A stretch of DNA of 64,000 nucleotides. Origin: Candidatus Saccharimonadales bacterium. GTDB lineage: Bacteria; Patescibacteriota; Saccharimonadia; Saccharimonadales; OMJO01. Both the position numbers and the translations under genes were made by a program. Location: contig DATIID010000001.1 in the NCBI GenBank assembly GCA_035480035.1, positions 329,323 to 393,322 of the forward strand, written 5' to 3'. Under the pieces are notes generated by a model. The model was not told where the DNA came from. It did no database searches and saw nothing but the letters and a program-made list of their open reading frames with translations. This document shows, one piece after another, positions 1 to 64,000 of the stretch (the stretch's first letter is position 1; the number at the start of each line of letters is the position of its first letter).

Positions 1-365
1 CCAGGCGAATGGTAATTTTTGCCAGTGAAGATGTCGGCATTGCCGCCAGCCCAGCGCTGAACCTAGCTGTGGCAACTTTTGAAGCCGTTGAGCGAATTGG
101 CATGCCAGAATGTCAGTACAATCTGTTTCACTGTGCGACCGTATTGGCTAAATGTAAAAAATCCCGCGTTGTGGCTGACGCTATGAGCAAAGCTATGTCG
201 ACCGCCCGAGATTATCCGGAAGCGCCGGTACCACTGCATCTACGAAATGCACCGACCAAACTAATGAAAGAACTGGGTTATCAAAAAGGCACCAAATGGG
301 AAGCTGGGTTCAAGCACCCCGAAGGCTTTTTGCCAGACGAAATTGCCGATCTAGATCTTTTTTAG
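1..365 (+). CDS. rarA: Replication-associated recombination protein A (RarA/MgsA), C-terminal part; the 5' end lies outside the window
   Basis: The reading frame of ORF 9..365 stays open to the window edge. The translation (FASEDVGIA...QYNLFHC...PLHLRNAPTKLMKELGY) matches the conserved MgsA C-terminal domain. Confidence 0.8.
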   Translation, partial: RRMVIFASEDVGIAASPALNLAVATFEAVERIGMPECQYNLFHCATVLAKCKKSRVVADAMSKAMSTARDYPEAPVPLHLRNAPTKLMKELGYQKGTKWEAGFKHPEGFLPDEIADLDLF

Positions 366-428
366 TCTTCTTTCCAAGAAGCAATTTATGTTACTTTCTT
401 GGTCGCTAGAAAGTAACCAAAGAAGCGA

Positions 429-587
429 CCGGCGACTGAAAACATCTTGGCTATAGGTTGATATAAAACAGGCTCGTTGCGGAACTTGTTAAAAGTTTGT
501 TTCTAACAACCTTTTAACTTCAAACAGTCCTCACGACCAAGTCCGCCTATTTTATACAACGTACTAACCAGGAGTTTTCAGAGCCGG
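429..587. repeat. 159-nt imperfect palindrome (long rod-like hairpin), non-coding
   Basis: Arms 429-473 and 545-587 are reverse-complementary apart from small loops. The apex hairpin is 488-518 (GTTAAAAGTTTGTT-TCT-AACAACCTTTTAAC). Confidence 0.7.
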
Positions 588-652
588 ATATAAGATTCAT
601 TACAAAGACTCAGTTGTAGTAGTGATAAAATTAGTTTAGAAAAGGAGGTTTT

Positions 653-775
653 ATGTGGAATTTTGCGCATCACACGGTGCTACATAGCATTGAAATGAAT
701 ACTCAACAAACGCTGGGCATTGGCCTAGCGGTAATAATGATAGCTATTATCTTGGTCTGGAGGCGGGAAAAATGA
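653..775 (+). CDS. Small membrane ORF of 40 aa (MWNFAHHTVLHSIEMNTQQTLGIGLAVIMIAIILVWRREK), coupled to sodC
   Basis: An AGGAGG Shine-Dalgarno sits at 643-648, and the ATG is at 653. The ORF has one hydrophobic helix. Its TGA stop overlaps the sodC ATG (ATGA at 772-775). It is too short for the supplied ORF track. Confidence 0.4.
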   Translation: MWNFAHHTVLHSIEMNTQQTLGIGLAVIMIAIILVWRREK

Positions 776-1293
776 AAGTCGATTTATCAGCAGACAACAA
801 ACAGGTTACGGCTAGCGCTAAGGCAGATGTCGCTGGACCGGACATAACTGGCAAAGCCACATTTACCGAATACGATGTTGATGGTTGGAAATATGTCCAC
901 CTAAACCTCAAACTCAAAGGCAAGCCCGAAACTTTGAAACCAGGTAAGCACGCAGTTCATATCCACGAAAAGGGTGACTGTGAGTGTGACGGCTTCAAAT
1001 GCGCCGGTGGCCACTTCGACCCCGGCCCATCCGGCAATAGTGACCCAGACGCCAATCACGGCTACCACTCAGGCGATTTGCCTAACATTGTGATTGATGA
1101 AAATGGTGAAGGTGAACTGGAAGCCATTACTACACGCGTTACATTGTCGGACGGTCCGGTTTCAATCCTTCAACCCGAAGAAGGCACATCGATTATGGTC
1201 CACGCCAATGAAGATCATCACAATCCGGGTGAATCCGGCTCGGGCGTCAGTGGCGGCCCTCGCCTCGCTTGTGGCAAAATCGAAAAAGCTTAG
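772..1293 (+). CDS. sodC: Cu/Zn superoxide dismutase family protein
   Basis: The motifs HAVHIHEKGDC, GGHFDP, HSGDLPN and the C-terminal GGPRLACGKI are typical of SodC. No N-terminal signal peptide is present in this frame. Confidence 0.85.
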   Translation: MKVDLSADNKQVTASAKADVAGPDITGKATFTEYDVDGWKYVHLNLKLKGKPETLKPGKHAVHIHEKGDCECDGFKCAGGHFDPGPSGNSDPDANHGYHSGDLPNIVIDENGEGELEAITTRVTLSDGPVSILQPEEGTSIMVHANEDHHNPGESGSGVSGGPRLACGKIEKA

Positions 1294-1294
1294 T

Positions 1295-2734
1295 TTATTC
1301 GTAATGAAGAGCTTCGACTGGGTCGAGCTTGGCTGCGCGTGAAGCTGGATAAAGACCGGCTAGCATGCCAATCAAAGTACCGACACCAATAACGGCCAGG
1401 ATTAGCCAAACAGGCAAACCAATAATGTTATGGGCTTTGACACCTTGACTGGCTAGTTGTTTATTGACGAAAACGTTGGCAATCCGCGTTAGGCCAAACC
1501 CAACAGCTACACCTATTACACCACCCCAAAAGCCCAGCATTGAGGCCTCAAAAGTAAACAGACCGCGCACCGTACTGCGCTTAGCACCAACTGCTCGCAT
1601 CACACCAATTTCGCGGGTTCGTTCTAGAATCGCCATAATCATGGTGTTAACCACGCCAACTGCGGCTACTGCCAACGAGATACCGCCAATACCGCCCAAG
1701 ATTAAGCCCATGATATTGAAGACAGTTAGTTGTTGCTTAATTGATGCTTCGGCATCAGCCGCGCCAACACCTAATTTCTTGATTTGAGTAGCCACTTCAG
1801 CGGCGTTTTTACTATTATCAACCTTAGCTATCAAACTACCATAACCGTTAGCGGCCAACATGTCTTGTGAGATCAAGGTGTAATTCGGCGTTGAGTTACA
1901 GGGACCGCGAACATTGTTGCAGGCGTTTTGTTGGGCTTTGCGATCGGCGGCTGTTTGGTCATAGCGACGACTTTGATCCATGGCTCGAATCCAAGCTAGC
2001 GGTATGCGAATTGATTTGGATTGATTGTCTGAATTTATTACGCCAACAATTTTACCCTTTAACTCAGTTGGTTTTTGCTGTTGTTGGTTATTGTTGTCAC
2101 AGGGGCCGTTACATTGTTGCGGCTTTTGAACATCAGCACCTATGCCGGTGTAGTAACTACGAGTTTCAAGCGTCACCGATTGATTGATAATGCCGCCGTA
2201 ATTACCCTTGAAGCCAAATTTGTCAGCATAATCTGAGGAAATGGTAATCGGGACAACCATATCTTTTATGGTGTTGTCGTCACCCGGAGTTAGGTCATTG
2301 CCAGCAACAACGTTACTTTCAATTATGCCATTGGCATCGTAGGCAGTGGTTCGTTCGGCAGTCAACTTTTTACTACCGAGAGAGATAGCTTGGATGGCAC
2401 CGTCATTGACAACCCGGGCTACACCAATGACATGCGGTATGGTTTTAATTTTGGTCACAATAGCGTCGGTTAATTTGGTACAGCTATCGCACTGACCACC
2501 ATTATTAGCGTCATTAAAATCAGTAATATCACTTTTTGGCGAGACCGCGACTTGTTCAAGCAACCCACTGCTCTCGACTTGTTGTAGGAAAAAGCCCTTG
2601 GCGCCAGTAACTAAGGCCAGCATGATTGTGACCGAGGTAGCCCCAATCACTACTGCAAAGATAGTTAAGGCACTGCGCAACTTTTGGCGACGGATATTAC
2701 GAAAAGCTAGTCGGAGGTAGTCGCTGAATTTCAT
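1295..2734 (-). CDS. ABC transporter permease, FtsX/MacB-type with a large extracytoplasmic domain
   Basis: The N-terminus (FRNIRRQKLRSALTIFAVVIGATSV) and the C-terminal FtsX helices (ERTREIGVMRAVGA) fit this family. I place the start at the internal MKFSDY Met, which lies 1 nt after the ATPase stop. Confidence 0.8.
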   Translation of the reverse strand: MKFSDYLRLAFRNIRRQKLRSALTIFAVVIGATSVTIMLALVTGAKGFFLQQVESSGLLEQVAVSPKSDITDFNDANNGGQCDSCTKLTDAIVTKIKTIPHVIGVARVVNDGAIQAISLGSKKLTAERTTAYDANGIIESNVVAGNDLTPGDDNTIKDMVVPITISSDYADKFGFKGNYGGIINQSVTLETRSYYTGIGADVQKPQQCNGPCDNNNQQQQKPTELKGKIVGVINSDNQSKSIRIPLAWIRAMDQSRRYDQTAADRKAQQNACNNVRGPCNSTPNYTLISQDMLAANGYGSLIAKVDNSKNAAEVATQIKKLGVGAADAEASIKQQLTVFNIMGLILGGIGGISLAVAAVGVVNTMIMAILERTREIGVMRAVGAKRSTVRGLFTFEASMLGFWGGVIGVAVGFGLTRIANVFVNKQLASQGVKAHNIIGLPVWLILAVIGVGTLIGMLAGLYPASRAAKLDPVEALHYE

Positions 2735-2735
2735 A

Positions 2736-3419
2736 TTAGCCCCGGCCCTCACGAATTTTACCGTCGTGAATTGAGACGACCCGACTGGCTTGGCGGGCAA
2801 TATTTTCATCGTGGGTAATGACTAATAAAGTAATGCCGTTCTTTTTATTAAGCTCGTGGAGTAATCTCATAATTTCGGCACCCTTAGCTGAATCTAAATT
2901 ACCGGTTGGTTCGTCAGCAATAATTATCTTGGGATTGCCGGCTAGCGCTCGGGCAATGGCCACGCGTTGACGCTGGCCACCGGACAATTGACTAGGTTTG
3001 TGCTTGATACGGTCACCTAAACCAACGGCTTCCAGGCATTCCTTGGCCCGTTTTTTGCGGTCTTTATTTTTCATTCTGGCAAACACCAGTGGCAACATCA
3101 CGTTTTCGAGTGCTGTATTAGTGCCTTGCAGATTAAATGTTTGAAAAACAAAACCCACGTGTTGATTGCGATAGGTTGATAGCTTGCTGTCACGAGTTTT
3201 GGCTAATTCGTTTCCGTCGACGACAACTGAGCCGTTGTTGGGATGATCAAGGCCACCAATAATGTTGGCCAAAGTCGATTTGCCTGAGCCAGACGGGCCA
3301 GTTATGGCTATAAATTCGCCTTCGTTAACATGAAATGACACATTATCTAAAGCATTAAGCGTCTCGTCGCCGAGTTTGTAGGTTTTTGTAACGTTTTTGA
3401 GTTCAATTATGGCAGCCAT
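2736..3419 (-). CDS. ABC transporter ATP-binding protein (MacB/LolD-like)
   Basis: Walker A (GPSGSGKST), the signature (LSGGQRQR) and Walker B (IIIADEPT) are all present. The start is set at MAAIIELKN. Confidence 0.85.
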   Translation of the reverse strand: MAAIIELKNVTKTYKLGDETLNALDNVSFHVNEGEFIAITGPSGSGKSTLANIIGGLDHPNNGSVVVDGNELAKTRDSKLSTYRNQHVGFVFQTFNLQGTNTALENVMLPLVFARMKNKDRKKRAKECLEAVGLGDRIKHKPSQLSGGQRQRVAIARALAGNPKIIIADEPTGNLDSAKGAEIMRLLHELNKKNGITLLVITHDENIARQASRVVSIHDGKIREGRG

Positions 3420-3505
3420 GCTGGATCTATTAGTCTTAAGCATAAGCAATAAGCTGGACAATTACAACTTGGTTGTTGAATTAGCTAACCCGTTAACCTT
3501 ATTTC

Positions 3506-3514
3506 TGATATAAT
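3506..3514 (+). promoter_or_regulatory. Extended -10 box TGATATAAT upstream of tRNA-Gln
   Basis: An exact TGnTATAAT ends 12 nt before the tRNA 5' end. The same 9-mer occurs upstream of trmD. Confidence 0.4.
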
Positions 3515-3526
3515 CACCCCTGTCGA

Positions 3527-3601
3527 TGGGGAGTGGCCAAGTGGTAAGGCACCAGGTTCTGGTCCTGGCATTCGGGGGTTCGAATCCCTCCTCCCCAGCC
3601 A
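3527..3601 (+). tRNA. tRNA-Gln(CTG), CCA encoded
   Basis: I folded the cloverleaf by hand. The acceptor is TGGGGAG/CTCCCCA (U1:A72), the anticodon arm is CCAGG-TTCTGGT-CCTGG and the T arm is GGGGG-TTCGAAT-CCCTC. Confidence 0.9.
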
Positions 3602-3608
3602 GGGATTG

Positions 3609-5450
3609 TTACTTATTACGTTTGCGTTTGTTTGGATCGAGTTCGCGCTTCCGCAGTCTTAAGCTTCGAGGTGTCACTTCGAGCAATTCATCATTTTCAA
3701 TAAAATCTAGACACTGCTCAAGACTTAAGATGGTAGGTGGTGTCAACTGTACAACACCATCACTACTTGAGCTACGCATGTTGGTGAGGTGTTTAGCCTT
3801 GCAGACATTTATCTCCAAGTCATCACCACGATTATTTAACCCAACAATCTGACCAGCATAGACTTGCTCGGCCGCGCCCACGAACGTCGTTCCGCGGGCT
3901 TCAGCATTCTGTAGTGCATAAGGAGTCGTCGTACCAGCCTCAAAGGCAATCAGTACGCCGTTACGCAATTGCTGCAAAGGTACGCCTATCGGCTGGTAAC
4001 CTATCATAAGACTGTTCATGACAGCCGTGCCTTTGGTCGATGTCATCAACACATTGCGCAAACCAAGCAAAGTCCGTGTCGGCAATTCATAAACTAGCTT
4101 GGTAATGCCTTTGGGACTGGCAAATTGCTCTTTGAGTGTAGCTTTGCGTTGACCCAGCTCCATCTGAACACTGCCAACCTGCTCTGCCGGAACTTCTACT
4201 AGTAATTCCTCTATTGGCTCCATTGTTTGACCAGCTTCGGTCTTGGTCACAACCTGTGGCCGTCCGACTTCAATCTCAAAACCTTCACGCCGCATGGTTT
4301 CAATCAACACACTGAGATGGAGTTCTCCGCGACCACTCACCAAAAAGCCAATGCCCTCCTCGTCAACCAACAATCCAACATTAGTCTCTAGCTCCTTTTG
4401 TAAACGTTCACCAATCTGTCGACTTGTCGTAAACTCACCTTCCTTGCCTTTTAACGGGCTAGTGTTAGGACCGATATAAATTTTCAAGGTCGGCGCATCA
4501 ACTTCAAGAACTGGTAGGGCTTCTGGGTTTTCTGCACTTGCAATGGTTTCACCGATCTGAACATTACTAATACCTGTCAACTGCACAATGTCGCCAGCAA
4601 CACCATTTGGCACCTCAAACCGGCTCAGACCATGGCTCATAAACACACTGTCTACACGAGCTTTGTCGATTGAACCATCCTTTTTGCAAACGCTGACTTG
4701 ATCACCCGCATTAACCTTGCCACGACTTATCCTGCCGATGGCGTATTTGCCTTTGAAATTATCCCAAGCAAGTGACGTAACCAGCATTTGGAATGGCTTA
4801 TCAAGCTCGATACTTGGAGCTGGAATTTCAGTGATAATAGCATCGAAAATAGTATCCAGATTTGCCACTGCTTCAAAGCTAGCCGGTGCAGTTTTCCAAG
4901 CTTTACCCTGACGAGCAACTGCAAAGTAAATAGGATAGTGCAGTTGGTCTTCATGAACTGCCAGTTCAAGAAAAAGATCAGCCAACTCATCTTCGACTTC
5001 GCCAAGGCGAGCACCGGACTTGTCAATCTTATTAATAATCACGATGGGTTTTAACCCAGCAACCAGTGCTTTAGCCAGCACAAACTTGGTTTGCGGCATT
5101 GGGCCTTCTTGGGCGTCAACTATCAGCAGGCAGCCATCGGCCATATTCAAGGTTCGCTCAACTTCACCACTAAAGTCAGCATGTCCAGGTGTATCAATGA
5201 TATTAATTCGGTAGTCACCCTGCTGTACCGCGGTCACCTTAGCAGTGATAGTAATGCCACGCTCACGTTCTTGATCACCACTGTCCATGATAAGTTCTTG
5301 ACTCATTTCCGCTTGATTGTCACGGAACGTCTGCGATTGTTTCAATAGGCCATCAACCAAGGTCGTTTTACCGTGGTCGACGTGCGCAATAATAGCAATA
5401 TTCCGAATTTTTGTCGGATCCTGAGTATTTGGCATAAAATAAAGCGCCAT
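3609..5450 (-). CDS. typA: Translational GTPase TypA/BipA
   Basis: G-domain motifs [17 protein letters not shown] and NKID are present, and the length (613 aa) fits BipA. Confidence 0.9.
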
Positions 5451-5548
5451 TAAGCGCTACCTTTCTATGCAATTATACCATAAGAAGAACAATGAAGCCA
5501 GTCTAAGCCTGAGTAATAATTAGTTGAAATATGTGCGACCAAAAATGT

Positions 5549-5980
5549 TTATTGGGCAATCGGTTTCAGTACAACGTCTTCTTTTTGGTCCGGCGGTTTT
5601 AATACGCTATTCACGATTTTATCGATGTCGTCATCCGATAAGTTAGCTTTCACCACATAGCCTTCAATGCCCTTTTCACGAAGCCCGGCTGGGGCATCAG
5701 CTTCATTAAGATTTGAAATTATGTACACCTTGATGTGCTTACCCCAGTCACTTTTCCTCATAGATTCTAAAATTTGATCGCCAGCTATTTTTGGAACCAT
5801 CAGATCCAGTAAAACCAAATCGGGCAGCTCTTTTTCTATAATCGCCAGAGCTTGCTCACCATCAATAGCCACGAAACATTTATAATCCAAAAGTTCCAGT
5901 CTGGTCTTGTAAATATCAGCCAAGCTAGTATTGTCCTCAACGATGACTATTTTTGGAGGCCAGTTTGATGATTGTTCCAT
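5549..5980 (-). CDS. Stand-alone response-regulator receiver protein (CheY-like)
   Basis: It has the IVIVEDN acidic pocket, the LVLLDLMVP phospho-Asp site and a conserved Lys in VVKAN. There is no output domain. Confidence 0.75.
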   Translation of the reverse strand: MEQSSNWPPKIVIVEDNTSLADIYKTRLELLDYKCFVAIDGEQALAIIEKELPDLVLLDLMVPKIAGDQILESMRKSDWGKHIKVYIISNLNEADAPAGLREKGIEGYVVKANLSDDDIDKIVNSVLKPPDQKEDVVLKPIAQ

Positions 5981-6061
5981 ATAATTGATTCTACTTGTTG
6001 ATAATACATAATGTCCAGTTGTTTAGGATATCAACCACAACCCATGAAACGAACTTAACTA

Positions 6062-6499
6062 TTAATTGATAGTTGGACTTGTGTTGTCTAAATTAATATC
6101 TTCTTTTTGGTCGGCTGGTTTAAGAATGTTGTCGACAAGCGTATCTAATTGATCGTCACTCAAGTTAGATTTAACAGCATAACCTTCAATCCCCAATGAT
6201 CGCAATCCGGCTGGCGCGTCTTGTTCATTTAAGGCCGACAGAATAAGCACTGGAATTTTTTTGCCCCAATCACTCTCGCGCATGGTCTTTAATATTTGAT
6301 CGCCGGCAATAACTGGCACCATCAAATCAAGTAATACTAAATCGGGTATTTCTTTTTGAATAAGTTCTAGGGCTGTTTTGCCATCCAGGGCTGTAAAGCA
6401 AGTATAACCAAGTATTTCCAGCCTGGCTTTATATATCTCAGACAGTTCTGGTTTATCTTCGACGATTACAATTTTTTGCGACTTACCAAATTGATCCAT
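6062..6499 (-). CDS. Stand-alone response-regulator receiver protein, paralog of 5549..5980
   Basis: The architecture and motifs are the same (IVIVEDK, LVLLDLMVP, AVKSN), and the protein is collinear with its neighbour. Confidence 0.75.
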   Translation of the reverse strand: MDQFGKSQKIVIVEDKPELSEIYKARLEILGYTCFTALDGKTALELIQKEIPDLVLLDLMVPVIAGDQILKTMRESDWGKKIPVLILSALNEQDAPAGLRSLGIEGYAVKSNLSDDQLDTLVDNILKPADQKEDINLDNTSPTIN

Positions 6500-6659
6500 A
6501 TTGAAATCTTAACATTTAAGGCTATCAAAAATAAGGCTGGTTTCGAAACTCAAAGGACGTCATGGCCCAATTAAACACCTAATTTCTTTATGGTCATTAA
6601 AAAATTCCATCTTTAATTGGTAAAATAATTAATGGACCCAATTAATAAGCAAGGAGGAG

Positions 6660-7049
6660 ATGATTATGGTGATTAATAATAAAATCTCAGCAGTATTGTG
6701 CTCAACTGACCTAGAAAGAAGCCAAGATTTCTATGAAAAAAAGGTTGGCCTAAAACTATCCCCTCAAACAATTAAAAATCATTTACTATTTGAATTTGGA
6801 GATGGCACTACACTGTTAGTTTATGGACGACCATCGCCCAATAAAGCTGACCACACTCAAGTCCGAATTTGGACCAAGGATGTCGAAGCGGATGTTAAAG
6901 AACTATCTGAGCGCGGCGTGGAATTTGATGAGCTCGACATGGGCACGATTAAAACTATTAATCATATCGCTAAATCCCCAGATATTGGCAGTTCAGCCTG
7001 GTTCAAAGACCCAGACGGAAATACCTTAGCACTATTTCAACCAGAGTAA
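6660..7049 (+). CDS. VOC/glyoxalase-family protein
   Basis: The size and the pattern (DLERSQDFYEKKVGL ... WFKDPDGNTLALFQ) are typical of the glyoxalase/bleomycin-resistance fold. The start could instead be the ATG at 6666. Confidence 0.6.
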   Translation: MIMVINNKISAVLCSTDLERSQDFYEKKVGLKLSPQTIKNHLLFEFGDGTTLLVYGRPSPNKADHTQVRIWTKDVEADVKELSERGVEFDELDMGTIKTINHIAKSPDIGSSAWFKDPDGNTLALFQPE

Positions 7050-7070
7050 TTAACTTAATAAGGAGGATCT

Positions 7071-7556
7071 ATGCAAAAAATTACACCTCATTTGTGGTTT
7101 GATAAACAAGCTGAAGAAGCGGCTAATTTTTACGTATCAATTTTTAAAAATTCTAAGATTAACGAAGTTTCACACTATGGTGAAGAGGGTTTTGAAATTC
7201 ATCAAATGCCGGCTGGCACGGCCATGACGGTGGCATTCCAGCTAGGCGACCAAGACTTTTTCGCACTAAACGGTGGCCCATTATTTAAGTTCAATGAGTC
7301 AATTTCGTTTATGGTGAACTGCGAAGACCAAGCAGAGGTTGATTATTACTGGAAAAAATTGTCTGCCGATCCAAAAGCTGAACAATGCGGTTGGCTCAAG
7401 GACAAATACGGCTTGTCATGGCAAATTATACCTAGACAACTCGAGGAGTTATTGAGAGATCCAGACACCGAAAAAGCCGGTCGGGTTATGAATGCCATGT
7501 TGCAAATGAAAAAAATCGACATTGCCGGGTTACAAAAAGCTTACGACGGTAAATAG
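7071..7556 (+). CDS. VOC-family protein (PhnB / 3-demethylubiquinone-9 methyltransferase-like domain)
   Basis: The N-terminal ITPHLWFDKQAEEAANFY, followed by EQCGWLKDKYGLSWQI, is characteristic of this family. An AGGAGG Shine-Dalgarno lies upstream. Confidence 0.6.
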   Translation: MQKITPHLWFDKQAEEAANFYVSIFKNSKINEVSHYGEEGFEIHQMPAGTAMTVAFQLGDQDFFALNGGPLFKFNESISFMVNCEDQAEVDYYWKKLSADPKAEQCGWLKDKYGLSWQIIPRQLEELLRDPDTEKAGRVMNAMLQMKKIDIAGLQKAYDGK

Positions 7557-7557
7557 T

Positions 7558-8214
7558 TTAGCGATTTTTGCGTAAGTGGTTACTGGATATGTAAACCCCA
7601 AAAACGATTAGCCACATGGTTTGCGGATAAGCCACAACTCGCTCCAAACCGCCTTGGCCTAACCCGAGGTAATTATGCGTTACAAAAAAGCCTAGCGCTA
7701 ATAATGAAATAGCGCCTGAAGCAATGGTGTAATACCTTAAAGATTTGGGTACATCCAAGACCACCCCTAGAATTACCATGCCTAGATTACCGATAAAAAA
7801 TGGCAAAGCTGCACCAAGCACATGCAGACCAGTTACTGTGTTTTCTGGGAAAAGGCCAACCAGAGAAGTACCAAAGCCAGCAATCGCCATAAAGCTAAAG
7901 CCCACTAAACTGGCTCGACTGGTTTTAAACTCCTGGTAAATTAAAGTTGCTCCAGCCGCCATGGTAATGCCAAGCGTAATAAATGAGGCATTCATTAAAT
8001 TATGCTGGGGCGAACACACAAACCGGTTGGCGTATGGGCCACACACGGTGTTACCGAGATCGCTAATCGTGTTTTGCGACAAGCTATATACCATTTGCCA
8101 GGCTCGGGCGACGATAACTTGAACGATGTAATACTGAATACTGATCGCCCAAACCATTGGGCCAATCAAAGGATATCGGTCGGTAAAGGTATTTATTAGG
8201 GCTGAAGGTTTCAT
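7558..8214 (-). CDS. Polytopic membrane protein, DUF998-like
   Basis: It has about six hydrophobic helices and an ISDLG motif. The family assignment is from memory only. Confidence 0.4.
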   Translation of the reverse strand: MKPSALINTFTDRYPLIGPMVWAISIQYYIVQVIVARAWQMVYSLSQNTISDLGNTVCGPYANRFVCSPQHNLMNASFITLGITMAAGATLIYQEFKTSRASLVGFSFMAIAGFGTSLVGLFPENTVTGLHVLGAALPFFIGNLGMVILGVVLDVPKSLRYYTIASGAISLLALGFFVTHNYLGLGQGGLERVVAYPQTMWLIVFGVYISSNHLRKNR

Positions 8215-8235
8215 AATTATCAGAGTAGCATGAAA

Positions 8236-9183
8236 TTAGAGAAGGTGTCGTCGTCGACTGAGTTGGAAGCAAATCAAACCAGGCAATATTGGCAACCAGT
8301 AGCTGACTAAACGATAGCTCAAAGCAGCAGCTAAGGCTTGTTGTGAACTTACGCCAATTGATGTTAGTGACAAAACAATACCAGCTTCAGCACCACCAAG
8401 ACCACCCGGGGTTGGTGATAGTGTCGAAAAAATAACCCCAATCACAAATACCCAAAAAATTTGAGCAATCGAGAGATGAAGATTTACGGCTAAACAAGTG
8501 TAATAAAAGCTGCTAACTAGCAAGATCGTGGTGGCCGCTGAAGCCACAAAGCCACCAAGCACTCGCGGGATCGATTTCATATTTTGGATCATGTCACCTA
8601 GAGTTTGTTTTAAAAAACGCTCTAGTCGCACACGTAAACTTTTAACAAAAGTTAATATCAAGGTCGCTACAATAATTAACAAAACCAGCAAGATTTTTAG
8701 ATCAGTTAGATGCAATCCGTGGACAGCTGATAATTTTGTATGAGTAGTCATTAAGGTAATGGCTAGCAGCGTAACGTTACCGACAAAGCCAAGCAGATTA
8801 TTTAACGACACTAAGGCGCTAGCCGAACTTAATGAATAACCAGCCTTGATTAGATAATCGGCATTAGTAGCCAGCGCCCCGCCACCGCCAGGGATTAACC
8901 GATTAGTAAAACCGCCGGCGGCCTGGACTAATAAAGTGCGAGAGTACTTTAATCGACGTTTAGAAATAACTTGATAAACCAATGCACCGGTAATATAGCT
9001 CAAAATTAAACAAACGATTGATGCGCCAACCAAGGCAAAGTCGGCGTGTTTTATTGTCATTAAACTACTCTTAAATGACTTAAACTGCGGCACCAACCCA
9101 TATAAAACCAGTGCTGCCAGTAACAATAACCACCAATTTTTGGTATGATTGTGGACATTTGCTTTAGCGATAATTTTGGCCAT
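8236..9183 (-). CDS. Membrane protein, lysyl-PG-synthase TM-region / flippase-like family
   Basis: It has eight or so TM helices, GG-rich loops (RLIPGGGGAL, TPGGLGGAEAG) and a C-terminal LSYRLVSYWLP. Confidence 0.45.
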   Translation of the reverse strand: MAKIIAKANVHNHTKNWWLLLLAALVLYGLVPQFKSFKSSLMTIKHADFALVGASIVCLILSYITGALVYQVISKRRLKYSRTLLVQAAGGFTNRLIPGGGGALATNADYLIKAGYSLSSASALVSLNNLLGFVGNVTLLAITLMTTHTKLSAVHGLHLTDLKILLVLLIIVATLILTFVKSLRVRLERFLKQTLGDMIQNMKSIPRVLGGFVASAATTILLVSSFYYTCLAVNLHLSIAQIFWVFVIGVIFSTLSPTPGGLGGAEAGIVLSLTSIGVSSQQALAAALSYRLVSYWLPILPGLICFQLSRRRHLL

Positions 9184-9260
9184 CAGCTTGGCTTAATTAT
9201 AAGTCTTATGGTTAAGCCAGACTAGTGGACTAAGTCGAATTCAATCGCTGGTACAATAGA

Positions 9261-10196
9261 TTGGTGAAGTTTAAGTTAACTCGCAGAGAGATTTGGGCTA
9301 CCTTATATATGTTGATGGTGGTTGTTTTTGGACTGTTTAAGTTTCACTTTTTTTGGACACCAGACATATTATTTGTGGTTTTATTTGGACTATTTCTAAT
9401 TCTTGGTCAAGGTAAGCAATTCGCGATCTATTTCTCGCCGTTTCTAATATTACTTTTGTCGTTTGATAAGCTTCGCAGTCTAGCGCCAATAATCAATCAT
9501 CGCGTCCATTATTTAGAAATGCCGAATTTTGATAAATGGCTATTCGGGGGACACTTACCGACTGCTTGGTTACAACGGCACCTCTATTTTGGCCATGTTG
9601 CCTGGTATGATTTTGGCTTTTATTTTTTGTATATGCTGCATTTTATAGCACCAATAATTTTAGCGGTCGTGATTTGGAAATTTAAGCCGAAATATTACGG
9701 TCAGTTTGTCAGTGCACTATTAGTATTATCGTATGCGGCTTTTATTACTTACGTCATTTTCCCCGCGGCACCACCATGGATGTCAAGCGACTACGGCAAG
9801 ATTGATCACATACAACGGATTTCAAGCGATGTATGGCGGACTTTTGGGGTTAAGGATTTCTCGCTGTACTACAAAAAACTAGCACCCAATGCCGTCGCTG
9901 CTGTACCATCACTCCATGCTGCTTACCCGTTTTTATTCGCCTTAACGATCCGAAAAATTTGGGGTAATAAGTGGTTCGCAATTAGTTTAACTTATCCTTT
10001 ACTAGTTGGTTTTGGTGTAGTTTACTTAGGCGAGCATTATGTGTTTGATGTGTTACTGGGTTTTGTTTATGCGACCCTGGCGTTTTACGCGGCACCTTAT
10101 GTTTTACAATTTATATCAGCTCAGATTGGCAAACTAAATCGTAAATATGGCCCAACGCTGAGACGACTAGAAAGGCAATCACATGGTAGAAGTTAG
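9261..10196 (+). CDS. PAP2-superfamily membrane protein (phosphatase / IPC-synthase-like)
   Basis: It is polytopic and carries the late motifs PSLHAAYP and GEHYVFDV. The start codon is TTG. Confidence 0.5.
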   Translation: MVKFKLTRREIWATLYMLMVVVFGLFKFHFFWTPDILFVVLFGLFLILGQGKQFAIYFSPFLILLLSFDKLRSLAPIINHRVHYLEMPNFDKWLFGGHLPTAWLQRHLYFGHVAWYDFGFYFLYMLHFIAPIILAVVIWKFKPKYYGQFVSALLVLSYAAFITYVIFPAAPPWMSSDYGKIDHIQRISSDVWRTFGVKDFSLYYKKLAPNAVAAVPSLHAAYPFLFALTIRKIWGNKWFAISLTYPLLVGFGVVYLGEHYVFDVLLGFVYATLAFYAAPYVLQFISAQIGKLNRKYGPTLRRLERQSHGRS

Positions 10197-10572
10197 TCAG
10201 GAAGAGTTCGAAAAATTAGTGTCGGAAGCAATTGATCGTATCCCACCAGTCTATTACAAAAAATTAAACAATGTGGCTTTTATAACTGAGGATGAACCAA
10301 GTGAAACCCAGCGCCAAGAGCTGAAACTTCACTGCAACCAATCTTTATATGGATTGTACCAAGGTATCCCACTAACCAAACGAGGTAACAATTACAATTT
10401 GGTATTACCCGATAAAATCACGATTTTTCGCTTGCCAATTCTTTATTCGGCCCACAACCTCGAAGATGTTCGGCGCCAAGTCAACAACACTGTTTGGCAC
10501 GAAGTAGCGCATTACTATGGTCTCGACCACGACCGTATTCATAAACTCGAAAAAAAACCACCAAGTAAATGA
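10183..10572 (+). CDS. Small zincin-like metallopeptidase-family protein
   Basis: It carries the HEVAHYYG (HExxHxxG) motif in a 129-aa protein. Confidence 0.6.
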   Translation: MVEVSQEEFEKLVSEAIDRIPPVYYKKLNNVAFITEDEPSETQRQELKLHCNQSLYGLYQGIPLTKRGNNYNLVLPDKITIFRLPILYSAHNLEDVRRQVNNTVWHEVAHYYGLDHDRIHKLEKKPPSK

Positions 10573-10622
10573 GCAGGCTACTTATAACTTAATGTTATAC
10601 TTGTAGACATAAAAGGGATGGA

Positions 10623-11267
10623 ATGACCGAGCGCCGAATTGAGCCATTATGGCATATTGAATTAGCTATTATCGTAGCGATTGTTCTTCAAATAGTTTTA
10701 GCTGATGGCTTAACAGTTGGCCCAAAATACCTGTTGGCTGTAATGGAGTTGTTGTTACTTTTTGGTCTGCGTCTGACCGCCCCAGTAGTACATAATGCCG
10801 CCGAGCAGTTTAGGCGTTTTACCGGACTTTTATTAACTGGTATCGTATCATTTGTAAATATTACTTCTTTGTTTTTAGTCTGTCGTCACTTACTAAATGG
10901 CGATCCTTCAACCGGTAAGCAACTGATCGTATCGGCGCTAGCCATTTATCTAACAAACATTATTGTCTTTGGGTTATGGTATTGGCAGCTTGACGGTGGT
11001 GGTCCCGGTGGCCGCGGCACTCATCGACCGCCAGTTGATTTTTTGTTTCCGCAAATGAACACGTCGACTAAAATTACCGAGGAGCCGAACTGGCAACCGA
11101 CTTTTATGGACTACTTGTTTGTATCCATCACCAATGGCACAGCTTTTAGTCCAACCGATTCTTTACCACTAACTCACCGAGCCAAATTGCTAATGTCCAT
11201 TCAGGCTTTAGTGTCGCTATCGACTGTCGCACTAGTTGGAGCCCGGGCTATCAACATCCTAGCTTAA
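10623..11267 (+). CDS. Membrane protein, DUF1345-like
   Basis: It has four to five TM helices and the motif YLFVSITNGTAFSPTD. Confidence 0.4.
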   Translation: MTERRIEPLWHIELAIIVAIVLQIVLADGLTVGPKYLLAVMELLLLFGLRLTAPVVHNAAEQFRRFTGLLLTGIVSFVNITSLFLVCRHLLNGDPSTGKQLIVSALAIYLTNIIVFGLWYWQLDGGGPGGRGTHRPPVDFLFPQMNTSTKITEEPNWQPTFMDYLFVSITNGTAFSPTDSLPLTHRAKLLMSIQALVSLSTVALVGARAINILA

Positions 11268-12922
11268 AAGTGCTCTCTTAAATGGTTCATGCTGAATTCC
11301 CAATTGGCATCAGTCTTTTTGTAGGGATTAAAAATATCATCTGGATCAAAAATAGATTTTAGCTTTTTGAAGTGGTGCATCATGCTTTCCGAGTACATTT
11401 GCTTAAGCCAAGGACCACGAATCATACCGTCGTTATGCTCACCACTCAGTGAACCATCGTAACTCAGGACCAAACGATTAACTTCGCGCATGGCGGGCGC
11501 TAATTTAGCCCGCTCCTTTGGATCCTCGATTTTCATTAACGGTATAACATGAAAATTTCCGTCGCCCATGTGACCTGCAATAGTAGCCAGGAGTTTATAG
11601 CTGTCGATAATTTTACGCAGTTGCGGTAAAAATTTTGTCAAATGTTCAGTCGGTACCACCAAATCATCAATAAATGGTGCGGTGTGCTTGTCGTGAACTT
11701 TTTTGCGTAGTAAGTTGAAACTTTCACGACGCATAATCCAGAATTTTTTGGCTTTAGCTTCGGTATTATCTTCTTCAAATAGAGCGTCATGGCCAAATTC
11801 CGCCAAATCAAGCCTAAGATTATGGACCTTTTGTTTAACTTCTTCTTGGCTGTCTCCATTAAATTCCACTAGTAGCACCATTTTGGGAACACCCCGGAAA
11901 AGTTTGAGGGCGTCGGGTATTAGCTGCCAGGCCAATTTGGCCATACCGGACCACCCGAGATTATTGTGGAAGTAATAGAACAGTTTAAAACTGAGCATTA
12001 ACGTGTAGTTATCGAAGCCCTCAAACGTAGCTGGTTTATGTGTCATGACTTTATTGATAACATCACCCAAATTATCCATGTGCCTTAAGAAAATTACCAA
12101 CGTACCAGAATGAGCTGGACGTTTCACTAGACTAAACTTAATATCGGTAACTATGCCGAGTGTGCCTTGTGAACCCACTATGGCCTGGGTTAGATCAAAA
12201 ATCCCAGTGTCACGGTCCCAAACATTCCATAAATGATAAGCCGTTGAGTCTTTGGTAACATGCGGTTTGGCAGCTTTGATTTCGTCATAATTTTTATCAA
12301 CTAGCTCAAAAACTTGTTTGTAGAGCCGCCCTTCAAAGGTCGATTGTCGTATTTTTTTATTAAGCTCAGTCCTATTGAGTGGTTTAACAATATACTCATT
12401 ACCGTCAGCTAATACGACCTTTAATTCAGTCACAAATTTTTCCGTTTTGCCAAATTCTAACGATTTTTCACCGCCCGAATTATTGGCTACCATACCGCCG
12501 ACTGTGCATAGTTCTCGACTTGCTGGGTAACTCGGCATTAGGGCTCCGTGTTTAAATGTGGCAGTTTCGAAATCGCGGTAATAAACTCCCGGCTGAACTT
12601 GCGCCGATGATGAACTAACGGCTTCAATTTGATTAAAATATTTAGTCATACTCAGCATGAGTGACTGAGTGATAGCGCCGCCACTCATGTCCGTACCGGC
12701 CGCACGAGCTGTAATTGAAAGGTGTTGCTCTTTGATTTGTTTGGTGGTGCTAACTTGCTTAATTACACGTTTAACATCTTCACTGTTTTTTGGCGACAGA
12801 ACGACAGCTGGCATCAGCTCAAACATACTGGCATCATGACTCAATAAATCACGAGTCGTTACTGTGGTGTCAATGTCACCCACAAAACCCTGCTTCTTAA
12901 GTTGATTCAGAAATTCTTCCAT
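11264..12922 (-). CDS. FAD-binding oxidoreductase (GlcD / D-lactate dehydrogenase-like)
   Basis: It has an FAD-binding PCMH-type N-terminal half (TARAAGTDMSGGA, GGMVANNSGGEKS) and a C-terminal GGSLSGEHNDG motif. Confidence 0.75.
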   Translation of the reverse strand: MEEFLNQLKKQGFVGDIDTTVTTRDLLSHDASMFELMPAVVLSPKNSEDVKRVIKQVSTTKQIKEQHLSITARAAGTDMSGGAITQSLMLSMTKYFNQIEAVSSSSAQVQPGVYYRDFETATFKHGALMPSYPASRELCTVGGMVANNSGGEKSLEFGKTEKFVTELKVVLADGNEYIVKPLNRTELNKKIRQSTFEGRLYKQVFELVDKNYDEIKAAKPHVTKDSTAYHLWNVWDRDTGIFDLTQAIVGSQGTLGIVTDIKFSLVKRPAHSGTLVIFLRHMDNLGDVINKVMTHKPATFEGFDNYTLMLSFKLFYYFHNNLGWSGMAKLAWQLIPDALKLFRGVPKMVLLVEFNGDSQEEVKQKVHNLRLDLAEFGHDALFEEDNTEAKAKKFWIMRRESFNLLRKKVHDKHTAPFIDDLVVPTEHLTKFLPQLRKIIDSYKLLATIAGHMGDGNFHVIPLMKIEDPKERAKLAPAMREVNRLVLSYDGSLSGEHNDGMIRGPWLKQMYSESMMHHFKKLKSIFDPDDIFNPYKKTDANWEFSMNHLREHF

Positions 12923-13033
12923 ACTGCTTTAGCTTATCACAAACAATATTTTAAGATGGCGGCGCTTACAATTACGCTGTGGCCATGCTAACATGAAGCG
13001 TAAATACATAAGCATTATAAAAGGATAAATAGC

Positions 13034-14215
13034 TTGAGCAAACACAGGGTCATAATTGTCGGAGGTGGTTTTGCTGGGATTAGAACCGCATATGAGTTGG
13101 CCAATGACGAGCGCTTTAAAGTAATCTTGATTAGCGACCATGCTGACTTTCGGTTTTATCCGGCCCTGTTTCGAACTGCTACTGGTGGTAAACGTCGTAT
13201 TTCAAGCATTCCACTTGTAGAGTTATTTCACGAACGGCCAGTTGAAGTTATTTTAGACAGAGTGTTAGAGCTCGACAAAGCAAAGAAGACTGTTATCAGT
13301 GAAGCAAAGCACAAATACAATTACGATAGTTTGGTACTGGCTCTCGGTGTTAAAACTAATTATTTCAACATCAAGGGTTTATCAGACTATTCTTACGGTA
13401 TTAAAACCGTGGCTGACGCTGAACGGTTGAAGGCTCATTTACATCGTCAATTAATTGAAGAAAAGCATCCCGATTTAAACTATGTGGTGGTTGGTGGTGG
13501 ACCGACAGGCGTGGAGTTAGCCGGCGCCTTGCCGAGTTATTTGAAGGCTGTTTGCCGGCGACATGGTATTAATCATCCGAACATTCATGTTGATTTAGTT
13601 GAAGCTGCGCCGCGCTTGTTACCTCGTGCACCCAAAGATTTATCACGACGGGTAGCCAGACATTTGCGCTCGATTAATGTTCGTTTGTATCTCGGCACTG
13701 CCGTCCAAGCTGAAACGGCTGATGCGCTGATGATTAATAATAAACGCTTAATGAGCCACACTGTAATTTGGACCGCAGGTGTTGCCAACCATCCATTTTA
13801 TAACGATCAAGGTTTTCAACTGGCTCGTAATGGCAAGGTTCGGGTTGACCAATTTTTGCAATCAGACCCAGACGTATTCGTGATTGGCGACAATGCTGAT
13901 ACGCCGTTTAGTGGCATGGCTCAGACGGCGCTACTAGATGGTAAATTTGTGGCCCAAAATTTAATGCGACGAGCCGACCAACAGGACTTCAAACCTTATT
14001 CAGCCAAACGACCAGTTTATGTTTTCCCCGCCGGACCATATTGGGCTGCTGTTCTTTGGGGAAGTTGGCGGTTTTATGGTGTCTTCGGTTACTTAATGCG
14101 TAGAGCGGCTGACTGGATTGCTTATCATGATTATGAAGCTTTCTATCAAGCAACTGAACGCTGGATGGAAGAAGACGACAACGAAGAAACCTGCCCCATG
14201 TGCAAAAGGCTATAA
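13034..14215 (+). CDS. ndh: Type II NADH dehydrogenase-like FAD-dependent oxidoreductase
   Basis: Two Rossmann GxGxxG motifs (IIVGGGFAG and VVVGGGPTGVE) and a GDNA motif are present. The start codon is TTG. Confidence 0.7.
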   Translation: MSKHRVIIVGGGFAGIRTAYELANDERFKVILISDHADFRFYPALFRTATGGKRRISSIPLVELFHERPVEVILDRVLELDKAKKTVISEAKHKYNYDSLVLALGVKTNYFNIKGLSDYSYGIKTVADAERLKAHLHRQLIEEKHPDLNYVVVGGGPTGVELAGALPSYLKAVCRRHGINHPNIHVDLVEAAPRLLPRAPKDLSRRVARHLRSINVRLYLGTAVQAETADALMINNKRLMSHTVIWTAGVANHPFYNDQGFQLARNGKVRVDQFLQSDPDVFVIGDNADTPFSGMAQTALLDGKFVAQNLMRRADQQDFKPYSAKRPVYVFPAGPYWAAVLWGSWRFYGVFGYLMRRAADWIAYHDYEAFYQATERWMEEDDNEETCPMCKRL

Positions 14216-15019
14216 CTACTTACGTCTTAGAAATTCTGTGTCGAATGGCAGAGCCATAGCTACTAGCCATTCCGGTATCGTTTCCATAAAAACCTTATTG
14301 CAATCTTCCAAATCACGATCAAAACCGAACATACCAATATCTAAATATTGTCCGCGGTTATAAGCCATCATCCCCTGAAGAGTTGCTCGGCTCTGACTAA
14401 CGACTTCGGAATGCAACCCTTCACCGCTTTCGGCATCGAGCACGTTATACAGATATTCCAAACTTGCTCGAATGGCATTTATCTTAATAGCATCTTGATC
14501 ACCAATGTGCTTAGTTTGTTCCCACATCGGATCAATTTCGTCAGCTGTTTGTGGGAATAGTTCCATGAACAACTCGTCAATGTCATCATGGTTGGTAAAT
14601 TTTTCATGTAATTCTTTGATCTTCCTTGGGGATTGTTCGGCTTTCCGTTTAGTGTCTTGCTCAACTACCCGTTGAGCAATTCCGGTACCTATAAACATAA
14701 CCCGCCCTAATTGATTTAGACCACGAGCCTGAAGTTCAACACTATCACCCATATATGCTGTAAATTCATCACTAAAAAATTGATAGTCATGCACATTCAG
14801 CACAAAGTTGTAACTTTTATCGTCAATCGATCTAATCGGAAAAGCCCGGCTTCTCGCGTCACGAGTACTTGGCATAAAAGAATAGGTAATTTCGCCTCGC
14901 TCGGTTATTTTAGGCACCTCGTAGTAATCGGCTATTTTCCTGCCCATCTCACCAAAAGTTTGATCGAGTAGTTCTCGTTCATTTAATTCAAAACTGTTGG
15001 TAGATTCAGGGCTGGTCAT
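14216..15019 (-). CDS. Hypothetical protein (267 aa), translationally coupled to trmD
   Basis: It is a long ORF whose ATG overlaps the trmD TGA (ATGA at 15016-15019). I recognise no motifs. Confidence 0.5.
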   Translation of the reverse strand: MTSPESTNSFELNERELLDQTFGEMGRKIADYYEVPKITERGEITYSFMPSTRDARSRAFPIRSIDDKSYNFVLNVHDYQFFSDEFTAYMGDSVELQARGLNQLGRVMFIGTGIAQRVVEQDTKRKAEQSPRKIKELHEKFTNHDDIDELFMELFPQTADEIDPMWEQTKHIGDQDAIKINAIRASLEYLYNVLDAESGEGLHSEVVSQSRATLQGMMAYNRGQYLDIGMFGFDRDLEDCNKVFMETIPEWLVAMALPFDTEFLRRK

Positions 15020-15669
15020 GGCTTTGCCTTTTTACTACGATCTTGACGCCATTTAGCAATTTCCCCGTGGTTACCGCTCAGCAATACATTTGGCACTTTG
15101 CTACCACGAAAATCTTCTGGTCGGGTGTATTGTGGAAATTCTAAAGTCTTATCGTCGCTAAAGCTTTCAATTTCAGCGCTGTTTTCACCACCTAAAACCC
15201 CAGGCAATAAACGCACCACTGCATCAACTAAAACCATGGCTGGGATTTCACCGCCTGTTAGAATATAATTTCCGATCGAAATTTGCCGATCCACAAACTG
15301 AATCACCCGTTCGTCATAGCCCTCATAACGCGCACAAACAATAATTTTATCCTTTTTATCATTAGCCAATCGCTTAGCTAATGACTGCTTGAACGGTTCG
15401 CCGCGTGGGGTCATCAGAATTACCTCGGCATCTAGACTAGATTTTTTTGCCGACTCAATAGCTTTGGTTAGTGGTTCGATCATTAATAACATACCGTCAC
15501 CACCCCCATAAGGTGTGTCATCAACAGTTTTTCGCTTACCTAAACCATAATCACGCAAATTTATATAATTAATCTCGATTATATTTTTGTTTTGCGCCTT
15601 AAAGAGCATGCTTTGGTCTAACACGCCCCGAAACATATCTGGGAACAGACTAATAATTTGAATTTTCAT
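15016..15669 (-). CDS. trmD: tRNA (guanine37-N1)-methyltransferase
   Basis: The translation (MKIQIISLFPDMF ... YGGGDGMLL ... RYEGYDERV ... LSGNHGEI) fits TrmD. I set the start at the conserved MKIQII Met rather than the longer track ORF. Confidence 0.9.
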   Translation of the reverse strand: MKIQIISLFPDMFRGVLDQSMLFKAQNKNIIEINYINLRDYGLGKRKTVDDTPYGGGDGMLLMIEPLTKAIESAKKSSLDAEVILMTPRGEPFKQSLAKRLANDKKDKIIVCARYEGYDERVIQFVDRQISIGNYILTGGEIPAMVLVDAVVRLLPGVLGGENSAEIESFSDDKTLEFPQYTRPEDFRGSKVPNVLLSGNHGEIAKWRQDRSKKAKP

Positions 15670-15676
15670 CGATTTT

Positions 15677-15685
15677 ATTATATCA
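15677..15685 (-). promoter_or_regulatory. Extended -10 box TGATATAAT, 7 nt upstream of the trmD ATG
   Basis: The minus strand reads TGATATAAT-AAAATCG-ATG. There is no Shine-Dalgarno. This geometry suggests a leaderless transcript. Confidence 0.35.
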
Positions 15686-15784
15686 AATATTTTTCGAAGC
15701 GAAAAGAGCTGCGAGTCAGCCCTTTTTGGGTCAGCTTTGCCTACGAGCGATGAGAAAAACCGTAGGTTTGTTTCGTTTTTATAC

Positions 15785-15814
15785 AAAAAGAACCCTCAAT
15801 TGGGGTTCGTTTTG
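15785..15814 (-). terminator. Bidirectional intrinsic terminator between the KH-protein gene and trmD
   Basis: The stem GAACCC/GGGTTC is flanked by an A-run and a T-run (AAAAAGAACCCTCAATTGGGGTTCGTTTTG). Confidence 0.55.
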
Positions 15815-15912
15815 TCACATAAAGCTCCCACCGTTGGTGGCTCGCAATGAGCTTCGACTAAGTTTTTAACTCTTTTATATTAATCTATTGAACTTCGGTA
15901 AGCAAGTCTTTT

Positions 15913-16401
15913 CTAAACATCGAGATCATCAAGATCTTCAAGTTCTTTTCGGGTTCGACTTAATACGTCGCCGCTGTCTAAATCGTCTTTTTCCTCAACA
16001 TCTAGTTCGTCATCGACATCAACCTCTTCATCAGCTTTTGATTCGGCAGGTGTATCATGGACGGGCTCTTCAACTATTGAATTATTGTCAGTGTCTGGTT
16101 TATCTGAATAATCGTCGCGAGCTGGTCGAGTAGGACGGCCAATTGGTTCGCCGTTAGCAGTATCAATTATCTTGAGGTTGTAACGAGCTTCATTCTTTAT
16201 ACCAAGAGCCCTCAGTAATGTTCTTAAACTCTGAGCCGTAGCGCCACGTTTACCAATAACGCGGCCAAGGTCAGCAGCATCAACGGTTAGCTCAAGCAGA
16301 ACGCCCTTTTCGTCAATGCGTCGCTCAATTTTGACAGCTTCCGGTTTGCCTACTAGTGATTTAACAATATAATCTATGAATTGTTCGTCGATGGTACTCA
16401 T
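15913..16401 (-). CDS. KH-domain RNA-binding protein (YlqC/UPF0109-like) with an acidic C-terminal tail
   Basis: It has LGRVIGKRGATAQSLR (the GxxG KH motif) and sits between rpsP and trmD. Confidence 0.7.
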   Translation of the reverse strand: MSTIDEQFIDYIVKSLVGKPEAVKIERRIDEKGVLLELTVDAADLGRVIGKRGATAQSLRTLLRALGIKNEARYNLKIIDTANGEPIGRPTRPARDDYSDKPDTDNNSIVEEPVHDTPAESKADEEVDVDDELDVEEKDDLDSGDVLSRTRKELEDLDDLDV

Positions 16402-16455
16402 CAGTCTCTCCTACCGTTACTTACATGTGCTATTAGTATAGCAAATTGCGAACAG

Positions 16456-16932
16456 TCAAGCTGTATTTTCGTTGTCAGTAGTTTCTGATTGGTTATCTTT
16501 ATCTGCAGTTTCAACTACCGGTTCACTGGCTTCTGGGATTTCGCTTACCTCGGGAGTTTCAACAGATTCAACAGGAGCATCTGCGGTTTCAACGTTATCC
16601 GGTTTTTCGGCTGAGGCGGCCGACTGACTATCACCATATTTGTCGGGGTTTCGGGTTTTGCCCTTTTTAGTGATTGGCTTTTTGACCCATTTTGGTAATT
16701 TAACATTTTCTTGCTTTAAAATACCAATCACTCGATCTGACGGTTGAGCGCCATGATCTAAATAAAATTTGGCTTTTTCGGCATCTAAAATAACCGCTTT
16801 AGTGTGTGGGTTATAACTACCCAACTGCACAACCACCTTACCACTCTTTGGGCTTAAACGGGCATCTTGAACAATCACACGAAACTGGCTGTGGCCACGG
16901 CGGCCGGTGCGTTGCAAACGAATAGCTAACAT
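16456..16932 (-). CDS. rpsP: 30S ribosomal protein S16 with a C-terminal extension
   Basis: The N-terminus reads MLAIRLQRTGRRGHSQFRVIVQDAR...GSYNP. Confidence 0.9.
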   Translation of the reverse strand: MLAIRLQRTGRRGHSQFRVIVQDARLSPKSGKVVVQLGSYNPHTKAVILDAEKAKFYLDHGAQPSDRVIGILKQENVKLPKWVKKPITKKGKTRNPDKYGDSQSAASAEKPDNVETADAPVESVETPEVSEIPEASEPVVETADKDNQSETTDNENTA

Positions 16933-17014
16933 ATGTGGTTATTTGTCCGATCTCTCATACCATAATTAGGTGATAATTGAATCTTGGCTATTTTACAGAT
17001 TATAACTTCGACTG

Positions 17015-17713
17015 TCAACGCCGGTAATACCCTAAGGCTGCCTCAGCAGCAGCAACTTGGCCAGCTTGTTTACTCGGCCCAGTGCCCTCGCCTTTTAGTT
17101 TACCGTCAACAAAAACTCCAACTGTGAAGTTTTTTTCATGATCTGGACCTTCTTCTGATAACACCTTGTATACAGGGGTAAATCCGGCTTGACTTTGAAC
17201 TAATTCCTGAAGATGCGACTTGGGATCAACCCAAGAACCACTGGTTAAAATATCATCAAAAGTAACAAGTACGGTGCTTTTAATAAACTGTTTAGCCACA
17301 TCATAGCCCTTGTCTAGATAAATAGCGCCGATTACCGCTTCGTAACAATTGGCCAGAATTTGAGCTCTAGCTCTTGGAGTACCACGTTTTTCACCACGAC
17401 TAAGCCTTAATAATGGTTCAAACTCTAGTTTAGCCGCGGCCAAACTAATACTTTCAGTCCGTACCAATGCGCTGCGCCAATTAGTCAAAACACCTTCCGG
17501 ATCAGAATGATTAAGGTAGAGGTATTCAGTCACCACCAATTCGAGCACCGCATCACCCAAAAACTCTAGTCGTTCATTGTGTTCTTTAACGGTTTTACGG
17601 TGTTCGTTTAGATAAGATCGATGTGTAAAAGCCGTGACCAACAGGTCAGTATTACTAAATTTGATCCCCAATTTATCATTAGCAAAAGCAATATAAGAAT
17701 TAACGTCTGGCAT
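17015..17713 (-). CDS. rnc: Ribonuclease III
   Basis: It has the NERLEFLGDAVLE signature and a C-terminal dsRBD. Confidence 0.9.
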   Translation of the reverse strand: MPDVNSYIAFANDKLGIKFSNTDLLVTAFTHRSYLNEHRKTVKEHNERLEFLGDAVLELVVTEYLYLNHSDPEGVLTNWRSALVRTESISLAAAKLEFEPLLRLSRGEKRGTPRARAQILANCYEAVIGAIYLDKGYDVAKQFIKSTVLVTFDDILTSGSWVDPKSHLQELVQSQAGFTPVYKVLSEEGPDHEKNFTVGVFVDGKLKGEGTGPSKQAGQVAAAEAALGYYRR

Positions 17714-17718
17714 GTTTT

Positions 17719-18216
17719 TTATAGGTCCGATTGTCGAATTTTGTTGAGTCCAATCAAAATAATTTTACTAATATCTTCGTACTCGATTTTATCTAAAGCT
17801 TCTGAGGTTGGAAACCATTTAATACCGTTCATCCAATCTTCAGGCTTGATATCGTCGGTGTTATTTAGGGCTTCAATTAAAAATATGTCGGTCGTCATTA
17901 GGACTAAACTTTGCTGACGCCGATATCGAAAATTGATTTTGCCAAGCCAATTGTAGACTTTGATATCTTTTAGCCCGGTTTCTTCACCAACCTCACGTGC
18001 GGCAGTTTGCTTAGCAGTTTCACCTTCTTCAATATGGCCTTTGGGAATTGTCCAGCGATTCTTGGCATCTTGAATTAATAAAATCTCAATCTGTTTTTTG
18101 GCATTTCGGCGAAAAATAATACCACCGGCCGTCGGTTCACGAACCACTTCACTAATCACCGGACGCCGCCGGTTAACTAGCTTCTTGAATCCTTGGAATG
18201 GTTTAGGTCGTTTCAT
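17719..18216 (-). CDS. NUDIX hydrolase
   Basis: The Nudix box is GHIEEGETAKQTAAREVGEETGL. Confidence 0.75.
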   Translation of the reverse strand: MKRPKPFQGFKKLVNRRRPVISEVVREPTAGGIIFRRNAKKQIEILLIQDAKNRWTIPKGHIEEGETAKQTAAREVGEETGLKDIKVYNWLGKINFRYRRQQSLVLMTTDIFLIEALNNTDDIKPEDWMNGIKWFPTSEALDKIEYEDISKIILIGLNKIRQSDL

Positions 18217-18218
18217 AG

Positions 18219-18695
18219 TTATTTGCTCTTCTTGGTTGATTTGGTAATCCTCGGTTTTTTAGCAGCTTCCGCCTCAATGTTGCGTAACACTGTACCCAGA
18301 ACACCGTTGATGAATTTACTTGAGTTATCGCCGCCAAATGATTTGGCTAGTTCGACAGCTTCATTGATAACCACTTTTGGCGGTATTTCTTGATCGTGTA
18401 GTAGTTCGTATGCACCAATCCTTAAGACGATACGATCCATCCGTGCAATCTGATCGATGGGCCACTCTGGCGCCACTGGCTGCAAAATGGCGTCAAGGTC
18501 ATTGGCTTTGGAATTTACGCCTTTGACTAAACGACTGATAAAGTCTGGATCATCAACCATCTTGTGGTAACGTCTAATGTTACGCTCCAAAACTTGGTCA
18601 AGCCTGAGACTTTTATCTTTGGCGTCACTTCGGAAATCTTGCTCGTACAGGGTTTGCAGAGCGATAATGCGACCGAGGTGACGATTTGATGCCAT
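18219..18695 (-). CDS. nusB: Transcription antitermination factor NusB
   Basis: The sequence ([13 protein letters not shown] ... [14 protein letters not shown] ... FINGVL) is a typical NusB pattern. Confidence 0.85.
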
Positions 18696-18749
18696 ATTGT
18701 TAATTTCCTACTACTTACTATCTCCAGTATACGCTACTGGCTGGCGAAA

Positions 18750-18926
18750 TTAGGCTTTTGAAGCCGTAGTTTTAGCAGCTGTCGGCTTATCTTTGCCGAA
18801 TTCTTTCCTGGTAGTAAAAGCCTTGACTGGTGATTTGGCGTTAACTTGACGGGCCAGCTTTAAAACCAGGTGGCTACGACGGGTACCGGTGCGACGTGGG
18901 CTGGTACGTTTTTTGGGTTTTCCCAT
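18750..18926 (-). CDS. rpmF: 50S ribosomal protein L32 (58 aa), absent from the supplied ORF track
   Basis: I translated the minus strand by hand: MGKPKKRTSPRRTGTRRSHLVLKLARQVNAKSPVKAFTTRKEFGKDKPTAAKTTASKA. The KKRTS..R...RRSH pattern is characteristic of L32. Confidence 0.7.
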   Translation of the reverse strand: MGKPKKRTSPRRTGTRRSHLVLKLARQVNAKSPVKAFTTRKEFGKDKPTAAKTTASKA

Positions 18927-19013
18927 AAAAAATCAACTCCCCCTTATTATTACTCTAATATCGTTACGGTTATTATAGCGTTATTCCACCTCTATTTCAA
19001 CCCCTACAAAGTA

Positions 19014-19043
19014 TTGACATATTGCTTAACCTTATGTTATAAT
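19014..19043 (+). promoter_or_regulatory. Sigma-70-type promoter: TTGACA, 18-nt spacer, TATAAT
   Basis: TTGACA is at 19014-19019 and TATAAT at 19038-19043. The ATG of the next gene follows 7 nt after the -10 box, which is a leaderless geometry. Confidence 0.45.
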
Positions 19044-19050
19044 AGCGAAC

Positions 19051-19440
19051 ATGAATAAAGTTGTGGATTTTCCAGTCGAACGCACTAGAACACTCGAAAA
19101 AACGCCCAATTACAAGGCACGTAAAATTTTTGCGTCGGTTGTGGCTTTAGGTACTTTAGGTGTTGTTGGTGTAGTAACAACTAATACTTTTGTTACTGAA
19201 CAAACCGAATGTGCTACAACAACACCAGCTGACAGTCGTTGGCAAAGTGCACAATCTGCTTCAGACTTATTACAAGCTAAGGGCGTTTATATCCCTAACG
19301 AAAATGAAGTAGAAACTTTGGTCAGAACTCCACTTGGCGGTGAAGAAATTTGTGGTACGGCTTATATTGGAGCAACCGTTCTAAAACCTGTGGCTCAGCT
19401 AATTCACAATTATAATAACCTACATCGAGCTAGCGATTAA
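19051..19440 (+). CDS. Hypothetical membrane-anchored protein (129 aa)
   Basis: It is an ORF with one N-terminal TM helix (IFASVVALGTLGVVGVVTT). I see no recognisable motif. Confidence 0.45.
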   Translation: MNKVVDFPVERTRTLEKTPNYKARKIFASVVALGTLGVVGVVTTNTFVTEQTECATTTPADSRWQSAQSASDLLQAKGVYIPNENEVETLVRTPLGGEEICGTAYIGATVLKPVAQLIHNYNNLHRASD

Positions 19441-22331
19441 ACCACAAAATTAATCAATTTTTGCGGTACGTAAATCACTTTACGTACCGTTTTTGTATCT
19501 AGAAATTTAGCAACGTTGGCTTCGGCTTTGGCAGCAGTCTCAATGTCGTCTTGACCAACTCCGTTCGGTACTTCGATATTGGCTCTAACTTTACCATTAA
19601 CTTGGATAACGATAGTCATGGTGTCACTAACTATGTATCGGTCATCAAATATTGGCCAATGGCCAATGTGGACACTATCATCATGACCAAGTTGATGCCA
19701 CAGCTCCTCAGCAATATGTGGTGCAAATGGAGCAATCAGCATAACTAAACTCTCAAGCGCAAACTGCCAGGTCTCGCGATCGGCAAATTTATCAGACTTA
19801 AGTTTATACAGTTCGTTAGTGCACTGCATAGCCGCCGCTATGGCGGTGTTATATTTTTGATGTTCGATGTCATCCGACATTTTTTTAATGGTAGTGTGGA
19901 TAGTTTTAAGAATTCCATCTGTGTTCTTTGAGGTAGTGCTAATTTGGCTGGCCTTAAACTCGTCAACCAAGGTCCAAACTCGTGATAAAAAGCGATAGGT
20001 GCCCGGTACGCCTTGGGGATCCCACCTGGCCCAAAGTTCTAAAGGTGCGGCAAACATTAAATAAGTCCTTAGTGCATCTGCACCATATCCACTGTCAATG
20101 ATTTCTAGCGGATCAACACCGTTACCTTTACTCTTTGAAAACATTTGGCCGTCACTGGCCGTGACCTTACCGTTAAACAAGAATTGCTTGAATGGTTCGG
20201 GCTCGTTAATTAGCCCCAACCGCTTAAAAAAGCGGGCTACAAAACGGGCATAAAGTAAATGAGCCGTGGCGTGGTCGGCGCCGTTATAGAAATCGATCGG
20301 TTCCCATTTTTGGACAATTCTAGTATCAAAGATGGCTTTTTCGTTTTTTGGATCAAAGTAACGAAACATGTACCAGCTGCTGTCGATGTAAGTGTCGAGT
20401 GTGTCGGTTTCACGTTCAGCCGAACCACCACAGTTTGGACAGTCAACCTTCAACCAGTCAGTGGCTCGAGCTAAAGCACTACGCCCGTCACCGCTCGGGG
20501 CATAATCCTTTAGTTCCGGCAAAACTACCGGCAAATCCTCATCGGGTACTAACACGGCGCCGCAGTCAGGACAATGAATTATTGGAATCGGTGCGCCCCA
20601 ATAACGCTGGCGACTAACACTCCAATCACGCATTCGATAATTGGTTTTAACGCTAGCCAAGCCTTTTTTAGCTAAATCGTCGACCACTTTTTCACGCATG
20701 TCACTCGAGATTAGGCTATTATATTTACCAGAATTAACCATGATGCCTTCGCCGGTGTAGCATTCACCCAGTAGTAGTTGTCGATAAAAGGTTTCGTGAA
20801 TGCCATCGTCAAGCAAATTAGCGACTTTGTCTTTAGCTACCCACGTAACTTTAAACTTGTCGTTTTCGCCGTCATTCATGTCACGCTCAACTTGTTTGTT
20901 GCTGACCAGCTCGAATAACAAACCGGTACAATGGCCAACATAGTTTTTATTTTTAACGTTCGAGAAAAAGTAACCATGCCCGCGGGCAGCCAGTTGACGA
21001 ATAAATTTAATGTCGGTGAAGCCAGTTTCTTCGGCAATTTCTCGTTTAGCAGCTTCGACTAAATCTTCGCCAGGCTCGACACCGCCGCCGATTAACATTT
21101 GACCGCCAGTTCTTGGTAGCCGCGGTCCCCAATCAAGCACAATTACTTTATTATTTTTGGGGTTAAAAACAGCGGCGATAATTTTTTCCTTATGAATATC
21201 ATCGCCTTGCGGTTCACCATAAACCGGTTCAATCACATCAATAATCGGTAGGTCGAATTTGACGGCAAATTCATGATCACGGTCATCATGGGCGGGGACA
21301 GCCATAATGGCACCAGTGCCATAACCAGCTAAGACATAATCAGCAATCCAAATTGGTAGTTTTTCATGATTAGCCGGATTTATGGCATATGCCCCCGTAA
21401 AGACGCCAGTTTTGTGTTTGGCGGTTTGACGCTCTACTTCAGTCTTTTTTTCAGCGATTTTGACATAACTATCTACTTTAGACTTTTGCGATGAGGTAGT
21501 GATTTCGGAAACCAGTTCGTGTTCGGGCGCTAAAACCATAAAGGTTGCGCCAAATAAGGTATCCGGCCGGGTCGTAAAGACTTTGATATTGTGCTTCGAC
21601 TCACTGATAGTAAAGTCAATTTCGGCACCTTGGCTTTTGCCAATCCAATTACGCTGAGCCAGCTTGACGCTATCTGTCCAATCCAAATCATCAATGGCAT
21701 CGAGCAACTCGTCCGCAAAATCGGTAATTTTGAAAAACCATTGTTTAACTTCACGCTTTTCAACCATTGGGTCATCCGGTCCATCGTGGCGCCAGCACTT
21801 GCCATCGATGACCTGTTCGTTAGCTAGCACCGTATTATCAACGACGCACCACCACTGCAAACGTGAATCTTGATAAGCTAGACCGTGCTTGTGCATTTGA
21901 CTAAAGATCCATTGAGTCCATTTGTAGTAAATTGGTTCGTGACTGGCAATTTCTTTGCTCCAATCGTTACTCCAACCCATAGCTTTGTATTGATGATGGT
22001 AGTTAGGAATGATGTTGGCCATTGATTCCTGAGGTGACACGCCAGATTTGATGGCATAATTTTCGGCTGGCAAACCAAAAGAGTCCCAGCCAACTGGATG
22101 GTAGCTTTCATAGCCTTGTTGACGCTTAAATCGGGCCAAAACATCGCTGATGGTGTAGTTCATAGCATGACCAATATGAATACCGGCGCCACTCGGGTAG
22201 TTGAACATGCTCATGGCAATATATTTAATTTTGGAACTACTTAAGTTCGCCTTGTAAGTTTGGTGATCGTCCCAATACTTCTGCCAGCGTGGTTCTAGTT
22301 CCTTTGGGTCATAACGTATCATACCAATCAA
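19437..22331 (-). CDS. leuS: Leucyl-tRNA synthetase with an inserted Nudix-like domain (964 aa)
   Basis: It has HIGH (IHIGHAMNY), the CP1 motifs TTRPDTLFG and AVPAHDDRDHEF, the Zn knuckles CPDCG/CPNCG and a KMSKS variant FSKSK. It also has an extra ~145 aa carrying the Nudix box GGVEPGEDLVEAAKREIAEETGF. Confidence 0.9.
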   Translation of the reverse strand: MIGMIRYDPKELEPRWQKYWDDHQTYKANLSSSKIKYIAMSMFNYPSGAGIHIGHAMNYTISDVLARFKRQQGYESYHPVGWDSFGLPAENYAIKSGVSPQESMANIIPNYHHQYKAMGWSNDWSKEIASHEPIYYKWTQWIFSQMHKHGLAYQDSRLQWWCVVDNTVLANEQVIDGKCWRHDGPDDPMVEKREVKQWFFKITDFADELLDAIDDLDWTDSVKLAQRNWIGKSQGAEIDFTISESKHNIKVFTTRPDTLFGATFMVLAPEHELVSEITTSSQKSKVDSYVKIAEKKTEVERQTAKHKTGVFTGAYAINPANHEKLPIWIADYVLAGYGTGAIMAVPAHDDRDHEFAVKFDLPIIDVIEPVYGEPQGDDIHKEKIIAAVFNPKNNKVIVLDWGPRLPRTGGQMLIGGGVEPGEDLVEAAKREIAEETGFTDIKFIRQLAARGHGYFFSNVKNKNYVGHCTGLLFELVSNKQVERDMNDGENDKFKVTWVAKDKVANLLDDGIHETFYRQLLLGECYTGEGIMVNSGKYNSLISSDMREKVVDDLAKKGLASVKTNYRMRDWSVSRQRYWGAPIPIIHCPDCGAVLVPDEDLPVVLPELKDYAPSGDGRSALARATDWLKVDCPNCGGSAERETDTLDTYIDSSWYMFRYFDPKNEKAIFDTRIVQKWEPIDFYNGADHATAHLLYARFVARFFKRLGLINEPEPFKQFLFNGKVTASDGQMFSKSKGNGVDPLEIIDSGYGADALRTYLMFAAPLELWARWDPQGVPGTYRFLSRVWTLVDEFKASQISTTSKNTDGILKTIHTTIKKMSDDIEHQKYNTAIAAAMQCTNELYKLKSDKFADRETWQFALESLVMLIAPFAPHIAEELWHQLGHDDSVHIGHWPIFDDRYIVSDTMTIVIQVNGKVRANIEVPNGVGQDDIETAAKAEANVAKFLDTKTVRKVIYVPQKLINFVV

Positions 22332-22408
22332 TTATCTCACGAAATTTAACAGGTTGTCTTATCTGTCTATCACCTTATCATAGACAATCGTTTCGACAAA
22401 AGAATAGA

Positions 22409-23230
22409 TTATTCCGGCAAATACTTGCCAAAGTATTCAACTTGTCCAGTAATTGGTCCGCCAGCTAATTGGTTAATGGTAACAAAATGATAATGGCCTT
22501 TTAATTCGTTTAATATTTTAGGCAGGGCTTCGACCGTTTGACTAAGCGAGTCGTGAAAGATTATTACACTCCCCGGTTTTACTGTCGCAATAGTATTAGC
22601 CGTAATATCATCTGCTGATTTTCTGGCCCAATCTTTGGGATCAACATTCCATAGTATGAACGGCATATTTACAGCTTGATGCACTAGGTGGTTACGGGAC
22701 TCATAAGGTGGCCGAAAATATTGCGGCGCCGGCAAACCAGCGGTGACAACAGCCGCCTGGGTCTTAGAGATTTGGTCTTGTATTTCAGGGACTGTTAATC
22801 GAGTAAAGTCCGGATGGCTCCAACTATGGTTACCGACCTCGTCGCCGTCAGTCTGCATTCGTTTTAACAATAGCTGATTCGGCGCTACACGATTACCAAT
22901 AACAAAAAAGGTAGCTTGAGCATGAACGCCTTCTAGGGCATCAAGAATTTTCGGTGTCGTGAGTGGGTTTGGACCATCGTCAAATGTTAAAGCAATACAG
23001 GCCTCAATCTCACAATTCACTGGACCTGGTACGTAGGCAGCGTATTGATAAAAATTGTAAAGGGTGACTTCGGTCGGTAAAAAAACGTGGACTGTATTGA
23101 TTGGTGGAAGCGGACTAGGCAAGTCGGGATATAGACTCTCGGCTGAAGCACGCATACTATTTAAGCCCACTGTCAAAATAACAGCTATCAATGCCGTACC
23201 AAAATGAACAGAATTAGTCGTATGTCTCAA
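22409..23230 (-). CDS. Secreted polysaccharide deacetylase (NodB/CE4 family)
   Basis: It has a signal peptide plus TFDDGP, HSWSHP and a NodB-domain layout. Confidence 0.8.
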   Translation of the reverse strand: MRHTTNSVHFGTALIAVILTVGLNSMRASAESLYPDLPSPLPPINTVHVFLPTEVTLYNFYQYAAYVPGPVNCEIEACIALTFDDGPNPLTTPKILDALEGVHAQATFFVIGNRVAPNQLLLKRMQTDGDEVGNHSWSHPDFTRLTVPEIQDQISKTQAAVVTAGLPAPQYFRPPYESRNHLVHQAVNMPFILWNVDPKDWARKSADDITANTIATVKPGSVIIFHDSLSQTVEALPKILNELKGHYHFVTINQLAGGPITGQVEYFGKYLPE

Positions 23231-23297
23231 AAGCCTACCTCTAAGCCTTACAATTGATAGTATAAACTAGACAATCAAGCTTCGACTAGTGATAATC

Positions 23298-24314
23298 TTA
23301 CAAACGTCGTAATTTACGTCGACCGGTTTCAAAAATATAAGTTGCCGCATACTTAGCCTGATTGACGACCACGTCACGGGCTGGCAAATAGGCCACATCT
23401 TCACCGCCAAAACCACGTTTAAAAACCGATACGCCGTAAAAGCGGTGCTTTGTTTGGCCATGATCGGTCACCCCCCAGAAGTTATAGCGCTTGCAGCCAC
23501 GCTGCCTGGCTTCGTGAATCGCCGCCCATTGAATTGCATAAGCACCTGGTAATTCCCGCGCCAAATCAGTACTGGCACCGTAATGATAGGCGGCTTCTGA
23601 ACCATAAAAAATAATAAAAGCCATAGTTAGCAGCCGACCATTATGAGTTGCTTTATAAAGAATAGCCTGATCAGCTTCAGTAAAAGTTTGAAATTGAGCT
23701 GTTAAAAACTTGGTCGAAAATGGTACAAATTGTTGACGCTTGGCCGTTTCTAATTGAAGTTTACAAAAACCAGCAATGTCATCGCTAGCTTCAACTTTAA
23801 TACCTAGTTTTTGAGCTCGGTTAATCTCATAACGAGCGCCTTTACGCATAGAGTGTTTCAGCTCTTCGTCTGTTTTTGATAGATCAAGTTGTGATGTTAG
23901 ATCGGCTGTGACGTGCATTGGTGATACACGAAAGCCAAGTTGTTTAAATAATTGTCGTGAATCGGGAGTATCAATCAATTGTGGCCGAACGCGAGCGAAT
24001 AAACATTTATGGTCTTTAGCTAGGCGTTTTAATTCATTAACCCACAGTTTAACTAATCCATCATTTGACCAATCAATAATCGGGCCAGCAGGTACTACCA
24101 AATGACGACCACGTTTAGCCGGTTCAACGACTGCCAGCATGACACCAATTAGTTTAGTATTTTCATAAAAACCTAGTCGAATAATTTGATGATTAAGCTG
24201 CAGATGAAATTCACCCCAATTCCATGATTGTAAGAAATTTGCTTCATGGTGAACAGCCATAAAGTTTTCCCATTCTGTTTGATTGTCTACGGTTTTTGTT
24301 GTGATGTCTGCCAC
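23298..24314 (-). CDS. FemAB-family aminoacyl-tRNA-dependent peptidoglycan peptide-bridge transferase
   Basis: It has FLQSWNWGEF, AAYHYGAST and a C-terminal GVSVFKRGFGG, which are typical of FemX/FemAB. Its start overlaps the DegT gene by 28 nt. Confidence 0.7.
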   Translation of the reverse strand: MADITTKTVDNQTEWENFMAVHHEANFLQSWNWGEFHLQLNHQIIRLGFYENTKLIGVMLAVVEPAKRGRHLVVPAGPIIDWSNDGLVKLWVNELKRLAKDHKCLFARVRPQLIDTPDSRQLFKQLGFRVSPMHVTADLTSQLDLSKTDEELKHSMRKGARYEINRAQKLGIKVEASDDIAGFCKLQLETAKRQQFVPFSTKFLTAQFQTFTEADQAILYKATHNGRLLTMAFIIFYGSEAAYHYGASTDLARELPGAYAIQWAAIHEARQRGCKRYNFWGVTDHGQTKHRFYGVSVFKRGFGGEDVAYLPARDVVVNQAKYAATYIFETGRRKLRRL

Positions 24315-25486
24315 AGCTTGATTTTAGCACAAATGTCTTTGGCGACCTCTGGTGAAACATGGCGATGGGTTGGTAAGTTCACGATTGTTTGACTGAGCTG
24401 TTCCGACCTGGGACATAAACCGGACTTATAGTCAGTTTGTTCCAAATATTTTTTTGGCCCAATCGGCGCGTCATACCATGTATCGCCAATATAAATTTGG
24501 GAAGTCTTCATGAACGCTACTAAGTTAGCTCGGTCCTGAACCGTGATCGGGAACCTAAGAAAACTTGGCTGACCAAAGTGATGTTTAATCAGTTGCAGTG
24601 AAGACGGAATTTCTTGTTGATAAATCGCGGCGATTTGACGACGATGTTCAATTTCACTGTTTTCATTTGATAAGCGTTGAATTAGTAGTTCTGCGGCGCT
24701 CGACGGCATCAGGTGTAGACCGCTTAAATCATCGCTCATGGGTGTCGCCAATAAATTCAAACTTTTTAGACAATAGTGTAAAATCCGCCCAAGGCCAATC
24801 GGATAGGTCATTCTAATTAAAGCTGTCCAAAACGGATACCAGCGGTTTTTAATAATTTGAGTTCGGTTAATCTTGGTTAGTTTTAGCTCATCTGGGTGAT
24901 TAGTGTGTCGTCGATCAATCATCGCACCGCCAGCCACTACATCAATGGTTTTATCCTGACTGAATGACAACATAGTTAAATCACCGACTGCACCAGCTAG
25001 CTGACCATTTTCATAAATCGTACCAATGCTGTGGGCTAGGTCCTCAATAATCATAATGTTTTGCTGACTACAATAAGACACTAGAGCTGCTAGGTTAACC
25101 GGGTAGCCGAGTGTGTTTTGAATTATCACAGCTTTAAGATTTGGGTTTTGCTGATGAACCGTCTGTAATTCGGCAACCCCGAAATTAAGTTCATTATCAG
25201 CAATATCAATAAAAACCGGTAGATAGCCAGCATTTTTAATAGCTGAATAAACCACATAACAAGTAAACCCATTAATGCCAACTTGACTTCCCTTTGGTAA
25301 CCCACTTTTTAATAGCGCCAGCTCAAGCGCCTCGCGGCCTTTATAAGTTAGTTCGACTGAACCGCCATATTTTTTAGATAACAACTCTTTTAATCGATCG
25401 TTGGCCGAGGCTTTCGCCCGAACGGTTAATGATCGCCATACATCTGACCAGTTGTAATTTGAACCAAGCGAGTTAAAAACCGCCAT
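24287..25486 (-). CDS. DegT/DnrJ/EryC1-family PLP-dependent aminotransferase
   Basis: It has IIEDLAHSIG and SFSQDKTI (the PLP lysine context), and its length fits the family. Confidence 0.7.
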   Translation of the reverse strand: MAVFNSLGSNYNWSDVWRSLTVRAKASANDRLKELLSKKYGGSVELTYKGREALELALLKSGLPKGSQVGINGFTCYVVYSAIKNAGYLPVFIDIADNELNFGVAELQTVHQQNPNLKAVIIQNTLGYPVNLAALVSYCSQQNIMIIEDLAHSIGTIYENGQLAGAVGDLTMLSFSQDKTIDVVAGGAMIDRRHTNHPDELKLTKINRTQIIKNRWYPFWTALIRMTYPIGLGRILHYCLKSLNLLATPMSDDLSGLHLMPSSAAELLIQRLSNENSEIEHRRQIAAIYQQEIPSSLQLIKHHFGQPSFLRFPITVQDRANLVAFMKTSQIYIGDTWYDAPIGPKKYLEQTDYKSGLCPRSEQLSQTIVNLPTHRHVSPEVAKDICAKIKLWQTSQQKP

Positions 25487-25488
25487 GG

Positions 25489-26178
25489 CTAATCTTGAAT
25501 AGCCTTTTCGATTAAATCAGCAACCTCTTGTGGATGGTTAAAGAATGGGGCATGTCGAGCGTCGTTAATCACTTGTAATTTAGAACCGCTGATTTGACGT
25601 TGCATAGCTTCACCGTCGCTAATCGGCGTGATGGTATCTTGGCGACCCCAGATAATTGTGACTGGCAATTTAATTTTATTGAAATCTATCCGTTGATCGG
25701 CCGCCAGCATGTTACGCATTGTCAACCGCATGTTAGGTGAAGCTTCGTAATAATCACGAGCGCCAATTGTTTTATACACAACCTTACGCACACCAGGAAT
25801 TTTACTAAACGGCTTACCGACTTTGGCCAAATATTTTAATGTTTTAAGTTTAGTGACTGACCGGAGCTGATTGTGGGCAATGCCGGCGCTATCAATTAAA
25901 ATCAATCGGCCAATTTTATCTGGGTAAACATTTATAAAGGCTAGAGCAATGCGGCCGCCGTTAGAGTGGCCAATCACAACTGGATTCTGGATATCAGCTA
26001 ATTGTTCGGATAGCCAATCAATATAGCCATTTATGTCCCAAACTTGATTACTCGATGCCGTTAGACCAGGCACTTTTAACAATATTGGCTCGATACCTCG
26101 TTCCTTTAGATTTTGAATTAGCGGTTCCCATTTTTCTAAGTTGTAAGTCCAACCGTGAATAATAAATACTTGCTTCAT
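25489..26178 (-). CDS. Alpha/beta-fold hydrolase
   Basis: It has the nucleophile elbow GHSNGG and a C-terminal DARHAPF motif. Confidence 0.7.
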   Translation of the reverse strand: MKQVFIIHGWTYNLEKWEPLIQNLKERGIEPILLKVPGLTASSNQVWDINGYIDWLSEQLADIQNPVVIGHSNGGRIALAFINVYPDKIGRLILIDSAGIAHNQLRSVTKLKTLKYLAKVGKPFSKIPGVRKVVYKTIGARDYYEASPNMRLTMRNMLAADQRIDFNKIKLPVTIIWGRQDTITPISDGEAMQRQISGSKLQVINDARHAPFFNHPQEVADLIEKAIQD

Positions 26179-27458
26179 CTAGGCAGCCCCCAGTCTTGAC
26201 GACGCTTTGTCCACACCGAACCGCGTCGAACTAATTGATCGGCTTGCTTTGGATCTGCCAATAATTGTTCAATCACGCCTTCGAGCCCCAGAGCGCCCTT
26301 AAACAAGATAACTTCACCGCCGTGTAGTTGGGCATTAAGATAATCAAGCACCTCTCCGGCGGTAATAAAACTTACCAATTTACCGGCCTCGAGTTTAGCT
26401 TGTAGCAAAGGATAGGTGAATTGGTGCGTACGACGACCGAGCAGAATTACTTTGTCAAATTGGTACTGCTCAATAACCAGTGCTAAACGTTTATGTTCGT
26501 CAGCTTCAATACTGCCCTGCTCTAAAATATCAGACATGACCAGCCACTTAGTCAAACTAAATGGATAGTCAGCTAATAAAGTTATGACGGCGGTGGCCGC
26601 CCCGAGACCATTATTGTATGTACTATCAATTAAAGTGGTATTCTTTTGGCCTTTATAAATATTATTTCGACCGGGTGGAATAATTAATTTTTGATAACTG
26701 GGATCAACTGTTATGCCTAGGTAACTGGTCAGCTCATTAACCATTTGAAGACTCAAGCCCGTATCTTTAGGATGTAAACCCGGTAATGTGATGGTCTGAT
26801 TGTCGAGCGAAAATATAGTTTGATCGGTTTTAACTTGATAATTAGTGGTTTTAGTTGCACTAACTTGTTTTATGGTTGTCCCTGTGACCGCTCGTTTCAA
26901 CTGATTAACAAGTTCCGTTTGATCACCATTGGCAATGATTAGCTTGGTAGCTTGAGCCACAAAATTACCAAACTCGTTGGCAATAGCGGCTTCATGGTTG
27001 GTGAACTGTCCACTCTTAACTTGATTGTCAAAATTCATACTGTGGGTGTTATAAACACTAATCCACATTACGACTTCCGGCTTCAGTAGCTTAGCCGTAA
27101 AAGCACCCTCGTTCGGTCGGTCACAATCGGCTTCAACCACGTATAATTTAACTTCGGGTAATTGACGCCAAATATGAAATGGTGCAACTACAAAATATTT
27201 TAACCACTCGATTCTCGAGGTGATATTTGATTCTAGACCTAGAATATGAAAGGGAATGCCAATAGCACTGTTGGCGTGGTGACTATAAACGGCTCGGTCG
27301 CCCAGTTGAGCTTCTGTGAGATGAAGTAAGCTTGTCTTACCACTAGACCCGGTTATAACAATAATCCGTGGTTGCCAACGTCGTAAAACAAATTTAGCCC
27401 AGAAAGCAAAATAAGTTGCGACTACAAAATAAAGCCGCTTTTTTACCGTATGAAGCAT
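26175..27458 (-). CDS. Mur-ligase-family protein (MurF/MurT-like, atypical)
   Basis: It has the P-loop ITGSSGKTS and a Mur-ligase central and C-terminal layout, with a hydrophobic N-terminus. Confidence 0.6.
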   Translation of the reverse strand: MLHTVKKRLYFVVATYFAFWAKFVLRRWQPRIIVITGSSGKTSLLHLTEAQLGDRAVYSHHANSAIGIPFHILGLESNITSRIEWLKYFVVAPFHIWRQLPEVKLYVVEADCDRPNEGAFTAKLLKPEVVMWISVYNTHSMNFDNQVKSGQFTNHEAAIANEFGNFVAQATKLIIANGDQTELVNQLKRAVTGTTIKQVSATKTTNYQVKTDQTIFSLDNQTITLPGLHPKDTGLSLQMVNELTSYLGITVDPSYQKLIIPPGRNNIYKGQKNTTLIDSTYNNGLGAATAVITLLADYPFSLTKWLVMSDILEQGSIEADEHKRLALVIEQYQFDKVILLGRRTHQFTYPLLQAKLEAGKLVSFITAGEVLDYLNAQLHGGEVILFKGALGLEGVIEQLLADPKQADQLVRRGSVWTKRRQDWGLPR

Positions 27459-27582
27459 GAGCTTATTTTACAGCAATCTGATGTTTAGAGGTATCGCAAG
27501 AAAATGGTGGAGCATCCGCGGTATAACCTTGGATGCCCCATGCCGTTTCATGCTATCAAAGAATTACATGCAGTTAAAGCTT

Positions 27583-29208
27583 TTATTCTTGTCGCGTTAG
27601 ACCGGTTATTGCCGATGGCCAAGGTTTGGTGGTATTTTTACCAAGCACTGGTCCGGTGCCAAAAATACCATTTATAACTTCTGTCAAAGTTTTAAACTTA
27701 GCCGGCTTCTGGACATTTATAGCATTATCACCAGGCGTTACAGTCAAGTCGGCCTTAAATGTAAAATCTGAGCCACCAGTGCCTTTGCTATAGGCATTAG
27801 CCGTTATTTTTGAACTATTGGATTGAGCATTAATATCAAAGCCGATGTTTAAGTTTTCTGTTATGCCGTCAGTTTTATTATTGGTTTCTAGGACAAATGG
27901 ATATTCAGCGCCGCCGTTATAGTTAAGTGAAAGCGCAAACCAGTTATCGCTAACTTTGGCATCGGTTATCTTAAATTTTCGCACTAATTGAGTGCCTTTA
28001 TCGACCCAAATATCGATAGTGTCATTATTCTTATAGCTGTCAATTGATTTCAATATTCCATCAATATTGACCACTTTGTCATAATCGCTACCGAGGAGTG
28101 TGCCAAGCTTTGTGGTCTTTAATTGAGCCTTAAAGGCCTTTACAAAATCCTTCAAATTATCTTTATTAACACTAGCTTGGTAATGGTATTGTTTACGACC
28201 ATCAACGGTTTCCCAGCCAATTTTTTTAGTAATTTTCAAGGCCGCTTTGTCTTGTTTGTTGGTGAAGAGGTATTGATCAAAAGTAGTGCCAGCTGATCTA
28301 GAAATATCAATAAAATCTTGCCGAGTAAGTGAATTAAGTTTGCTAGTATTACCAGCCTGGTTCGTAGCTTGGTTAAGACTATCGGTTATAGTGTGATCAA
28401 CAAATATCCATTGACTGTTGTATTTGTCCAACGTTGATCCGGCACCCAACAAACTCGATACTCCACTAACACCACCAAGTCTTATATAGGTATCGGGGAA
28501 AATCGACAGATCGTTTTTAATAGCAATTACGTCAACAGTGACCCGAACACCTTTTATGCCAAAATCAGTCGTGATAGTGGCGTTTTTATCATCGGACTTA
28601 ACGTCAATATGACCGTCGGTTTTAACCGGACCAGTCAGACTAAAAGTACCCTTCACTTCACTGCTTTTTTTAGTTTTAAGTGTGTCTGAATAATCAAGCA
28701 ATTTGCTATAACCTTTAGCACCGTTACTCAGAGCTTGGGTCCACAAATGATCGGGGTTGTTTGGTAAAACGTAACCAAAATACGCTACCGCCGAACCACC
28801 ACCTAATAAAATCAAAACAACCACTAAAATACCTACCATTTTCATAGGGAACTTTTTCTTTGGTGACGCAGCTACAGCTGGCATTGGGGTTACTTCATTA
28901 ACAAACGGCTGGGCTGATAAACCTGGACCTGGTTGATTGCCGCTAAGTGGTGGCGCTGGATTAGCGATTACGCCAGGTGCCTCTGGCGATATCGTATCAT
29001 GGCTAGAACTGACCTCACCCGGCTTAAGTGTAGTGGTGGCTTTGATTATTTGTGGTTGAAATGAAGTTGTTGGTTCAGATGGTGAGACTGGTGATGCTGG
29101 GGTTGGATCAGGACTAGACGGTGAATTGTTGGCTGGTGTGCCCGCGTTAGTTGGCAGTTCGTTAGACGGCGACGCATCCGGCGGAGTTTGATTGTTTGAC
29201 GGATCCAT
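27583..29208 (-). CDS. Hypothetical membrane-anchored surface protein with a Pro/Ser-rich N-terminus (541 aa)
   Basis: It has a low-complexity P/S/T region, then a TM helix (MVGILVVVLILLGGGSAVAYFGY), then a large extracytoplasmic domain. Confidence 0.5.
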   Translation of the reverse strand: MDPSNNQTPPDASPSNELPTNAGTPANNSPSSPDPTPASPVSPSEPTTSFQPQIIKATTTLKPGEVSSSHDTISPEAPGVIANPAPPLSGNQPGPGLSAQPFVNEVTPMPAVAASPKKKFPMKMVGILVVVLILLGGGSAVAYFGYVLPNNPDHLWTQALSNGAKGYSKLLDYSDTLKTKKSSEVKGTFSLTGPVKTDGHIDVKSDDKNATITTDFGIKGVRVTVDVIAIKNDLSIFPDTYIRLGGVSGVSSLLGAGSTLDKYNSQWIFVDHTITDSLNQATNQAGNTSKLNSLTRQDFIDISRSAGTTFDQYLFTNKQDKAALKITKKIGWETVDGRKQYHYQASVNKDNLKDFVKAFKAQLKTTKLGTLLGSDYDKVVNIDGILKSIDSYKNNDTIDIWVDKGTQLVRKFKITDAKVSDNWFALSLNYNGGAEYPFVLETNNKTDGITENLNIGFDINAQSNSSKITANAYSKGTGGSDFTFKADLTVTPGDNAINVQKPAKFKTLTEVINGIFGTGPVLGKNTTKPWPSAITGLTRQE

Positions 29209-29266
29209 ATTTTAGATAACCTTAATGAAGGCATTATACATAAGCAATTAATGCTTAACTAGTGTT

Positions 29267-30184
29267 TTATTCCAGGGCTCTGACGCGCTGCTGTAGTTCG
29301 TTTATGTCAATTGCGTTTTTTGGCAGATCGGTTGGGGTGGTGCGTAGGCCGTAACTGCCATAAAATTCATTCCTTAAGCCATTGACGTAACTGACCTTTG
29401 TAATCTGCTGTGTCCAAACATCAATCGTGAACTTAAAGCTAAGTGCAGGAGTATCGCGATAATCAGCTGGGTTGGTTTGCTTTAACTGAGTTAAACCAAC
29501 TGAATCAGCATATTGTTTAAGCATGCCGATGTAAGCTTCGGCATTAACCGATACACTGAAGGTATAAGTCGGTCGGCCGTGGGCAATGGTGCGTGATACG
29601 GTGTTATAGTCGACTTTCATAACATTTTTATCTTTGATTAACTTTATCAATTGGCGACGATCGTCAATATTTAATCGCCCGAATGGTAAGACACCAAGTA
29701 CTGATTGGTTATACAGTTGTCCGCTAGTGACTGACTTGTTGGGACTAACATCCTTACCCCAAATATTTAAAACCGAGGTAAAATCAGCTGGCTTACCTGA
29801 AGATGTTGGCTGACTAGTCTTAACGTAATCATATTTAACGAAGTCCGAAGTTGGGTTACCGGCTTCGCTAGTGACCACTCGAAACGGGTTGACGCCAGTT
29901 TGAGTAACTTCATTAGTGCCCTGAGCAATGGCTTTCGGTGATGTATTGACATAGAGTTTTTGATCAGTTTTTTGAGTATTCTGTGTTTCGATAGTTTCAC
30001 GACTAAATGAACTAGTCTGAAGAGCATTATCAATGGCGTTCCAAAATACGCGTTTTGGTTCACTTTTTATAAAATGCCACCACGACCAAACACCAAGCAA
30101 CAAAGCAATCAACGCCAAAGATACCAGCAATCGAATTAATATTGATAGTTCGTTAGTCTTTTTTTGTCCAAAAACTTTTACCAT
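29267..30184 (-). CDS. Hypothetical membrane-anchored protein (305 aa)
   Basis: It has an N-terminal TM helix (LLVSLALIALLLGVWSWWHF) and no recognisable motif. Confidence 0.5.
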   Translation of the reverse strand: MVKVFGQKKTNELSILIRLLVSLALIALLLGVWSWWHFIKSEPKRVFWNAIDNALQTSSFSRETIETQNTQKTDQKLYVNTSPKAIAQGTNEVTQTGVNPFRVVTSEAGNPTSDFVKYDYVKTSQPTSSGKPADFTSVLNIWGKDVSPNKSVTSGQLYNQSVLGVLPFGRLNIDDRRQLIKLIKDKNVMKVDYNTVSRTIAHGRPTYTFSVSVNAEAYIGMLKQYADSVGLTQLKQTNPADYRDTPALSFKFTIDVWTQQITKVSYVNGLRNEFYGSYGLRTTPTDLPKNAIDINELQQRVRALE

Positions 30185-30286
30185 CTAATTATTGTAACAG
30201 CAACTCTGGTAAATCGAATGGCTTTGATCTAAAACATCCGATGATTAAGTTGCAAAAAAGTAAAAAGCATTGTAAATTATCTATTC

Positions 30287-30721
30287 ATGACTTCAGACAA
30301 CATCATAATGGATCGCCAAGCAACAGCGGTTGAACTAGCCCAAACCCAACAATCTCATGTTGCTAGTGAATTGCCGCCCGATAGTCGCCTGTCAACCCAA
30401 CCAATTTTAGACCTTATGTTGGAACGGCAAGCCCAACATGAAAACCCGATTCCAGAAACAGAAAATTCTGGTTTGCTGTATTGGATGAAACGAGCTCGTT
30501 GTCGCGGTGTAGACCCAAGTGAGTTTTACCCGCCAGACAATTTAGGAGTTGAGGCCGCTAAAGCTATCTGTAATTTGTGCGTCGTTAAAGATGAATGTTT
30601 AGAATACGCGCTTGATCCTAAAACAAAACAGGAGCACGGCGTGTGGGGCGGCGCTTCAGAGCGTGAACGTCGACGTATACTTCGTCAGCGTCGCGCTGAT
30701 AATACTGGTCAATCAACCTAA
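30287..30721 (+). CDS. WhiB-like (Wbl) Fe-S transcription factor with a 60-aa N-terminal extension
   Basis: It has four Cys in Wbl spacing (C72 ... C95-x2-C98-x5-C104), the GVWGG turn and a basic tail RERRRILRQRR. Confidence 0.75.
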   Translation: MTSDNIIMDRQATAVELAQTQQSHVASELPPDSRLSTQPILDLMLERQAQHENPIPETENSGLLYWMKRARCRGVDPSEFYPPDNLGVEAAKAICNLCVVKDECLEYALDPKTKQEHGVWGGASERERRRILRQRRADNTGQST

Positions 30722-30723
30722 TC

Positions 30724-30732
30724 TGATATAAA
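30724..30732 (+). promoter_or_regulatory. Extended -10-like box TGATATAAA upstream of tRNA-Ala
   Basis: It ends 13 nt before the tRNA 5' end, the same geometry as at tRNA-Gln. Confidence 0.35.
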
Positions 30733-30745
30733 ATCACTCTGTTTT

Positions 30746-30822
<77 letters not shown>

Positions 30823-30850
30823 AGTTTTGGCTAGTATTATTGACATTTCA

Positions 30851-30898
30851 TTCGTGTCTACAGAAATAGTCCACCGGACTATTCTGCCCGTATCTCCA
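30851..30898 (+). pseudogene. Partial, interrupted copy of the tRNA-Ala 3' end
   Basis: TTCGTGT, then a 29-nt hairpin (30858-30886), then CCCGTATCTCCA aligns to the tRNA segment TTCGAGTCCCCGTATCTCCA. Confidence 0.6.
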
Positions 30899-30900
30899 TG

Positions 30901-30936
30901 AACAAAAAGGACCGATTGAGTCGGTCTTTTTTGTTC
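30901..30936 (+). terminator. Intrinsic (bidirectional) terminator
   Basis: The stem GACCGA/TCGGTC has a TTGAG loop and a T6 run, with a complementary A-run upstream. Confidence 0.6.
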
Positions 30937-30945
30937 ATGCGTACC

Positions 30946-30967
30946 CACCCGGCGGCGGGTGTTTTTG
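30946..30967 (+). terminator. Second intrinsic terminator
   Basis: The hairpin CACCCG-GCGG-CGGGTG is followed by TTTTTG. Confidence 0.55.
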
Positions 30968-31038
30968 TGTATGTTTGTAAGGTGTTTATTTCACACGCCG
31001 CGGAACGCACGATATACCATAAGCATAATCTTTTAGGA

Positions 31039-33060
31039 TTATTTGTCAAGTATGTTTAATAGCTCTTGTTCGCTAATCTGTTTAGTGCCAATTTTACGAG
31101 CTTTAATCAACTTTGATTCACCAACGTTATCGCCAACCACTAAATAATCAGTGTCGTTGCCAACACTGGTTTGAAAAGTACCGCCCAATGACCGAATGCG
31201 TTCGGCAGCCATATCGCGGCCCATTGTACTGAGTGAGCCAGTTACCGCAAATTTAAGACCCGACAGTTTGCCGCTGGCTACTTTAGTGTCCTTTGGCCAG
31301 ACGCCCAATTTCTTAAACTTGGCAAGCAACTCTTGATTATCGTCATCGGCAAACCAGGCAATAATTGACTCAGCTACAATCTCGCCAATTCCATCAACAT
31401 CTTTTAACTCTTGATAGGCAGCGGTGCCAAGATTGTCTAGTCGCTTAAAATGATTCGCTAAATCAATAGCTGTTTGAGTACCAACATGCCGAATGCCTAA
31501 ACCATAAATGAAACGTGGCAAGGGTGGGCGTTTTTTGACGTCAATCGCCTTTATTAGATTATCAGCCGACAAATCAGCGAACCGGTCTAATTTCATCACC
31601 TGTTCTTTAGTTAGCAAATATAAATCAGCCAGATCGTTAACCAATTTAGCGTCAACCAGGGCAACCACGTTTTTCTCACCTAAAGTGTCAATGTCCAGTG
31701 CGGCCTTGCTAGCAAAATGTTCGACGGCTTTTTTAAGTAAGAGTGGGCCAGTTGCGCCTTTGACCCGGTAAACGGCCTCGCCTTCCGGCCGTTCAAATTC
31801 CAGCTCCGGATACTGACGGCGAAGTTCCCTGACCATATTGAAACTGATTGCTGACTTGGGTCGAAGTTCGCTAAGTACCCGATCAACTTGAGGGATAATA
31901 TCACCGGCCTTAAATATGACCACCGTATCGCCGACTCGTATGTCTTTTTTAGTAATTTCATCGGCGTTGTGCAGACTAGCGTGTTGTACTGTGCTACCCG
32001 CCACCACTACCGGGTCAACTACGGCCACTGGGGTTGCCGCGCCGGTACGACCAATGCTGATAACAATATCTTTAACTACTGATGTGGCTTCTTCGGCCGG
32101 GTATTTAAAAGCTACGGCCGCACGAGGTGTTTTACCAACGATGCCCATTCGCGCATATTGCATTCGGTCGTTAACTTTAATTACCAGCCCATCAGTATTA
32201 AATAGCAGCTGGTTGCGTTTCTCACTCCACTCGTCGACAAAACGCATAACGTCATCAATTGTGTCAAAAACCTCAGCTGGTTTTATCGGTGCAACGCCAA
32301 TTTGTTCCAAAGCTTCAAGTGTCGACATAAAAGTCGGTGTTTGAGTCGGTGTCGCAGTTATTAAGTCGTAAGCCCTAAAATTTAATGGTCGTGCCGCGAC
32401 CAACTTAGGATCTAATTGACGAATCGTACCAGCCGCTAAATTACGCGGATTGGCAAAAGCCGGTTGACCAGCAGCTTCACGTTTTTTATTTAAAGCTTCG
32501 AAATCTTTTTTACTCATCACAATTTCACCACGAACCTCAATCCGACCTTTCAAAAACGGCGATGCGGCTTTTGAGGAACGTAAATTCAGAGGCACGCTAG
32601 CAATGGTTTTAACATTGGCTGTTACGTCTTCACCAATTGTGCCGTCGCCACGCGTCACCGCTTGGACAAATTTACCGTCTTGATAAATCAATGCCGCCGC
32701 CAAACCATCAAATTTTAATTGGGCAAAAAATTCATGTTGATGCCCGGGCAAGAGTTTGTCCATACGTTTAATCCACGCCTCAACATCGTCTTTGGAAAAA
32801 ACATCATTCAGACTTAGCATACGAGCTGAGTGCTCGACCTTACTAAAACCTTTTAGGACTGTGCCAACCACACGTTGGGTCGGTGAATCCGGAGTAATAA
32901 GTTCGGGGTAGTCAGCCTCGATCTTTTTTAGTTCACTTTTTAGACCGTCATAAACAGCGTCGCTGACACTAGTTTTGTCCTGGATGTAATACTCATAGTC
33001 ATATTTGGCTAATAAGTCTTTGAGATCATTAGCCCGTGACGCAGCTTCATTTTTGGTCAT
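31039..33060 (-). CDS. ligA: NAD-dependent DNA ligase
   Basis: It has the adenylation motif KFDGLA, OB, Zn-finger, HhH and C-terminal BRCT regions (FAVTGSL...). It is 673 aa. Confidence 0.9.
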   Translation of the reverse strand: MTKNEAASRANDLKDLLAKYDYEYYIQDKTSVSDAVYDGLKSELKKIEADYPELITPDSPTQRVVGTVLKGFSKVEHSARMLSLNDVFSKDDVEAWIKRMDKLLPGHQHEFFAQLKFDGLAAALIYQDGKFVQAVTRGDGTIGEDVTANVKTIASVPLNLRSSKAASPFLKGRIEVRGEIVMSKKDFEALNKKREAAGQPAFANPRNLAAGTIRQLDPKLVAARPLNFRAYDLITATPTQTPTFMSTLEALEQIGVAPIKPAEVFDTIDDVMRFVDEWSEKRNQLLFNTDGLVIKVNDRMQYARMGIVGKTPRAAVAFKYPAEEATSVVKDIVISIGRTGAATPVAVVDPVVVAGSTVQHASLHNADEITKKDIRVGDTVVIFKAGDIIPQVDRVLSELRPKSAISFNMVRELRRQYPELEFERPEGEAVYRVKGATGPLLLKKAVEHFASKAALDIDTLGEKNVVALVDAKLVNDLADLYLLTKEQVMKLDRFADLSADNLIKAIDVKKRPPLPRFIYGLGIRHVGTQTAIDLANHFKRLDNLGTAAYQELKDVDGIGEIVAESIIAWFADDDNQELLAKFKKLGVWPKDTKVASGKLSGLKFAVTGSLSTMGRDMAAERIRSLGGTFQTSVGNDTDYLVVGDNVGESKLIKARKIGTKQISEQELLNILDK

Positions 33061-34043
33061 GCCAACAATTCCCGGTACAACGCGTAAATGTATGAATGAA
33101 TAATAAACACTGCGCTAATCGTCAATACAAAATAGACCCATTCAGCTGCGACGGTCAAATAAAGTACTAAGGGCACAATTATAACCGAACCAATCACTAC
33201 CAAAACCAATGGCAAAAATAGCAGCTTGCGCATAATCGTCCAGCGGCGATAACGAACCAGGTCCCGCGCCGAACGCAACGCTTCTATAGGTTTAACATCT
33301 GGTAAAGTAACAATGTACAGTGCAAAAATCGATGAAGTAATCATGTAAATCGTTAGTAGTGCCAGCAAAAAAATCAAACAACTCCACAATGTTTTTTCCA
33401 AAAGACTGACCGCCACACCATTGGTAATAACCAGTCCAAAAAGCAAATTGGCACCTAATAACGGCAAGGTCTCCAGTCCAATGACTAACAATACTAAAAT
33501 CATTGGTACCAGTGGGTAAAGCCCTTTGTAAAATGGATCACTAATTGAAACCTTAACGCCGGCTTGGGTCTGCCGAAGCGTCCAGATGACGGCTAAGCTA
33601 ACAATCACTAAAAGTATCGTCAGGTAGGCCCCGCCAACATCACTTGATGGACCGCTGTTACTAATTAAAAAGTTTAGAAGTGTAAAGCCGCTGGTTAAAT
33701 TAACCGGTAAGCTATGAGATAGGCTTGTAAGGGTTTCCTTAAAAGTTACCAGCCCACCACTGACACTAAAACCCTTAACTAGGGCTAAAGTTAAAATTAT
33801 GTAAATTGCTAAAATGGCGCCAAAGACAAGCCAATAACGACCTAGGTTTACTAGACTGCGCCAAAATAGCTTCCAAGAAGCTGACAATCTAGGACCGGGG
33901 TGTTTAAGTCGTTTGCTTAAACGAAAAGATTTATACTCCGGTCTTTTGAGACGCCGGGAACTGCTGAGGGCATTTTTAGAAGCTTTAGTTTTGATTGGTT
34001 TTTTAACCGGTTTTTTAGATTTAGCAGTTTTTTTCTTAGGCAT
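33057..34043 (-). CDS. Hypothetical polytopic membrane protein with a basic N-terminus
   Basis: It has a Lys-rich N-terminus followed by about six TM helices, and it overlaps the ligA start by 4 nt. Confidence 0.5.
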   Translation of the reverse strand: MPKKKTAKSKKPVKKPIKTKASKNALSSSRRLKRPEYKSFRLSKRLKHPGPRLSASWKLFWRSLVNLGRYWLVFGAILAIYIILTLALVKGFSVSGGLVTFKETLTSLSHSLPVNLTSGFTLLNFLISNSGPSSDVGGAYLTILLVIVSLAVIWTLRQTQAGVKVSISDPFYKGLYPLVPMILVLLVIGLETLPLLGANLLFGLVITNGVAVSLLEKTLWSCLIFLLALLTIYMITSSIFALYIVTLPDVKPIEALRSARDLVRYRRWTIMRKLLFLPLVLVVIGSVIIVPLVLYLTVAAEWVYFVLTISAVFIIHSYIYALYRELLA

Positions 34044-34052
34044 GGTTCATCC

Positions 34053-34931
34053 TTAGGCGTGTCGATCCATTTCCTGGAGCCGTTTAATTCGCTCATCAAT
34101 TGGTGGATGGGTATCAAACAAACTGGTCAAGCTGTGTCCCTTTAACGGACTAGTAAAAAACAAATGGGCGGTTGAAGTATTTTGACGTTGCATGACACTG
34201 CCACGCTGTTTAATTTTTTCCAGTGCGCTGGCCAAGCCTTCTGGATAACGGGTTGTTAGTGCACCGGTGGCATCGGCTAAGTATTCACGACTCCTAGAAA
34301 TTGCTAGTTGAATTAATGTAGCAATCAGCGGAGCGACAATCGCCGCGACTAGCCCAATAATAAAGAAAAGCTGATTATTATTGTTCTCCCGATCGTCACT
34401 TCTAAACCAGCTCATACGTAGCATAATATCAGCTAATAAACCGATTATGGCAACTAAGGCAAAAGCGATCATTGAGACTCGAATATCATAATTTTTAACG
34501 TGACCTAGTTCATGAGCAATAACACCCTGCAGTTCAGCATCATTCATAATCTCAAGTAAACCGCTGGTCACGCAGACCATTGACTTTTTGGGGTCGCGGC
34601 CAGTCGCAAAAGCATTTGGCGCCGGATCGTTAATAATAAATACTCGCGGCATTGGTAGACCATCAGTAATGGCTAGGTTTTCGACAGTGCGCCACAACCT
34701 TGGATTATCTTGTTTGGCAATTTCCTTAGCGCCATTAACGGCCAAGGCTAAACGGGCGCCCGCAAAGTAACTGATTGTGGCATAGATTAACCCAGCCAGA
34801 ATTATAAAGGGCGTGATGGAGGGGTTGTTGCTATATAGCCCAAATAACCAGCTCATCGCCACCACTAAGGCGATAAATACGGCCATTATAATGATTGTTT
34901 TGCGTTTATTACCCGCAATTTGACTATACAT
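34053..34931 (-). CDS. htpX: Zinc metalloprotease HtpX (M48)
   Basis: It has HELGHVKNYD, TM helices and a C-terminal THPPIDERI. Confidence 0.85.
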   Translation of the reverse strand: MYSQIAGNKRKTIIIMAVFIALVVAMSWLFGLYSNNPSITPFIILAGLIYATISYFAGARLALAVNGAKEIAKQDNPRLWRTVENLAITDGLPMPRVFIINDPAPNAFATGRDPKKSMVCVTSGLLEIMNDAELQGVIAHELGHVKNYDIRVSMIAFALVAIIGLLADIMLRMSWFRSDDRENNNNQLFFIIGLVAAIVAPLIATLIQLAISRSREYLADATGALTTRYPEGLASALEKIKQRGSVMQRQNTSTAHLFFTSPLKGHSLTSLFDTHPPIDERIKRLQEMDRHA

Positions 34932-34949
34932 GGAGCACCGAACTCTTAA

Positions 34950-35504
34950 TTAGAATTTTACGTCTGCTGGTTTGTTGATAGTGGCGCTTTCGGCCTCGTC
35001 AACTTCAAAGAATTCACGCGGCTTAAAACCCAGCATGTTGGCAAAGATATTGGTTGGGAATACTTTGATCTTGGTGTTTAAGTCACGAGCTGAACCATTG
35101 TAGAAACGGCGTGAAGCTTGAATTTTGTCTTCGGTGTCGGTTAACTCGTCCTGCAAGGCCTGAAAGTTCTGATTAGCTTTTAAGTCTGGGTAGGCTTCGG
35201 CAACCGCAAACAGACTTTTAAGCGTTTGTTGGAACATGTTTTCGGCTTTGGCGGCTTCGGCTGGACCTTTAGCACTAATTGTGGCCGCTCGAGCATTGGT
35301 CACGTCTTCAAAAACCGATTTTTCATGAGCGGCATAACCTTTAACGGTATTAACCAAGTTTGGTATTAAGTCAGCACGGCGTTTTAGCTGTACGGTAATA
35401 TCGCTCCAAGCTTCGTCAACCCGGACGTTGGCACGAACTAAACCGTTGTACATGGCGGCAATGATCAGCACAATGACGACGACAACTATAATTGCTATCC
35501 ACAT
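34950..35504 (-). CDS. lemA: LemA-family membrane protein
   Basis: It has an N-terminal TM helix, YNGLV, and the EAYPDLKANQNF...RRFYN pattern. Confidence 0.85.
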   Translation of the reverse strand: MWIAIIVVVVIVLIIAAMYNGLVRANVRVDEAWSDITVQLKRRADLIPNLVNTVKGYAAHEKSVFEDVTNARAATISAKGPAEAAKAENMFQQTLKSLFAVAEAYPDLKANQNFQALQDELTDTEDKIQASRRFYNGSARDLNTKIKVFPTNIFANMLGFKPREFFEVDEAESATINKPADVKF

Positions 35505-35580
35505 TTCAAGAAATCTCCCCTGTTAGATTTATATAAATATTATATCACTACCGCTTAAAATTTGCTGGGCATTTAGTAAT

Positions 35581-35601
35581 AAAAAACCGACGCTCAGTCG
35601 G
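35581..35601 (-). terminator. Intrinsic terminator after tRNA-Val
   Basis: The minus strand reads CCGAC-TGAGC-GTCGG followed by TTTTTT. Confidence 0.6.
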
Positions 35602-35606
35602 AAAAT

Positions 35607-35683
35607 TGGTGGGTGATGAGGGATTCGAACCCCCGACCCCCTCGGTGTAAACGAGGTGCTCTAGCCAGCTGAGCTAATCACCC
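35607..35683 (-). tRNA. tRNA-Val(TAC), CCA encoded
   Basis: The reverse complement is GGGTGAT-TA-GCTC-AGCTGGCTA-GAGC-A-CCTCG-TTTACAC-CGAGG-GGGTC-GGGGG-TTCGAAT-CCCTC-ATCACCC-A-CCA. Confidence 0.9.
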
Positions 35684-35922
35684 AATCTCAATGAGATTAA
35701 CAGATAGCAGCTAATTTTAAAAGGCTATTGCTCAATTTCATGATTTATACCTAATATTAAAGACCTTAAGAAGTGTTAATTTTTAATCTGATTGCTCATA
35801 ATTGTGTGATTTTTCTTATAGTCAAGCTACTTTCTTCCATTTAATATAGACTTGCCCAAAAGTAAATTTTGTGACAATGCAACACGTTGGTTTACACCAT
35901 ACGGGTCAAAGGAGGGGAGATT

Positions 35923-36687
35923 ATGGGTACTGTTCGCAATGAATGGTTTGGGGTGGAGCCTAAGACGACAATTGTAATACCGGTATGGAATGAAGCCGAC
36001 AATGTGTTGGAATTAGTCCGTCGAATTAAAAACGCTATTGCTCAGCGAGCTACTGAAGTCTTGTTTGTAGATGATAGTAAAAACGATCGAACCACAAAGA
36101 TGATCTTATTAGCTAGGTTTGGTTATTCTTCGCCGAATTTTAGCGTAAGCGTCTATCACCGAACGGGTAAACAGCGATGGGGAGGTTTATCGGGAGCAGT
36201 GATTGACGGCATTAAAGAAGCTCGAAGTAATCAGGTTATTGTTATGGACGGTGATTTACAACATCCGCCCGAGTTAATCCCTAAGTTGATTAAGGCTGCC
36301 TCGTCTTTAGATATCGTAATTGCTTCACGTTATCTCAAAAACGGTAGTGCCCGTGGTCTCGATGGTAAAATTCGACATTTGGTATCACGCAGTTCCAACT
36401 GGCTAGCCAAAACTTTTTTCCCGATTAAGCTCCGCAAATTAAGTGATCCAATGACTGGTTATTTCTTAGTTAACCGCCGTTATCTCGATTTAAACAGGCT
36501 GCGGCCTAAAGGGTTCAAGATATTATTGGAAATTGTCACAACTCACCACCGTTTGTCGCAAGGCGAGGTACCATTAAAATTCGCTAAACGGATTGCTGGG
36601 AAAAGTCATGGTAATTTGAAACAGGGCAAACAATTCCTCAGTCAGTTATTGAATTTACGTTTTCGTAGGGACCAACAATATGATTGA
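35923..36687 (+). CDS. GT2 polyprenol-phosphate sugar transferase (Ppm1/DPM1/GtrB-like)
   Basis: It has VIPVWNEADNV, FVDDSKND and MDGDLQHPPE. The start is at the ATG preceded by AGGAGG, not at the longer track ORF. Confidence 0.75.
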   Translation: MGTVRNEWFGVEPKTTIVIPVWNEADNVLELVRRIKNAIAQRATEVLFVDDSKNDRTTKMILLARFGYSSPNFSVSVYHRTGKQRWGGLSGAVIDGIKEARSNQVIVMDGDLQHPPELIPKLIKAASSLDIVIASRYLKNGSARGLDGKIRHLVSRSSNWLAKTFFPIKLRKLSDPMTGYFLVNRRYLDLNRLRPKGFKILLEIVTTHHRLSQGEVPLKFAKRIAGKSHGNLKQGKQFLSQLLNLRFRRDQQYD

Positions 36688-38500
36688 TCGAATTCCAAAG
36701 TTCATTTGGTTCAGTCTAATTGGTGGCGCAGTTTTTATCGTTGGTATGATATTACTGACAATTTTGGTCGAGTTACTTCATTGGTCGCCACTGGTTGCTA
36801 ATGCTGTACAGTTATTGGTTACCTTTTGGCTTAATTTTGTTTTTAATCGCAAGATTACCTGGCGCGAACGTCTGGTTGATCAGTTGGTGGCAACCCGCTT
36901 TTTTGTATCGCGAGCTGTTACCACCGTTATTAACTACTTGACGTTTGCTTGGCTACTTCAGTTGCACCCATCAATTGTTTTCGCTGGCCACCGCTACAAC
37001 TTTGCGATTCATTACTTAGTCGCAAACGCTATTGCACTGGTGTTTATAACTCTAATTAATTATGTCGTCAGCGATCGCTGGGTCTTTACCGAACCGGGGC
37101 AAAAACGTTTAAGCTTTGGTTTAATGGTGGTGGCTGGTTTTTTGGCAACAGCGGTATTTTATTTAGTTGCGATACCGACACTAACTTTATCAATTTTAAT
37201 TACTTTGGCCGGTTTAGCTTTATTTGTCCAAGCAAGTATAGAGGTTTGGCGAATCACGTACGCTTATCGACGACCGGAAACGGTCGATCAATTACGTTTT
37301 CCAGCTGCCAATCAAGCACAAGAGCGCTTTGGTTTAATTGTGCCGGCTCGTCATGAAGCTGGCGTCCTAGCTAGCACCCTTCAACAACTGGCTCGTCAGA
37401 CTCATCCAGCAGCCGATATCTTAGTTGTAATTTGTGACGATGACTACGACACACTAAGGGTGGCTTATGAAACTGCCGAAACCATACCCCGAATCCGAGT
37501 TTTGCAGTTTCCGCTTGAGCCATACACTAAACCAAGTAAACCACTACAACTTAATTACATATTTGATCAAATACCCAATGATTATTACAGCGTAATTGGA
37601 GTGATCGATGCTGAGGATACTGTACATCCAGAATTATTAATGCGGGTGGATGCAGCTTTCCAAGATTCAAGCATTGGGGTAGTTCAGGGGGGAGTTCAGC
37701 TCATGAATCACGATTCATCCTGGTATTCACTTCATAATGTACTGGAATATTACCGTTGGTTTAACAGCGTAATGCCTTTCCAGGCTGCCTATAATTTTAT
37801 GCCACTGGGCGGTAATACGGTCTTCATACGCGAGGCATTGGTACGCCAAGCTGGTGGCTGGCCAGTGACTTTAACCGAAGACTGCGCGTTAGGGGTTCAA
37901 TTAAGCGCCCGTTTCCAGGCTAAGACAGTGGTTTACTACGAACCCCAGCTAGCAACCCGTGAGGAAACTCCAGACAGTCTTAAAGGGCTGATTGCGCAAC
38001 GGGTTCGCTGGAATCAAGGTTTTTTGCACGAATGGCGCCGTGGTGTCTGGCGTGATTTGCCATCTGTCAAACAGCGCTTATTGGCCAACTATATTTTGTT
38101 TGGGCCAGTCCTGTTGGCCGGTCTGAGTATTTTTATGCTTGTTTCATTAATAGCAATGCTTAGTCTAACTGCGCCAGTGGGTTTGGTTTTATTGATGTAT
38201 TTGCCTCTTATTCCGACAACTCTCTTGGTGGTGGTCAATGCGGTTTTCCTGCACGACTTTGGTAAAGCCTATAATCGTAAAATTACACTTAGACAGTATG
38301 CTACGCTGTTTGCTACCCAAGTTTTATATCAAATAATGCTCAATGCCGCAGCTGTCTGGGCAGTTGAGCGTGAAATACGTGGCGATAGGTCTTGGTACAA
38401 AACTAAGCATGCCGGGCAACATCGATTGGAACCGATTATTGGCTCACCCGAAACGTTATATGCATCAGTTGATAGTTATAACCAAGATCTGACTGGATAA
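36680..38500 (+). CDS. Fusion of a GtrA-like N-terminal domain and a processive family-2 glycosyltransferase (cellulose/chitin-synthase-like)
   Basis: The N-terminus has four helices with the GtrA-like FVFNRKITWRE motif. The catalytic motifs are VIDAEDT, TEDCALG and QRVRWNQG (QxxRW). C-terminal TM helices follow. Confidence 0.7.
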   Translation: MIDRIPKFIWFSLIGGAVFIVGMILLTILVELLHWSPLVANAVQLLVTFWLNFVFNRKITWRERLVDQLVATRFFVSRAVTTVINYLTFAWLLQLHPSIVFAGHRYNFAIHYLVANAIALVFITLINYVVSDRWVFTEPGQKRLSFGLMVVAGFLATAVFYLVAIPTLTLSILITLAGLALFVQASIEVWRITYAYRRPETVDQLRFPAANQAQERFGLIVPARHEAGVLASTLQQLARQTHPAADILVVICDDDYDTLRVAYETAETIPRIRVLQFPLEPYTKPSKPLQLNYIFDQIPNDYYSVIGVIDAEDTVHPELLMRVDAAFQDSSIGVVQGGVQLMNHDSSWYSLHNVLEYYRWFNSVMPFQAAYNFMPLGGNTVFIREALVRQAGGWPVTLTEDCALGVQLSARFQAKTVVYYEPQLATREETPDSLKGLIAQRVRWNQGFLHEWRRGVWRDLPSVKQRLLANYILFGPVLLAGLSIFMLVSLIAMLSLTAPVGLVLLMYLPLIPTTLLVVVNAVFLHDFGKAYNRKITLRQYATLFATQVLYQIMLNAAAVWAVEREIRGDRSWYKTKHAGQHRLEPIIGSPETLYASVDSYNQDLTG

Positions 38501-38504
38501 AGTT

Positions 38505-40028
38505 ATGCAAGAACGTTTGTTGACATGGTTAAAGGCACATAGATTAGACGTTATTTTAGTCAGTCTGATAGTTTTAATCACTGGAATAATTAGTGCCGTT
38601 AATATGACCAATTATCCGCAGCGTTTTGATGATGAAGGTACCTATATTGCCCAAGCTTGGGCAATTGAGGAGCGTGGTACTTTGACTCATTACACTTACT
38701 GGTACGATCATCCGCCAGCTGGTTGGATTCAAATAGCCGGCTACGAAGCCATTACTAATGCTCAAAATCGCTACCATTCATCTATAACTGGCGGCCGTGA
38801 ATTTATGCTAATTGCCCATCTGGCAACCATTATCTTATTATTTTTGCTAGCGCGTCGATTGGGTCTTGGCAGCTTAGCCGCTACCCTAGGTACTTTAGCT
38901 TATGGACTAAGCCCTCTGGTGGTCGATTTCAGTCGGTATGTCTTGCTTGATAATGTTGGATTGCCCTGGTTAATTGGGGCTTTTGTACTAGCTTTGAGCC
39001 CACGACGACAAATTAGCGCCGCTATTGGGGCGGCTATTTGTATGGCTATTGCCGTGCTAAGCAAAGAAACTTTTATTATTTTGTTGCCAGTTTTAGTTTA
39101 TACAATGTGGACACATAATGATGCCCGTAACCGGCGTTATTTGTTAGCTGCTTTTGGGGTTGTGTTTTTTATGTTAACAGGCATGTATGTACTTTATGCG
39201 GCTTTGAAAAATGAATTTTTCCCGGGCCCTGGACATGTGTCACTGCTTGGCGCCTTTGCTTGGCAACTATCTGGTCGCCAAGGTAGTGGTAGTATATTTA
39301 ATCCAATTAGTGGTGCCCACAACTTACTCACATATTGGCTAAGTTTTGACCATTGGCTACTACTTTCCGGGCTAATTAGCCTGCCTTTGACTTTATTTTT
39401 CCGTAAACTAAGGCCGATCACACTAGCTTTAATATTCGGATTTTTAATGTTGCTGCGTACCGGTTACCTGCCCTATCCATACATCATAGCTGTATTGCCC
39501 TTTGCTGCACTGACTCTGGCTGGTTTGTTGCACTACGCCATAATTTTGCCCCTTCAAGCCTATCGGGGATCGGCATTTTATCGTCATTGGGCTAGAGTTG
39601 CTAGCTTAGGTATGGCTTTGGGGGCCTTAATTTTTGTCTCACCAGTCTGGTATGCCAAACTACATGCCGCAACAACGATTAATCAAGACACGTACAATCG
39701 TCAGGCTATTGAGTGGATCGACAAACATATTAACCACCACGGCAAACGTTTAGTTATTGAATCGCCTATGTGGACCGATCTTGAAAACAAAGGCTTTAAC
39801 AATCCGGATCCTATTTGGGTATATAAAACCGAAACTGACCCAGCCATAGTCAAACTGATTGGGAGCTGGAAAGGTGTTGATTACGTAATCCTTAACGGCC
39901 TTACAGTCAATGCCAGCGATTTTAATCAAGCTTTTCCAACTGTCAGCCAGGCTATAAAACATGCTAAAGTGGTCGCTCGATTTGGTGAAAATGCTCAAGA
40001 AATTTTAGTTTATCAGGTTAAGCATTAA
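38505..40028 (+). CDS. Lipid-carrier-dependent glycosyltransferase, GT39/PMT/ArnT-like
   Basis: It is polytopic, with the first-loop acidic motif RFDDEGTY that is typical of PMT/ArnT-type GT-C enzymes. Confidence 0.6.
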   Translation: MQERLLTWLKAHRLDVILVSLIVLITGIISAVNMTNYPQRFDDEGTYIAQAWAIEERGTLTHYTYWYDHPPAGWIQIAGYEAITNAQNRYHSSITGGREFMLIAHLATIILLFLLARRLGLGSLAATLGTLAYGLSPLVVDFSRYVLLDNVGLPWLIGAFVLALSPRRQISAAIGAAICMAIAVLSKETFIILLPVLVYTMWTHNDARNRRYLLAAFGVVFFMLTGMYVLYAALKNEFFPGPGHVSLLGAFAWQLSGRQGSGSIFNPISGAHNLLTYWLSFDHWLLLSGLISLPLTLFFRKLRPITLALIFGFLMLLRTGYLPYPYIIAVLPFAALTLAGLLHYAIILPLQAYRGSAFYRHWARVASLGMALGALIFVSPVWYAKLHAATTINQDTYNRQAIEWIDKHINHHGKRLVIESPMWTDLENKGFNNPDPIWVYKTETDPAIVKLIGSWKGVDYVILNGLTVNASDFNQAFPTVSQAIKHAKVVARFGENAQEILVYQVKH

Positions 40029-40031
40029 AAT

Positions 40032-40562
40032 CTAATCACCTGAGTCACAAGCGGTACCGTTGTGATTGCTGTCAAGGTGATATCGATCAGTACCAGTAAC
40101 TTTTATACCGCTAGCGAAATGCTCACGAACCCCGTTACAAGTCAGTACACCGTTAGCACCACCTGCGTGTGCTGGCAGACACTCCTGTCCTTGAACACCA
40201 TAGTCAACATAGCAGCCATTGGTACCAATTCCTTCGGCCTTAAGTTGAGCTTGGCTTGGGGCGGATTCCGGCTGAGTCGAATAATTATTAGCCATTGAAC
40301 GACTATTCGGTGCTGAAGCCGCTTCACTTAGACTGATTTGTTTCTGCGAAGCTGGATCACGACCACTGCGCGGTGAGCCATCACTGCTATCAACTTGGCT
40401 TTTAAGTCGGTCTTTATAGTTGACACCTGTTGCTATGACTGTGGGTTGTGTAGCTATTGATGGAGTTACAATCAGCATAGCACCGATTATTAGCAAAGCA
40501 CCGCAAATGGCAATTGGTTTTGACAAAGCTACTTTAACTGGTTCTAGAGAAAGAGCGATCAT
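40032..40562 (-). CDS. Small secreted Ser/Pro-rich protein with a C-terminal Excalibur-like Ca-binding motif
   Basis: It has a signal or anchor helix and a C-terminal DRYHLDSNHNGTACDSGD, which resembles the DxDxDGxxCE Excalibur motif. Confidence 0.45.
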   Translation of the reverse strand: MIALSLEPVKVALSKPIAICGALLIIGAMLIVTPSIATQPTVIATGVNYKDRLKSQVDSSDGSPRSGRDPASQKQISLSEAASAPNSRSMANNYSTQPESAPSQAQLKAEGIGTNGCYVDYGVQGQECLPAHAGGANGVLTCNGVREHFASGIKVTGTDRYHLDSNHNGTACDSGD

Positions 40563-40563
40563 G

Positions 40564-43140
40564 TCAATGAACCATTACCCAACTAGCAATCGATGGAATA
40601 TTATCAGAATCAGTAATTGTTAACATGTAGGGGCCTGGCGGTAGCAAGTTAGGATTCGCCGGCATAGTCACAGTAACCACACCATTCTGAACAGTAAACG
40701 GCAAGTCAACCAAACGCATATTAGAGTCCATTTGGTGAGTTACGGACATCGGTCGTGTTAATTGTGCCCATTTTACTGTCTTGTTTGGATCGCTGTAATT
40801 AAATGACAGTTGTTGATTATAGGTTGCTTGAGCCGGCACATTCGTATCACTTGGTCGAGCGGTTCGGAATAAATAACTTGGCGTATATATAGAAATGCGC
40901 AGCTCAAAGCTACCGTCACCAGGATTTGAACCAAATACTGCTACCCGACCATCAGGCAGTAGCAAGGAAGTACTGTGATAGTTGCGGCCAATTGGATCGG
41001 CTGGAATTGACCTCATAGTGTTAGCTGCTGGATCATAAAGCGCGGCTGTTAGAACATTGGTAGAATTATCGCGGTTAAGTTTGCTGCCATTTGAGATTAA
41101 GACTGTGCGATCCGGTAAAATCGTGGTGTTAACATACATTTTGCCGTCACCTGGCAGGTCTGGACCCGGTTGATATGCTGGGTTAGCTTGTTTTAGATCA
41201 ATAATGTCAGTCAGATTAATAGCAGGGTTAGTAGTTGTTACATTACCACCACCAGTTATCAAGACTTTTTGGTTTTGAGCTGGAGGCAACAGCACAGAGC
41301 CGGACTGATCACGCATATCTTTTTGGCGTAGACCTAACACATCGGTGATTGAACCAGTACTTGGATTGTAAAGACTAGCGCCCGATCCAGGTAAGCCATT
41401 ACCAAAGACATGTCCGCCAGAGTAGAACAAACGGCCATCTTGCAAGAGGATCATGCTCGGATAAAGACCCCAGAACTTCCATGTTTGCGGTATTGGAACT
41501 TGAGCCGTCGGCAACCACTGATTAGTTGTTGAACTAAAGTACTCAGTATTAACCGCACCACTGGTATCTTCTTTTAGGCCGCCAGCCATCCAAACATCGC
41601 CATTACCTAATTCAGTGAGAGTTGGGTACCAGTGGCCTTCATTAGCAAGATTGATTGGGGTAAAAGTATTGGTATCTGGGTCAAAAATCCAGGAATCTTT
41701 TAAGCCACCATAGTCCCCACCACCCGGTTTGCTAGGATAAGACTTAGTGCCGCCTTGAATCAACACACGACCGTCTGGCAGTGTGACATGGCCAGAGCAA
41801 AACATATCTTTTGGTACATTCAAAGTGTTAAAGGTACCACTAACCGGATCCCAAACACTGGCCTTAAAACTGCCGCTTTGGAAGTTTGATAAGTCATTAC
41901 CCGAACCGGCGACCAGTAGAACTTTACCGTTTTTTAATAGTGTGGCGTGCATCGCTCGGATCGGCATCTGATAATTCAATACTGTCCATTGACCGTCAGT
42001 CGAGGGATCGCCGTTGGGTGGAGGAGGCGTGACATCACCAAATTTACTTGTTGAATAGTCATCAGTAACTAAAGTGCCGTTACCAGCAATTGAAACCCCC
42101 CAAGCAATTGCATCTATACCAGCTGGTATGGTTGGTGTTTTGACTTGAGCCTGAGTCCAGCCAGCAGCTGCTGGCAAGGTTTGAACATCGGTCCAATATC
42201 CCCAACCAGACGATGTGTGAGCAAAGATAGTTACACTGTTAGCGTTAGTCGTTGATTCATACCAGACCGATAGATTGTAAACCGTACCGGGTTGTACGGC
42301 CGGCGACGCCGCTTGAGTGGGAATTAATTTATAGTCGCCTTGCGTTCGGCCGCTTAAGGTTAAACTATAAGCTTGATTGCCACCATGTGCCGCATTGGTT
42401 ATGATGCCGTTGACAGTCGCATCACCCCAGCCAGCCAACATCCAACCAGTTGGCGGATTGCTGCCGTTTTCTAAACCACCATTAGTAGTTAACTCAGAAG
42501 GTGGTGGTGTGGTGGTGCCGGTTTGTGAAAAGCTATAATCATCAGTTATTAGTGTGCCATTACCAGATAGTGAGATACCAAAAGCGATTTGGTCAGTTCC
42601 AGACGGCACAACCGGTGTAGTGCCCTGGCCCTGTGACCAAACGGCAACAGCCGGCAGAGTGGTTAGATCTGTCCAATAAGTCCAGCCTGCTCCCGAGTGA
42701 CGAAACACCGTTAGTGAATTTTGAGCCGCAGTTGATTTGTACCAAGCCGAAAGTTTATAAGTATTGCCAGGTGTGACGGTCGGAGCACAAGTAGTATTTT
42801 CGGCCATCATCAACTTGCGGTCACCACTCGAGTAATTGTTAATAGTTACTGATTGGGCTTTGGTGCCAGAATGTGCATCGTTAGTGATTGCCCAAGTTAC
42901 GTTATGCTGACCCCAACCAGCTTGATTAAAACAATTTGGCACATTATTGGTAACTTGTTCAAGATCGGGATTAACTAAATTTGTTGGTGCAGCAAAAGCA
43001 ATATTTACCTTAGCAAACGGCAATATAACACCACTTATGATTAAGATTGCAGCCAAGCTGTTAACAATCTTATTAGCTAAACCTTTAAGAGGTGTCCAAA
43101 AACGTTGATTTAGTGAATTGTTGAATTGACTTATTATCAA
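40564..43140 (-). CDS. Secreted copper-radical oxidase (galactose/glyoxal oxidase, GlxA-like) with two N-terminal CBM-like repeats
   Basis: The active-site contexts are conserved: DMFCSGH (Cys448), GHWYPT, RNYHSTSLLLPDGRV and VTHQMDSN. There are two ~150-aa internal repeats (aa ~52-206 and ~214-366), each ending in a T/P-rich linker. Confidence 0.75.
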   Translation of the reverse strand: MIISQFNNSLNQRFWTPLKGLANKIVNSLAAILIISGVILPFAKVNIAFAAPTNLVNPDLEQVTNNVPNCFNQAGWGQHNVTWAITNDAHSGTKAQSVTINNYSSGDRKLMMAENTTCAPTVTPGNTYKLSAWYKSTAAQNSLTVFRHSGAGWTYWTDLTTLPAVAVWSQGQGTTPVVPSGTDQIAFGISLSGNGTLITDDYSFSQTGTTTPPPSELTTNGGLENGSNPPTGWMLAGWGDATVNGIITNAAHGGNQAYSLTLSGRTQGDYKLIPTQAASPAVQPGTVYNLSVWYESTTNANSVTIFAHTSSGWGYWTDVQTLPAAAGWTQAQVKTPTIPAGIDAIAWGVSIAGNGTLVTDDYSTSKFGDVTPPPPNGDPSTDGQWTVLNYQMPIRAMHATLLKNGKVLLVAGSGNDLSNFQSGSFKASVWDPVSGTFNTLNVPKDMFCSGHVTLPDGRVLIQGGTKSYPSKPGGGDYGGLKDSWIFDPDTNTFTPINLANEGHWYPTLTELGNGDVWMAGGLKEDTSGAVNTEYFSSTTNQWLPTAQVPIPQTWKFWGLYPSMILLQDGRLFYSGGHVFGNGLPGSGASLYNPSTGSITDVLGLRQKDMRDQSGSVLLPPAQNQKVLITGGGNVTTTNPAINLTDIIDLKQANPAYQPGPDLPGDGKMYVNTTILPDRTVLISNGSKLNRDNSTNVLTAALYDPAANTMRSIPADPIGRNYHSTSLLLPDGRVAVFGSNPGDGSFELRISIYTPSYLFRTARPSDTNVPAQATYNQQLSFNYSDPNKTVKWAQLTRPMSVTHQMDSNMRLVDLPFTVQNGVVTVTMPANPNLLPPGPYMLTITDSDNIPSIASWVMVH

Positions 43141-43368
43141 TATTGTATCCTTATATGTCTAGCAAGACGGCTTAATTTGTTAAATCCAACAGCATCAAAT
43201 AATGCTGTCTTGGTTGCTTCCCTTTAATTGATTAAGTCCCTCAGTCGGCCGTTTTATGGCTTAATGAAGCAGGCATTTACTATGTGCTAAACTTGCTTGC
43301 TAATCTGTTAAAAATATTACACTTAACTTGAACGAAGGTATTTATTATGTTAGAAGCTGTCCTGTACT

Positions 43369-43926
43369 ATGTTGTGGAGTCACGTTATAGTGAAGGGCAA
43401 GTTCAAAATTTATATGTTATCGACCTACACCAACTTTTTAGCCACCAGTGCTGGAGCATCCTCCGGTTTTATTGGTCTGTTTTTTGTAGCCTTATCTTTT
43501 GCCCGTGAAGAACTATCCAACGGTTTAGTACGTGAAAGACGAATAATTTTATCAGGTGGCTCTTTTTTGGCGCTGTTTAATATTTTTATAGTTTCGTTGT
43601 TTAGTTTAACCGGGCAGACAAAATTATTTTCTATGGCTTGTGTCATTATGTCATTTGTAGCACTGTCGATTACGTATGCATTGCTGTCTCGGGCAATTCG
43701 AGCCGGCGCCTTCTCGCCTTCAAGCGTTACGCGTAAGCAGTCACGAACTTTTGCAACCGTTGCGATATCCTTATATTCGGCTCAGCTAGTTTGTGGCATA
43801 TCACTGTGGCGAAACCTGCATGCTTCATGGCCAATCGAGTTTATGGTTTTTGTTATTGTTGGACTTTTTACCAGCGCTCTCATGAGAATCTGGATGGTTA
43901 TGTGGATACCGCCCGAAAAACATTAA
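43369..43926 (+). CDS. Hypothetical membrane protein
   Basis: It has five hydrophobic helices. The start is uncertain; an alternative Met is at 43414. Confidence 0.4.
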   Translation: MLWSHVIVKGKFKIYMLSTYTNFLATSAGASSGFIGLFFVALSFAREELSNGLVRERRIILSGGSFLALFNIFIVSLFSLTGQTKLFSMACVIMSFVALSITYALLSRAIRAGAFSPSSVTRKQSRTFATVAISLYSAQLVCGISLWRNLHASWPIEFMVFVIVGLFTSALMRIWMVMWIPPEKH

Positions 43927-43957
43927 ATTATGCTTAGAATTATAATATAATAAACAT

Positions 43958-44203
43958 ATGGTCAAACTTGAAGCAGAGATACCAAATGAAGCCGCCGCTG
44001 AAGTGTTTGCTTTAGTGTCAGCTGGCGCGCATTCTGGTGAAATTGATTGGCATAACGCCTCAGAGAATGTTCATTCTAGAGTGTTTGATGCGGTGCTTGG
44101 GGTTAGCGGCAGTATTCTTCAGTCGCCTGATGCCGCCAAAATTATGAATTCAAAGCCTTTTCCAGAACCACCAACTGAGTTACTGGCCCATCGCAACGAC
44201 TAA
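43958..44203 (+). CDS. Hypothetical small protein (81 aa), upstream partner of the nucleotidyltransferase
   Basis: It is an ORF ending 5 nt before the next gene, with no recognisable motif. Confidence 0.35.
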   Translation: MVKLEAEIPNEAAAEVFALVSAGAHSGEIDWHNASENVHSRVFDAVLGVSGSILQSPDAAKIMNSKPFPEPPTELLAHRND

Positions 44204-44208
44204 CTGTT

Positions 44209-44820
44209 ATGAATCCTCCTGAAAAAGAGACTGGATTTGAAGATCTGCGTAAAACCATTGTAGACCTGCATAAACTACTCGAAAGTCATGAATTGCCTCA
44301 CGCTTTTGGCGGAGCGATTGCCTTAGCTTTTTATACCGAACCACGGGCCACAGCCGATATTGACATAAACGTTTTTCGACCAAAAGCTCAAGGTCCAGAA
44401 GTTTTACATATATTGAACAGTCAGATGTCGGCCGAGGAAGCCAAAATCCATGAAGAACATATCGAAAAATTTTATGGTGCGTCCGTTCCATATAAAGGTG
44501 CCGAGGTAGATTTGTTTTTCTCATTCACCGAGCTTCATGATCAAGCTGCCGAACGCATCCGAAATGTAGAATATAGAGATGTTAGTATTCCTATCATTTC
44601 ACCCGAGGACTTAATCATATTTAAAGTTATGTATAGCAGTAATCCTGATAGATTAGACCGTGACTGGCCCGATATCGCCGGTATGTTAATAAACCAATCG
44701 GGTAATCTAGACAGTGAATACATCCAGACTTGGCTGCATACTCTTTTACCAGATGACGATCCCAGGTTTAATCGACTCAGAAACCTGGGTTTACCAGAAC
44801 GCGGCGCAACAAATACCTAG
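44209..44820 (+). CDS. Nucleotidyltransferase-fold protein (AbiEii/MNT-like)
   Basis: The NTase signature FGGAIALAFYTEPRATADIDINV fits hG[GS]...D-x-D. Confidence 0.5.
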   Translation: MNPPEKETGFEDLRKTIVDLHKLLESHELPHAFGGAIALAFYTEPRATADIDINVFRPKAQGPEVLHILNSQMSAEEAKIHEEHIEKFYGASVPYKGAEVDLFFSFTELHDQAAERIRNVEYRDVSIPIISPEDLIIFKVMYSSNPDRLDRDWPDIAGMLINQSGNLDSEYIQTWLHTLLPDDDPRFNRLRNLGLPERGATNT

Positions 44821-44879
44821 ATTAATTAAAACAGCACCGCCTGAAGTGACGATGCTGCTTACCAGCCGAAATAACCGAC

Positions 44880-45473
44880 TTATTCTCCGATAGTACCCGT
44901 CTTAACTTTCCCAGCTCGCTTGTAATTGGCAAAAATTACTCCCTTTGGTGTAACTGAACTCTCTACTAACTTAAATGCTGCCGGGATCGGGCCTTCCTCA
45001 AACAACTTTTTCCCTTGACCGAGCGTCAACGGATGAGTGATGAGCCACATTTCGTCCACTAAATCATTTTTAAGTAGTAGCTGTATGAGCTTACCGCTAC
45101 CCCAAACTTGAATATCAGAACCTTTTGAATTTTTGAGCTTTTTGATATCTGCCAGGCTCTTGAGAAACACTGAGTTTTTCCAATCTGACTTTTTCAAGGT
45201 CTTACTTACGGCGTATTTTGTGACATCATTGATACCTGGCCAAAACTCTGAATGTTCAGGCCAGTAGCCAGCAAAAATCTCAAATGTTTTTCTGCCCAAA
45301 AGAAGATCTGCAGGTTTCATCAGTTTTCCCATGGCCTTACCAGACGTTTCGTCAAGATAAGGTGCCTGCCAACCACCATATTTAAATCCATCGGATGGAT
45401 CTTCCTCGGGCCCACCAGGCGCTTGCATAACCCCATCTAATGTAATAAATGATAAAACAGTTATTTTTCTCAT
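44880..45473 (-). CDS. Dihydrofolate-reductase-like protein (RibD C-terminal domain family)
   Basis: The sequence (MRKITVLSFITLDGVMQAPGGPEED ... LLGRKTFEIF ... VDEMWLITHPLTLGQGKKLF) fits the family. The start is set at MRKITV. Confidence 0.7.
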   Translation of the reverse strand: MRKITVLSFITLDGVMQAPGGPEEDPSDGFKYGGWQAPYLDETSGKAMGKLMKPADLLLGRKTFEIFAGYWPEHSEFWPGINDVTKYAVSKTLKKSDWKNSVFLKSLADIKKLKNSKGSDIQVWGSGKLIQLLLKNDLVDEMWLITHPLTLGQGKKLFEEGPIPAAFKLVESSVTPKGVIFANYKRAGKVKTGTIGE

Positions 45474-45605
45474 ATTTCTATAATAACAAAACACCCGTGG
45501 AACAGTGTGTTAAAAATCATACATTGGTGCATTATTCTAATGGAATTATAACAACGAAAGTCATGCGGTGCTATAATTATGCCAATATGTCGAGGATGTT
45601 ATGTC

Positions 45606-46100
45606 ATGGAAGATCTGCTAAAGAAAATATCGCAATACCAGCTGTTTAACTTCCTGTTATCAGGTGCGCTGCTTGCTGTTTTGCTGAAACAAACCACTTC
45701 TATCAACTTGATCTATGAAAATACTATCGCCGAGTTTTTCGCATTTTATTTTATTGGGCTTGTCATTAGTCGAGTTGGGTCGTTGATAGTCGAACCTTGG
45801 TTAAAAAAACTAAAAATAGTAACTTTTACACCTTATTCCGAATATCTTGTTGCAGCAAAATCAGATAAAAGAATAGACATTCTATCTCAAGAAAACAACA
45901 CGTATCGTACACTAATCGCCACATTCTTAGTTTTTGCAGCGATATATATTGTTACTAAATATGCAGGCAGCTTTATCCGACAACATCACACATTGATTGT
46001 CTACATATTTATGGGCACAATGCTTGTGCTCTTTACACTAGCCTACCATAAGCAAACTAACTATATTGCTAAACGTATTAAAAATACCCAGACTAAGTAG
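45606..46100 (+). CDS. Hypothetical membrane protein
   Basis: It has four hydrophobic helices. The start is set at MEDLLKK; the track ORF begins at 45579. Confidence 0.4.
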   Translation: MEDLLKKISQYQLFNFLLSGALLAVLLKQTTSINLIYENTIAEFFAFYFIGLVISRVGSLIVEPWLKKLKIVTFTPYSEYLVAAKSDKRIDILSQENNTYRTLIATFLVFAAIYIVTKYAGSFIRQHHTLIVYIFMGTMLVLFTLAYHKQTNYIAKRIKNTQTK

Positions 46101-46117
46101 TCGTTTAGGTACTCAAT

Positions 46118-47167
46118 CTATTCTTCTGGCAGTATTGGGTACGGAGTAATGCTCGAGTAATCGTCACGTGACTCAGAATTGAAGTGGTGCCAAAGACCGA
46201 TACCATTAGTTACACCTAGTCTCTCCTGTGAGCAACCTCGTCGTATCAGGGCGTTGGTAACTTTGGGTGATGGGTGTTTCTTCGACGCTCTAGCAGCATG
46301 GATAAAAACTGTATGATTGTCACCATGGCTAGCACCCGGCTCTCCAAAGATACGATTTAGAATGGATTTGCCAAGGTTACGGTGGCTTCCATGGTGTGGT
46401 GCTTGGAAAAATTGAATAGGCGCACTCGAGAAGTTGCCGTAGATTGATTCATATTCATCAGCTGCATATTCAAGCGCTTCTATACCAGCGTCACCAGTAA
46501 ACATATGACGCCTACCATCTACCTCTAGAAGTGTAATTACTGAGCTACTGTTGCGCGGGCTGGTTATTCCGCTATCATCAAGGGTTTCGTCTGGCATCTG
46601 GCCCAGTGCCTTACCGGCCAAATCTTTAATTGCTGTTGATGCCTGAACCAAGCCGCTGCGAATGGCAAACATAGCTTTTGCTGCCGGGTCAAGTTGATCG
46701 TTGAGCAGACTTCTGTAGTAATCCTCATCTGGGCCAAGGACTCTAAGCCGTCCGTTAAAACGATATACTTTTACAAACGGATCTGAGATAGTCGTTCCGG
46801 CGTCCACCGCGTATCCAAGCAACAAGTCCAGGTTATCAAGATTAGTAAAACCATTCAGATTGTCGCGATAAAGCTGTGGCTGGTGAATCAACAACTCATC
46901 AACTGGAAATTGCTGGATGATAGTAAGCAGACCGTTCAAGTGGTCATTATCCGGGTGAGTGGAAATCATCAGATCGATTTTGCTAGCACCGTACCTTTTC
47001 GTAATAAAGTTAACCACATCGTCACCAACATCAGAAAAACCGCCATCGATTACTACTACCTTCTGGCCTGCATCGCTATCTTCTTTGAATCGCAAAGCTA
47101 TCGCGTCATAGCTGCTAGTGCTGTCAGGGTCGCTATCATTACCAGAGATAAAATCTATGTCAATCAT
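46118..47167 (-). CDS. MBL-fold metallo-hydrolase-like protein (atypical motif)
   Basis: VVVIDGGF ... DLMISTHPDNDHLNGL has HPDNDH in place of HxHxDH. Later motifs are FTGDAG and APHHGS. Confidence 0.55.
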   Translation of the reverse strand: MIDIDFISGNDSDPDSTSSYDAIALRFKEDSDAGQKVVVIDGGFSDVGDDVVNFITKRYGASKIDLMISTHPDNDHLNGLLTIIQQFPVDELLIHQPQLYRDNLNGFTNLDNLDLLLGYAVDAGTTISDPFVKVYRFNGRLRVLGPDEDYYRSLLNDQLDPAAKAMFAIRSGLVQASTAIKDLAGKALGQMPDETLDDSGITSPRNSSSVITLLEVDGRRHMFTGDAGIEALEYAADEYESIYGNFSSAPIQFFQAPHHGSHRNLGKSILNRIFGEPGASHGDNHTVFIHAARASKKHPSPKVTNALIRRGCSQERLGVTNGIGLWHHFNSESRDDYSSITPYPILPEE

Positions 47168-47170
47168 TGA

Positions 47171-47404
47171 TTAACCCTTCACATTACGCGGATCATGTCC
47201 ATAGCTATTGCGTGAGCCAATTTCGCCATTCTTGTTATGTATTAGCTGTTCGACATGGCGATTTCTAGCCATCTCGCGGCCAATGGCTTGGGCTTCCTGT
47301 TTTGTTTCGTAAATCTTGCTTGGCCTTGAAGCGCCCTCTGTTATATTGCGCCAGTTGGCCGCCTGTTGGTTGTATGTTGTATGAATATTTGGTTTATGTG
47401 CCAT
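47171..47404 (-). CDS. DUF2188-like small protein (77 aa)
   Basis: It has the pattern W..........TKQEAQAIGREMARN...EQLIHNKNGEIGSRNSYGHDPRNVKG. An AGGAGGG Shine-Dalgarno lies upstream, and the next gene follows after 3 nt. Confidence 0.55.
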   Translation of the reverse strand: MAHKPNIHTTYNQQAANWRNITEGASRPSKIYETKQEAQAIGREMARNRHVEQLIHNKNGEIGSRNSYGHDPRNVKG

Positions 47405-47779
47405 TGTAAGCCCTCCTTGTTGGACCTTATCTTGATTGTCATTATTAGACCGAATTCTAAAACACAGTATTTATTTTGGAGCCTCCCCCTCAGTGCCTAT
47501 CACTGCGGTAAGTTGCCACCTCTTACCTAATTCCAACATACTCTTGTGGCGGACGTTTGCATATTGTAGAATTGTCCACATATAGCGTAATGCTTATGCT
47601 TATAGACGCTATACTTAGCGTTTGTGATTGTTAAGATTTGTCTTCAACTTTGTCAAAAATTATGTGAGCCTCTTTTTTAGAGACTTCGCCCGAAAACAGA
47701 TTGAAACTGACTGGCCAATCAATAAACAAAAAGCCTTGATCAAAATAGCTAATTTTACAATAAACTGCAGTGGCAACAG

Positions 47780-47808
47780 TTGCCCATAAGAAGAATAACA
47801 GGTATAAT
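47780..47808 (+). promoter_or_regulatory. Sigma-70-type promoter of the tRNA-Gly/tRNA-Phe unit: TTGCCC, 17-nt spacer, TATAAT
   Basis: TTGCCC is at 47780-47785 and TATAAT at 47803-47808. The tRNA starts at 47820. Confidence 0.5.
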
Positions 47809-47819
47809 TTGCACGTTCT

Positions 47820-47896
47820 GCGGGTGTAGCTCAGTTGTTTAGAGCGCTTCCTTGCCAAGGAAGAGGCCAGGGGTTAGAGTCCCCTCACCCGCACCA
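47820..47896 (+). tRNA. tRNA-Gly(GCC), CCA encoded, with non-canonical D and T loops
   Basis: The sequence is GCGGGTG-TA-GCTC-AGTTGTTTA-GAGC-G-CTTCC-TTGCCAA-GGAAG-AGGCC-AGGGG-TTAGAGT-CCCCT-CACCCGC-A-CCA. Confidence 0.85.
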
Positions 47897-47899
47897 AGT

Positions 47900-47975
47900 G
47901 GCTCTTTAGCTCAGTTGGTAGAGCAGAGGCTTGAAGAGCCTTGTGTCCCCAGTTCGAGTCTGGGAGGAGCCACCA
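47900..47975 (+). tRNA. tRNA-Phe(GAA), CCA encoded
   Basis: The sequence is GGCTCTT-TA-GCTC-AGTTGGTA-GAGC-A-GAGGC-TTGAAGA-GCCTT-GTGTC-CCCAG-TTCGAGT-CTGGG-AGGAGCC-A-CCA. Confidence 0.9.
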
Positions 47976-48013
47976 ATAAATGTTTCAGCCTTTGGGCTGG
48001 AGCATTTTTATTA

Positions 48014-48141
48014 TGTGTCCCGGACGAGAACTGGATTACTGCGAAGCAGTCAGTTCGGTGAAGCGAGGTCACGCGCAAATGCTTGCATTGAGCATGACCG
48101 AACGGAAAAGGACGAAGTCCGCTGTCTGGGAGGAGCCACCA
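48014..48141 (+). pseudogene. Interrupted copy of the tRNA-Phe 3' portion (variable loop, T arm, acceptor, CCA)
   Basis: It reads TGTGTCCC, a 29-nt insert (48022-48050), CAGTTCG, a 66-nt insert (48058-48123), then GTCTGGGAGGAGCCACCA. This aligns with 47942-47975. Confidence 0.65.
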
Positions 48142-48143
48142 GC

Positions 48144-48178
48144 AAGAATCTCAGTTATTACTGGGATTCTTTCTTTTT
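48144..48178 (+). terminator. Intrinsic terminator closing the tRNA unit; it overlaps the MazG stop
   Basis: An 11-bp stem AAGAATCTCAG/CTGGGATTCTT has a TTATTA loop and is followed by CTTTTT. Confidence 0.55.
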
Positions 48179-48481
48179 AAATCGACCGGCATCACGAGTT
48201 TCAAGCTTAGCTATTGCATCAAGTAATGGCTTATCCAGCTCAATGCCTTGGCTATTAGCTAAACAAATGACAGTGTAAATAACATCAGCTAGCTCATCGG
48301 CCAAATCTTCGTGCTCTTCAGTTGATTTCTTGGGTTTGTCGCCAAACTGGTGATTAAGAATGCGGGCAACCTCACCAACTTCTTCGCTTAAGCGGGCCAA
48401 AATACTAAGCGGACTCCAGTACGGTTTCTCATATTGCTGTAGCTCATTATCAATTCGCTGTTGATAGGTTTTTAGAGACAT
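48158..48481 (-). CDS. MazG-like nucleoside triphosphate pyrophosphohydrolase (small, single domain)
   Basis: LSEEVGEVARIL ... DLADELADVIYTVICLAN fits the EExxE / ExxD MazG pattern. Confidence 0.75.
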   Translation of the reverse strand: MSLKTYQQRIDNELQQYEKPYWSPLSILARLSEEVGEVARILNHQFGDKPKKSTEEHEDLADELADVIYTVICLANSQGIELDKPLLDAIAKLETRDAGRFKKKESQ

Positions 48482-49248
48482 TACTTGGATTCTTTTGACA
48501 AAAACTCTTTAACGCTCGAAATGGTATCCATGAATTGGGCAGGGAAGATAATCGTGCTGTTTTTCTCTGCCGAGATCTCAGCCAAAACTTGCAAGTTACG
48601 TAGCTGCAAAGCAATCGGGTGGGCATTAATGATATCCGCTGCATCGCCCAAAGATTTGGCCGATAATTTCTCGCCTTCGGCGGCAATAATTTTGGCGCGC
48701 TTTTCCCTCTCGGCCTCGGCCTCTTTGGCCATCGCCCGCTGCATGGTGTCTGGCAATTGAATATCTTTGAGCTCAACATTACTGACATAAATGCCCCACT
48801 TTTCAGTGGCTTTGTCCAGAATGCCTTTGACAGCTTCGTTCAATGCAACTGTCTCACTCAAGACATGATCCAGGCTTGTCTGGCCAACTACATTCCTGAC
48901 AGTAGTTTGCGCAATTTGATAAGTAGCCGACACCACGTTTTCGATTTCAACTATCGACTTAATTGGATCAGCAACCTGATAGTAAGCCACGGCGGCAACA
49001 TCAATTGATACATTATCTCTGGTTATAATTTTTTGAGTTTCAATCGGCAAGGTAACAGTTCGAAGTGAAACTTTACGCATTTGGTCGACAATTGGAATAA
49101 TTAAACGTAGCCCGGGCTGTTTAACACCACTTTGAACTTTACCAAGGCGGAAAACCACACCGCGCTCGTACTGATTGATTAACCGAATACCATTAAGAAT
49201 AATGATAATGCCAATGATTATCAGTACCACAATAAAAGCCGACATCAC
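48481..49248 (-). CDS. SPFH/band-7 (stomatin-like) membrane protein
   Basis: It has an N-terminal TM helix, [11 protein letters not shown] and a C-terminal coiled region [22 protein letters not shown]. Confidence 0.8.
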
Positions 49249-49351
49249 ACCTCCTGCTTACAGCTTTATTGTAGAAACTGTTGCAACACATAGCAAATAA
49301 ATAATCATGAGATTTGAGTTTTAAGCATAAAAAACGTACCATAACAGGGAT

Positions 49352-49435
49352 GCGCGAGTGGTGGAATGGTAGACACGCTTGTCTGAGGGGCAAGTGCCGC
49401 AAGGCGTGGAGGTTCAAGTCCTCTCTCGCGCACCA
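49352..49435 (+). tRNA. tRNA-Leu(GAG), type II, CCA encoded
   Basis: The sequence is GCGCGAG-TG-GTG-GAATGGTAGA-CAC-G-CTTGT-CTGAGGG-GCAAG, a long variable arm, GGAGG-TTCAAGT-CCTCT-CTCGCGC-A-CCA. Confidence 0.9.
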
Positions 49436-49533
49436 AACAATTCAGATATCCTGGGATATTTGAGTTGTTTGCATATGACAGGTCTTGAACCTTGGTCGAA
49501 AATGTCCTGTGGACATTTGAGTTTTCCTTGCTT

Positions 49534-49594
49534 GGCCGAGTGAGAAACGCATTTCGAACGAGCAATTAGAGTACAAGTCCTCTCTCGCGCACCA
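49534..49594 (+). pseudogene. Decayed tRNA-Leu(GAG) copy
   Basis: Its last 21 nt (49574-49594, CAAGTCCTCTCTCGCGCACCA) are identical to the tRNA 3' end. Its 5' part, GGCCGAGTG..ACGC, resembles GCGCGAGTG..ACGC with the D/anticodon region deleted. Confidence 0.55.
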
Positions 49595-49707
49595 GTGAAA
49601 ACGAATCTGTAAAACTAACTCATTCACCTAAAGTCTGTGATACAGCTTACAGACAAAACCAGCAATCAGCTTATAGTTGATAAGTTCAGGAGGTGCAGTA
49701 ATCATAT

Positions 49708-50004
49708 ATGGTTGAATCAGTACCGAACAGGGTTAGACGAGCCATTGGTGGTTTCCAGAGAACTGTACTTAACCAAGGTTACATTGATTATTTAACAGAT
49801 CGCGAAAAAGAGGAAAAAGAATATATTGACGGTCGCTTAGCCGAAATGGCCGGCCGGCTGGCGCTTAAACGCGAACGCCAGCCAAGTGAACGGTCCGACG
49901 AAGAATTCATTTTGGCCGAGGAGCTGTTTGATTTAGAGCGTGGACGAATTAAATTAGACCAGCCTGAAGCGGTTTCCTCGGTAACTGAGGAGTTGCCAAA
50001 ATAG
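49708..50004 (+). CDS. Hypothetical protein (98 aa)
   Basis: It is an ORF with an AGGAGG-like Shine-Dalgarno (caggaggtg) upstream. The sequence is charged and predicted helical, with no recognisable motif. Confidence 0.4.
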   Translation: MVESVPNRVRRAIGGFQRTVLNQGYIDYLTDREKEEKEYIDGRLAEMAGRLALKRERQPSERSDEEFILAEELFDLERGRIKLDQPEAVSSVTEELPK

Positions 50005-50072
50005 CATTTATATAATTTTGTCATTGAATCGCCATTAAAAAAGTGTATATTGAGTAATCAACTGAGGAAATT

Positions 50073-50537
50073 ATGGCACTTGCAAATGAATCAAAGACAG
50101 AATCGAGATTGACTGACGGCTTTATGGTAGCCCATACGCCGGTATTACATCGCGGCGATAAAGTTAATTCTACGATTCTAATTACAGCCGGCCTAATCGA
50201 AAGAGTAACTCTTCGGACACTCACTGGTATTGAGGATTATCCATCTTATGAATCTGCGAACTCAGCCCTAGCTAACTGGGTTGGCCGATTTGCTACCGAC
50301 GAACTATTGGATAACGAATTTAGGGCGTCCGGTTGGGATGCAAAGCGATACGATTCAATAGCTGATCTAGATAAGCTTGATCCGCGTCGACAATTGCCGT
50401 TTCTAATTCGTGGCCAAGAAGAGTTGGGTCGTTTAGTGATTTGTTCTGAGATAAATGACCCAGAAATGTTTGAAGTCGAAACTGAATTTACACCACGGGC
50501 GATTGATTTCTTAGAAGAAATCGGCGTTTTAGGGTAG
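50073..50537 (+). CDS. Hypothetical protein (154 aa)
   Basis: This is an ORF only, with a GAGGAA Shine-Dalgarno-like sequence upstream. Confidence 0.4.
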   Translation: MALANESKTESRLTDGFMVAHTPVLHRGDKVNSTILITAGLIERVTLRTLTGIEDYPSYESANSALANWVGRFATDELLDNEFRASGWDAKRYDSIADLDKLDPRRQLPFLIRGQEELGRLVICSEINDPEMFEVETEFTPRAIDFLEEIGVLG

Positions 50538-50601
50538 AATAATCGTCGAGTCAGCTGAAGCGCTTTGGTGAGTTAGCTGTTTATTAGTAGAATAAGACGA
50601 C

Positions 50602-50675
50602 GGCGCGATGGCCGAGGAGTTAGGCAAGGGTCTGCAAAACCCTGTACACGAGTGCGAATCTCGTTCGCGCCTCCA
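50602..50675 (+). tRNA. tRNA-Cys(GCA), CCA encoded
   Basis: The sequence is GGCGCGA-TG-GCC-GAGGAGTTA-GGC-A-AGGGT-CTGCAAA-ACCCT-GTAC-ACGAG-TGCGAAT-CTCGT-TCGCGCC-T-CCA. The discriminator is U73, as in Cys tRNAs. Confidence 0.85.
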
Positions 50676-50693
50676 TAGTAGTAATGAGACAAA

Positions 50694-50731
50694 CTAGTTA
50701 CCCCAAGAAGTAAACTTCTCGTGGACCCCGA
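50694..50731 (+). repeat. Hairpin element, copy 3 (degenerate): CTAGTTACCCCAAGAAGTAAACTTCTCGTGGACCCCGA
   Basis: It shares the ends CTA..ACCCCA and GTGGACCCCGA with the two copies at 52719 and 52773. The internal stem sequence differs but is still self-complementary. Confidence 0.6.
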
Positions 50732-50808
50732 GTACGGTTTTTCTCATCGCTCGTCAGCCAAGCTGAGTTTGCGAGCAAACCAAGCTCGCTGCTCTTTTCC
50801 CTTTAAGA

Positions 50809-50814
50809 TATAAT
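50809..50814 (+). promoter_or_regulatory. TATAAT -10 box upstream of tRNA-Leu(TAA)
   Basis: AGATATAAT ends 14 nt before the tRNA 5' end. Confidence 0.35.
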
Positions 50815-50828
50815 GCGGTTGACCACTC

Positions 50829-50916
50829 GGGCGAGTGGCGGAATTGGTATACGCGACGGACTTAAAATCCGTTGGCTGAATAAGCCTTGTGGGTTCAAGT
50901 CCCACCTCGCCCACCA
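50829..50916 (+). tRNA. tRNA-Leu(TAA), type II, CCA encoded
   Basis: The sequence is GGGCGAG-TG-GCG-GAATTGGTATA-CGC-G-ACGGA-CTTAAAA-TCCGT, a long variable arm, GTGGG-TTCAAGT-CCCAC-CTCGCCC-A-CCA. Confidence 0.9.
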
Positions 50917-50922
50917 TTTTTA

Positions 50923-52560
50923 TTAGCTGGTAGGCAAATGATTTAGTAAGTGATCAAGTGCGTAACTTTGACGAAGAAGCGGCTTGATATCATCGATTGA
51001 GACATTGACTTTAACACCTGGGTTGAGTGTGCCGTAGGGGTCAAAAATTTCCTTGAGCTTTCGAAACATTTCATAACGCTCATTACCATAAAGCTTCTTT
51101 AGGTAAGGGCCGCGCAAACGACCGTCGCCATGTTCGCCAGTCGTACTACCACCCAAATCAATCACCAAACTGTAATATTCATCAAGCAATTTAAACATTT
51201 TTTGACGATCACCAATCTGTGACAAATTCAGGAAGGGCTGGAAGTGCAAATTACCATCGCCGGCGTGTCCCCAAACAGCGGTATCAAGCGAGTATTTGCT
51301 AAATAACTCGTAGACTTTATCCAAATATTGTTTGAACTTGTCAATTGGGACTATTCCATCTTCTATAATTGGCAAAGGCTTGGCGCCATTGTTGGCTTGA
51401 TTGACTAACAAAGCCGCCGAATGACGAATTTTCCAAAGAGTTTCTTGTTGCTGTTCTTCAGTTTCAATTTGATAAGTAATCTGGTTTTTCTTAAGTAGTT
51501 TTTCAACCTTTTTAGTCATCTTTTTTTGAATACGATCAGACGAGTTATCGAATTCCACCAATAATATGAGTTTAGGAAATGGTTGTTTGACGATACCCTT
51601 TAGCAAGTTTGGATTGGTCTCATGAATAAAGTTAAGTAAATTAACATCAACGGCTTCCATAGCGCTTGGCCGTTCAGCAAATTTACGCAGTTCAATCATA
51701 ACTTCTTCAGCCAACTGCAAGTCATCAAAGAAGATTCCAATTAAGGTGCTGGATGGGTTATAAAGCTCGGTCTTTAAGGTAATTTCACTTACTACTCCGA
51801 GCGTACCTTGCGAGCCGACAAACAGTGGCGTCAAATCAAAACTACCATCTTTTCGTTTAACTTTATCAAGAGCGTAGCCGGCCGAGTTTTTGGTAATCGG
51901 CAGGTTCATCATGACCAAATGTTCGTGATTTTCTTCAATCAATTTATCAAGACTACGATAGACTTCGCCTTCAAAGGTTGATAAACCGAGCTTCTTATTA
52001 AGTTCGCGCTTACTTAACCGACCGGTGGTAATAACTTCACCATTAGCCAAAACAACCCGCAAAGTCTTAACGAAATCACGGGTAGACCCATACTTGATTG
52101 ACCGCTCGCCGCCGGCGTTATTGCCAACCGCCCCACCGACTGTACTAAATTCCAGTGAGGCTGGATATGGCGGCAAAAAACGTCCATGCGTGTGAAGAGT
52201 CTGTTGTAACTTACCATAGTTAATACCCGGCTCAACGACCACGGTGCCGACCTTGCCATCGAGTTCGATAATCCGATTCATATGAGCCGGAAAAACCATG
52301 ATGATACCACTGCCGAGCGCCGCGCCACTTTGATCGGTACCAAGCCCACGAGCCGTTATTGGCATAACCCGACCGCGTTCAGCTAACTGCCATGAGAAAC
52401 GGGTAACTTTACGAATATCATTTTCGTTTCGTGGATAAACAATAATCGAAGGCGTGACAGTTAACACGCTGCCGTCCGTCGAGAAATAAGCCCGCGCTTC
52501 CGTGCTGGTAATAACTTCTCCGGCCATGTGTTCTTGTAAATAATGTGCGACTTTGTTCAT
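50923..52560 (-). CDS. FAD-binding oxidoreductase (GlcD-like), paralog of 11264..12922
   Basis: It has TARGLGTDQSGAA, GGAVGNNAGGERS and GGSTTGEHGDG, the same architecture as the other copy. Confidence 0.75.
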   Translation of the reverse strand: MNKVAHYLQEHMAGEVITSTEARAYFSTDGSVLTVTPSIIVYPRNENDIRKVTRFSWQLAERGRVMPITARGLGTDQSGAALGSGIIMVFPAHMNRIIELDGKVGTVVVEPGINYGKLQQTLHTHGRFLPPYPASLEFSTVGGAVGNNAGGERSIKYGSTRDFVKTLRVVLANGEVITTGRLSKRELNKKLGLSTFEGEVYRSLDKLIEENHEHLVMMNLPITKNSAGYALDKVKRKDGSFDLTPLFVGSQGTLGVVSEITLKTELYNPSSTLIGIFFDDLQLAEEVMIELRKFAERPSAMEAVDVNLLNFIHETNPNLLKGIVKQPFPKLILLVEFDNSSDRIQKKMTKKVEKLLKKNQITYQIETEEQQQETLWKIRHSAALLVNQANNGAKPLPIIEDGIVPIDKFKQYLDKVYELFSKYSLDTAVWGHAGDGNLHFQPFLNLSQIGDRQKMFKLLDEYYSLVIDLGGSTTGEHGDGRLRGPYLKKLYGNERYEMFRKLKEIFDPYGTLNPGVKVNVSIDDIKPLLRQSYALDHLLNHLPTS

Positions 52561-52718
52561 AAATCTGTCTGACTCCCAAGTGCTTAACCTTAAAGCATTA
52601 GCGAGGCTATGAACAATATGATAACACAGCTAGCTCATCGAAGTTGGTTAGGAGTTGCTTTTAGGTGGCTTATAGCGTTAAGATTGAAAAGCTTTTAGCT
52701 TATGCGGATATGGCGGAA

Positions 52719-52754
52719 CTATACCCCACAAAGCAAGCTTTGTGGGGACCCCGA
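52719..52754 (+). repeat. Hairpin element, copy 1 (36 nt), inside the D loop of the split tRNA
   Basis: The sequence is CTATACCCCACAAAGCAAGCTTTGTGGGGACCCCGA. Removing it restores TGGCGGAATTGGTAGACGCG. Confidence 0.75.
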
Positions 52755-52772
52755 TTGGTAGACGCGCTAGTC

Positions 52773-52811
52773 CTACACCCCACAAAATGTTAAATTTTGT
52801 GGGGGCCCCGA
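52773..52811 (+). repeat. Hairpin element, copy 2 (39 nt), in the anticodon-loop region of the split tRNA
   Basis: The sequence is CTACACCCCACAAAATGTTAAATTTTGTGGGGGCCCCGA, with an 11-bp stem and the same termini as copy 1. Confidence 0.75.
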
Positions 52812-52828
52812 TCTTTAATTGAATTGAT

Positions 52829-52915
52829 GCCGCAGTGGTGAAATTGGTATACACGCTAGCTTCAGGAGTTAGTGAGCGCAAGCTCGTGGAGGTTCAAGTC
52901 CTCTCTGCGGCACCA
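52829..52915 (+). tRNA. tRNA-Leu(CAG), type II, CCA encoded
   Basis: The sequence is GCCGCAG-TG-GTG-AAATTGGTATA-CAC-G-CTAGC-TTCAGGA-GTTAG, a long variable arm, GGAGG-TTCAAGT-CCTCT-CTGCGGC-A-CCA. Confidence 0.9.
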
Positions 52916-53040
52916 TTTCGATTAAGGAAATGTGGTCTCCATTAAAGCCTTTAGACTTTAATGGAGATAAAGCAAAGGAGCTAGTGAGCGCAAGCTCGTG
53001 GAGGTTCAAGTCCTCTTATCCGCACCATAAAGGTAGTTTA

Positions 53041-54822
53041 TTAGTTTGCTACTTTGGCCTGACGAATCATCCAGTTATTAACATTTGAAAATCGATCGGC
53101 TTCAGTATTAACAGTTGTCGGGTCAAAGCCAAAAATTGGTTTTCGGCTTATGTATAAAAAGCGTGGTTGATAAAGCACAATCGCCGGGACATCATCACGC
53201 CAAGCTTGCAAAAACGGCTTATATTTAATTCTTCTAATCGTTGGGTCAGTACGACTGCGTCCAGCTTCTAGCGCCCTATCAGCCGTAAGTGATTTATACT
53301 CCGATAAATTAAGTCGATTGGTCGAATGTGGATCAGCTTGTGAACTATGCCAATAAACGAACACGTCGGGATCCGGACCAATCGAAATACCATAAAGTAG
53401 GGCGTCGTATTCATGACGCGCCACTGCACCTTGCAAATCAACTGCTGGTTCTAATTCAACTTCGGTAGTAACTCCTTCTCCTTGCCATTCAGTTTGTATT
53501 TTTTGAGTTAAATAAGTATATTCACTGGAGTTTCGAGCTAATAAGTGGACAATAAGCGGCTGACCGCCTTTCATGCGCATACCCTGTTTGTTTCTAACCC
53601 AACCCGCATCGTTGAGTAGTTTGTCACTTGAAGCAAGGTTATATTTATATTCCTTAAGTGAAGGATCGTAGCCAGTTTGGCCTTTTAATAAAGGTTCGTC
53701 GGCAATCACTACGGGAAAAGTCAGATTATTAATAATATCGGCTTGTTTTGTGGCTTGAGCTAAAGCCCGACGCACCCGAAAATCCTTAAGGTTGGGTGCG
53801 GTGGTCTTCAGAAAAACTACTACTTCACCACTAATCGGAATGTTGTAATTTTGTATATTTTTTTGTTTTGCCAAATTATCCGGGATATTATCAAGCCCCA
53901 CCATAGCGTCAAGTTCGTTATGGTTATAGCTGTCAATCATGTGCTTTTCATCACGGAATGAATGAATCGTAAGGAAATCAATATTGGGCCGACCACCATA
54001 ATATTGGTCGAAGGCTTTGAGACCAATTTTTTCTTCGCGAGTTTCGGGAGTATCGCCGCTAACCTCAATCTTTTCCAGTTTAAACGGGCCTGAACCGATA
54101 GCGTTCGTTGAGTTAAAGCGAACTGAACGTAGTTGGGTCGGTGGGACACTAGATAGTAAATGTTTCGGCACAATACCATTAGTTAACGAATACGGGAAAG
54201 AGCCCAGGGCATTTGGTAAGGTGAAAACAACCGTGTACTTGTCTTTTGCGACGACCTTTATTCCCTGCCAGCTGTTAAATAATGACGATTTGGCATCCGG
54301 ATTTTGGATAGTTTTGTAAGTAAAGACCACGTCATCAGCTGTCAGTGGCTGACCGTCATGCCAAAACAAATTATGGCGAAGTTGTATCGTAAAAGTGACG
54401 GCCCGGTCATCACTATGCCACTTGTCGGCTAAGTCACCGGTTAACTGATTGTTTTGATTAGTCTTAAGCAGACCCGAAAAAACTAGCCGAGAAACACTAC
54501 TATCAACAAGACCATTAGCATAAAGCGGGTTGGCGTTAGTAAATGATCCCAAAATACCTTCGTTAAACGTGCCGCCAGCGACCGGCTGAAGCGTTTGGTA
54601 ATAATTGCCCAGTACTATATTTTGAATAATTAAACTAGCGATTAAGACCACCATTAGGATTAACCAACCGGCAATAAAACGACGAACTTCCGTCAAACGG
54701 TTGACGCGACGGAAAAGATGTCTTTCCAAGTTTTCTTCTGCCTGAAGACCCATGTCTTCAACTTGGCGCCGACTCTGGCGAATTCGTCGTCGCCAACGCA
54801 ACTTGGTAGTTCGATCAATCAT
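53041..54822 (-). CDS. ABC-type peptide/nickel (family 5) substrate-binding protein, membrane-anchored, with no adjacent permease
   Basis: It has an N-terminal TM helix. Its size and motifs (FHDGQPLTADDVVFTY-like WHDGQPLTADDVVFTY, GSGPFKL) fit SBP family 5. Confidence 0.7.
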   Translation of the reverse strand: MIDRTTKLRWRRRIRQSRRQVEDMGLQAEENLERHLFRRVNRLTEVRRFIAGWLILMVVLIASLIIQNIVLGNYYQTLQPVAGGTFNEGILGSFTNANPLYANGLVDSSVSRLVFSGLLKTNQNNQLTGDLADKWHSDDRAVTFTIQLRHNLFWHDGQPLTADDVVFTYKTIQNPDAKSSLFNSWQGIKVVAKDKYTVVFTLPNALGSFPYSLTNGIVPKHLLSSVPPTQLRSVRFNSTNAIGSGPFKLEKIEVSGDTPETREEKIGLKAFDQYYGGRPNIDFLTIHSFRDEKHMIDSYNHNELDAMVGLDNIPDNLAKQKNIQNYNIPISGEVVVFLKTTAPNLKDFRVRRALAQATKQADIINNLTFPVVIADEPLLKGQTGYDPSLKEYKYNLASSDKLLNDAGWVRNKQGMRMKGGQPLIVHLLARNSSEYTYLTQKIQTEWQGEGVTTEVELEPAVDLQGAVARHEYDALLYGISIGPDPDVFVYWHSSQADPHSTNRLNLSEYKSLTADRALEAGRSRTDPTIRRIKYKPFLQAWRDDVPAIVLYQPRFLYISRKPIFGFDPTTVNTEADRFSNVNNWMIRQAKVAN

Positions 54823-54835
54823 GTATGGTACCTGT

Positions 54836-55048
54836 TTAAGCTACGATACCGAGAATCAGTGATGCAGCAAAAACAAAAACAGCTACAATTGTTATTTGAT
54901 GGAGAGTTTTGTCTGAGCCGCGACGCACGGTGTTAACTTCTCCACCGCCACCCAAACCAGCGCCCAAGCTAGCCCCTCGAGTTTGAATCATAATCAAAAC
55001 CGTTAGGATAAACATTGAGATAATGGTCACGTAGTTATAGATACTCAC
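54836..55048 (-). CDS. secG: Preprotein translocase subunit SecG
   Basis: It is a 70-aa protein with two TM helices and a Gly-rich loop (QTRGASLGAGLGGGGE). Confidence 0.7.
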   Translation of the reverse strand: MSIYNYVTIISMFILTVLIMIQTRGASLGAGLGGGGEVNTVRRGSDKTLHQITIVAVFVFAASLILGIVA

Positions 55049-55050
55049 TT

Positions 55051-55416
55051 TTAGGTCTCCTCCAAAATAGTAGTCACTAGATAGTTTACCAAGCCAATGA
55101 CCATACCAGCAAGCATTGCCGCGCCAAAATTGGTAACTTGTAGCCGTGGATAAAGTTTGCTGGCCAGGATTACCATCAACCCATTAATTACAATCATGAA
55201 TAAGCCAAGGCTGAATAACACTGCCGGTAAAGATAAAATTACGACGATTGGTTTAATGACGATGTTAATCAAGGCTAATACTAATCCGGAAATGATAATA
55301 ACGCCCAGACTGCTGTTGTAAGATACCCGATCACCACCCAATAAACGGGCGGCTATCCACAAGCCTAAGCCACAGACAAACCAACGCACTAAAAATCTGG
55401 TAAATGGTTTATTCAT
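55051..55416 (-). CDS. Small membrane protein, DUF360 / phage-holin-4-like family
   Basis: It is 121 aa with four TM helices, and its N-terminus (RFLVRWFVCGLGLWIAARLL) is typical of the family. Confidence 0.5.
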   Translation of the reverse strand: MNKPFTRFLVRWFVCGLGLWIAARLLGGDRVSYNSSLGVIIISGLVLALINIVIKPIVVILSLPAVLFSLGLFMIVINGLMVILASKLYPRLQVTNFGAAMLAGMVIGLVNYLVTTILEET

Positions 55417-55419
55417 CTT

Positions 55420-56685
55420 TTACTTTATTGTAAGCTGGGACAGCTCACGAGGCAAGGTAGACATAAGCTTTATGCCGGTTTGGGTAATTAGTACGTCATC
55501 CTCAATCCGGACACCAATTTCTTCACTCGGTATGTATATACCTGGCTCGACCGTAATGACCATGTTGGGTTTTATAATCTGATCCGGCTCTGTTACATCA
55601 TGAACATCAAGCCCCAGGGAGTGCGAGGTGGCATGTGGGTAATATTGGCGTACGGTTTTATGATTAATGGTTTTAATTAATCCGAGTTCGCGTAATTTTT
55701 CGCCCATATAATGTTCGATGGCATGTTCATAATCTTTCAAGCTTTGGCCAAGGCGAAGATAACTGAAAGCATAATCTTGAACTGACTCAACGGCTTTATA
55801 AATAGCTTGCAAACGTTTTGATGGCTGGCCAATTGAATAAGTACGGGTTAGATCGGCCGCGTAATTATCAATCTCGGCCCCCACATCGATTAGTAAGACG
55901 CCGTTTTTAACAATTGGCTGGTCATTCTTCATTTGGTGTGGGCTGGTGGCAGCCACTCCGCCGGCTACCATTGGTTCAAAGGCATGACCGTTAGCACCAC
56001 GTTTTCGAAAACCATTTAAAATCGCCGCCTCAACCTCATATTCATATTGATATTTGGGCAGCCGTTTCTGAACTTCTTTGAGCGTTGCTTCGGTAATATC
56101 TATGGCTTCTTGAATAACCATCAGCTCGTCAGGTTGTTTAATAACTCTTAGTCGTGATAAGTGAACCCTGAGATCAAGTAACTTAAGGCTTGAGTTAATA
56201 TGTTTAACTTGTTTGACTAATCTAGCTCTGGCCGGATTAGTGTACATGTTGTAAACCCCAACATAAGCCGGTGGTGGTGCTAGGACGGCAACGTGTTTGG
56301 CGCGTTTAAGACGCGAGCTTAAACGTTCCCAACCTTCGTGATAATCAAATATCTGGTCAATGCCCGATTGTTTGATTAGTTTGTCAGGATCAATATCGGC
56401 TTCCAAAGCTTGTTGGGCTCGACCACGCTCTGGCAAAATAATATATTCTTTGCCTTTATCAATAACCAACGTCAGATCCGGTTGATCCAGTCCGGTTAAA
56501 TACCAAAAACTGCTATCCTGCCGAAACGGATAAGTAACATCGCTGTTGCGCTGCACTAAACCATTGGCCGTAAGCACAATTGGTGCCTTACCCGCAAACA
56601 ATTCAACTAATTTTTGGCGATTGCCGATAAAGAAAGTAGTTTCAAATCGATTCTTCATAACAGATAGAGTATATAACAATTCCAA
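55420..56685 (-). CDS. pepP: Xaa-Pro aminopeptidase (M24B)
   Basis: It has the metal-ligand contexts DVGAEIDNYAADLTRT, HSLGLDVHD, TVEPGIY and IEDDV. The start may instead be the MKNRFE Met at 56658. Confidence 0.8.
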   Translation of the reverse strand: MELLYTLSVMKNRFETTFFIGNRQKLVELFAGKAPIVLTANGLVQRNSDVTYPFRQDSSFWYLTGLDQPDLTLVIDKGKEYIILPERGRAQQALEADIDPDKLIKQSGIDQIFDYHEGWERLSSRLKRAKHVAVLAPPPAYVGVYNMYTNPARARLVKQVKHINSSLKLLDLRVHLSRLRVIKQPDELMVIQEAIDITEATLKEVQKRLPKYQYEYEVEAAILNGFRKRGANGHAFEPMVAGGVAATSPHQMKNDQPIVKNGVLLIDVGAEIDNYAADLTRTYSIGQPSKRLQAIYKAVESVQDYAFSYLRLGQSLKDYEHAIEHYMGEKLRELGLIKTINHKTVRQYYPHATSHSLGLDVHDVTEPDQIIKPNMVITVEPGIYIPSEEIGVRIEDDVLITQTGIKLMSTLPRELSQLTIK

Positions 56686-58182
56686 TTATTTCGTTGACAT
56701 ATATTGGTAAATATTTTTAGCATTCTTTTCACCAGCTATTTTAGCGAGATCTGCTTGGCTAGCTTGCGAAACGCCCCGTGCTGAGCCAAAAGTCTTGATT
56801 AATTTCTTACGAGTGGCCGGTCCAACACCTGGGATTTCGTCTAGCAAACTAGCCGTTTGGCGCTGACCTTTGAGTGTACTGTGATAGCTGACGGCGAACC
56901 GGTGCGACTCATCGCGGATTCGTTGTAACAGCTTAATTAAATTTGTGCTGTGCGGTAAATTGAGTAAAACAAAATCCTCACTATCGGTTCGAAATCCACC
57001 AAGTTTGTGTAAAATTTCTTCGTTTACATCAACGTACGATTTTGTTTTATGAACGACAATTTGTTCTTCACGTTTAGCTAGCCCGATAAATGAAATTTGC
57101 GAATGACCCGATTCATCTCGCGCTCGCAGTGCAGCATCGAGCTGACCTTTACCACCATCGATTAAAACCAAGTCGGGTAAGCCCCACTTTTTGGTATTTC
57201 GCTCGCTTAGTCGCCGAGTCATGGTCTCATGCATGTTATAAAAATCATCGTTTTTATTTTGTTTGGTTTTAAATTTACGGTATTCAGTTTTGTTACTGGC
57301 GCCATTTGTGAACACCACCATACTGGCGACGACGTCACTGCCCTGCATGTGTGAGATATCATAACCTTCAATTCGCCGCGGCACCGCTGCCAGTCGCAGC
57401 AAATCAACTAACTCTGTAAGCGCATGGTCTTTACTAATATCCAAAAATTCTTTGTCCGAAAATACCACTTGTTTAGTCAAGTTCTGTAAAGCAAATAGTT
57501 GATTACGGACCTTGGCGGCTGCTTCAAAATCTTTAGCACGGGCGTATTTATTCATGTCTTTTTCAAGATCTTTAATAATTTGCGTACGGTTACCTTCAAT
57601 GTAAGAAATTAACTTGCGTAAATTAGCTCGGTAATCTTCAAGACTAGTTTTATGGCTTTCCAATCCGGGGTCCAACCCTAAATGATAGTGCAAACTAGCT
57701 CGCTTTTGACCGGGCGTCTGCCTGGTGGCAAATGGGAAAGCCCGGCGCAGTAGTTTTAAAGCCGTTCTGACACTTAATGTACTGAGGTATGGGCCAAAGT
57801 AACGAGCGCCATCATCAAGCGGTCGACGAGTCGTACTAACGGTTGGGTAGTCGCTATCGTAATCAATCCGTATGTAAACCATGCTTTTGTCGTCACGCAG
57901 TAAAATGTTGTAGCGCGGCATGTAGCGCCGGACCATCTCGGCTTCCAAAAACAAAGCATCAAGTTCCGTCTCGACTTCAACCCAATCCAAATCTGCAATT
58001 TCACTAACTAAAGCTTCGGTTTTAGGATCGCGTGCCCGTGACCTTTGAAAATACTGGCGTACGCGATTATTTAGTCGAGCGGCCTTGCCGACGTAAATAA
58101 TTTCACCGCTAGCTTCTTTATGAAAATAAACGCCCGGCTTCTTTGGCAATTGTTTTAGTTTTTTTGCAATTAGCTCATTCAT
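56686..58182 (-). CDS. uvrC: Excinuclease ABC subunit C (short form, 498 aa)
   Basis: It has a GIY-YIG N-terminus (GVYFHK...IYVGKA), a UVR-like helix, the endonuclease domain and a C-terminal (HhH)2 (IPGVGPATRKKLIKTFGS). Confidence 0.85.
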   Translation of the reverse strand: MNELIAKKLKQLPKKPGVYFHKEASGEIIYVGKAARLNNRVRQYFQRSRARDPKTEALVSEIADLDWVEVETELDALFLEAEMVRRYMPRYNILLRDDKSMVYIRIDYDSDYPTVSTTRRPLDDGARYFGPYLSTLSVRTALKLLRRAFPFATRQTPGQKRASLHYHLGLDPGLESHKTSLEDYRANLRKLISYIEGNRTQIIKDLEKDMNKYARAKDFEAAAKVRNQLFALQNLTKQVVFSDKEFLDISKDHALTELVDLLRLAAVPRRIEGYDISHMQGSDVVASMVVFTNGASNKTEYRKFKTKQNKNDDFYNMHETMTRRLSERNTKKWGLPDLVLIDGGKGQLDAALRARDESGHSQISFIGLAKREEQIVVHKTKSYVDVNEEILHKLGGFRTDSEDFVLLNLPHSTNLIKLLQRIRDESHRFAVSYHSTLKGQRQTASLLDEIPGVGPATRKKLIKTFGSARGVSQASQADLAKIAGEKNAKNIYQYMSTK

Positions 58183-59069
58183 TAAACGGCCAGGGCTTCG
58201 GCATGCCGGCTACAATAAGTTGTTTTTTGGGCACAATTTTGGCATGCCAAAATTAAATCGTTGCAAGATTTATCAGCACAGTTAATAAAATTCGAAGTTT
58301 TTTGTCGACAGTGGCTACATTTGCCAATATCTTTAGCTTTGTCACTGAATGACATGGTCATACGTTTATCAAAAACGTATAACTTGCCCTCCCATAACCC
58401 ATCGTCTTTATATTTTTCGCCATATTTAGCAATGCCGCCCTCGAGTTGATAAACCTCTTTGAAGCCACGGTTTTTCATTAGACCGGTTAAAATTTCACAG
58501 CGAATACCGCCAGTACAATAGGTCACTATTGGTTTATTTTTTAACTTCTTCATTTTGGGTTGTTCAAGTTCTTTAATAAAGTCGCGAGTTGTCCGGGTGT
58601 CGGCAATCACGGCGTTTTTAAACTTGCCGACCTCAGCTTCATAGGCATTGCGACCATCCATAAACACCACGTCGTCACCACGCTGTTCGATTAATTTATG
58701 AACTTGCTCAGGTTTCAAGTGTCGGCCGTTGCCAACTACACCCTTGTCGTTTATCTTTAGCTCATTTGTCGCTAAAAAGGTGACTATCTCTTTGCGAACT
58801 TTAATTGATAGCTTAGGGAAATCACTGGCCGAGCCATCACTCCATTTGTACATAATTTTCTTAAACAGTGGATGCAGATTCATGGCTTTTTTATAAGCTT
58901 TTAGGCCTTCCACAGGACCACCAAGCGTACCGTTAATACCGTCTTTACTGATGATAATCCGGCCCTTCAGACCATGCCGCTCACAAAGCTCGCGTTGCCA
59001 ATACATAACCGTTACCGGATCGCTAATTGGTACAAATTTGTAATACAAAATTATCTTTTCCATTGGCAA
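58182..59069 (-). CDS. trhO: Rhodanese-domain protein of the UPF0176/TrhO (YceA) family, a putative tRNA U34 hydroxylase
   Basis: It has an N-terminal YYKF..I, the rhodanese active-site loop YCTGGIRCE and a Cys-rich C-terminus. Confidence 0.7.
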
Positions 59070-59109
59070 TAATTATACCACTACCCCTGTAATTTGGCTC
59101 AATCGTAAA

Positions 59110-59832
59110 TTAGTCTTGGTTTTGGTCAGCTTCGGAAGTGGCGACTTCGCCTTCCGACGATTCGCCAGCTTCAGTTTCGGTTGTTGCTTCTTCACCTTCT
59201 TCGGTCTCGCCATGGGCAGCTGCGTCTTCAGCTAAAGCAGCCGCAGCAGCATCAGCTTCAGCCAATTGATCTTTTGGCATTTCAACCGTGGCAATCGGAT
59301 GCTCTAGTTCGGTTAGGATAGTTACTCCAGGTGGTACCTGAATATCAGCCACCGTTATATGGTCACCGACTTCTGTCAAGTTGCCAGGGTCAACTACTAA
59401 TTCATCTGGCAAATCTTTGGGCAAAGCTTTGACCTCAACAGTGTCTAACTGTTTTAAGACTAATAGACTAAGTTTTTCGGCTGGGATTTCGACATCCTCT
59501 TTGAAGACCACAGGTATTTCAGCTTCAACTTCTTCATCTTGTTTGATGGCTTGAAAAACAACATGCCGCATCTGGTGCTTAACCGGTTCGAAGTCAACAT
59601 CCTTGATAAGGGCTAGGTGATTGGTTTTGCCAACTTGTAACTGAACCGGGTGGTGTTTGCCGGCTTCTTCATAAGCTTTCAAAATAGCTCTCAGATCAGC
59701 CATGACGTGGATTGAAGGTTGGCCGTGATCGTGGATAACAGCAGGTACCTTGCCACTAGCCCTTAAGTGGTTTAGGCCTTTGCCAAGAACAGTACGTTCT
59801 TCGAGATCCACAGTTATATCAGCTGTTGACAT
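59110..59832 (-). CDS. rplY: 50S ribosomal protein L25/Ctc-type with an acidic tail
   Basis: LRASGKVPAVIHDHG ... MRHVVFQAI fits L25, and it is a long-form Ctc architecture. Confidence 0.8.
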   Translation of the reverse strand: MSTADITVDLEERTVLGKGLNHLRASGKVPAVIHDHGQPSIHVMADLRAILKAYEEAGKHHPVQLQVGKTNHLALIKDVDFEPVKHQMRHVVFQAIKQDEEVEAEIPVVFKEDVEIPAEKLSLLVLKQLDTVEVKALPKDLPDELVVDPGNLTEVGDHITVADIQVPPGVTILTELEHPIATVEMPKDQLAEADAAAAALAEDAAAHGETEEGEEATTETEAGESSEGEVATSEADQNQD

Positions 59833-59917
59833 GTAACTCCTTAAAAAATCGTCGTTGTTAGGGGTTATTATACATCATCTGGACGTAAGTAGCAAAAGCA
59901 GTTAATCTAGAACTGAC

Positions 59918-60544
59918 GTGTTTAATATTAATCATCTGATTGAAACTGGCGGTTTATTATTGATTGGCGGTATAGTATTTGCCGAGTCCGGTCTGTTAGT
60001 TGGTTTTTTCCTGCCAGGAGATACTTTACTATTTTCGGCTGGTTTTTTTGCCGGTCAAGGTAAACTACCTTTAATCTGGTTGCTGCTGGTTGTAATACTA
60101 GCCGCTATTGCAGGCTATGAAGTCGGCTATCAAATTGGCCATAAATTTGGTAAACGATTATTCCGAAAAGAAGAAGGTATAATTTTCCGACAAGATTACC
60201 TGAGAAGGTCAGAAATTTTTTACGAAAAACATGGTGGCAAGACAGTCATGTTGTCGCGCTTCATTCCAGTTATCCGAACTTTTGCGCCAATTGTTGCCGG
60301 TATTGGCAGCATGTCAAAAACTCGTTTTGTTAGTTTTAATATCCTTGGTGCAGTGGTCTGGACAACAGGCGTGGTACTACTTGGTCGTTGGCTTGGTCGC
60401 AAAATTCCAAATATCGACCACTATCTTTTGCCGGTTATCATAGCGGCCATGTTAATTTCATTTGGCCCATCGCTTTACCACATTTTCGGAGACAAAGAAA
60501 CTCGTATCAAAATATTAGCTAAGCTTCAACGCAAAAAGGCATAG
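59918..60544 (+). CDS. DedA-family membrane protein
   Basis: It has AESGLLVGFFLPGDTLLF and SRFIPVIRTFAPIVAG. The start codon is GTG. Confidence 0.8.
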   Translation: MFNINHLIETGGLLLIGGIVFAESGLLVGFFLPGDTLLFSAGFFAGQGKLPLIWLLLVVILAAIAGYEVGYQIGHKFGKRLFRKEEGIIFRQDYLRRSEIFYEKHGGKTVMLSRFIPVIRTFAPIVAGIGSMSKTRFVSFNILGAVVWTTGVVLLGRWLGRKIPNIDHYLLPVIIAAMLISFGPSLYHIFGDKETRIKILAKLQRKKA

Positions 60545-60550
60545 AACTGT

Positions 60551-61258
60551 TTAATGCCAGAGCTGAACCTTATCAATATCAACCCGACCACTAATTACCA
60601 TAACTCTGAATTCCAAATCTTTTACCACCGCAGTACTGCTACCACAATTATAGTAGCCATAACTACCCCCTTCACTAATAACGCACACGGCCATCTGGCG
60701 TAAATCAAGCTCAAGATTATAGGCTTGATGACCGCTTACACTTACAACTTTCGATATGGTTGGCACAAACCCATTAGTATGCATTTGTCGATTCGCGGTT
60801 TCGGCCCTATTACTATGAACCTCAATTCTGACTTTTGAGATTCCGCCATTAACTGAACTCATATAAAACCGAACGGTTTTGCGAGGATTCCAACAGCCAG
60901 TCCCACAAATATTTGGGTTCTCGGTTGTATAGGGTCCCCACAGGGCATAATGGTTATTATTGCCCGCTGGGTCAGAACGCCATGCACCGGCAACGCGCGT
61001 ACCTCCAGTGTGCTCAATCGGTGTTTGATCATGCCTCTTTGGCTGCTGAATACCAGTATATTCGGCCTCCCAAGTAGCCTCATAATTATCATTAATGCTG
61101 TCAGCGTGACTGGTCGCAATAAAATAGGCCCCAATGCCACCAAATACAATAACAAAAGCAGCTAACCCCGTAAGTGATCCCTTAGCTATAAATCTATTAA
61201 ATGCGTTAGGGTGTTTATTGGATTTGTGGCTCACTTTTGTTTTATTTGGTTTTGCCAT
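60551..61258 (-). CDS. Hypothetical membrane-anchored / secreted protein (235 aa)
   Basis: It has a basic N-terminus and a TM helix (LTGLAAFVIVFGGIGAYFIA), with no recognisable motif. Confidence 0.45.
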   Translation of the reverse strand: MAKPNKTKVSHKSNKHPNAFNRFIAKGSLTGLAAFVIVFGGIGAYFIATSHADSINDNYEATWEAEYTGIQQPKRHDQTPIEHTGGTRVAGAWRSDPAGNNNHYALWGPYTTENPNICGTGCWNPRKTVRFYMSSVNGGISKVRIEVHSNRAETANRQMHTNGFVPTISKVVSVSGHQAYNLELDLRQMAVCVISEGGSYGYYNCGSSTAVVKDLEFRVMVISGRVDIDKVQLWH

Positions 61259-61342
61259 TAGATCACCTTTATTTTATGATTCTATGCATAGATTGTAATG
61301 TTAATCCGTTAAAAGTAAAGACATAAGGTCTATACGTTAAAG

Positions 61343-64000
61343 CTAAAGTACTTTTTTAAGATATCCGCCAGTATATGATTTCGGGTTTTTGGCGACTTGT
61401 TCTGGTGTGCCTTCAGCAATAACAAAACCGCCGGCCTCCCCACCTTCAGGCCCCATGTCGATAATGTGATCGGCTGATTTAATGACATCGAGGTTATGTT
61501 CAATCACTATCATGCTATTGCCAGCGTTAACTAAAGCGTGCAACACATGTAAAAGCTTATCGACATCCGCCATATGTAGACCGGTGGTTGGTTCGTCCAA
61601 AATATAGAGCGTTCGACCAGTGGCACGACGTGATAACTCGCTGGCTAGTTTGATGCGTTGGGCTTCACCGCCGGATAGGGTGGTGGCTGGTTGGCCAAGT
61701 GCTATATAACCCAGACCAACATCGACTAAAGTCTGTAATTTACGAGCGATTGATGGAATGTTAGCAAAAAATTCTAAGGCCGTTTCACAGGTCATCCCCA
61801 AAACGTCACTAATAGTCTTGCCCTTATAATGAATTTCCAATGCTTCACGATTGTAACGCTTGCCGTTGCATTCTTCGCAAGTTACATAAACATCCGGCAA
61901 GAAGTGCATTTCAATTTTAATAATGCCGTCGCCAGAACAGTTTTCGCAGCGACCACCACGTACATTAAAACTGAACCGGCCTGGACCGTAACCACGCAGT
62001 TTAGCTTCCGGTACGCTGGCGAATAATTCACGAATTGGCGTAAATAAGCCGGTGTAGGTCGCCGGATTAGACCGTGGCGTGCGACCAATTGGTGATTGGT
62101 CAATAATTATTACTTTATCAAGGTGCTCCAAACCTTCAATGTCATCGTGTTTGCCGGGTACTGTGTTGGCCCGCATCAGACGAGCTGACAATTCTTTGGC
62201 TAAAATGTCATTTATTAAACTAGACTTACCAGAACCGGACACGCCGCTAACGACAATTAATTCACCGAGCGGAATTTCGACATTAATTTTTTTAAGATTA
62301 TTTTCTCCTGCGCCTTTGATTACAAGCTTTTTAGCATTGCCGGTGCGACGTTTTTTAGGTGTAGCTATAGTTTTTTCACCACGCAAATATTGTCCAGTAA
62401 TACTTTTTTCAGATTTGGCAACATCGATCGGCTTACCTTCGGCCACGACCTCACCACCATGAATACCCGCGCCCGGACCGATATCCAGTAGATAATCGGC
62501 GGTTCGAATAGTTTCTTCATCATGTTCGACAACTAAAACTGTATTGCCTAAATCTCTAAGATGCTTAAGCGTTGCTATCAAGCGAGCATTGTCACGCTGA
62601 TGCAGGCCGATTGATGGTTCATCCAAAACATACAACACACCCATTAACCCAGAACCGATCTGGGTCGCCAAACGAATTCGCTGCGCTTCACCGCCTGACA
62701 AAGTTACGGCACTTCGCAGTAGGTTCAAATAATTCAAGCCAACATCTTGCATGAATTTTAACCGGGCCTTAATTTCTTTTAGGATTTGTTTGGCAATCTG
62801 GGCCTCAGCACCATCAAGCTTCATTTCATCAAAAAATTTGTAAGCATCATCAATTGATAACTCACACAAATCCATAATTGATTTTGTCTTAACCGTAATC
62901 GCCAATACTTCGGGTTTGAGACGACGGCCATGGCAGGCATGGCAGGGTTTCTCGCGCATAAACCGTTCAATATCGCGACGCATAAAATCACTTTCAGTTT
63001 CTTTATGGCGGCGTTCGAGATTCGGAATCACGCCTTCGTAAGTCGTTTCAAAAGATCGGCCGACACCTAGCGAAACTCGAAATCGCTCTGAACCCGTGCC
63101 ATATAAAATCCGATTCAAATCGTCTGGTTTAAGCTGGCTTGTCGGCACATGCAAACTAAAGCCATGACTATCTGCCACAGCTTGCATTTTTTTTACGTAC
63201 CAGGCATCAGCATTGATTCGATTGAATGGCCGAATAGCACCTTCGGCAATTGTTAGCCGGCCATTGGGGATAACCAATTCCGGATCAACTTCCAGTCGTG
63301 AGCCCAAACCAGTACAAACTGGACAGGCTCCGTGCGGGCTGTTAAAACTGAATGTACGCGGTTCAAGTTCTGGGATAGTTACGTCCGGATGATCAACGCA
63401 AGCATATTGCAAACTGAATTCGTGTAACTGATTGTCATCGACGTTTAATACTCTTAGCCGGCCATCAGCCAAATCTAAGGCTTGCTCGATACTCTGAGTA
63501 AGTCGGCCGCGGCTATCATAGTTGTTTACCAGCCGGTCTGCCACGATCTCGATAGTATGTTTGAATTTCTTATCTAGTTCAGGAAATTCATCAAGCGAAT
63601 AGACCACGCTATCAATTCTGGCTCGGGCAAAACCGGCGCGGCCGAACTGTTCTGGGATATGTTCGAAAGCACCCTTTTTATCTATTACAACTGGCGCAAG
63701 AATCATTAATTTGGCGCCTTCTGGTAAGCCAACCACTTGATCAACAATAGCCGCCGGAGTTTGACGGGCCACTACTTTACCGCAAACTGGACAATGCGGT
63801 ATGCCAATCCGAGCAAACAACAATCGTAAATAGTCATAAATTTCGGTAACTGTAGCGACAGTTGACCGGGGGTTCCGGCTAGTTGACTTTTGGTCAATGC
63901 TTATCGCTGGACTGAGACCGTTAATTTGATCGACATCTGGTTTTTCCATGAGGCCTAAGAACTGACGGGCATAAGCACTCAATGACTCAACGTAACGGCG
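61343..64000 (-). CDS. uvrA: Excinuclease ABC subunit A, N-terminus outside the window
   Basis: The frame stays open to the window edge (…RRYVESLSAYARQFLG…). It has two ABC modules (LSGGEAQR twice), Zn modules and GVSGSGKSS. Confidence 0.9.
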   Translation of the reverse strand, partial: RRYVESLSAYARQFLGLMEKPDVDQINGLSPAISIDQKSTSRNPRSTVATVTEIYDYLRLLFARIGIPHCPVCGKVVARQTPAAIVDQVVGLPEGAKLMILAPVVIDKKGAFEHIPEQFGRAGFARARIDSVVYSLDEFPELDKKFKHTIEIVADRLVNNYDSRGRLTQSIEQALDLADGRLRVLNVDDNQLHEFSLQYACVDHPDVTIPELEPRTFSFNSPHGACPVCTGLGSRLEVDPELVIPNGRLTIAEGAIRPFNRINADAWYVKKMQAVADSHGFSLHVPTSQLKPDDLNRILYGTGSERFRVSLGVGRSFETTYEGVIPNLERRHKETESDFMRRDIERFMREKPCHACHGRRLKPEVLAITVKTKSIMDLCELSIDDAYKFFDEMKLDGAEAQIAKQILKEIKARLKFMQDVGLNYLNLLRSAVTLSGGEAQRIRLATQIGSGLMGVLYVLDEPSIGLHQRDNARLIATLKHLRDLGNTVLVVEHDEETIRTADYLLDIGPGAGIHGGEVVAEGKPIDVAKSEKSITGQYLRGEKTIATPKKRRTGNAKKLVIKGAGENNLKKINVEIPLGELIVVSGVSGSGKSSLINDILAKELSARLMRANTVPGKHDDIEGLEHLDKVIIIDQSPIGRTPRSNPATYTGLFTPIRELFASVPEAKLRGYGPGRFSFNVRGGRCENCSGDGIIKIEMHFLPDVYVTCEECNGKRYNREALEIHYKGKTISDVLGMTCETALEFFANIPSIARKLQTLVDVGLGYIALGQPATTLSGGEAQRIKLASELSRRATGRTLYILDEPTTGLHMADVDKLLHVLHALVNAGNSMIVIEHNLDVIKSADHIIDMGPEGGEAGGFVIAEGTPEQVAKNPKSYTGGYLKKVL

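Follow-up and report, generated by a model that had tools for sequence, protein, structure and literature searches.

There is about an even chance that three short hairpins located at tRNA genes of a Saccharimonadales bacterium are copies of a new, low-copy family of short mobile DNA palindromes that resemble REP elements. The hairpins lie within a stretch of 64 kb, all of which was analyzed (hereafter, the window). An earlier reading, made from the sequence alone, had offered "tiny mobile palindromes" as one possible identity, and this is the best supported of the readings considered here, given the precise insertion of copy 1 into a tRNA gene and the presence/absence and copy-number polymorphism seen for a sister subfamily within the acidobacterial gene lpxI.

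Each family member begins with the 5' tag CTAYA, continues with a stem of 10-12 bp whose foot is CCCCAC/GTGGGG and above which the inner stem and the loop vary, and ends in a single-stranded tail, A/G-CCCCGA. A search of the whole window for the hairpin pattern gave three matches, all on the + strand (50701-50731, 52724-52754, and 52778-52811), versus none in 100 shuffled windows. These results, together with a direct reading of the sequence, confirm the three copies (Table 1) as originally described. A covariance-model search of both strands, with filters disabled, matched these three hairpins only, with scores of 53.8, 49.2, and 41.3 bits for sequences that were themselves part of the model's training set. 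The initial reading also held that the termini are conserved and that the inner stems differ yet stay complementary. An alignment of nine member sequences from four lineages is in agreement: 98% of the cells pair, both sides have changed in 6 of the 11 pairs, and the covariation score is reached by no shuffle. Copies 1 and 2 are indeed perfect hairpins of 10-11 bp (z = -5.0 and -3.5, respectively, for the fold relative to shuffles). For copy 3, however, the statement is true only in part, because this copy is degenerate and folds no better than shuffled sequence (z = -0.7).

Table 1. Features of the tRNA-associated hairpin loci, in window coordinates
Feature	Position	Strand	Description
Hairpin copy 1	52719-52754	+	36 nt; CTATA-CCCCACAAAGC-AA-GCTTTGTGGGG-ACCCCGA; in D loop of outer tRNA-Leu(CAG)
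Hairpin copy 2	52773-52811	+	39 nt; CTACA-CCCCACAAAAT-GTTAA-ATTTTGTGGGG-GCCCCGA
Hairpin copy 3	50694-50731	+	38 nt; degenerate, 9/11 pairs; in 153-nt spacer between tRNA-Cys and tRNA-Leu(TAA)
Outer tRNA-Leu(CAG), piece 1	52704-52718	+	Acceptor 5' strand GCGGATA, D stem, start of D loop
Outer tRNA-Leu(CAG), piece 2	52755-52772	+	Remaining D arm and anticodon stem 5' strand (TTGGTAGACGCGCTAGTC)
AT-rich spacer	52812-52828	+	17 nt; TCTTTAATTGAATTGAT; in the predicted fold, pairs with 52917-52927, lengthening the acceptor helix of the inner tRNA
Inner tRNA-Leu(CAG), complete	52829-52915	+	ARAGORN; Rfam tRNA model, 53 bits; alignment
60-nt block between inner tRNA and outer 3' half	52916-52975	+	Holds an 11-13 bp hairpin, 52936-52967
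Outer tRNA-Leu(CAG), 3' half	52976-53029	+	AGGA, GCTAG, variable arm, T arm, TATCCGC, ACCA
CTACA-initiated hairpin and duplicate	30858-30898	+	Hairpin 30858-30886; 12-nt duplicate of tRNA-Ala 3' end, 30887-30898

Copies 1 and 2 had been said to interrupt the D loop and the anticodon-loop region of a tRNA-Leu-like gene. Alignment to intact tRNAs bears this out and reveals a still more elaborate arrangement: nested in the anticodon loop of the interrupted, outer tRNA-Leu(CAG) is a complete, inner tRNA-Leu(CAG), which has its own acceptor stem (GCCGCAG/CTGCGGC) and its own D stem and makes up most of an inserted block of ~165 nt. With the inserts removed, the ancestral outer tRNA (52704-53029) is 95% identical to the intact tRNA-Leu(CAG) of a relative (L005). 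Aligned to the intact tRNAs of L005 and L003, the outer gene shows copy 1 as a clean insertion of 36 nt, between GGCGGAA and TTGGTAGACGC, that duplicated no target sequence. Copy 2 comes after the anticodon stem's 5' strand, at the junction of the outer tRNA and the inserted block, and is separated from copy 1 by 18 nt of tRNA sequence. The 3' half of the outer tRNA has an acceptor strand complementary to 52704-52710 and directly repeats the 3' half of the inner tRNA over 53 nt, with 91% identity. Apart from the insertions, every stem of the outer tRNA pairs, there is no disabling point mutation, and there is a compensatory change at 7:66 relative to L005, features in keeping with a recent disruption but also with continued function. 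Because a complete tRNA-Leu(CAG) is nested inside it, the outer gene is redundant, and it is probably now a pseudogene, split by an insertion that brought in the replacement. A Campbell-type single crossover in the shared 3' half was considered as the source of the observed order and ruled out, because both tRNAs retain matching acceptor strands. The hairpin at 52936-52967 bears a weak likeness to the family on the minus strand (CTCCAT...ATGGAG-ACC). A composite element, formed by copy 2 and this inverted, degenerate hairpin (52934-52966) around the inner tRNA, is nevertheless speculation, because the inverted match to the covariance model is not significant (E = 5.8).

Independent assemblies reproduce the hairpins. 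GCA_964572305.1 is 100% identical to the window over 49382-52883 and holds all three copies; the Logan assemblies of SRR9179559 and SRR9179560 are 100% identical over ~50888-52856, a stretch that includes copies 1 and 2. Thus, the hairpin copies are not an assembly artefact. No empty-site allele was found among the four other assemblies, all of which are identical to the window, and this counts against the mobile reading. That chance similarity or an artefact accounts for the pattern as a whole is scarcely credible, and for the hairpins themselves it is already refuted: besides the lack of matches in shuffled windows, copies 1 and 2 recur base for base in three independent assemblies and copy 3 in one, and a mis-join would not yield complementary acceptor strands in the outer halves. 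What can be said for an artefact is that contigs built from short reads break within the tRNA-Leu repeats, and consequently the join of the inner tRNA, the 60-nt block, and the outer 3' half (~52884-52996) is seen in the window assembly only.

Within the window, every family copy lies in or beside a tRNA sequence, as the sequence-only reading had noted. Elsewhere, however, every copy found lies outside tRNAs. Strict-pattern scans and covariance-model searches recovered further members in other phyla, where the core (ACCCCA, a covarying stem of 10-12 bp, and GGGG-A-CCCCG) is rare and never in a tRNA. One member is in an intergenic spacer (L012), one occupies the loop of a stem that forms a terminator (L006:121-160), some belong to a repeat of 370 nt in a Bacillota MAG (L006-L008) that has no Rfam match, and others are within ORFs of Acidobacteria and their phages. 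ARAGORN detected no tRNA gene at the five member loci scanned (L006-L009 and L012). The Bacillota copy and copy 2 agree at 32 of 34 non-loop positions, although the BipA proteins of the two organisms are only 46% identical. In Acidobacteria, LpxI orthologues that are 81-99% identical contain 0, 1, 2, or 3 in-frame 42-nt units at a single site. This variation in unit number is gain or loss at the DNA level, and the units, kept in frame, are translated; the polymorphism points to recent activity in the Terracidiphilus lineage. Because the collection scans fixed the foot and tail sequence in the pattern, homology of the Saccharibacteria and acidobacterial subfamilies, whose outer termini differ, is not proven. 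In viral contigs, a CCCCAC/GTGGGG hairpin is followed by ACCCCGA six times and by three scrambled tails once, never, and never; the ACCCCGA tail is specific. When a 40-nt copy was compared by BLAST with plasmids and phages, there were chance-level partial matches only, and searches of full-text literature yielded nothing relevant on the DNA motif or on the encoded peptide HPTDEDLSVGTP and its variants. A relative of L012, L028, was considered as an empty site; it is not syntenic on that side.

The tRNA genes of the window and of its relatives bear many other marks of rearrangement. Copy 3 begins 18 nt past tRNA-Cys, as first reported, and lies upstream of a terminator-like hairpin (50771-50789); the spacer that holds it is 153 nt long, versus only 18 nt in a relative (L023). 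Four of the nine window tRNAs (tRNA-Ala, tRNA-Phe, tRNA-Leu(GAG), and tRNA-Leu(CAG)) have a downstream duplicate of their own 3' end, a direct repeat of the 3' part situated 65-149 nt away, and the DNA between is hairpin-rich. The CTACA-initiated hairpin near tRNA-Ala, initially thought to be related to the family and to interrupt a 3' copy of that tRNA, does exist (z = -5.4). However, it has no covariance-model match at E <= 10, and it adjoins a 12-nt 3'-end duplicate rather than interrupting a tRNA copy. It is thus part of the 3'-end duplication pattern and not a detectable family member. In relatives, orphan fragments of tRNA-Leu(CAG) flank inserted DNA at the same locus (L005, L023, and L029-L031), which has been rearranged repeatedly. 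The orphan fragment of L023 has a D-loop insertion at almost the same place as that in the window; such coincidence in two divergent genomes counts against mobility. A covariance-model search of ~90 kb of syntenic Saccharimonadales loci (L001-L005, L023, L024, L029, L030, and L032) detected no member, and for this reason no comparison of filled and empty sites is possible for copies 2 and 3.

These repeats and orphan fragments would suit an explanation in which integrative elements repeatedly used these tRNA genes as attachment sites and left the hairpins behind as recombination sites or debris, parts of the inserted DNA that are not independently mobile. Copy 2 sits exactly where the orphan 5' part meets the inserted block, and 11 bp stems with short spacers recall the core sites of recombinases. 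We consider this explanation unlikely: copy 1 is an isolated insertion in a D loop with no further foreign DNA, the hairpin unit is found by itself in unrelated contexts and phyla and, in lpxI, as one to three tandem in-frame units, its inner arms vary among copies in a way unsuited to sequence-specific core sites, and the inserted blocks of relatives contain no family member. The chance is slimmer that the hairpins belong natively to tRNA transcripts as RNA elements, serving as processing or stability signals such as minihelix-like substrates of RNase P or RNase Z, or sites for RNase III, whose gene is present at 17015-17713. In favor of this, each copy in the window falls within a tRNA transcription unit and on its coding strand, copy 3 has tRNA-Cys on one side and a terminator on the other, and, by inspection, a stem length conserved at 10-12 bp and followed by A/G-CC recalls an acceptor/T minihelix with its discriminator base and CC. 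Yet the first pair of the stem is C-G, versus the G1-C72 typical of tRNAs; cleavage at the two copies within the tRNA body would destroy the tRNA; orthologous spacers and tRNAs of every relative examined are free of these hairpins; other members are translated within ORFs; and there is no match to an Rfam family.

The possibility that the hairpins are "excisable RNA-level inserts" had also been raised in the sequence-only reading. Archaeal non-canonical tRNA introns, as in the multi-intron tRNAs of the Thermoproteales, are a natural comparison: these too are mutually similar short hairpin inserts in the D and anticodon loops of tRNAs, and they are thought to spread between tRNA genes. Their removal depends on a bulge-helix-bulge (BHB), two 3-nt bulges around a 4-bp helix, which exon and intron form at each of the two splice sites, and it needs EndA and a ligase. 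Here, in contrast, the organism is a bacterium, most of the family lies outside tRNAs, and no BHB can form. CTAYA and CCCCGA have no complement in the exon contexts GGCGGAA/TTGGTAG and CTAGTC/TCTTTAA (inspection), constant termini cannot make a BHB with two differing exon contexts, and the predicted fold is a plain hairpin. Several features would favor splicing of the hairpins and the nested block from a functional outer pre-tRNA-Leu by a bacterial system: an otherwise intact outer tRNA whose acceptor stem is paired at 7/7 positions, the location of both hairpins in loops, the nearly identical insertion site in L023, and, by inspection, the legitimate CAG anticodon loop, CTCAGGA, that could remain once copy 2 and the block were removed. 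Nonetheless, this is very improbable. Neither an EndA nor an RtcB gene was found in the window, the outer tRNA is not needed when a complete one lies inside it, exact exon junctions in the anticodon loop can be reconstructed only by special pleading, and the acidobacterial units are held to 42 nt, in frame, and read through, which would be needless if the RNA excised itself. RNA-level excision thus appears unlikely and, with no BHB motif and with translated units in Acidobacteria, is unsupported. A working multi-intron outer gene, with a second tRNA inside its anticodon-loop intron and an undescribed bacterial, BHB-independent cut-and-ligate system recognizing the hairpin foot and flanks, is an even fainter prospect. 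A group I intron in tRNA-Leu was ruled out, given that no Rfam match other than tRNA was present over 50550-53100 at E <= 5 and that the inserted block is so short and largely tRNA.

No known repeat family had been recognized at the outset, and Rfam agrees: only tRNAs were matched, either in the whole window at gathering thresholds or over 50550-53100. REP elements, which are mobilized by RAYT Y1 transposases and often flank the RAYT gene, are present in tens to hundreds of copies per genome. Like them, the window hairpins are imperfect palindromes of 20-40 nt with a short fixed tag beside the stem and a short conserved tail; in both, the stem is retained by compensatory change, there is no target duplication, and locations are chiefly intergenic, downstream of genes, and occasionally in frame inside ORFs. 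REP elements are divided into GTAG- and CGTC-tagged superfamilies, with GTAG or CGTC at one end of the palindrome (PMC3733652, where Rickettsia palindromic elements, or RPEs, are also cited), whereas the hairpins have CTAYA at the 5' side and A/G-CCCCGA at the 3' side; the absence of either tag counts against the mobile reading. Copy 2 does contain CTAC, which is complementary to GTAG, but on the wrong side of the stem, and neither the REP tags nor the acidobacterial TIRYT motif, GGGGWSAS, fits GGGGACCC. The hairpins may also differ in copy number, which is very low in the window (3 in 64 kb), and no RAYT gene is seen there; a further difference is the near identity of copies from different phyla.

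RPEs are selfish palindromes of 100-150 bp, known only from Rickettsia, that lie in frame in protein genes and also in RNA genes without destroying the host gene. The acidobacterial lpxI units are likewise palindromic DNA inserted in frame, but RPEs are larger, are known only from Rickettsia, and have no sequence similarity to the hairpins. The tiny mobile repeats known from cyanobacteria (SDR, "mini-MITEs"; Elhai and colleagues, 2008) are reportedly about 21-27 nt long, of high copy number, and nested in hairpin loops, including that of a tRNA-Leu(UAA) intron, with the secondary structure of the host preserved. They share with the window family a length of a few tens of bases and the nesting in loops; on that description, they differ in sequence, size, phylum, and copy number. 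IS200/IS605 elements are moved by a Y1 HUH transposase that reads their subterminal hairpins as single-stranded DNA; their ends differ from each other, with two distinct subterminal hairpins, and they integrate on the 3' side of a fixed tetra- or pentanucleotide. Hairpins with a CCCC...GGGG foot and insertion without target duplication recall these elements and their miniature derivatives, PATEs. However, the element here is a single hairpin, and its insertion sites have no target sequence in common, which also counts against the mobile reading; the left flanks GGAA, AGTC, CAAA, TACG, and GATA share nothing. An IS200/IS605-derived miniature element was therefore ruled out. So was a MITE, in which terminal inverted repeats enclose a non-palindromic body between target-site duplications, since there is a single palindrome and copy 1 shows no duplication when compared with empty orthologous sites. 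An array of the CRISPR or TIGR type was also rejected: only two copies are adjacent, the 18 nt between them are tRNA sequence, and no cas or tas genes were found in the window. TIGR arrays have regular repeats with spacers of similar length and tas genes (PMC12045711); the window has neither an array nor Tas genes.

How might palindromes of this kind move? The hairpin element would spread as DNA, acted upon by an enzyme encoded beyond the window, most plausibly an HUH/Y1-type single-strand transposase or else another structure-specific recombinase. Such an enzyme would recognize the folded foot of the hairpin and the fixed flanks, and for that reason foot, tail, and stem length would be conserved while the inner stem need only be complementary. 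Insertion would occur without target duplication and would be tolerated in spacers, in loops of other hairpins, and, if the length is divisible by three, inside ORFs. The window copies would occupy neutral DNA where tRNA genes form a hot spot of integration: copies 1 and 2 in the ancestral tRNA-Leu(CAG) split by the insertion that carried its replacement, and copy 3 in the extra spacer DNA after tRNA-Cys. The association with tRNAs is then best read as local. The preference for tRNA DNA first proposed is not needed, because the interrupted tRNA-Leu is redundant, its replacement is nested within it, and the locus has been rearranged repeatedly in relatives. A search for a co-occurring nuclease or recombinase found no transposase, RAYT, integrase, recombinase, or splicing gene in the 64-kb window, and no RAYT (Y1 HUH transposase) among its ORFs of at least 150 aa; this result and the visibility of only three copies count against the mobile reading.

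If the hairpins are indeed mobile palindromes, they would add a very small (36-42 nt), low-copy family that lacks the tags of known REP superfamilies and whose foot and tail are common to Saccharibacteria, a Bacillota MAG, and Acidobacteria and their phages. A shared foot and tail across phyla, in the absence of REP tags, would then point to a structure-specific enzyme that moves between phyla. The tRNA genes of reduced Saccharimonadales genomes emerge as heavily scarred integration sites, with duplicated 3' ends, orphan halves, and one tRNA nested in another. Annotation of CPR tRNAs is affected, since at the nested locus the inner gene alone is reported by ARAGORN and Rfam, and hairpin-interrupted tRNA-like fragments in such genomes should be labeled introns only when there is RNA evidence.

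The hairpin family is real. A pattern search recovered three copies, exactly where the sequence-only reading had placed them (3 matches versus 0 in 100 shuffles), and a covariance model built on nine family members and run unfiltered on both strands of the 64-kb window matched these three only. Copies 1 and 2 form perfect hairpins. Copy 3, a degenerate one, has two mismatches in its foot and folds no better than shuffled sequences do. Three further assemblies of this organism match copies 1 and 2 base for base, and one of them, GCA_964572305.1, covers copy 3 too. The window is chromosomal DNA of a Candidatus Saccharimonadales (TM7/CPR) bacterium: its genes are housekeeping ones (UvrA, UvrC, LeuRS, LigA, RNase III, and ribosomal proteins), and its FAD-linked oxidase is 100% identical to a protein assigned by NCBI to a MAG of that kind. 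The leucyl-tRNA synthetase contains a NUDIX hydrolase domain (residues 386-517) inserted immediately after the editing domain. The tRNA-Gly/Phe pair is preceded, at a distance of 1.7 kb, by a 173-aa ORF that matches phage family phrog_11864 (E = 1e-30, function unknown) and has no Pfam match.

Coordinates of features in the window and in other loci (parts of the nested tRNA-Leu(CAG) pair are numbered 5' to 3')
Feature	Locus	Coordinates	Detail
Outer gene, piece 1 (1st)	window		GCGGATATGGCGGAA
Copy 1 (2nd)	window	52719-52754	
Outer gene, piece 2 (3rd)	window		TTGGTAGACGCGCTAGTC
Copy 2 (4th)	window	52773-52811	
17-nt spacer (5th)	window		
Inner complete tRNA-Leu(CAG) (6th)	window	52829-52915	ARAGORN, Rfam
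60-nt block with hairpin (7th)	window		
Outer gene, 3' half (8th)	window	end at 53029	TATCCGCACCA
Copy 3	window	50694-50731	
tRNA-Ala 3' duplicate	window	30887-30898	
tRNA-Phe 3' duplicate	window	48124-48141	
tRNA-Leu-GAG 3' duplicate	window	49574-49594	
tRNA-Leu-CAG 3' duplicate	window	52976-53028	
tRNA-Leu T-arm segment, reverse complement	window	49477-49492	GACAGGTCTTGAACCT
Leucyl-tRNA synthetase	window	19437-22331 (-)	
173-aa ORF	window	45579-46100 (+)	
FAD-linked oxidase	window	50923-52560	
~370-nt repeat, Bacillota MAG	L007	1980-2520	
	L008	4590-5080	
	L006	5400-5817	
lpxI units	L026	934-1057	
	L010	6219-6258	
	L025		empty allele
Orphan/interrupted tRNA-Leu(CAG) beside intact copy	L023	9435-10000	minus strand
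	L005	608-1010 and 2069-2411	
	L029, L030, L031	2019-2340	

What had been read as a single tRNA-Leu-like gene interrupted by copies 1 and 2 consists of two tRNA genes, one nested in the other (52704-53029): an inner tRNA-Leu(CAG), the only one reported at this locus by ARAGORN and Rfam, lies in the anticodon loop of an outer tRNA-Leu(CAG). The outer acceptor strands, one in each half of the gene, pair at 7 of 7 positions; the inner tRNA has an acceptor stem and a D stem unlike those of the outer gene, each compensated internally. Without its inserts, the outer gene and the intact tRNA-Leu(CAG) of a relative, L005, share 95% identity, with a compensatory 7:66 change between them. Hence the ancestral resident is the outer gene, whose anticodon is duplicated by the inner one. 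Relative to intact genes, copy 1 is a clean 36-nt insertion between GGCGGAA and TTGGTAGACGC, with no target duplication, and rebuilding the outer anticodon loop requires arbitrary choices. Short-read contigs break in a 53-nt direct repeat, and it is within this repeat that the inner tRNA joins the outer 3' half; the complementary acceptor strands argue for this join, which is seen in a single assembly.

Other tRNA genes are also scarred. Four of the nine window tRNAs are followed, 65-149 nt away, by a 12-53 nt direct repeat of their 3' portion, and the intervening DNA contains terminator-like and other hairpins. These repeats look like very short remnants of tRNA-integrated elements. Downstream of the tRNA comes a terminator-like hairpin, and downstream of its 3' repeat another terminator. 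Between tRNA-Leu(GAG) and its 3' duplicate, a block of 138 nt also contains a tRNA-Leu T-arm segment in reverse-complement form. Among relatives, the SBP/tRNA-Leu/FAD locus of L023 consists of an orphan 5' fragment, a near-complete tRNA, a 93-nt insert, and a 3' fragment, and the D loop of this orphan is interrupted by 13-16 nt very nearly where copy 1 sits in the window. In L005, ~1.5 kb of inserted genes separate an orphan 5' fragment from an intact tRNA; in L029-L031, a tRNA-Leu copy whose T loop is interrupted precedes an intact one; and L001, L003, and L032 have one clean gene. This locus is a scarred integration site. The family hairpin is absent from the loci of all these relatives (L001, L003, L005, L023, and L029-L032). 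Since tRNA-Cys and tRNA-Leu(TAA) are 18 nt apart in L023 versus 153 nt in the window, copy 3 sits in lineage-specific extra DNA. In the window and in L023, the tRNA-Leu(CAG) and FAD oxidase genes point in opposite directions; in L001, L003, L005, L029, and L032 they are codirectional, which implies an inversion at the locus.

Three collections were scanned with the strict pattern CTANA-CCCCAC...GTGGGG-R-CCCCGA, giving 5 matches in 185,579 species genomes, 2 in the JGI metagenome collection, and, without the CTANA tag, 6 in IMG/VR. None of the matches in the three collections is annotated as Saccharibacteria (one contig, L012, is unassigned). The stem continues beyond the fixed CCCCAC/GTGGGG foot by 1-6 complementary pairs in all matches and reaches 10-12 bp in all except L016 (one extra pair, ~7 bp). 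Neither of these features was forced by the pattern, and nor was a third, the specificity of the tail: ACCCCGA yielded 6 matches versus 1, 0, and 0 for three scrambled tails, and across nine members 98% of cells are paired, with both-side changes in 6 of 11 pairs. Outside the loop, a copy in a Bacillota MAG equals window copy 2 at 32 of 34 positions; the BipA proteins of the two genomes are only 46% identical. It lies in a structured 370-nt intergenic repeat found three times, and a further, diverged copy occupies a terminator-stem loop of the same MAG. This ~370-nt non-coding repeat, strongly structured (fold z = -5.3) and present at three or more intergenic sites, has no Rfam match, and its L007 copy carries an additional 47-nt hairpin insertion. 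On the low-GC contig L012, a copy whose inner stem is different lies between a terminator and the start of a gene, and Acidobacteriaceae and phage contigs have GC-rich copies within ORFs, encoding ..HPTDEDLSVGTP...

Acidobacterial LpxI orthologues with 81-99% identity to the query diverge at a single point, where the 282-aa forms read ..EAEAS-TLERR.. and others contain a single 14-aa unit, two units in nested form, or three in tandem. The unit DNA, 42 nt comprising a hairpin and then ACCCCG-RCGYT, is missing from the empty allele; lpxI holds 0, 1, 2, or 3 in-frame units at a single site. This variation is evidence of DNA-level mobility in the acidobacterial subfamily. The encoded peptide, HP(T/S)D(E/R/K)D(L/P)S(V/L/P)GTP, has no match in the searchable literature. 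Because the units are in frame and read through, there is no RNA removal there. Their core is that of the window copies (ACCCCA, stem, GGGG-A-CCCCG) but their outer termini differ; common descent is plausible.

Removal of the hairpins from the outer tRNA transcript by RNA splicing would fit an outer tRNA that is otherwise undamaged, but it is disfavoured: a BHB is impossible with either exon context, no splicing genes were seen in the window, the lpxI units are constrained to stay in frame, and the outer tRNA is redundant. Reading the hairpins as processing signals, or as integrase debris, explains part of the data; however, both fail on the solitary clean insertion of copy 1 and on the unrelated contexts elsewhere. 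Those contexts also leave unsupported the earlier suggestion that the hairpins are specific to tRNA DNA, and ARAGORN found 0 tRNA genes in the 5 family-hit loci scanned. Within the window, where tRNA genes with 20 nt on each side make up ~13% of non-coding DNA, the association comprises two or three events and is nominally unusual but weak.

Across the family, the foot, tail, and stem length are conserved and the inner stem is free; insertions show neither target duplication nor a common target sequence, and are tolerated in loops, spacers, and ORFs. A structure-specific DNA enzyme may recognise the folded hairpin, the closest analogy being Y1/HUH transposases, whose substrates include REP and IS200/IS605 hairpins; no Y1/HUH-type transposase gene lies within the 64-kb window. 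Among known elements, REP-type short palindromic repeats come closest, and some reported REPs insert within ORFs (PMC3733652). However, the GTAG or CGTC tag that defines the REP superfamilies is missing, and therefore the hairpins do not belong to them. They are a separate family, REP-like in behaviour. As sequence features, the nested tRNA-Leu gene and the generally scarred tRNA genes of this lineage are the more unusual.

Follow-up and report, generated by a model that had tools for sequence, protein, structure and literature searches.

The locus described here lies within a 64-kb stretch of DNA (hereafter the window) from a Candidatus Saccharimonadales bacterium (Saccharibacteria, TM7) and consists of a complete tRNA-Leu(CAG) gene enclosed between the two halves of another tRNA-Leu gene, which we call the inner and the outer gene, respectively (Table 1). 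The nest had been noticed in a sequence-only reading, and all the elements described there were found again at the same positions. They include the identity of positions 52983–53016 with 52871–52904, the complementary outer acceptor GCGGATA/TATCCGC (7/7 pairs, with the remaining outer stems also intact), an outer D arm that differs in 1 nt from that of tRNA-Leu(TAA), and the pairing between the 12-nt flanks of the inner gene (TCTTTAATTGAA/TTCGATTAAGGA, referred to below as the clamp), made of 10 Watson-Crick and 2 G:U (G:T) pairs. The inner gene and the outer 3' piece form a direct repeat of 53 nt with 91% identity (52864–52916 and 52976–53028). The inner CCA and the 3' relic are only 59 nt apart, and the arms of the perfect 12-bp hairpin are similar to those of the clamp (8/11 and 9/11).

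Table 1. Features of the nested tRNA-Leu locus, with positions counted from the first letter of the window.
Feature	Position	Strand	Description
Relic tRNA-Leu(CAG), 5' piece a	52704–52718	+	Acceptor GCGGATA, TG, D-stem GCG, GAA
Palindromic hairpin element, copy 1	52719–52754	+	36 nt, inside relic D loop; order CTATA-CCCCACAAAGC-AA-GCTTTGTGGGG-A-CCCCGA
Relic tRNA-Leu(CAG), 5' piece b	52755–52772	+	D-arm remainder and anticodon-stem 5' strand (TTGGTAGACGCG CTAGT C)
Palindromic hairpin element, copy 2	52773–52811	+	39 nt, at relic anticodon-loop break
Inverted repeat (clamp), 5' arm TCTTTAATTGAA	52812–52823	+	Followed by 5-nt spacer TTGAT to 52828
Inner intact tRNA-Leu(CAG), presumed functional	52829–52915	+	ARAGORN; Rfam RF00005; stems all paired
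Inverted repeat (clamp), 3' arm TTCGATTAAGGA	52917–52928	+	Begins 1 nt past CCA
Perfect 12-bp hairpin TCTCCATTAAAG/CTTTAATGGAGA	52936–52967	+	
Relic tRNA-Leu(CAG), 3' piece	52973–53027	+	Loop remnant CAAAGGA, then anticodon-stem 3' strand, variable arm, T arm, TATCCGC, ACCA

By the canonical criteria for a bacterial tRNA the inner gene is complete. ARAGORN calls it as tRNA-Leu(CAG), its Rfam RF00005 score is 53 bits (gathering score 29), every stem is paired, and A73 and the CCA end are encoded. It is identical to the outer gene at 70/85 positions (23/33 + 47/52) and is a second, divergent Leu(CAG) allele. It is also presumed to be the working tRNA.

The outer gene, once its inserts are removed, matches at 81/85 positions (30/33 + 51/52, the second figure being that of the 3' piece) an uninterrupted tRNA-Leu(CAG) found in a relative (locus L006). 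Its 5' piece a equals positions 1–15 of that gene, position 7 excepted, and a compensatory pair is seen here (A7:U66 in the outer gene, G7:C66 in L006). The L006 gene sits between SBP_bac_5 and FAD-oxidase genes, the same two neighbours that the nest has in the window. Because of this identity to an intact gene at the same locus, the outer halves are the ortholog of the relative's tRNA-Leu(CAG), i.e., the former resident gene. Since both genes have the same anticodon identity, the outer one cannot supply a missing isoacceptor; it had been suggested that it might be required if a TAG or CAA tRNA were lacking, and a Leu(CAG) fills neither gap.

Contrary to a canonical gene, the outer one is not contiguous: its D loop is interrupted by an insert of 36 nt and its anticodon loop by one of about 200 nt. 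ARAGORN fails to recognise it, even after removal of the hairpins and with a permitted intron length of up to 300 nt. The program accepts the joined halves as a tRNA-Leu once a 7-nt loop is supplied. The acceptor, D, anticodon, and T stems are all perfect in the window. With the inserts taken out the loop reads C32 ... (CA)AAGGA, with neither U33 nor CAG (at best AAG after A33); splicing cannot regain the UUCAGGA loop, and simple excision cannot rebuild a 7-nt anticodon loop. The outer shell would be a young pseudogene, its stems being intact and its anticodon loop destroyed.

Inverted repeats of 11–13 bp surround the inner tRNA in the window and, among the loci fetched from other genomes, in L094 and L166 (twice), with a shorter one in L196. 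Their geometry is constant (the 5' arm ends 4–7 nt before +1 and the 3' arm begins 0–3 nt past the CCA) and their sequences are unrelated. Repeats of this type were seen at no other tRNA among 107 examined. A general leader-trailer stem of the tRNAs of this organism was considered and rejected, as it is absent at the 8 other tRNAs of the window and at about 100 in the fetched loci. The leader/trailer duplex of the inner gene reaches −25.9 kcal/mol, compared with −3.6 to −9.9 for those other 8 tRNAs, and for two random 20-mers of the window, an uninterrupted stretch of 12 or more pairs has a p of 0.00085. The nest region (324 nt) folds at −136.7 kcal/mol (z = −7.9), with the nest itself as the minimum-free-energy fold. 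The recurrence of the clamp is not predicted by a simple insertion model.

A −10-like TTTAAT lies inside the 5' arm of the clamp, 11 nt upstream of the inner tRNA, at a spacing comparable to the one between TATAAT boxes and their tRNAs elsewhere in the window, and is a candidate promoter for the inner gene. Because this box lies within the arm, the 5' arm may not be transcribed together with the inner tRNA. The sequence-only reading had proposed that the clamp could hold the outer halves together; the pairing stands, being real and recurrent, but one of its arms may be missing from the transcript. A scan of the locus for consensus promoters and terminators gave no full promoter and nothing useful. 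The motif CTTTAATKGA occurs 7 times in the window (0.6 expected); it was dropped as a signal, four of the copies lying outside the locus in ordinary coding context.

Both hairpins within the relic belong to a widespread palindromic element (CCCCACAAA...TTTGTGGGGNCCCC) of 30–40 nt, present in many copies. At the relic they are simple hairpins with single-stranded tails of 5 nt and 6–7 nt. The window has two exact copies of the pattern (0 expected) and a degenerate one. The element occupies the same D-loop position in the relics of L094, L166, and L032, and its sites comprise intergenic DNA, tRNA relic loops, loops of structural RNA genes, and a 23S rRNA expansion. Among the matches listed, it was found at more than 120 loci in GTDB species genomes, with 49 further loci in JGI (stricter pattern) and 7 in IMG/VR, all 7 of the Clostridia type. 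In several phyla it is the core of MITE-like repeats of 100–250 nt, and several genomes have multiple copies with common flanks. The stem CCCCACAAA/TTTGTGGGG plus NCCCC is conserved in many phyla, while other stems of the same G/C frame are nearly absent from the fetched loci (134 vs. 3), and in many Clostridia copies GGAGG comes next.

There was no visible target-site duplication at 8 insertion sites, and neither a terminal GTAG nor an associated transposase gene was found. When the ORFs lying up to 2.5 kb from 120 listed loci were compared with each other by all-against-all BLASTP, no family recurred, and no ORF is conserved just downstream on the opposite strand. Rfam gave no family for the element in 17 hairpin-bearing loci (gathering threshold), and a literature search with the sequence string returned unrelated primers only. 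Hairpin elements appear to survive only in RNA-gene loops that are redundant or tolerant.

Nests of the same kind, with as many as three shells, surround Leu(CAA), Gln, Phe, and Leu(CAG) genes of other Saccharibacteria. The L094 nest (Leu-CAA) has a D-loop hairpin element, a perfect 13-bp clamp, a hairpin, and the 3' piece, and the L166 nest has three shells with their own clamp at each level. In L153 (Gln) the hairpin element is in the anticodon loop of a tRNA-Gln relic, and L006 has a Phe nest without the CCCCACAAA element. The nests of L094 and L166 are at a common sortase-linked locus, with sortases 37% identical. A hairpin stands directly 5' of the displaced 3' fragment at every relic examined. 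In L166-A, L166-B, and L196 the first anticodon base is where the 3' relic starts; in the window the start is either there or one base later. Relics are arrayed in pairs in L006 and L196, and the sequence past the inner CCA in L196 and in the window resembles the native downstream flank of the relic. The tRNA loci of this lineage are scarred in general, because the window has three further 3' relics, of the T-loop class, downstream of Phe, Leu-GAG, and Ala; fragments of this class also lie downstream of Phe and Gly in L006.

The outer shells of these nests go from pristine to clearly decayed. In L094 the outer anticodon stem and T stem retain 2/5 pairs each, L166-A keeps 5/7 of the acceptor and 1/3 of the D stem with a 6-nt loop, positions 26–34 are missing in L166-B, and the 3' relic of L196 is 89% identical to its gene. 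The sequence-only reading had named decay of the outer halves in relatives, together with two further conditions, as a sign of a pseudogene, and these homologous nests do have broken outer stems. The perfect stems of the outer shell in the window would fit a functional RNA, and a young relic fits equally.

Comparison with relatives, also called for at the outset, gave the uninterrupted L006 ortholog and, where the sampling was without bias, mostly plain genes. At the sortase-linked Leu(CAA) locus an unbiased sample (n = 4) contained three plain genes and one with relics. The SBP-FAD locus is plain in L191, bears only scraps of a T arm in L006 and L007, has Leu(GAG) instead in L193, and in L190 contains a nest in the same orientation as in the window. 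The nest is therefore sporadic and not conserved, given that three of the four loci sampled without regard to the hairpin are plain, and an ancient conserved architecture was rejected on these grounds; it is further contradicted by shells that resemble the tRNA of their own lineage. The nest of the window is inverted with respect to the gene in L006, L007, and L191, which requires an extra rearrangement and speaks against an insertion model.

The explanation that we favour, with a probability of roughly 0.8, is that a resident tRNA-Leu(CAG) was broken by inserts that include a complete second Leu(CAG) gene, the outer halves being a pseudogene shell left by insertion at the DNA level and not a spliced split tRNA. 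It draws on the orthology of the outer gene, the redundancy of the anticodon, the recurrence of the layout, the decay of older shells, and the sporadic distribution. The resident gene would have been broken in the anticodon loop, around positions 32–35, and the segment of roughly 160 nt now in the break would comprise the divergent tRNA-Leu(CAG), ~17 nt of its own upstream sequence, the inverted repeat, and the terminal hairpin. The dead gene would also have received two copies of the palindromic element, one at the break and the other in the D loop, and the inner gene would have taken over, leaving the outer halves as a relic. The inserts presumably arrived as DNA, by one tRNA-bearing unit or by two or more separate events. 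Site specificity of the insertion is probable, given that in four Leu nests the 3' relic starts with the first anticodon base (in the window, that or the next). Of the two readings proposed from the sequence, the destruction of a tRNA gene by nested insertions is thus supported by the orthology of the outer gene to an intact Leu(CAG) at the same locus.

The other of these two readings, an interrupted or split tRNA that is still matured, would have RNase P and RNase Z free the inner tRNA, the hairpins excised or tolerated, and the halves ligated or held by the clamp, to give a second tRNA-Leu. Such an RNA would be in keeping with the four intact stems, the nest-shaped fold, the acceptance of the spliced halves by ARAGORN with the loop supplied, and a clamp pairing that is maintained by different sequences in four nests. 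The hairpin element also lies inside an otherwise well-conserved 23S rRNA and is therefore tolerable in a working RNA, and group I introns are common in Patescibacteria tRNAs (PMC13011429). Even so, we consider a functional outer gene very improbable. By orthology it is a Leu(CAG) like the inner one, and there is therefore no need for it; no excision restores U33 plus CAG, the best case being CAAAGGA. The junction ends GGAA/.../UUGG cannot pair and offer no bulge-helix-bulge (BHB) geometry; by inspection for 3-nt bulges and a 4-bp helix, neither these nor CUAGUC/.../AGGAGC form flanking helices. No match to a group I core or another ribozyme appeared: an Rfam scan of 47000–54500 (E up to 1) gave tRNAs only, one of the L166 nest (E up to 5) gave no ribozyme, intron, or known sRNA, and all matches over three scans were tRNAs, RNase P, a TPP riboswitch, and noise. 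Pfam matches to EndA or RtcB were absent among the 56 ORFs scanned, which are part of one 64-kb window; a gene for RNase III is present at 17015–17713. In sister nests the outer stems are broken or segments are missing, and in most relatives the genes are uninterrupted. A bacterial pathway that excises D-loop inserts is not known.

A misassembly that fused two strain alleles of tRNA-Leu(CAG) into a nest might be thought of for an organism known from metagenome assemblies only, with short-read contigs that end inside repeats. However, it is scarcely credible, since two contigs of a short-read MAG assembled independently (GCA_964572305.1) match the window with 100% identity over 49382–52883 and 52829–58822 and have 55 nt in common within the 5' half that only the inner tRNA has, and at least five unrelated assemblies from different projects show the same architecture. 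A more serious competitor, although still improbable, is that the shell is what remains of several events of tRNA-targeting integrative elements (attL/attR scars of tyrosine integrases) plus deletions. The 3' half would have been moved away by an event in the anticodon loop and the 5' half left by a further event or a partial tandem duplication, with the element bodies deleted later from what is a streamlined genome. A direct repeat from the anticodon loop to the 3' end, downstream of an intact tRNA and with the same start in L166 (twice) and L196, is the signature of integrase sites that fall into the anticodon-loop class, and the T-loop-class fragments of the window and L006, the relic pairs of L006 and L196, and the flank-like sequence after the CCA in L196 and the window agree with it. 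There is also a precedent of a recombinase-bearing element that left a 5' tRNA fragment upstream of an intact gene (PMC3293823). Classical integration, however, gives a hybrid gene without a 5' fragment, whereas here a 5' fragment is present and pairs with the displaced 3' fragment. The outer pieces match one another in complementarity but do not match the inner gene, and one gene was therefore split around a complete foreign gene. The mere 59 nt between the inner CCA and the 3' relic also count against it, no integrase or element body lies between or beside the repeats, and clamps are not predicted. Integrase, transposase, and other mobility genes were not found in 0.8–30.2 kb and 35.9–64 kb of the window, nor were integrase, recombinase, and transposase domains beside the nests of L166, L094, and L153.

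Some other routes were also discarded. On paper, inversion between inverted copies, unequal crossing-over, and simple tandem duplication do not yield mutually complementary outer pieces around a whole gene. An ordinary TIR-type MITE is unlikely, as the arm sequence is not shared and a target-site duplication is absent. When the complete nest was searched with BLASTN in INPHARED (phages) and PLSDB (plasmids), generic tRNA-Leu similarity was all that appeared.

A bolder version of the insertion explanation, which we put forward as a speculation and deem rather unlikely, is that the nest is the footprint of a recurrent, site-specific "tRNA replacement cassette" in Saccharimonadia that enters tRNA-Leu just 5' of the anticodon, kills the gene, and substitutes for it. 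Such a cassette would have ~130–200 bp and no ORF, and its parts would be a −10 box, a complete tRNA-Leu, inverted-repeat arms of 11–13 bp that lie 4–5 nt ahead of +1 and 0–1 nt past the CCA, and a hairpin at its end. It would amount to a selfish or "homing" tRNA gene that is moved in trans and whose recognition depends on structure, not on sequence. If this were true, the multi-shell nest of L166 would record successive invasions, and the hairpin element and a T-loop "T-element" would be more small elements targeting tRNA-gene loops. A search for the T-element in IMG/VR gave 5 matches, all of them chance and inside coding sequence.

For annotation, the outer halves should be treated as a tRNA pseudogene and not counted as an extra or split tRNA. 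The tRNA loci in these episymbiont genomes of roughly 1 Mb look like graveyards of tRNA fragments and small structured elements, where nesting would have replaced whole genes repeatedly and independently (Leu-CAG, Leu-CAA, Gln, and Phe). Should the anticodon break, the inverted repeats, and the terminal hairpin, with their constant geometry, be the work of a dedicated mechanism, it would represent a new route of turnover or horizontal replacement for essential single-copy RNA genes, and a bacterial analogue for the models that derive archaeal split tRNAs from mobile-element insertion. The hairpin element, with its cross-phylum stem, is an uncharacterised repeat worth defining.

Small palindromic elements within genes or RNA genes are known from several systems, such as the Rickettsia palindromic elements, REP/REPIN, Correia elements, and the intervening sequences of 23S rRNA. 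The hairpin element is like them in being small, palindromic, multicopy, and located in intergenic DNA and RNA-gene loops; it differs in a stem conserved across phyla and in that no target-site duplication, terminal GTAG, associated transposase gene, or Rfam family was found for it. As to the nest itself, sublocation classes of integrase sites in tRNA genes, including an anticodon-loop class, were reportedly defined by Williams in 2002. tRNA gene fragments that come from integrated elements, as attL/attR direct repeats, have been described (van der Gulik et al., 2023, PMC9897764). The nest resembles these in its intact tRNA followed by a repeat of the 3' part, starting from the anticodon loop (here) or the T loop (Phe, Leu-GAG, and Ala), and in being a non-functional by-product at tRNA loci, which are hot spots. 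It is unlike them in its matching 5' fragment upstream, with a whole gene enclosing a whole gene, in an "element" of ~160–200 nt with no integrase, in the inverted repeats at the inner tRNA, and in the palindromic elements within the relic loops.

A model of tRNA disruption was proposed for Caldiarchaeum subterraneum, where an insert of 1.8 kb encodes a recombinase (Sugahara et al., 2012, PMC3293823). Both cases share a 5' tRNA fragment upstream of a complete gene for the same isoacceptor, but that one is an archaeon with a 1.8-kb recombinase insert and a complete gene with spliced BHB introns, and ours a bacterium with a tiny ORF-less insert and no splicing motif. Archaeal split, permuted, and multi-intron tRNAs (Nanoarchaeum, Caldivirga, Pyrobaculum, and Thermofilum; Chan et al., 2011, PMC3218864) and the disrupted tRNA genes of Cyanidioschyzon (PMC3728597) are similar in form, with interruptions in the D and anticodon loops and complementary sequences that could join the halves. 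Those genes are the sole copy of their isoacceptor, have a BHB at every junction, and are cut by EndA and ligated by RtcB to regenerate a perfect tRNA, while the nest has no BHB, excision restores neither U33 nor CAG, and an intact gene with the same anticodon lies inside. The group I introns described in tRNA genes of Patescibacteria, some of them at position 35/36 (Nakagawa et al., 2026, PMC13011429), have a core, which is undetectable here (Rfam, E up to 1); the insert of the nest contains a tRNA gene, and its exon junction cannot be rebuilt. With them the nest shares the phylum, a nearly identical position in the anticodon loop, and an interrupted gene that is missed by standard annotation tools.

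The nest, in which the two halves of an outer tRNA-Leu gene enclose a complete tRNA-Leu(CAG), is a tRNA gene relic, of a known kind but in a new form. All the details of the sequence-only reading were borne out by direct reading and by repeat, tRNA and pattern tools, including the 34-nt identity between outer and inner genes, the fully paired outer acceptor stem (7/7) and the clamp, i.e., the inverted-repeat arms flanking the inner tRNA, with 10 Watson-Crick and 2 G:U pairs. Its complementarity is far above chance (p = 0.00085 for random 20-mers of the window to share a run of 12 or more contiguous pairs), and such a leader/trailer duplex is absent in all the other 8 tRNAs of the window. The nest is also the fold of the region (z = -7.9). 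Mis-assembly was ruled out by two contigs of GCA_964572305.1, a short-read MAG obtained independently for this organism, which are 100% identical over window positions 49382-52883 and 52829-58822, because they overlap within the unique 5' half of the inner gene.

Features of the nest, its surroundings and comparable nests in other Saccharibacteria (window coordinates unless a locus is named)
Feature	Position	Strand	Basis or remark
Degenerate copy of the ~120-nt element, still able to pair	50684-50800		between tRNA-Cys and tRNA-Leu(TAA)
FAD-linked oxidase	50923-52560	minus	flanking gene of nest
Outer 5' piece, part a: GCGGATA-TG-GCG-GAA	52704-52718	plus	direct reading
Hairpin element copy 1, 36 nt	52719-52754	plus	direct reading, pattern search
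Outer 5' piece, part b: TTGGTAGACGCGCTAGTC	52755-52772	plus	direct reading
Hairpin element copy 2, 39 nt	52773-52811	plus	direct reading, pattern search
TCTTTAATTGAA-TTGAT, 5' of inner tRNA		plus	direct reading
Complete tRNA-Leu(CAG)	52829-52915	plus	ARAGORN; Rfam 53 bits
T-TTCGATTAAGGA, 3' of inner tRNA		plus	direct reading
Perfect 12-bp hairpin	52936-52967	plus	repeat search
Outer 3' tRNA piece, ending TATCCGC-A-CCA	to 53027	plus	direct reading
SBP_bac_5 solute-binding protein	53041-54822	minus	flanking gene of nest
L094 nest: GCCGCTGTGGCGGAA / element in D loop / TTTGTATACGTGCACC / TTTCAAATTACAT-TGAA / intact tRNA-Leu(CAA) / ATGTAATTTGAAA / hairpin / 3' piece
L166 three-level nest round intact Leu(CAA)	about 5200-6100	minus	Ga0157372_10000008
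L006 tRNA-Phe nest: positions 1-54 with different D-loop hairpin / 20 nt / intact gene / terminator / 3' relic
L190 nest: positions 1-13 / 16-nt D-loop insert / positions 19-32 / 18 nt / gene / hairpins / 3' relic

With the insertions removed, the outer pieces are identical at 30/33 and 51/52 positions to the uninterrupted syntenic tRNA-Leu(CAG) of a relative (L006), a compensatory A7:U66 versus G7:C66 being among the few differences, but at only 23/33 and 47/52 positions to the inner gene. Because of this better match, the outer gene is identified as the ancestral resident Leu(CAG) gene, whose former anticodon loop was UUCAGGA; the comparison thus decides the outer anticodon, which had been left undefined. 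The inner gene (acceptor GCCGCAG, D stem GUG/CAC) represents a second and divergent Leu(CAG) allele. Since both share their anticodon identity, the outer gene is not needed for any missing TAG or CAA isoacceptor, and the earlier suggestion that it might be required in such a case falls.

A search for the hairpin motif in GTDB species genomes and in JGI metagenomes yielded other Saccharibacteria loci with this layout. The inverted repeat around the tRNA-Leu(CAA) of L094, with ATGTAATTTGAAA as its 3' arm, is perfect over 13 bp, and the 3' piece begins in the anticodon loop. The levels of the L166 nest each come with a separate inverted repeat (GTTCTTTTATATC/GAGATAAAAGAAC and TTGGTAATATT/ATATTACCAA) and a separate hairpin. 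L153 has a tRNA-Gln(UUG) nest in which the element lies in the anticodon loop and the outer segments match the inner gene at 100% identity. In L032 the element occupies the D loop of a 5' relic of tRNA-Pro. Nests lacking the element also exist (L006 tRNA-Phe and L190), the latter sharing both its SBP-FAD locus and its orientation with the window nest.

The sequence-only reading had offered two explanations, a gene destroyed by nested insertions or a split tRNA that is still matured. The latter is very unlikely. Of the outer anticodon loop, C32 is left at the 5' side and (CA)AAGGA at the 3' side. U33-C34-A35-G36 is not restored by any excision of the inserts, and the best outer junction, CAAAGGA, would give an AAG anticodon preceded by A33. 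No bulge-helix-bulge geometry was seen at the outer junctions, nor did an Rfam search reveal a group I core or any further family; together with the redundant anticodon, this leaves the split-tRNA reading unsupported. Older shells, i.e., outer broken pieces, are damaged, which favours a relic: the L094 outer gene pairs 2/5 in both anticodon and T stems, L166-A pairs 5/7 in the acceptor and 1/3 in the D stem and has a 6-nt loop, L166-B lacks positions 26-34 entirely, and in L196 the 3' relic, itself interrupted, shares only 89% identity with its gene. All stems are intact in the window shell, which must thus be young. A sortase-linked Leu(CAA) locus is common to L094 and L166, and four further loci of this kind were drawn via sortase homologs, independently of the hairpin; three of the four hold a plain gene and a terminator, and the fourth, L196, shows a short clamp as well as 3' relics. 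The nest layout is not conserved, again favouring a relic. Each shell is most like the tRNA of its own lineage, so the nests arose independently and recently, not by inheritance. Comparison of the locus in relatives, proposed earlier as a check, revealed plain genes in most of those sampled and outer-shell decay elsewhere, which along with the L006 orthology supports destruction by nested insertions.

The nearest database homologs are labelled Candidatus Saccharimonadales or Saccharibacteria; setting aside the organism's own sequences, identity does not go above about 71%. The SBP / tRNA-Leu / FAD-oxidase order is also present in relatives: L191 is plain, L006 and L007 have only T-arm scraps and L193 has Leu(GAG), so that tRNA identity varies too. 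The tRNA lies in one orientation in L006, L007 and L191 and in the other in the window (52700-53030) and L190, and inverted T-arm scraps are found close by; this locus is a rearrangement hot spot. In L190 (GCA_034521515.1, 3700-3860) the 'intact' tRNA-Leu(CAG) has CCTCTCGCGC and the downstream relic CCTCTCTCGCGC, which makes the called gene 2 nt short in the T-stem/acceptor region and the relic 3' end full; an assembly slip in a CT repeat could explain this, as could a real defect.

How the nest formed has to accommodate a complete gene inside a broken resident one, two outer pieces that belong together and, in the window, an inner gene that is a different allele of the same isoacceptor. Classical integration produces a hybrid gene and no 5' fragment. 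Given the 5' fragment, and as neither an integrase nor a transposase turned up among the ORFs scanned in the window (0.8-30.2 and 35.9-64 kb) or next to three other nests, we infer that a small tRNA-bearing unit was inserted at the DNA level into the resident gene; it would have consisted of the tRNA with its trailer and hairpin, preceded by some 17-20 nt that include a -10-like box. The main alternative is a multi-step origin. The window nest is inverted relative to L006, L007 and L191, which needs an additional rearrangement. In L166-A, L166-B and L196 the first anticodon base is where the 3' relic of the Leu nest starts; in the window the start is this base or the one after it. These positions suggest a site-specific break, as in the anticodon-loop class of tRNA-targeting integrases. 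T-loop-class 3' fragments occur downstream of Phe, Leu(GAG) and Ala in the window. The inverted repeats hugging the inner tRNA have unrelated sequences and constant geometry; they occur at the Leu loci of the window, L094, L166 and L196 (shorter there) and are absent from all other tRNAs among 107 examined.

The hairpin element, CCCCACAAA-loop-TTTGTGGGG-N-CCCC, is a specific motif: among hairpins with its G/C frame in the fetched loci (0.93 Mb), 134 have the ACAAA stem versus 3 with any other. It was found in more than 120 species genomes among the matches listed (loci L009-L184), from many phyla, including Clostridia/Oscillospiraceae, Acidobacteriaceae, Sphingomonadales, WOR-3, Dehalococcoidia and Campylobacteraceae. 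Often it makes up the core of 100-250-nt repeats that are present in several copies and have lineage-specific flanks, as in Clostridia, Acidobacteriaceae, Sphingomonadales, Campylobacteraceae and others. The Saccharibacteria copies at tRNA relics lie in their D or anticodon loops. In L170 (Ga0105238_10053407, 2259-2369) the element is part of a ~108-nt insertion at bacterial LSU rRNA model position 312/313; the rest of this 23S rRNA gene is well conserved, scoring 1487 bits across the 1926 model positions that are present. It also forms the apical hairpin of a conserved ~120-nt element (ATGAGAcAA ... small hairpin ... hairpin element ... TTTCTCATCGC ... hairpin ... GCTGCTCTTTTCC), present too in L142, L150, L158 and L174; the window copy has a diverged apical hairpin (CCCCAAGAAG/CTTCTCGTGG plus ACCCCGA) with pairing retained. 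This longer element has no Rfam match and may be an unannotated Saccharibacteria ncRNA or repeat. For the hairpin element, no partner protein or associated gene was found in the fetched loci, nor a target-site duplication or an Rfam family. It is probably a small palindromic insertion element that would persist only where harmless, in dead tRNA copies and tolerant rRNA loops.

Other scars were seen in the window. Two 3' tRNA relics, one downstream of tRNA-Phe (48014-48141) and one downstream of tRNA-Leu(GAG) (49494-49594), carry a structured T-element of about 80-105 nt, as do relics in L006, L032, L153 and L166; of the two successive outer shells in L166, the one that has it comes from a different Leu isoacceptor-like gene (GGGCGAG type). 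The T-element is inserted after the T-stem G-run (in L032, after the GGG anticodon of tRNA-Pro) and reads (U)GAGAAC-hairpin-(C)AGUUCG ... GAAG ... hairpin, followed by a T-loop-to-CCA fragment. Its first hairpin shows compensatory changes between copies (GAACUGCC/GGCAGUUC, GAAAUGCC/GGCAUUUC, AAAUGUCC/GGACAUUU); it has no Rfam match, and its IMG/VR matches are due to chance. A 12-nt copy of the tRNA-Ala(GGC) 3' end (CCCGTATCTCCA, 30887-30898) lies 64 nt downstream of the intact gene, directly preceded by a hairpin (CAGAAATAGTCC-ACC-GGACTATTCTG), with the likely original terminator 3' of the copy. A leucyl-tRNA synthetase ORF (19437-22331, minus, 964 aa) has an unusual architecture, in that its editing domain is immediately followed by a NUDIX hydrolase domain (residues 386-517). 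A few kb upstream of the tRNA-rich region (47.8-53 kb), a plus-strand ORF (44209-44820) weakly matches the AbiEii nucleotidyltransferase toxin of type IV toxin-antitoxin systems (E = 1.3e-4, just below the Pfam cutoff).

The points of note are the recurring Russian-doll replacement, the inverted repeats hugging the inner tRNA and a hairpin element common to many phyla. Two systems have only a formal likeness to the nest, the split or multi-intron tRNAs of archaea (PMC3218864) and the group I introns in Patescibacteria tRNA genes (PMC13011429); of their defining features, the bulge-helix-bulge motif, a precise excision that yields a functional tRNA and the group I core were looked for in the nest and are lacking. 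The nearest known phenomena are the tRNA gene fragments that remain from integrated elements (PMC9897764) and the model for Caldiarchaeum, where an element carrying a recombinase leaves behind a 5' tRNA fragment, with a complete gene downstream of it (PMC3293823).
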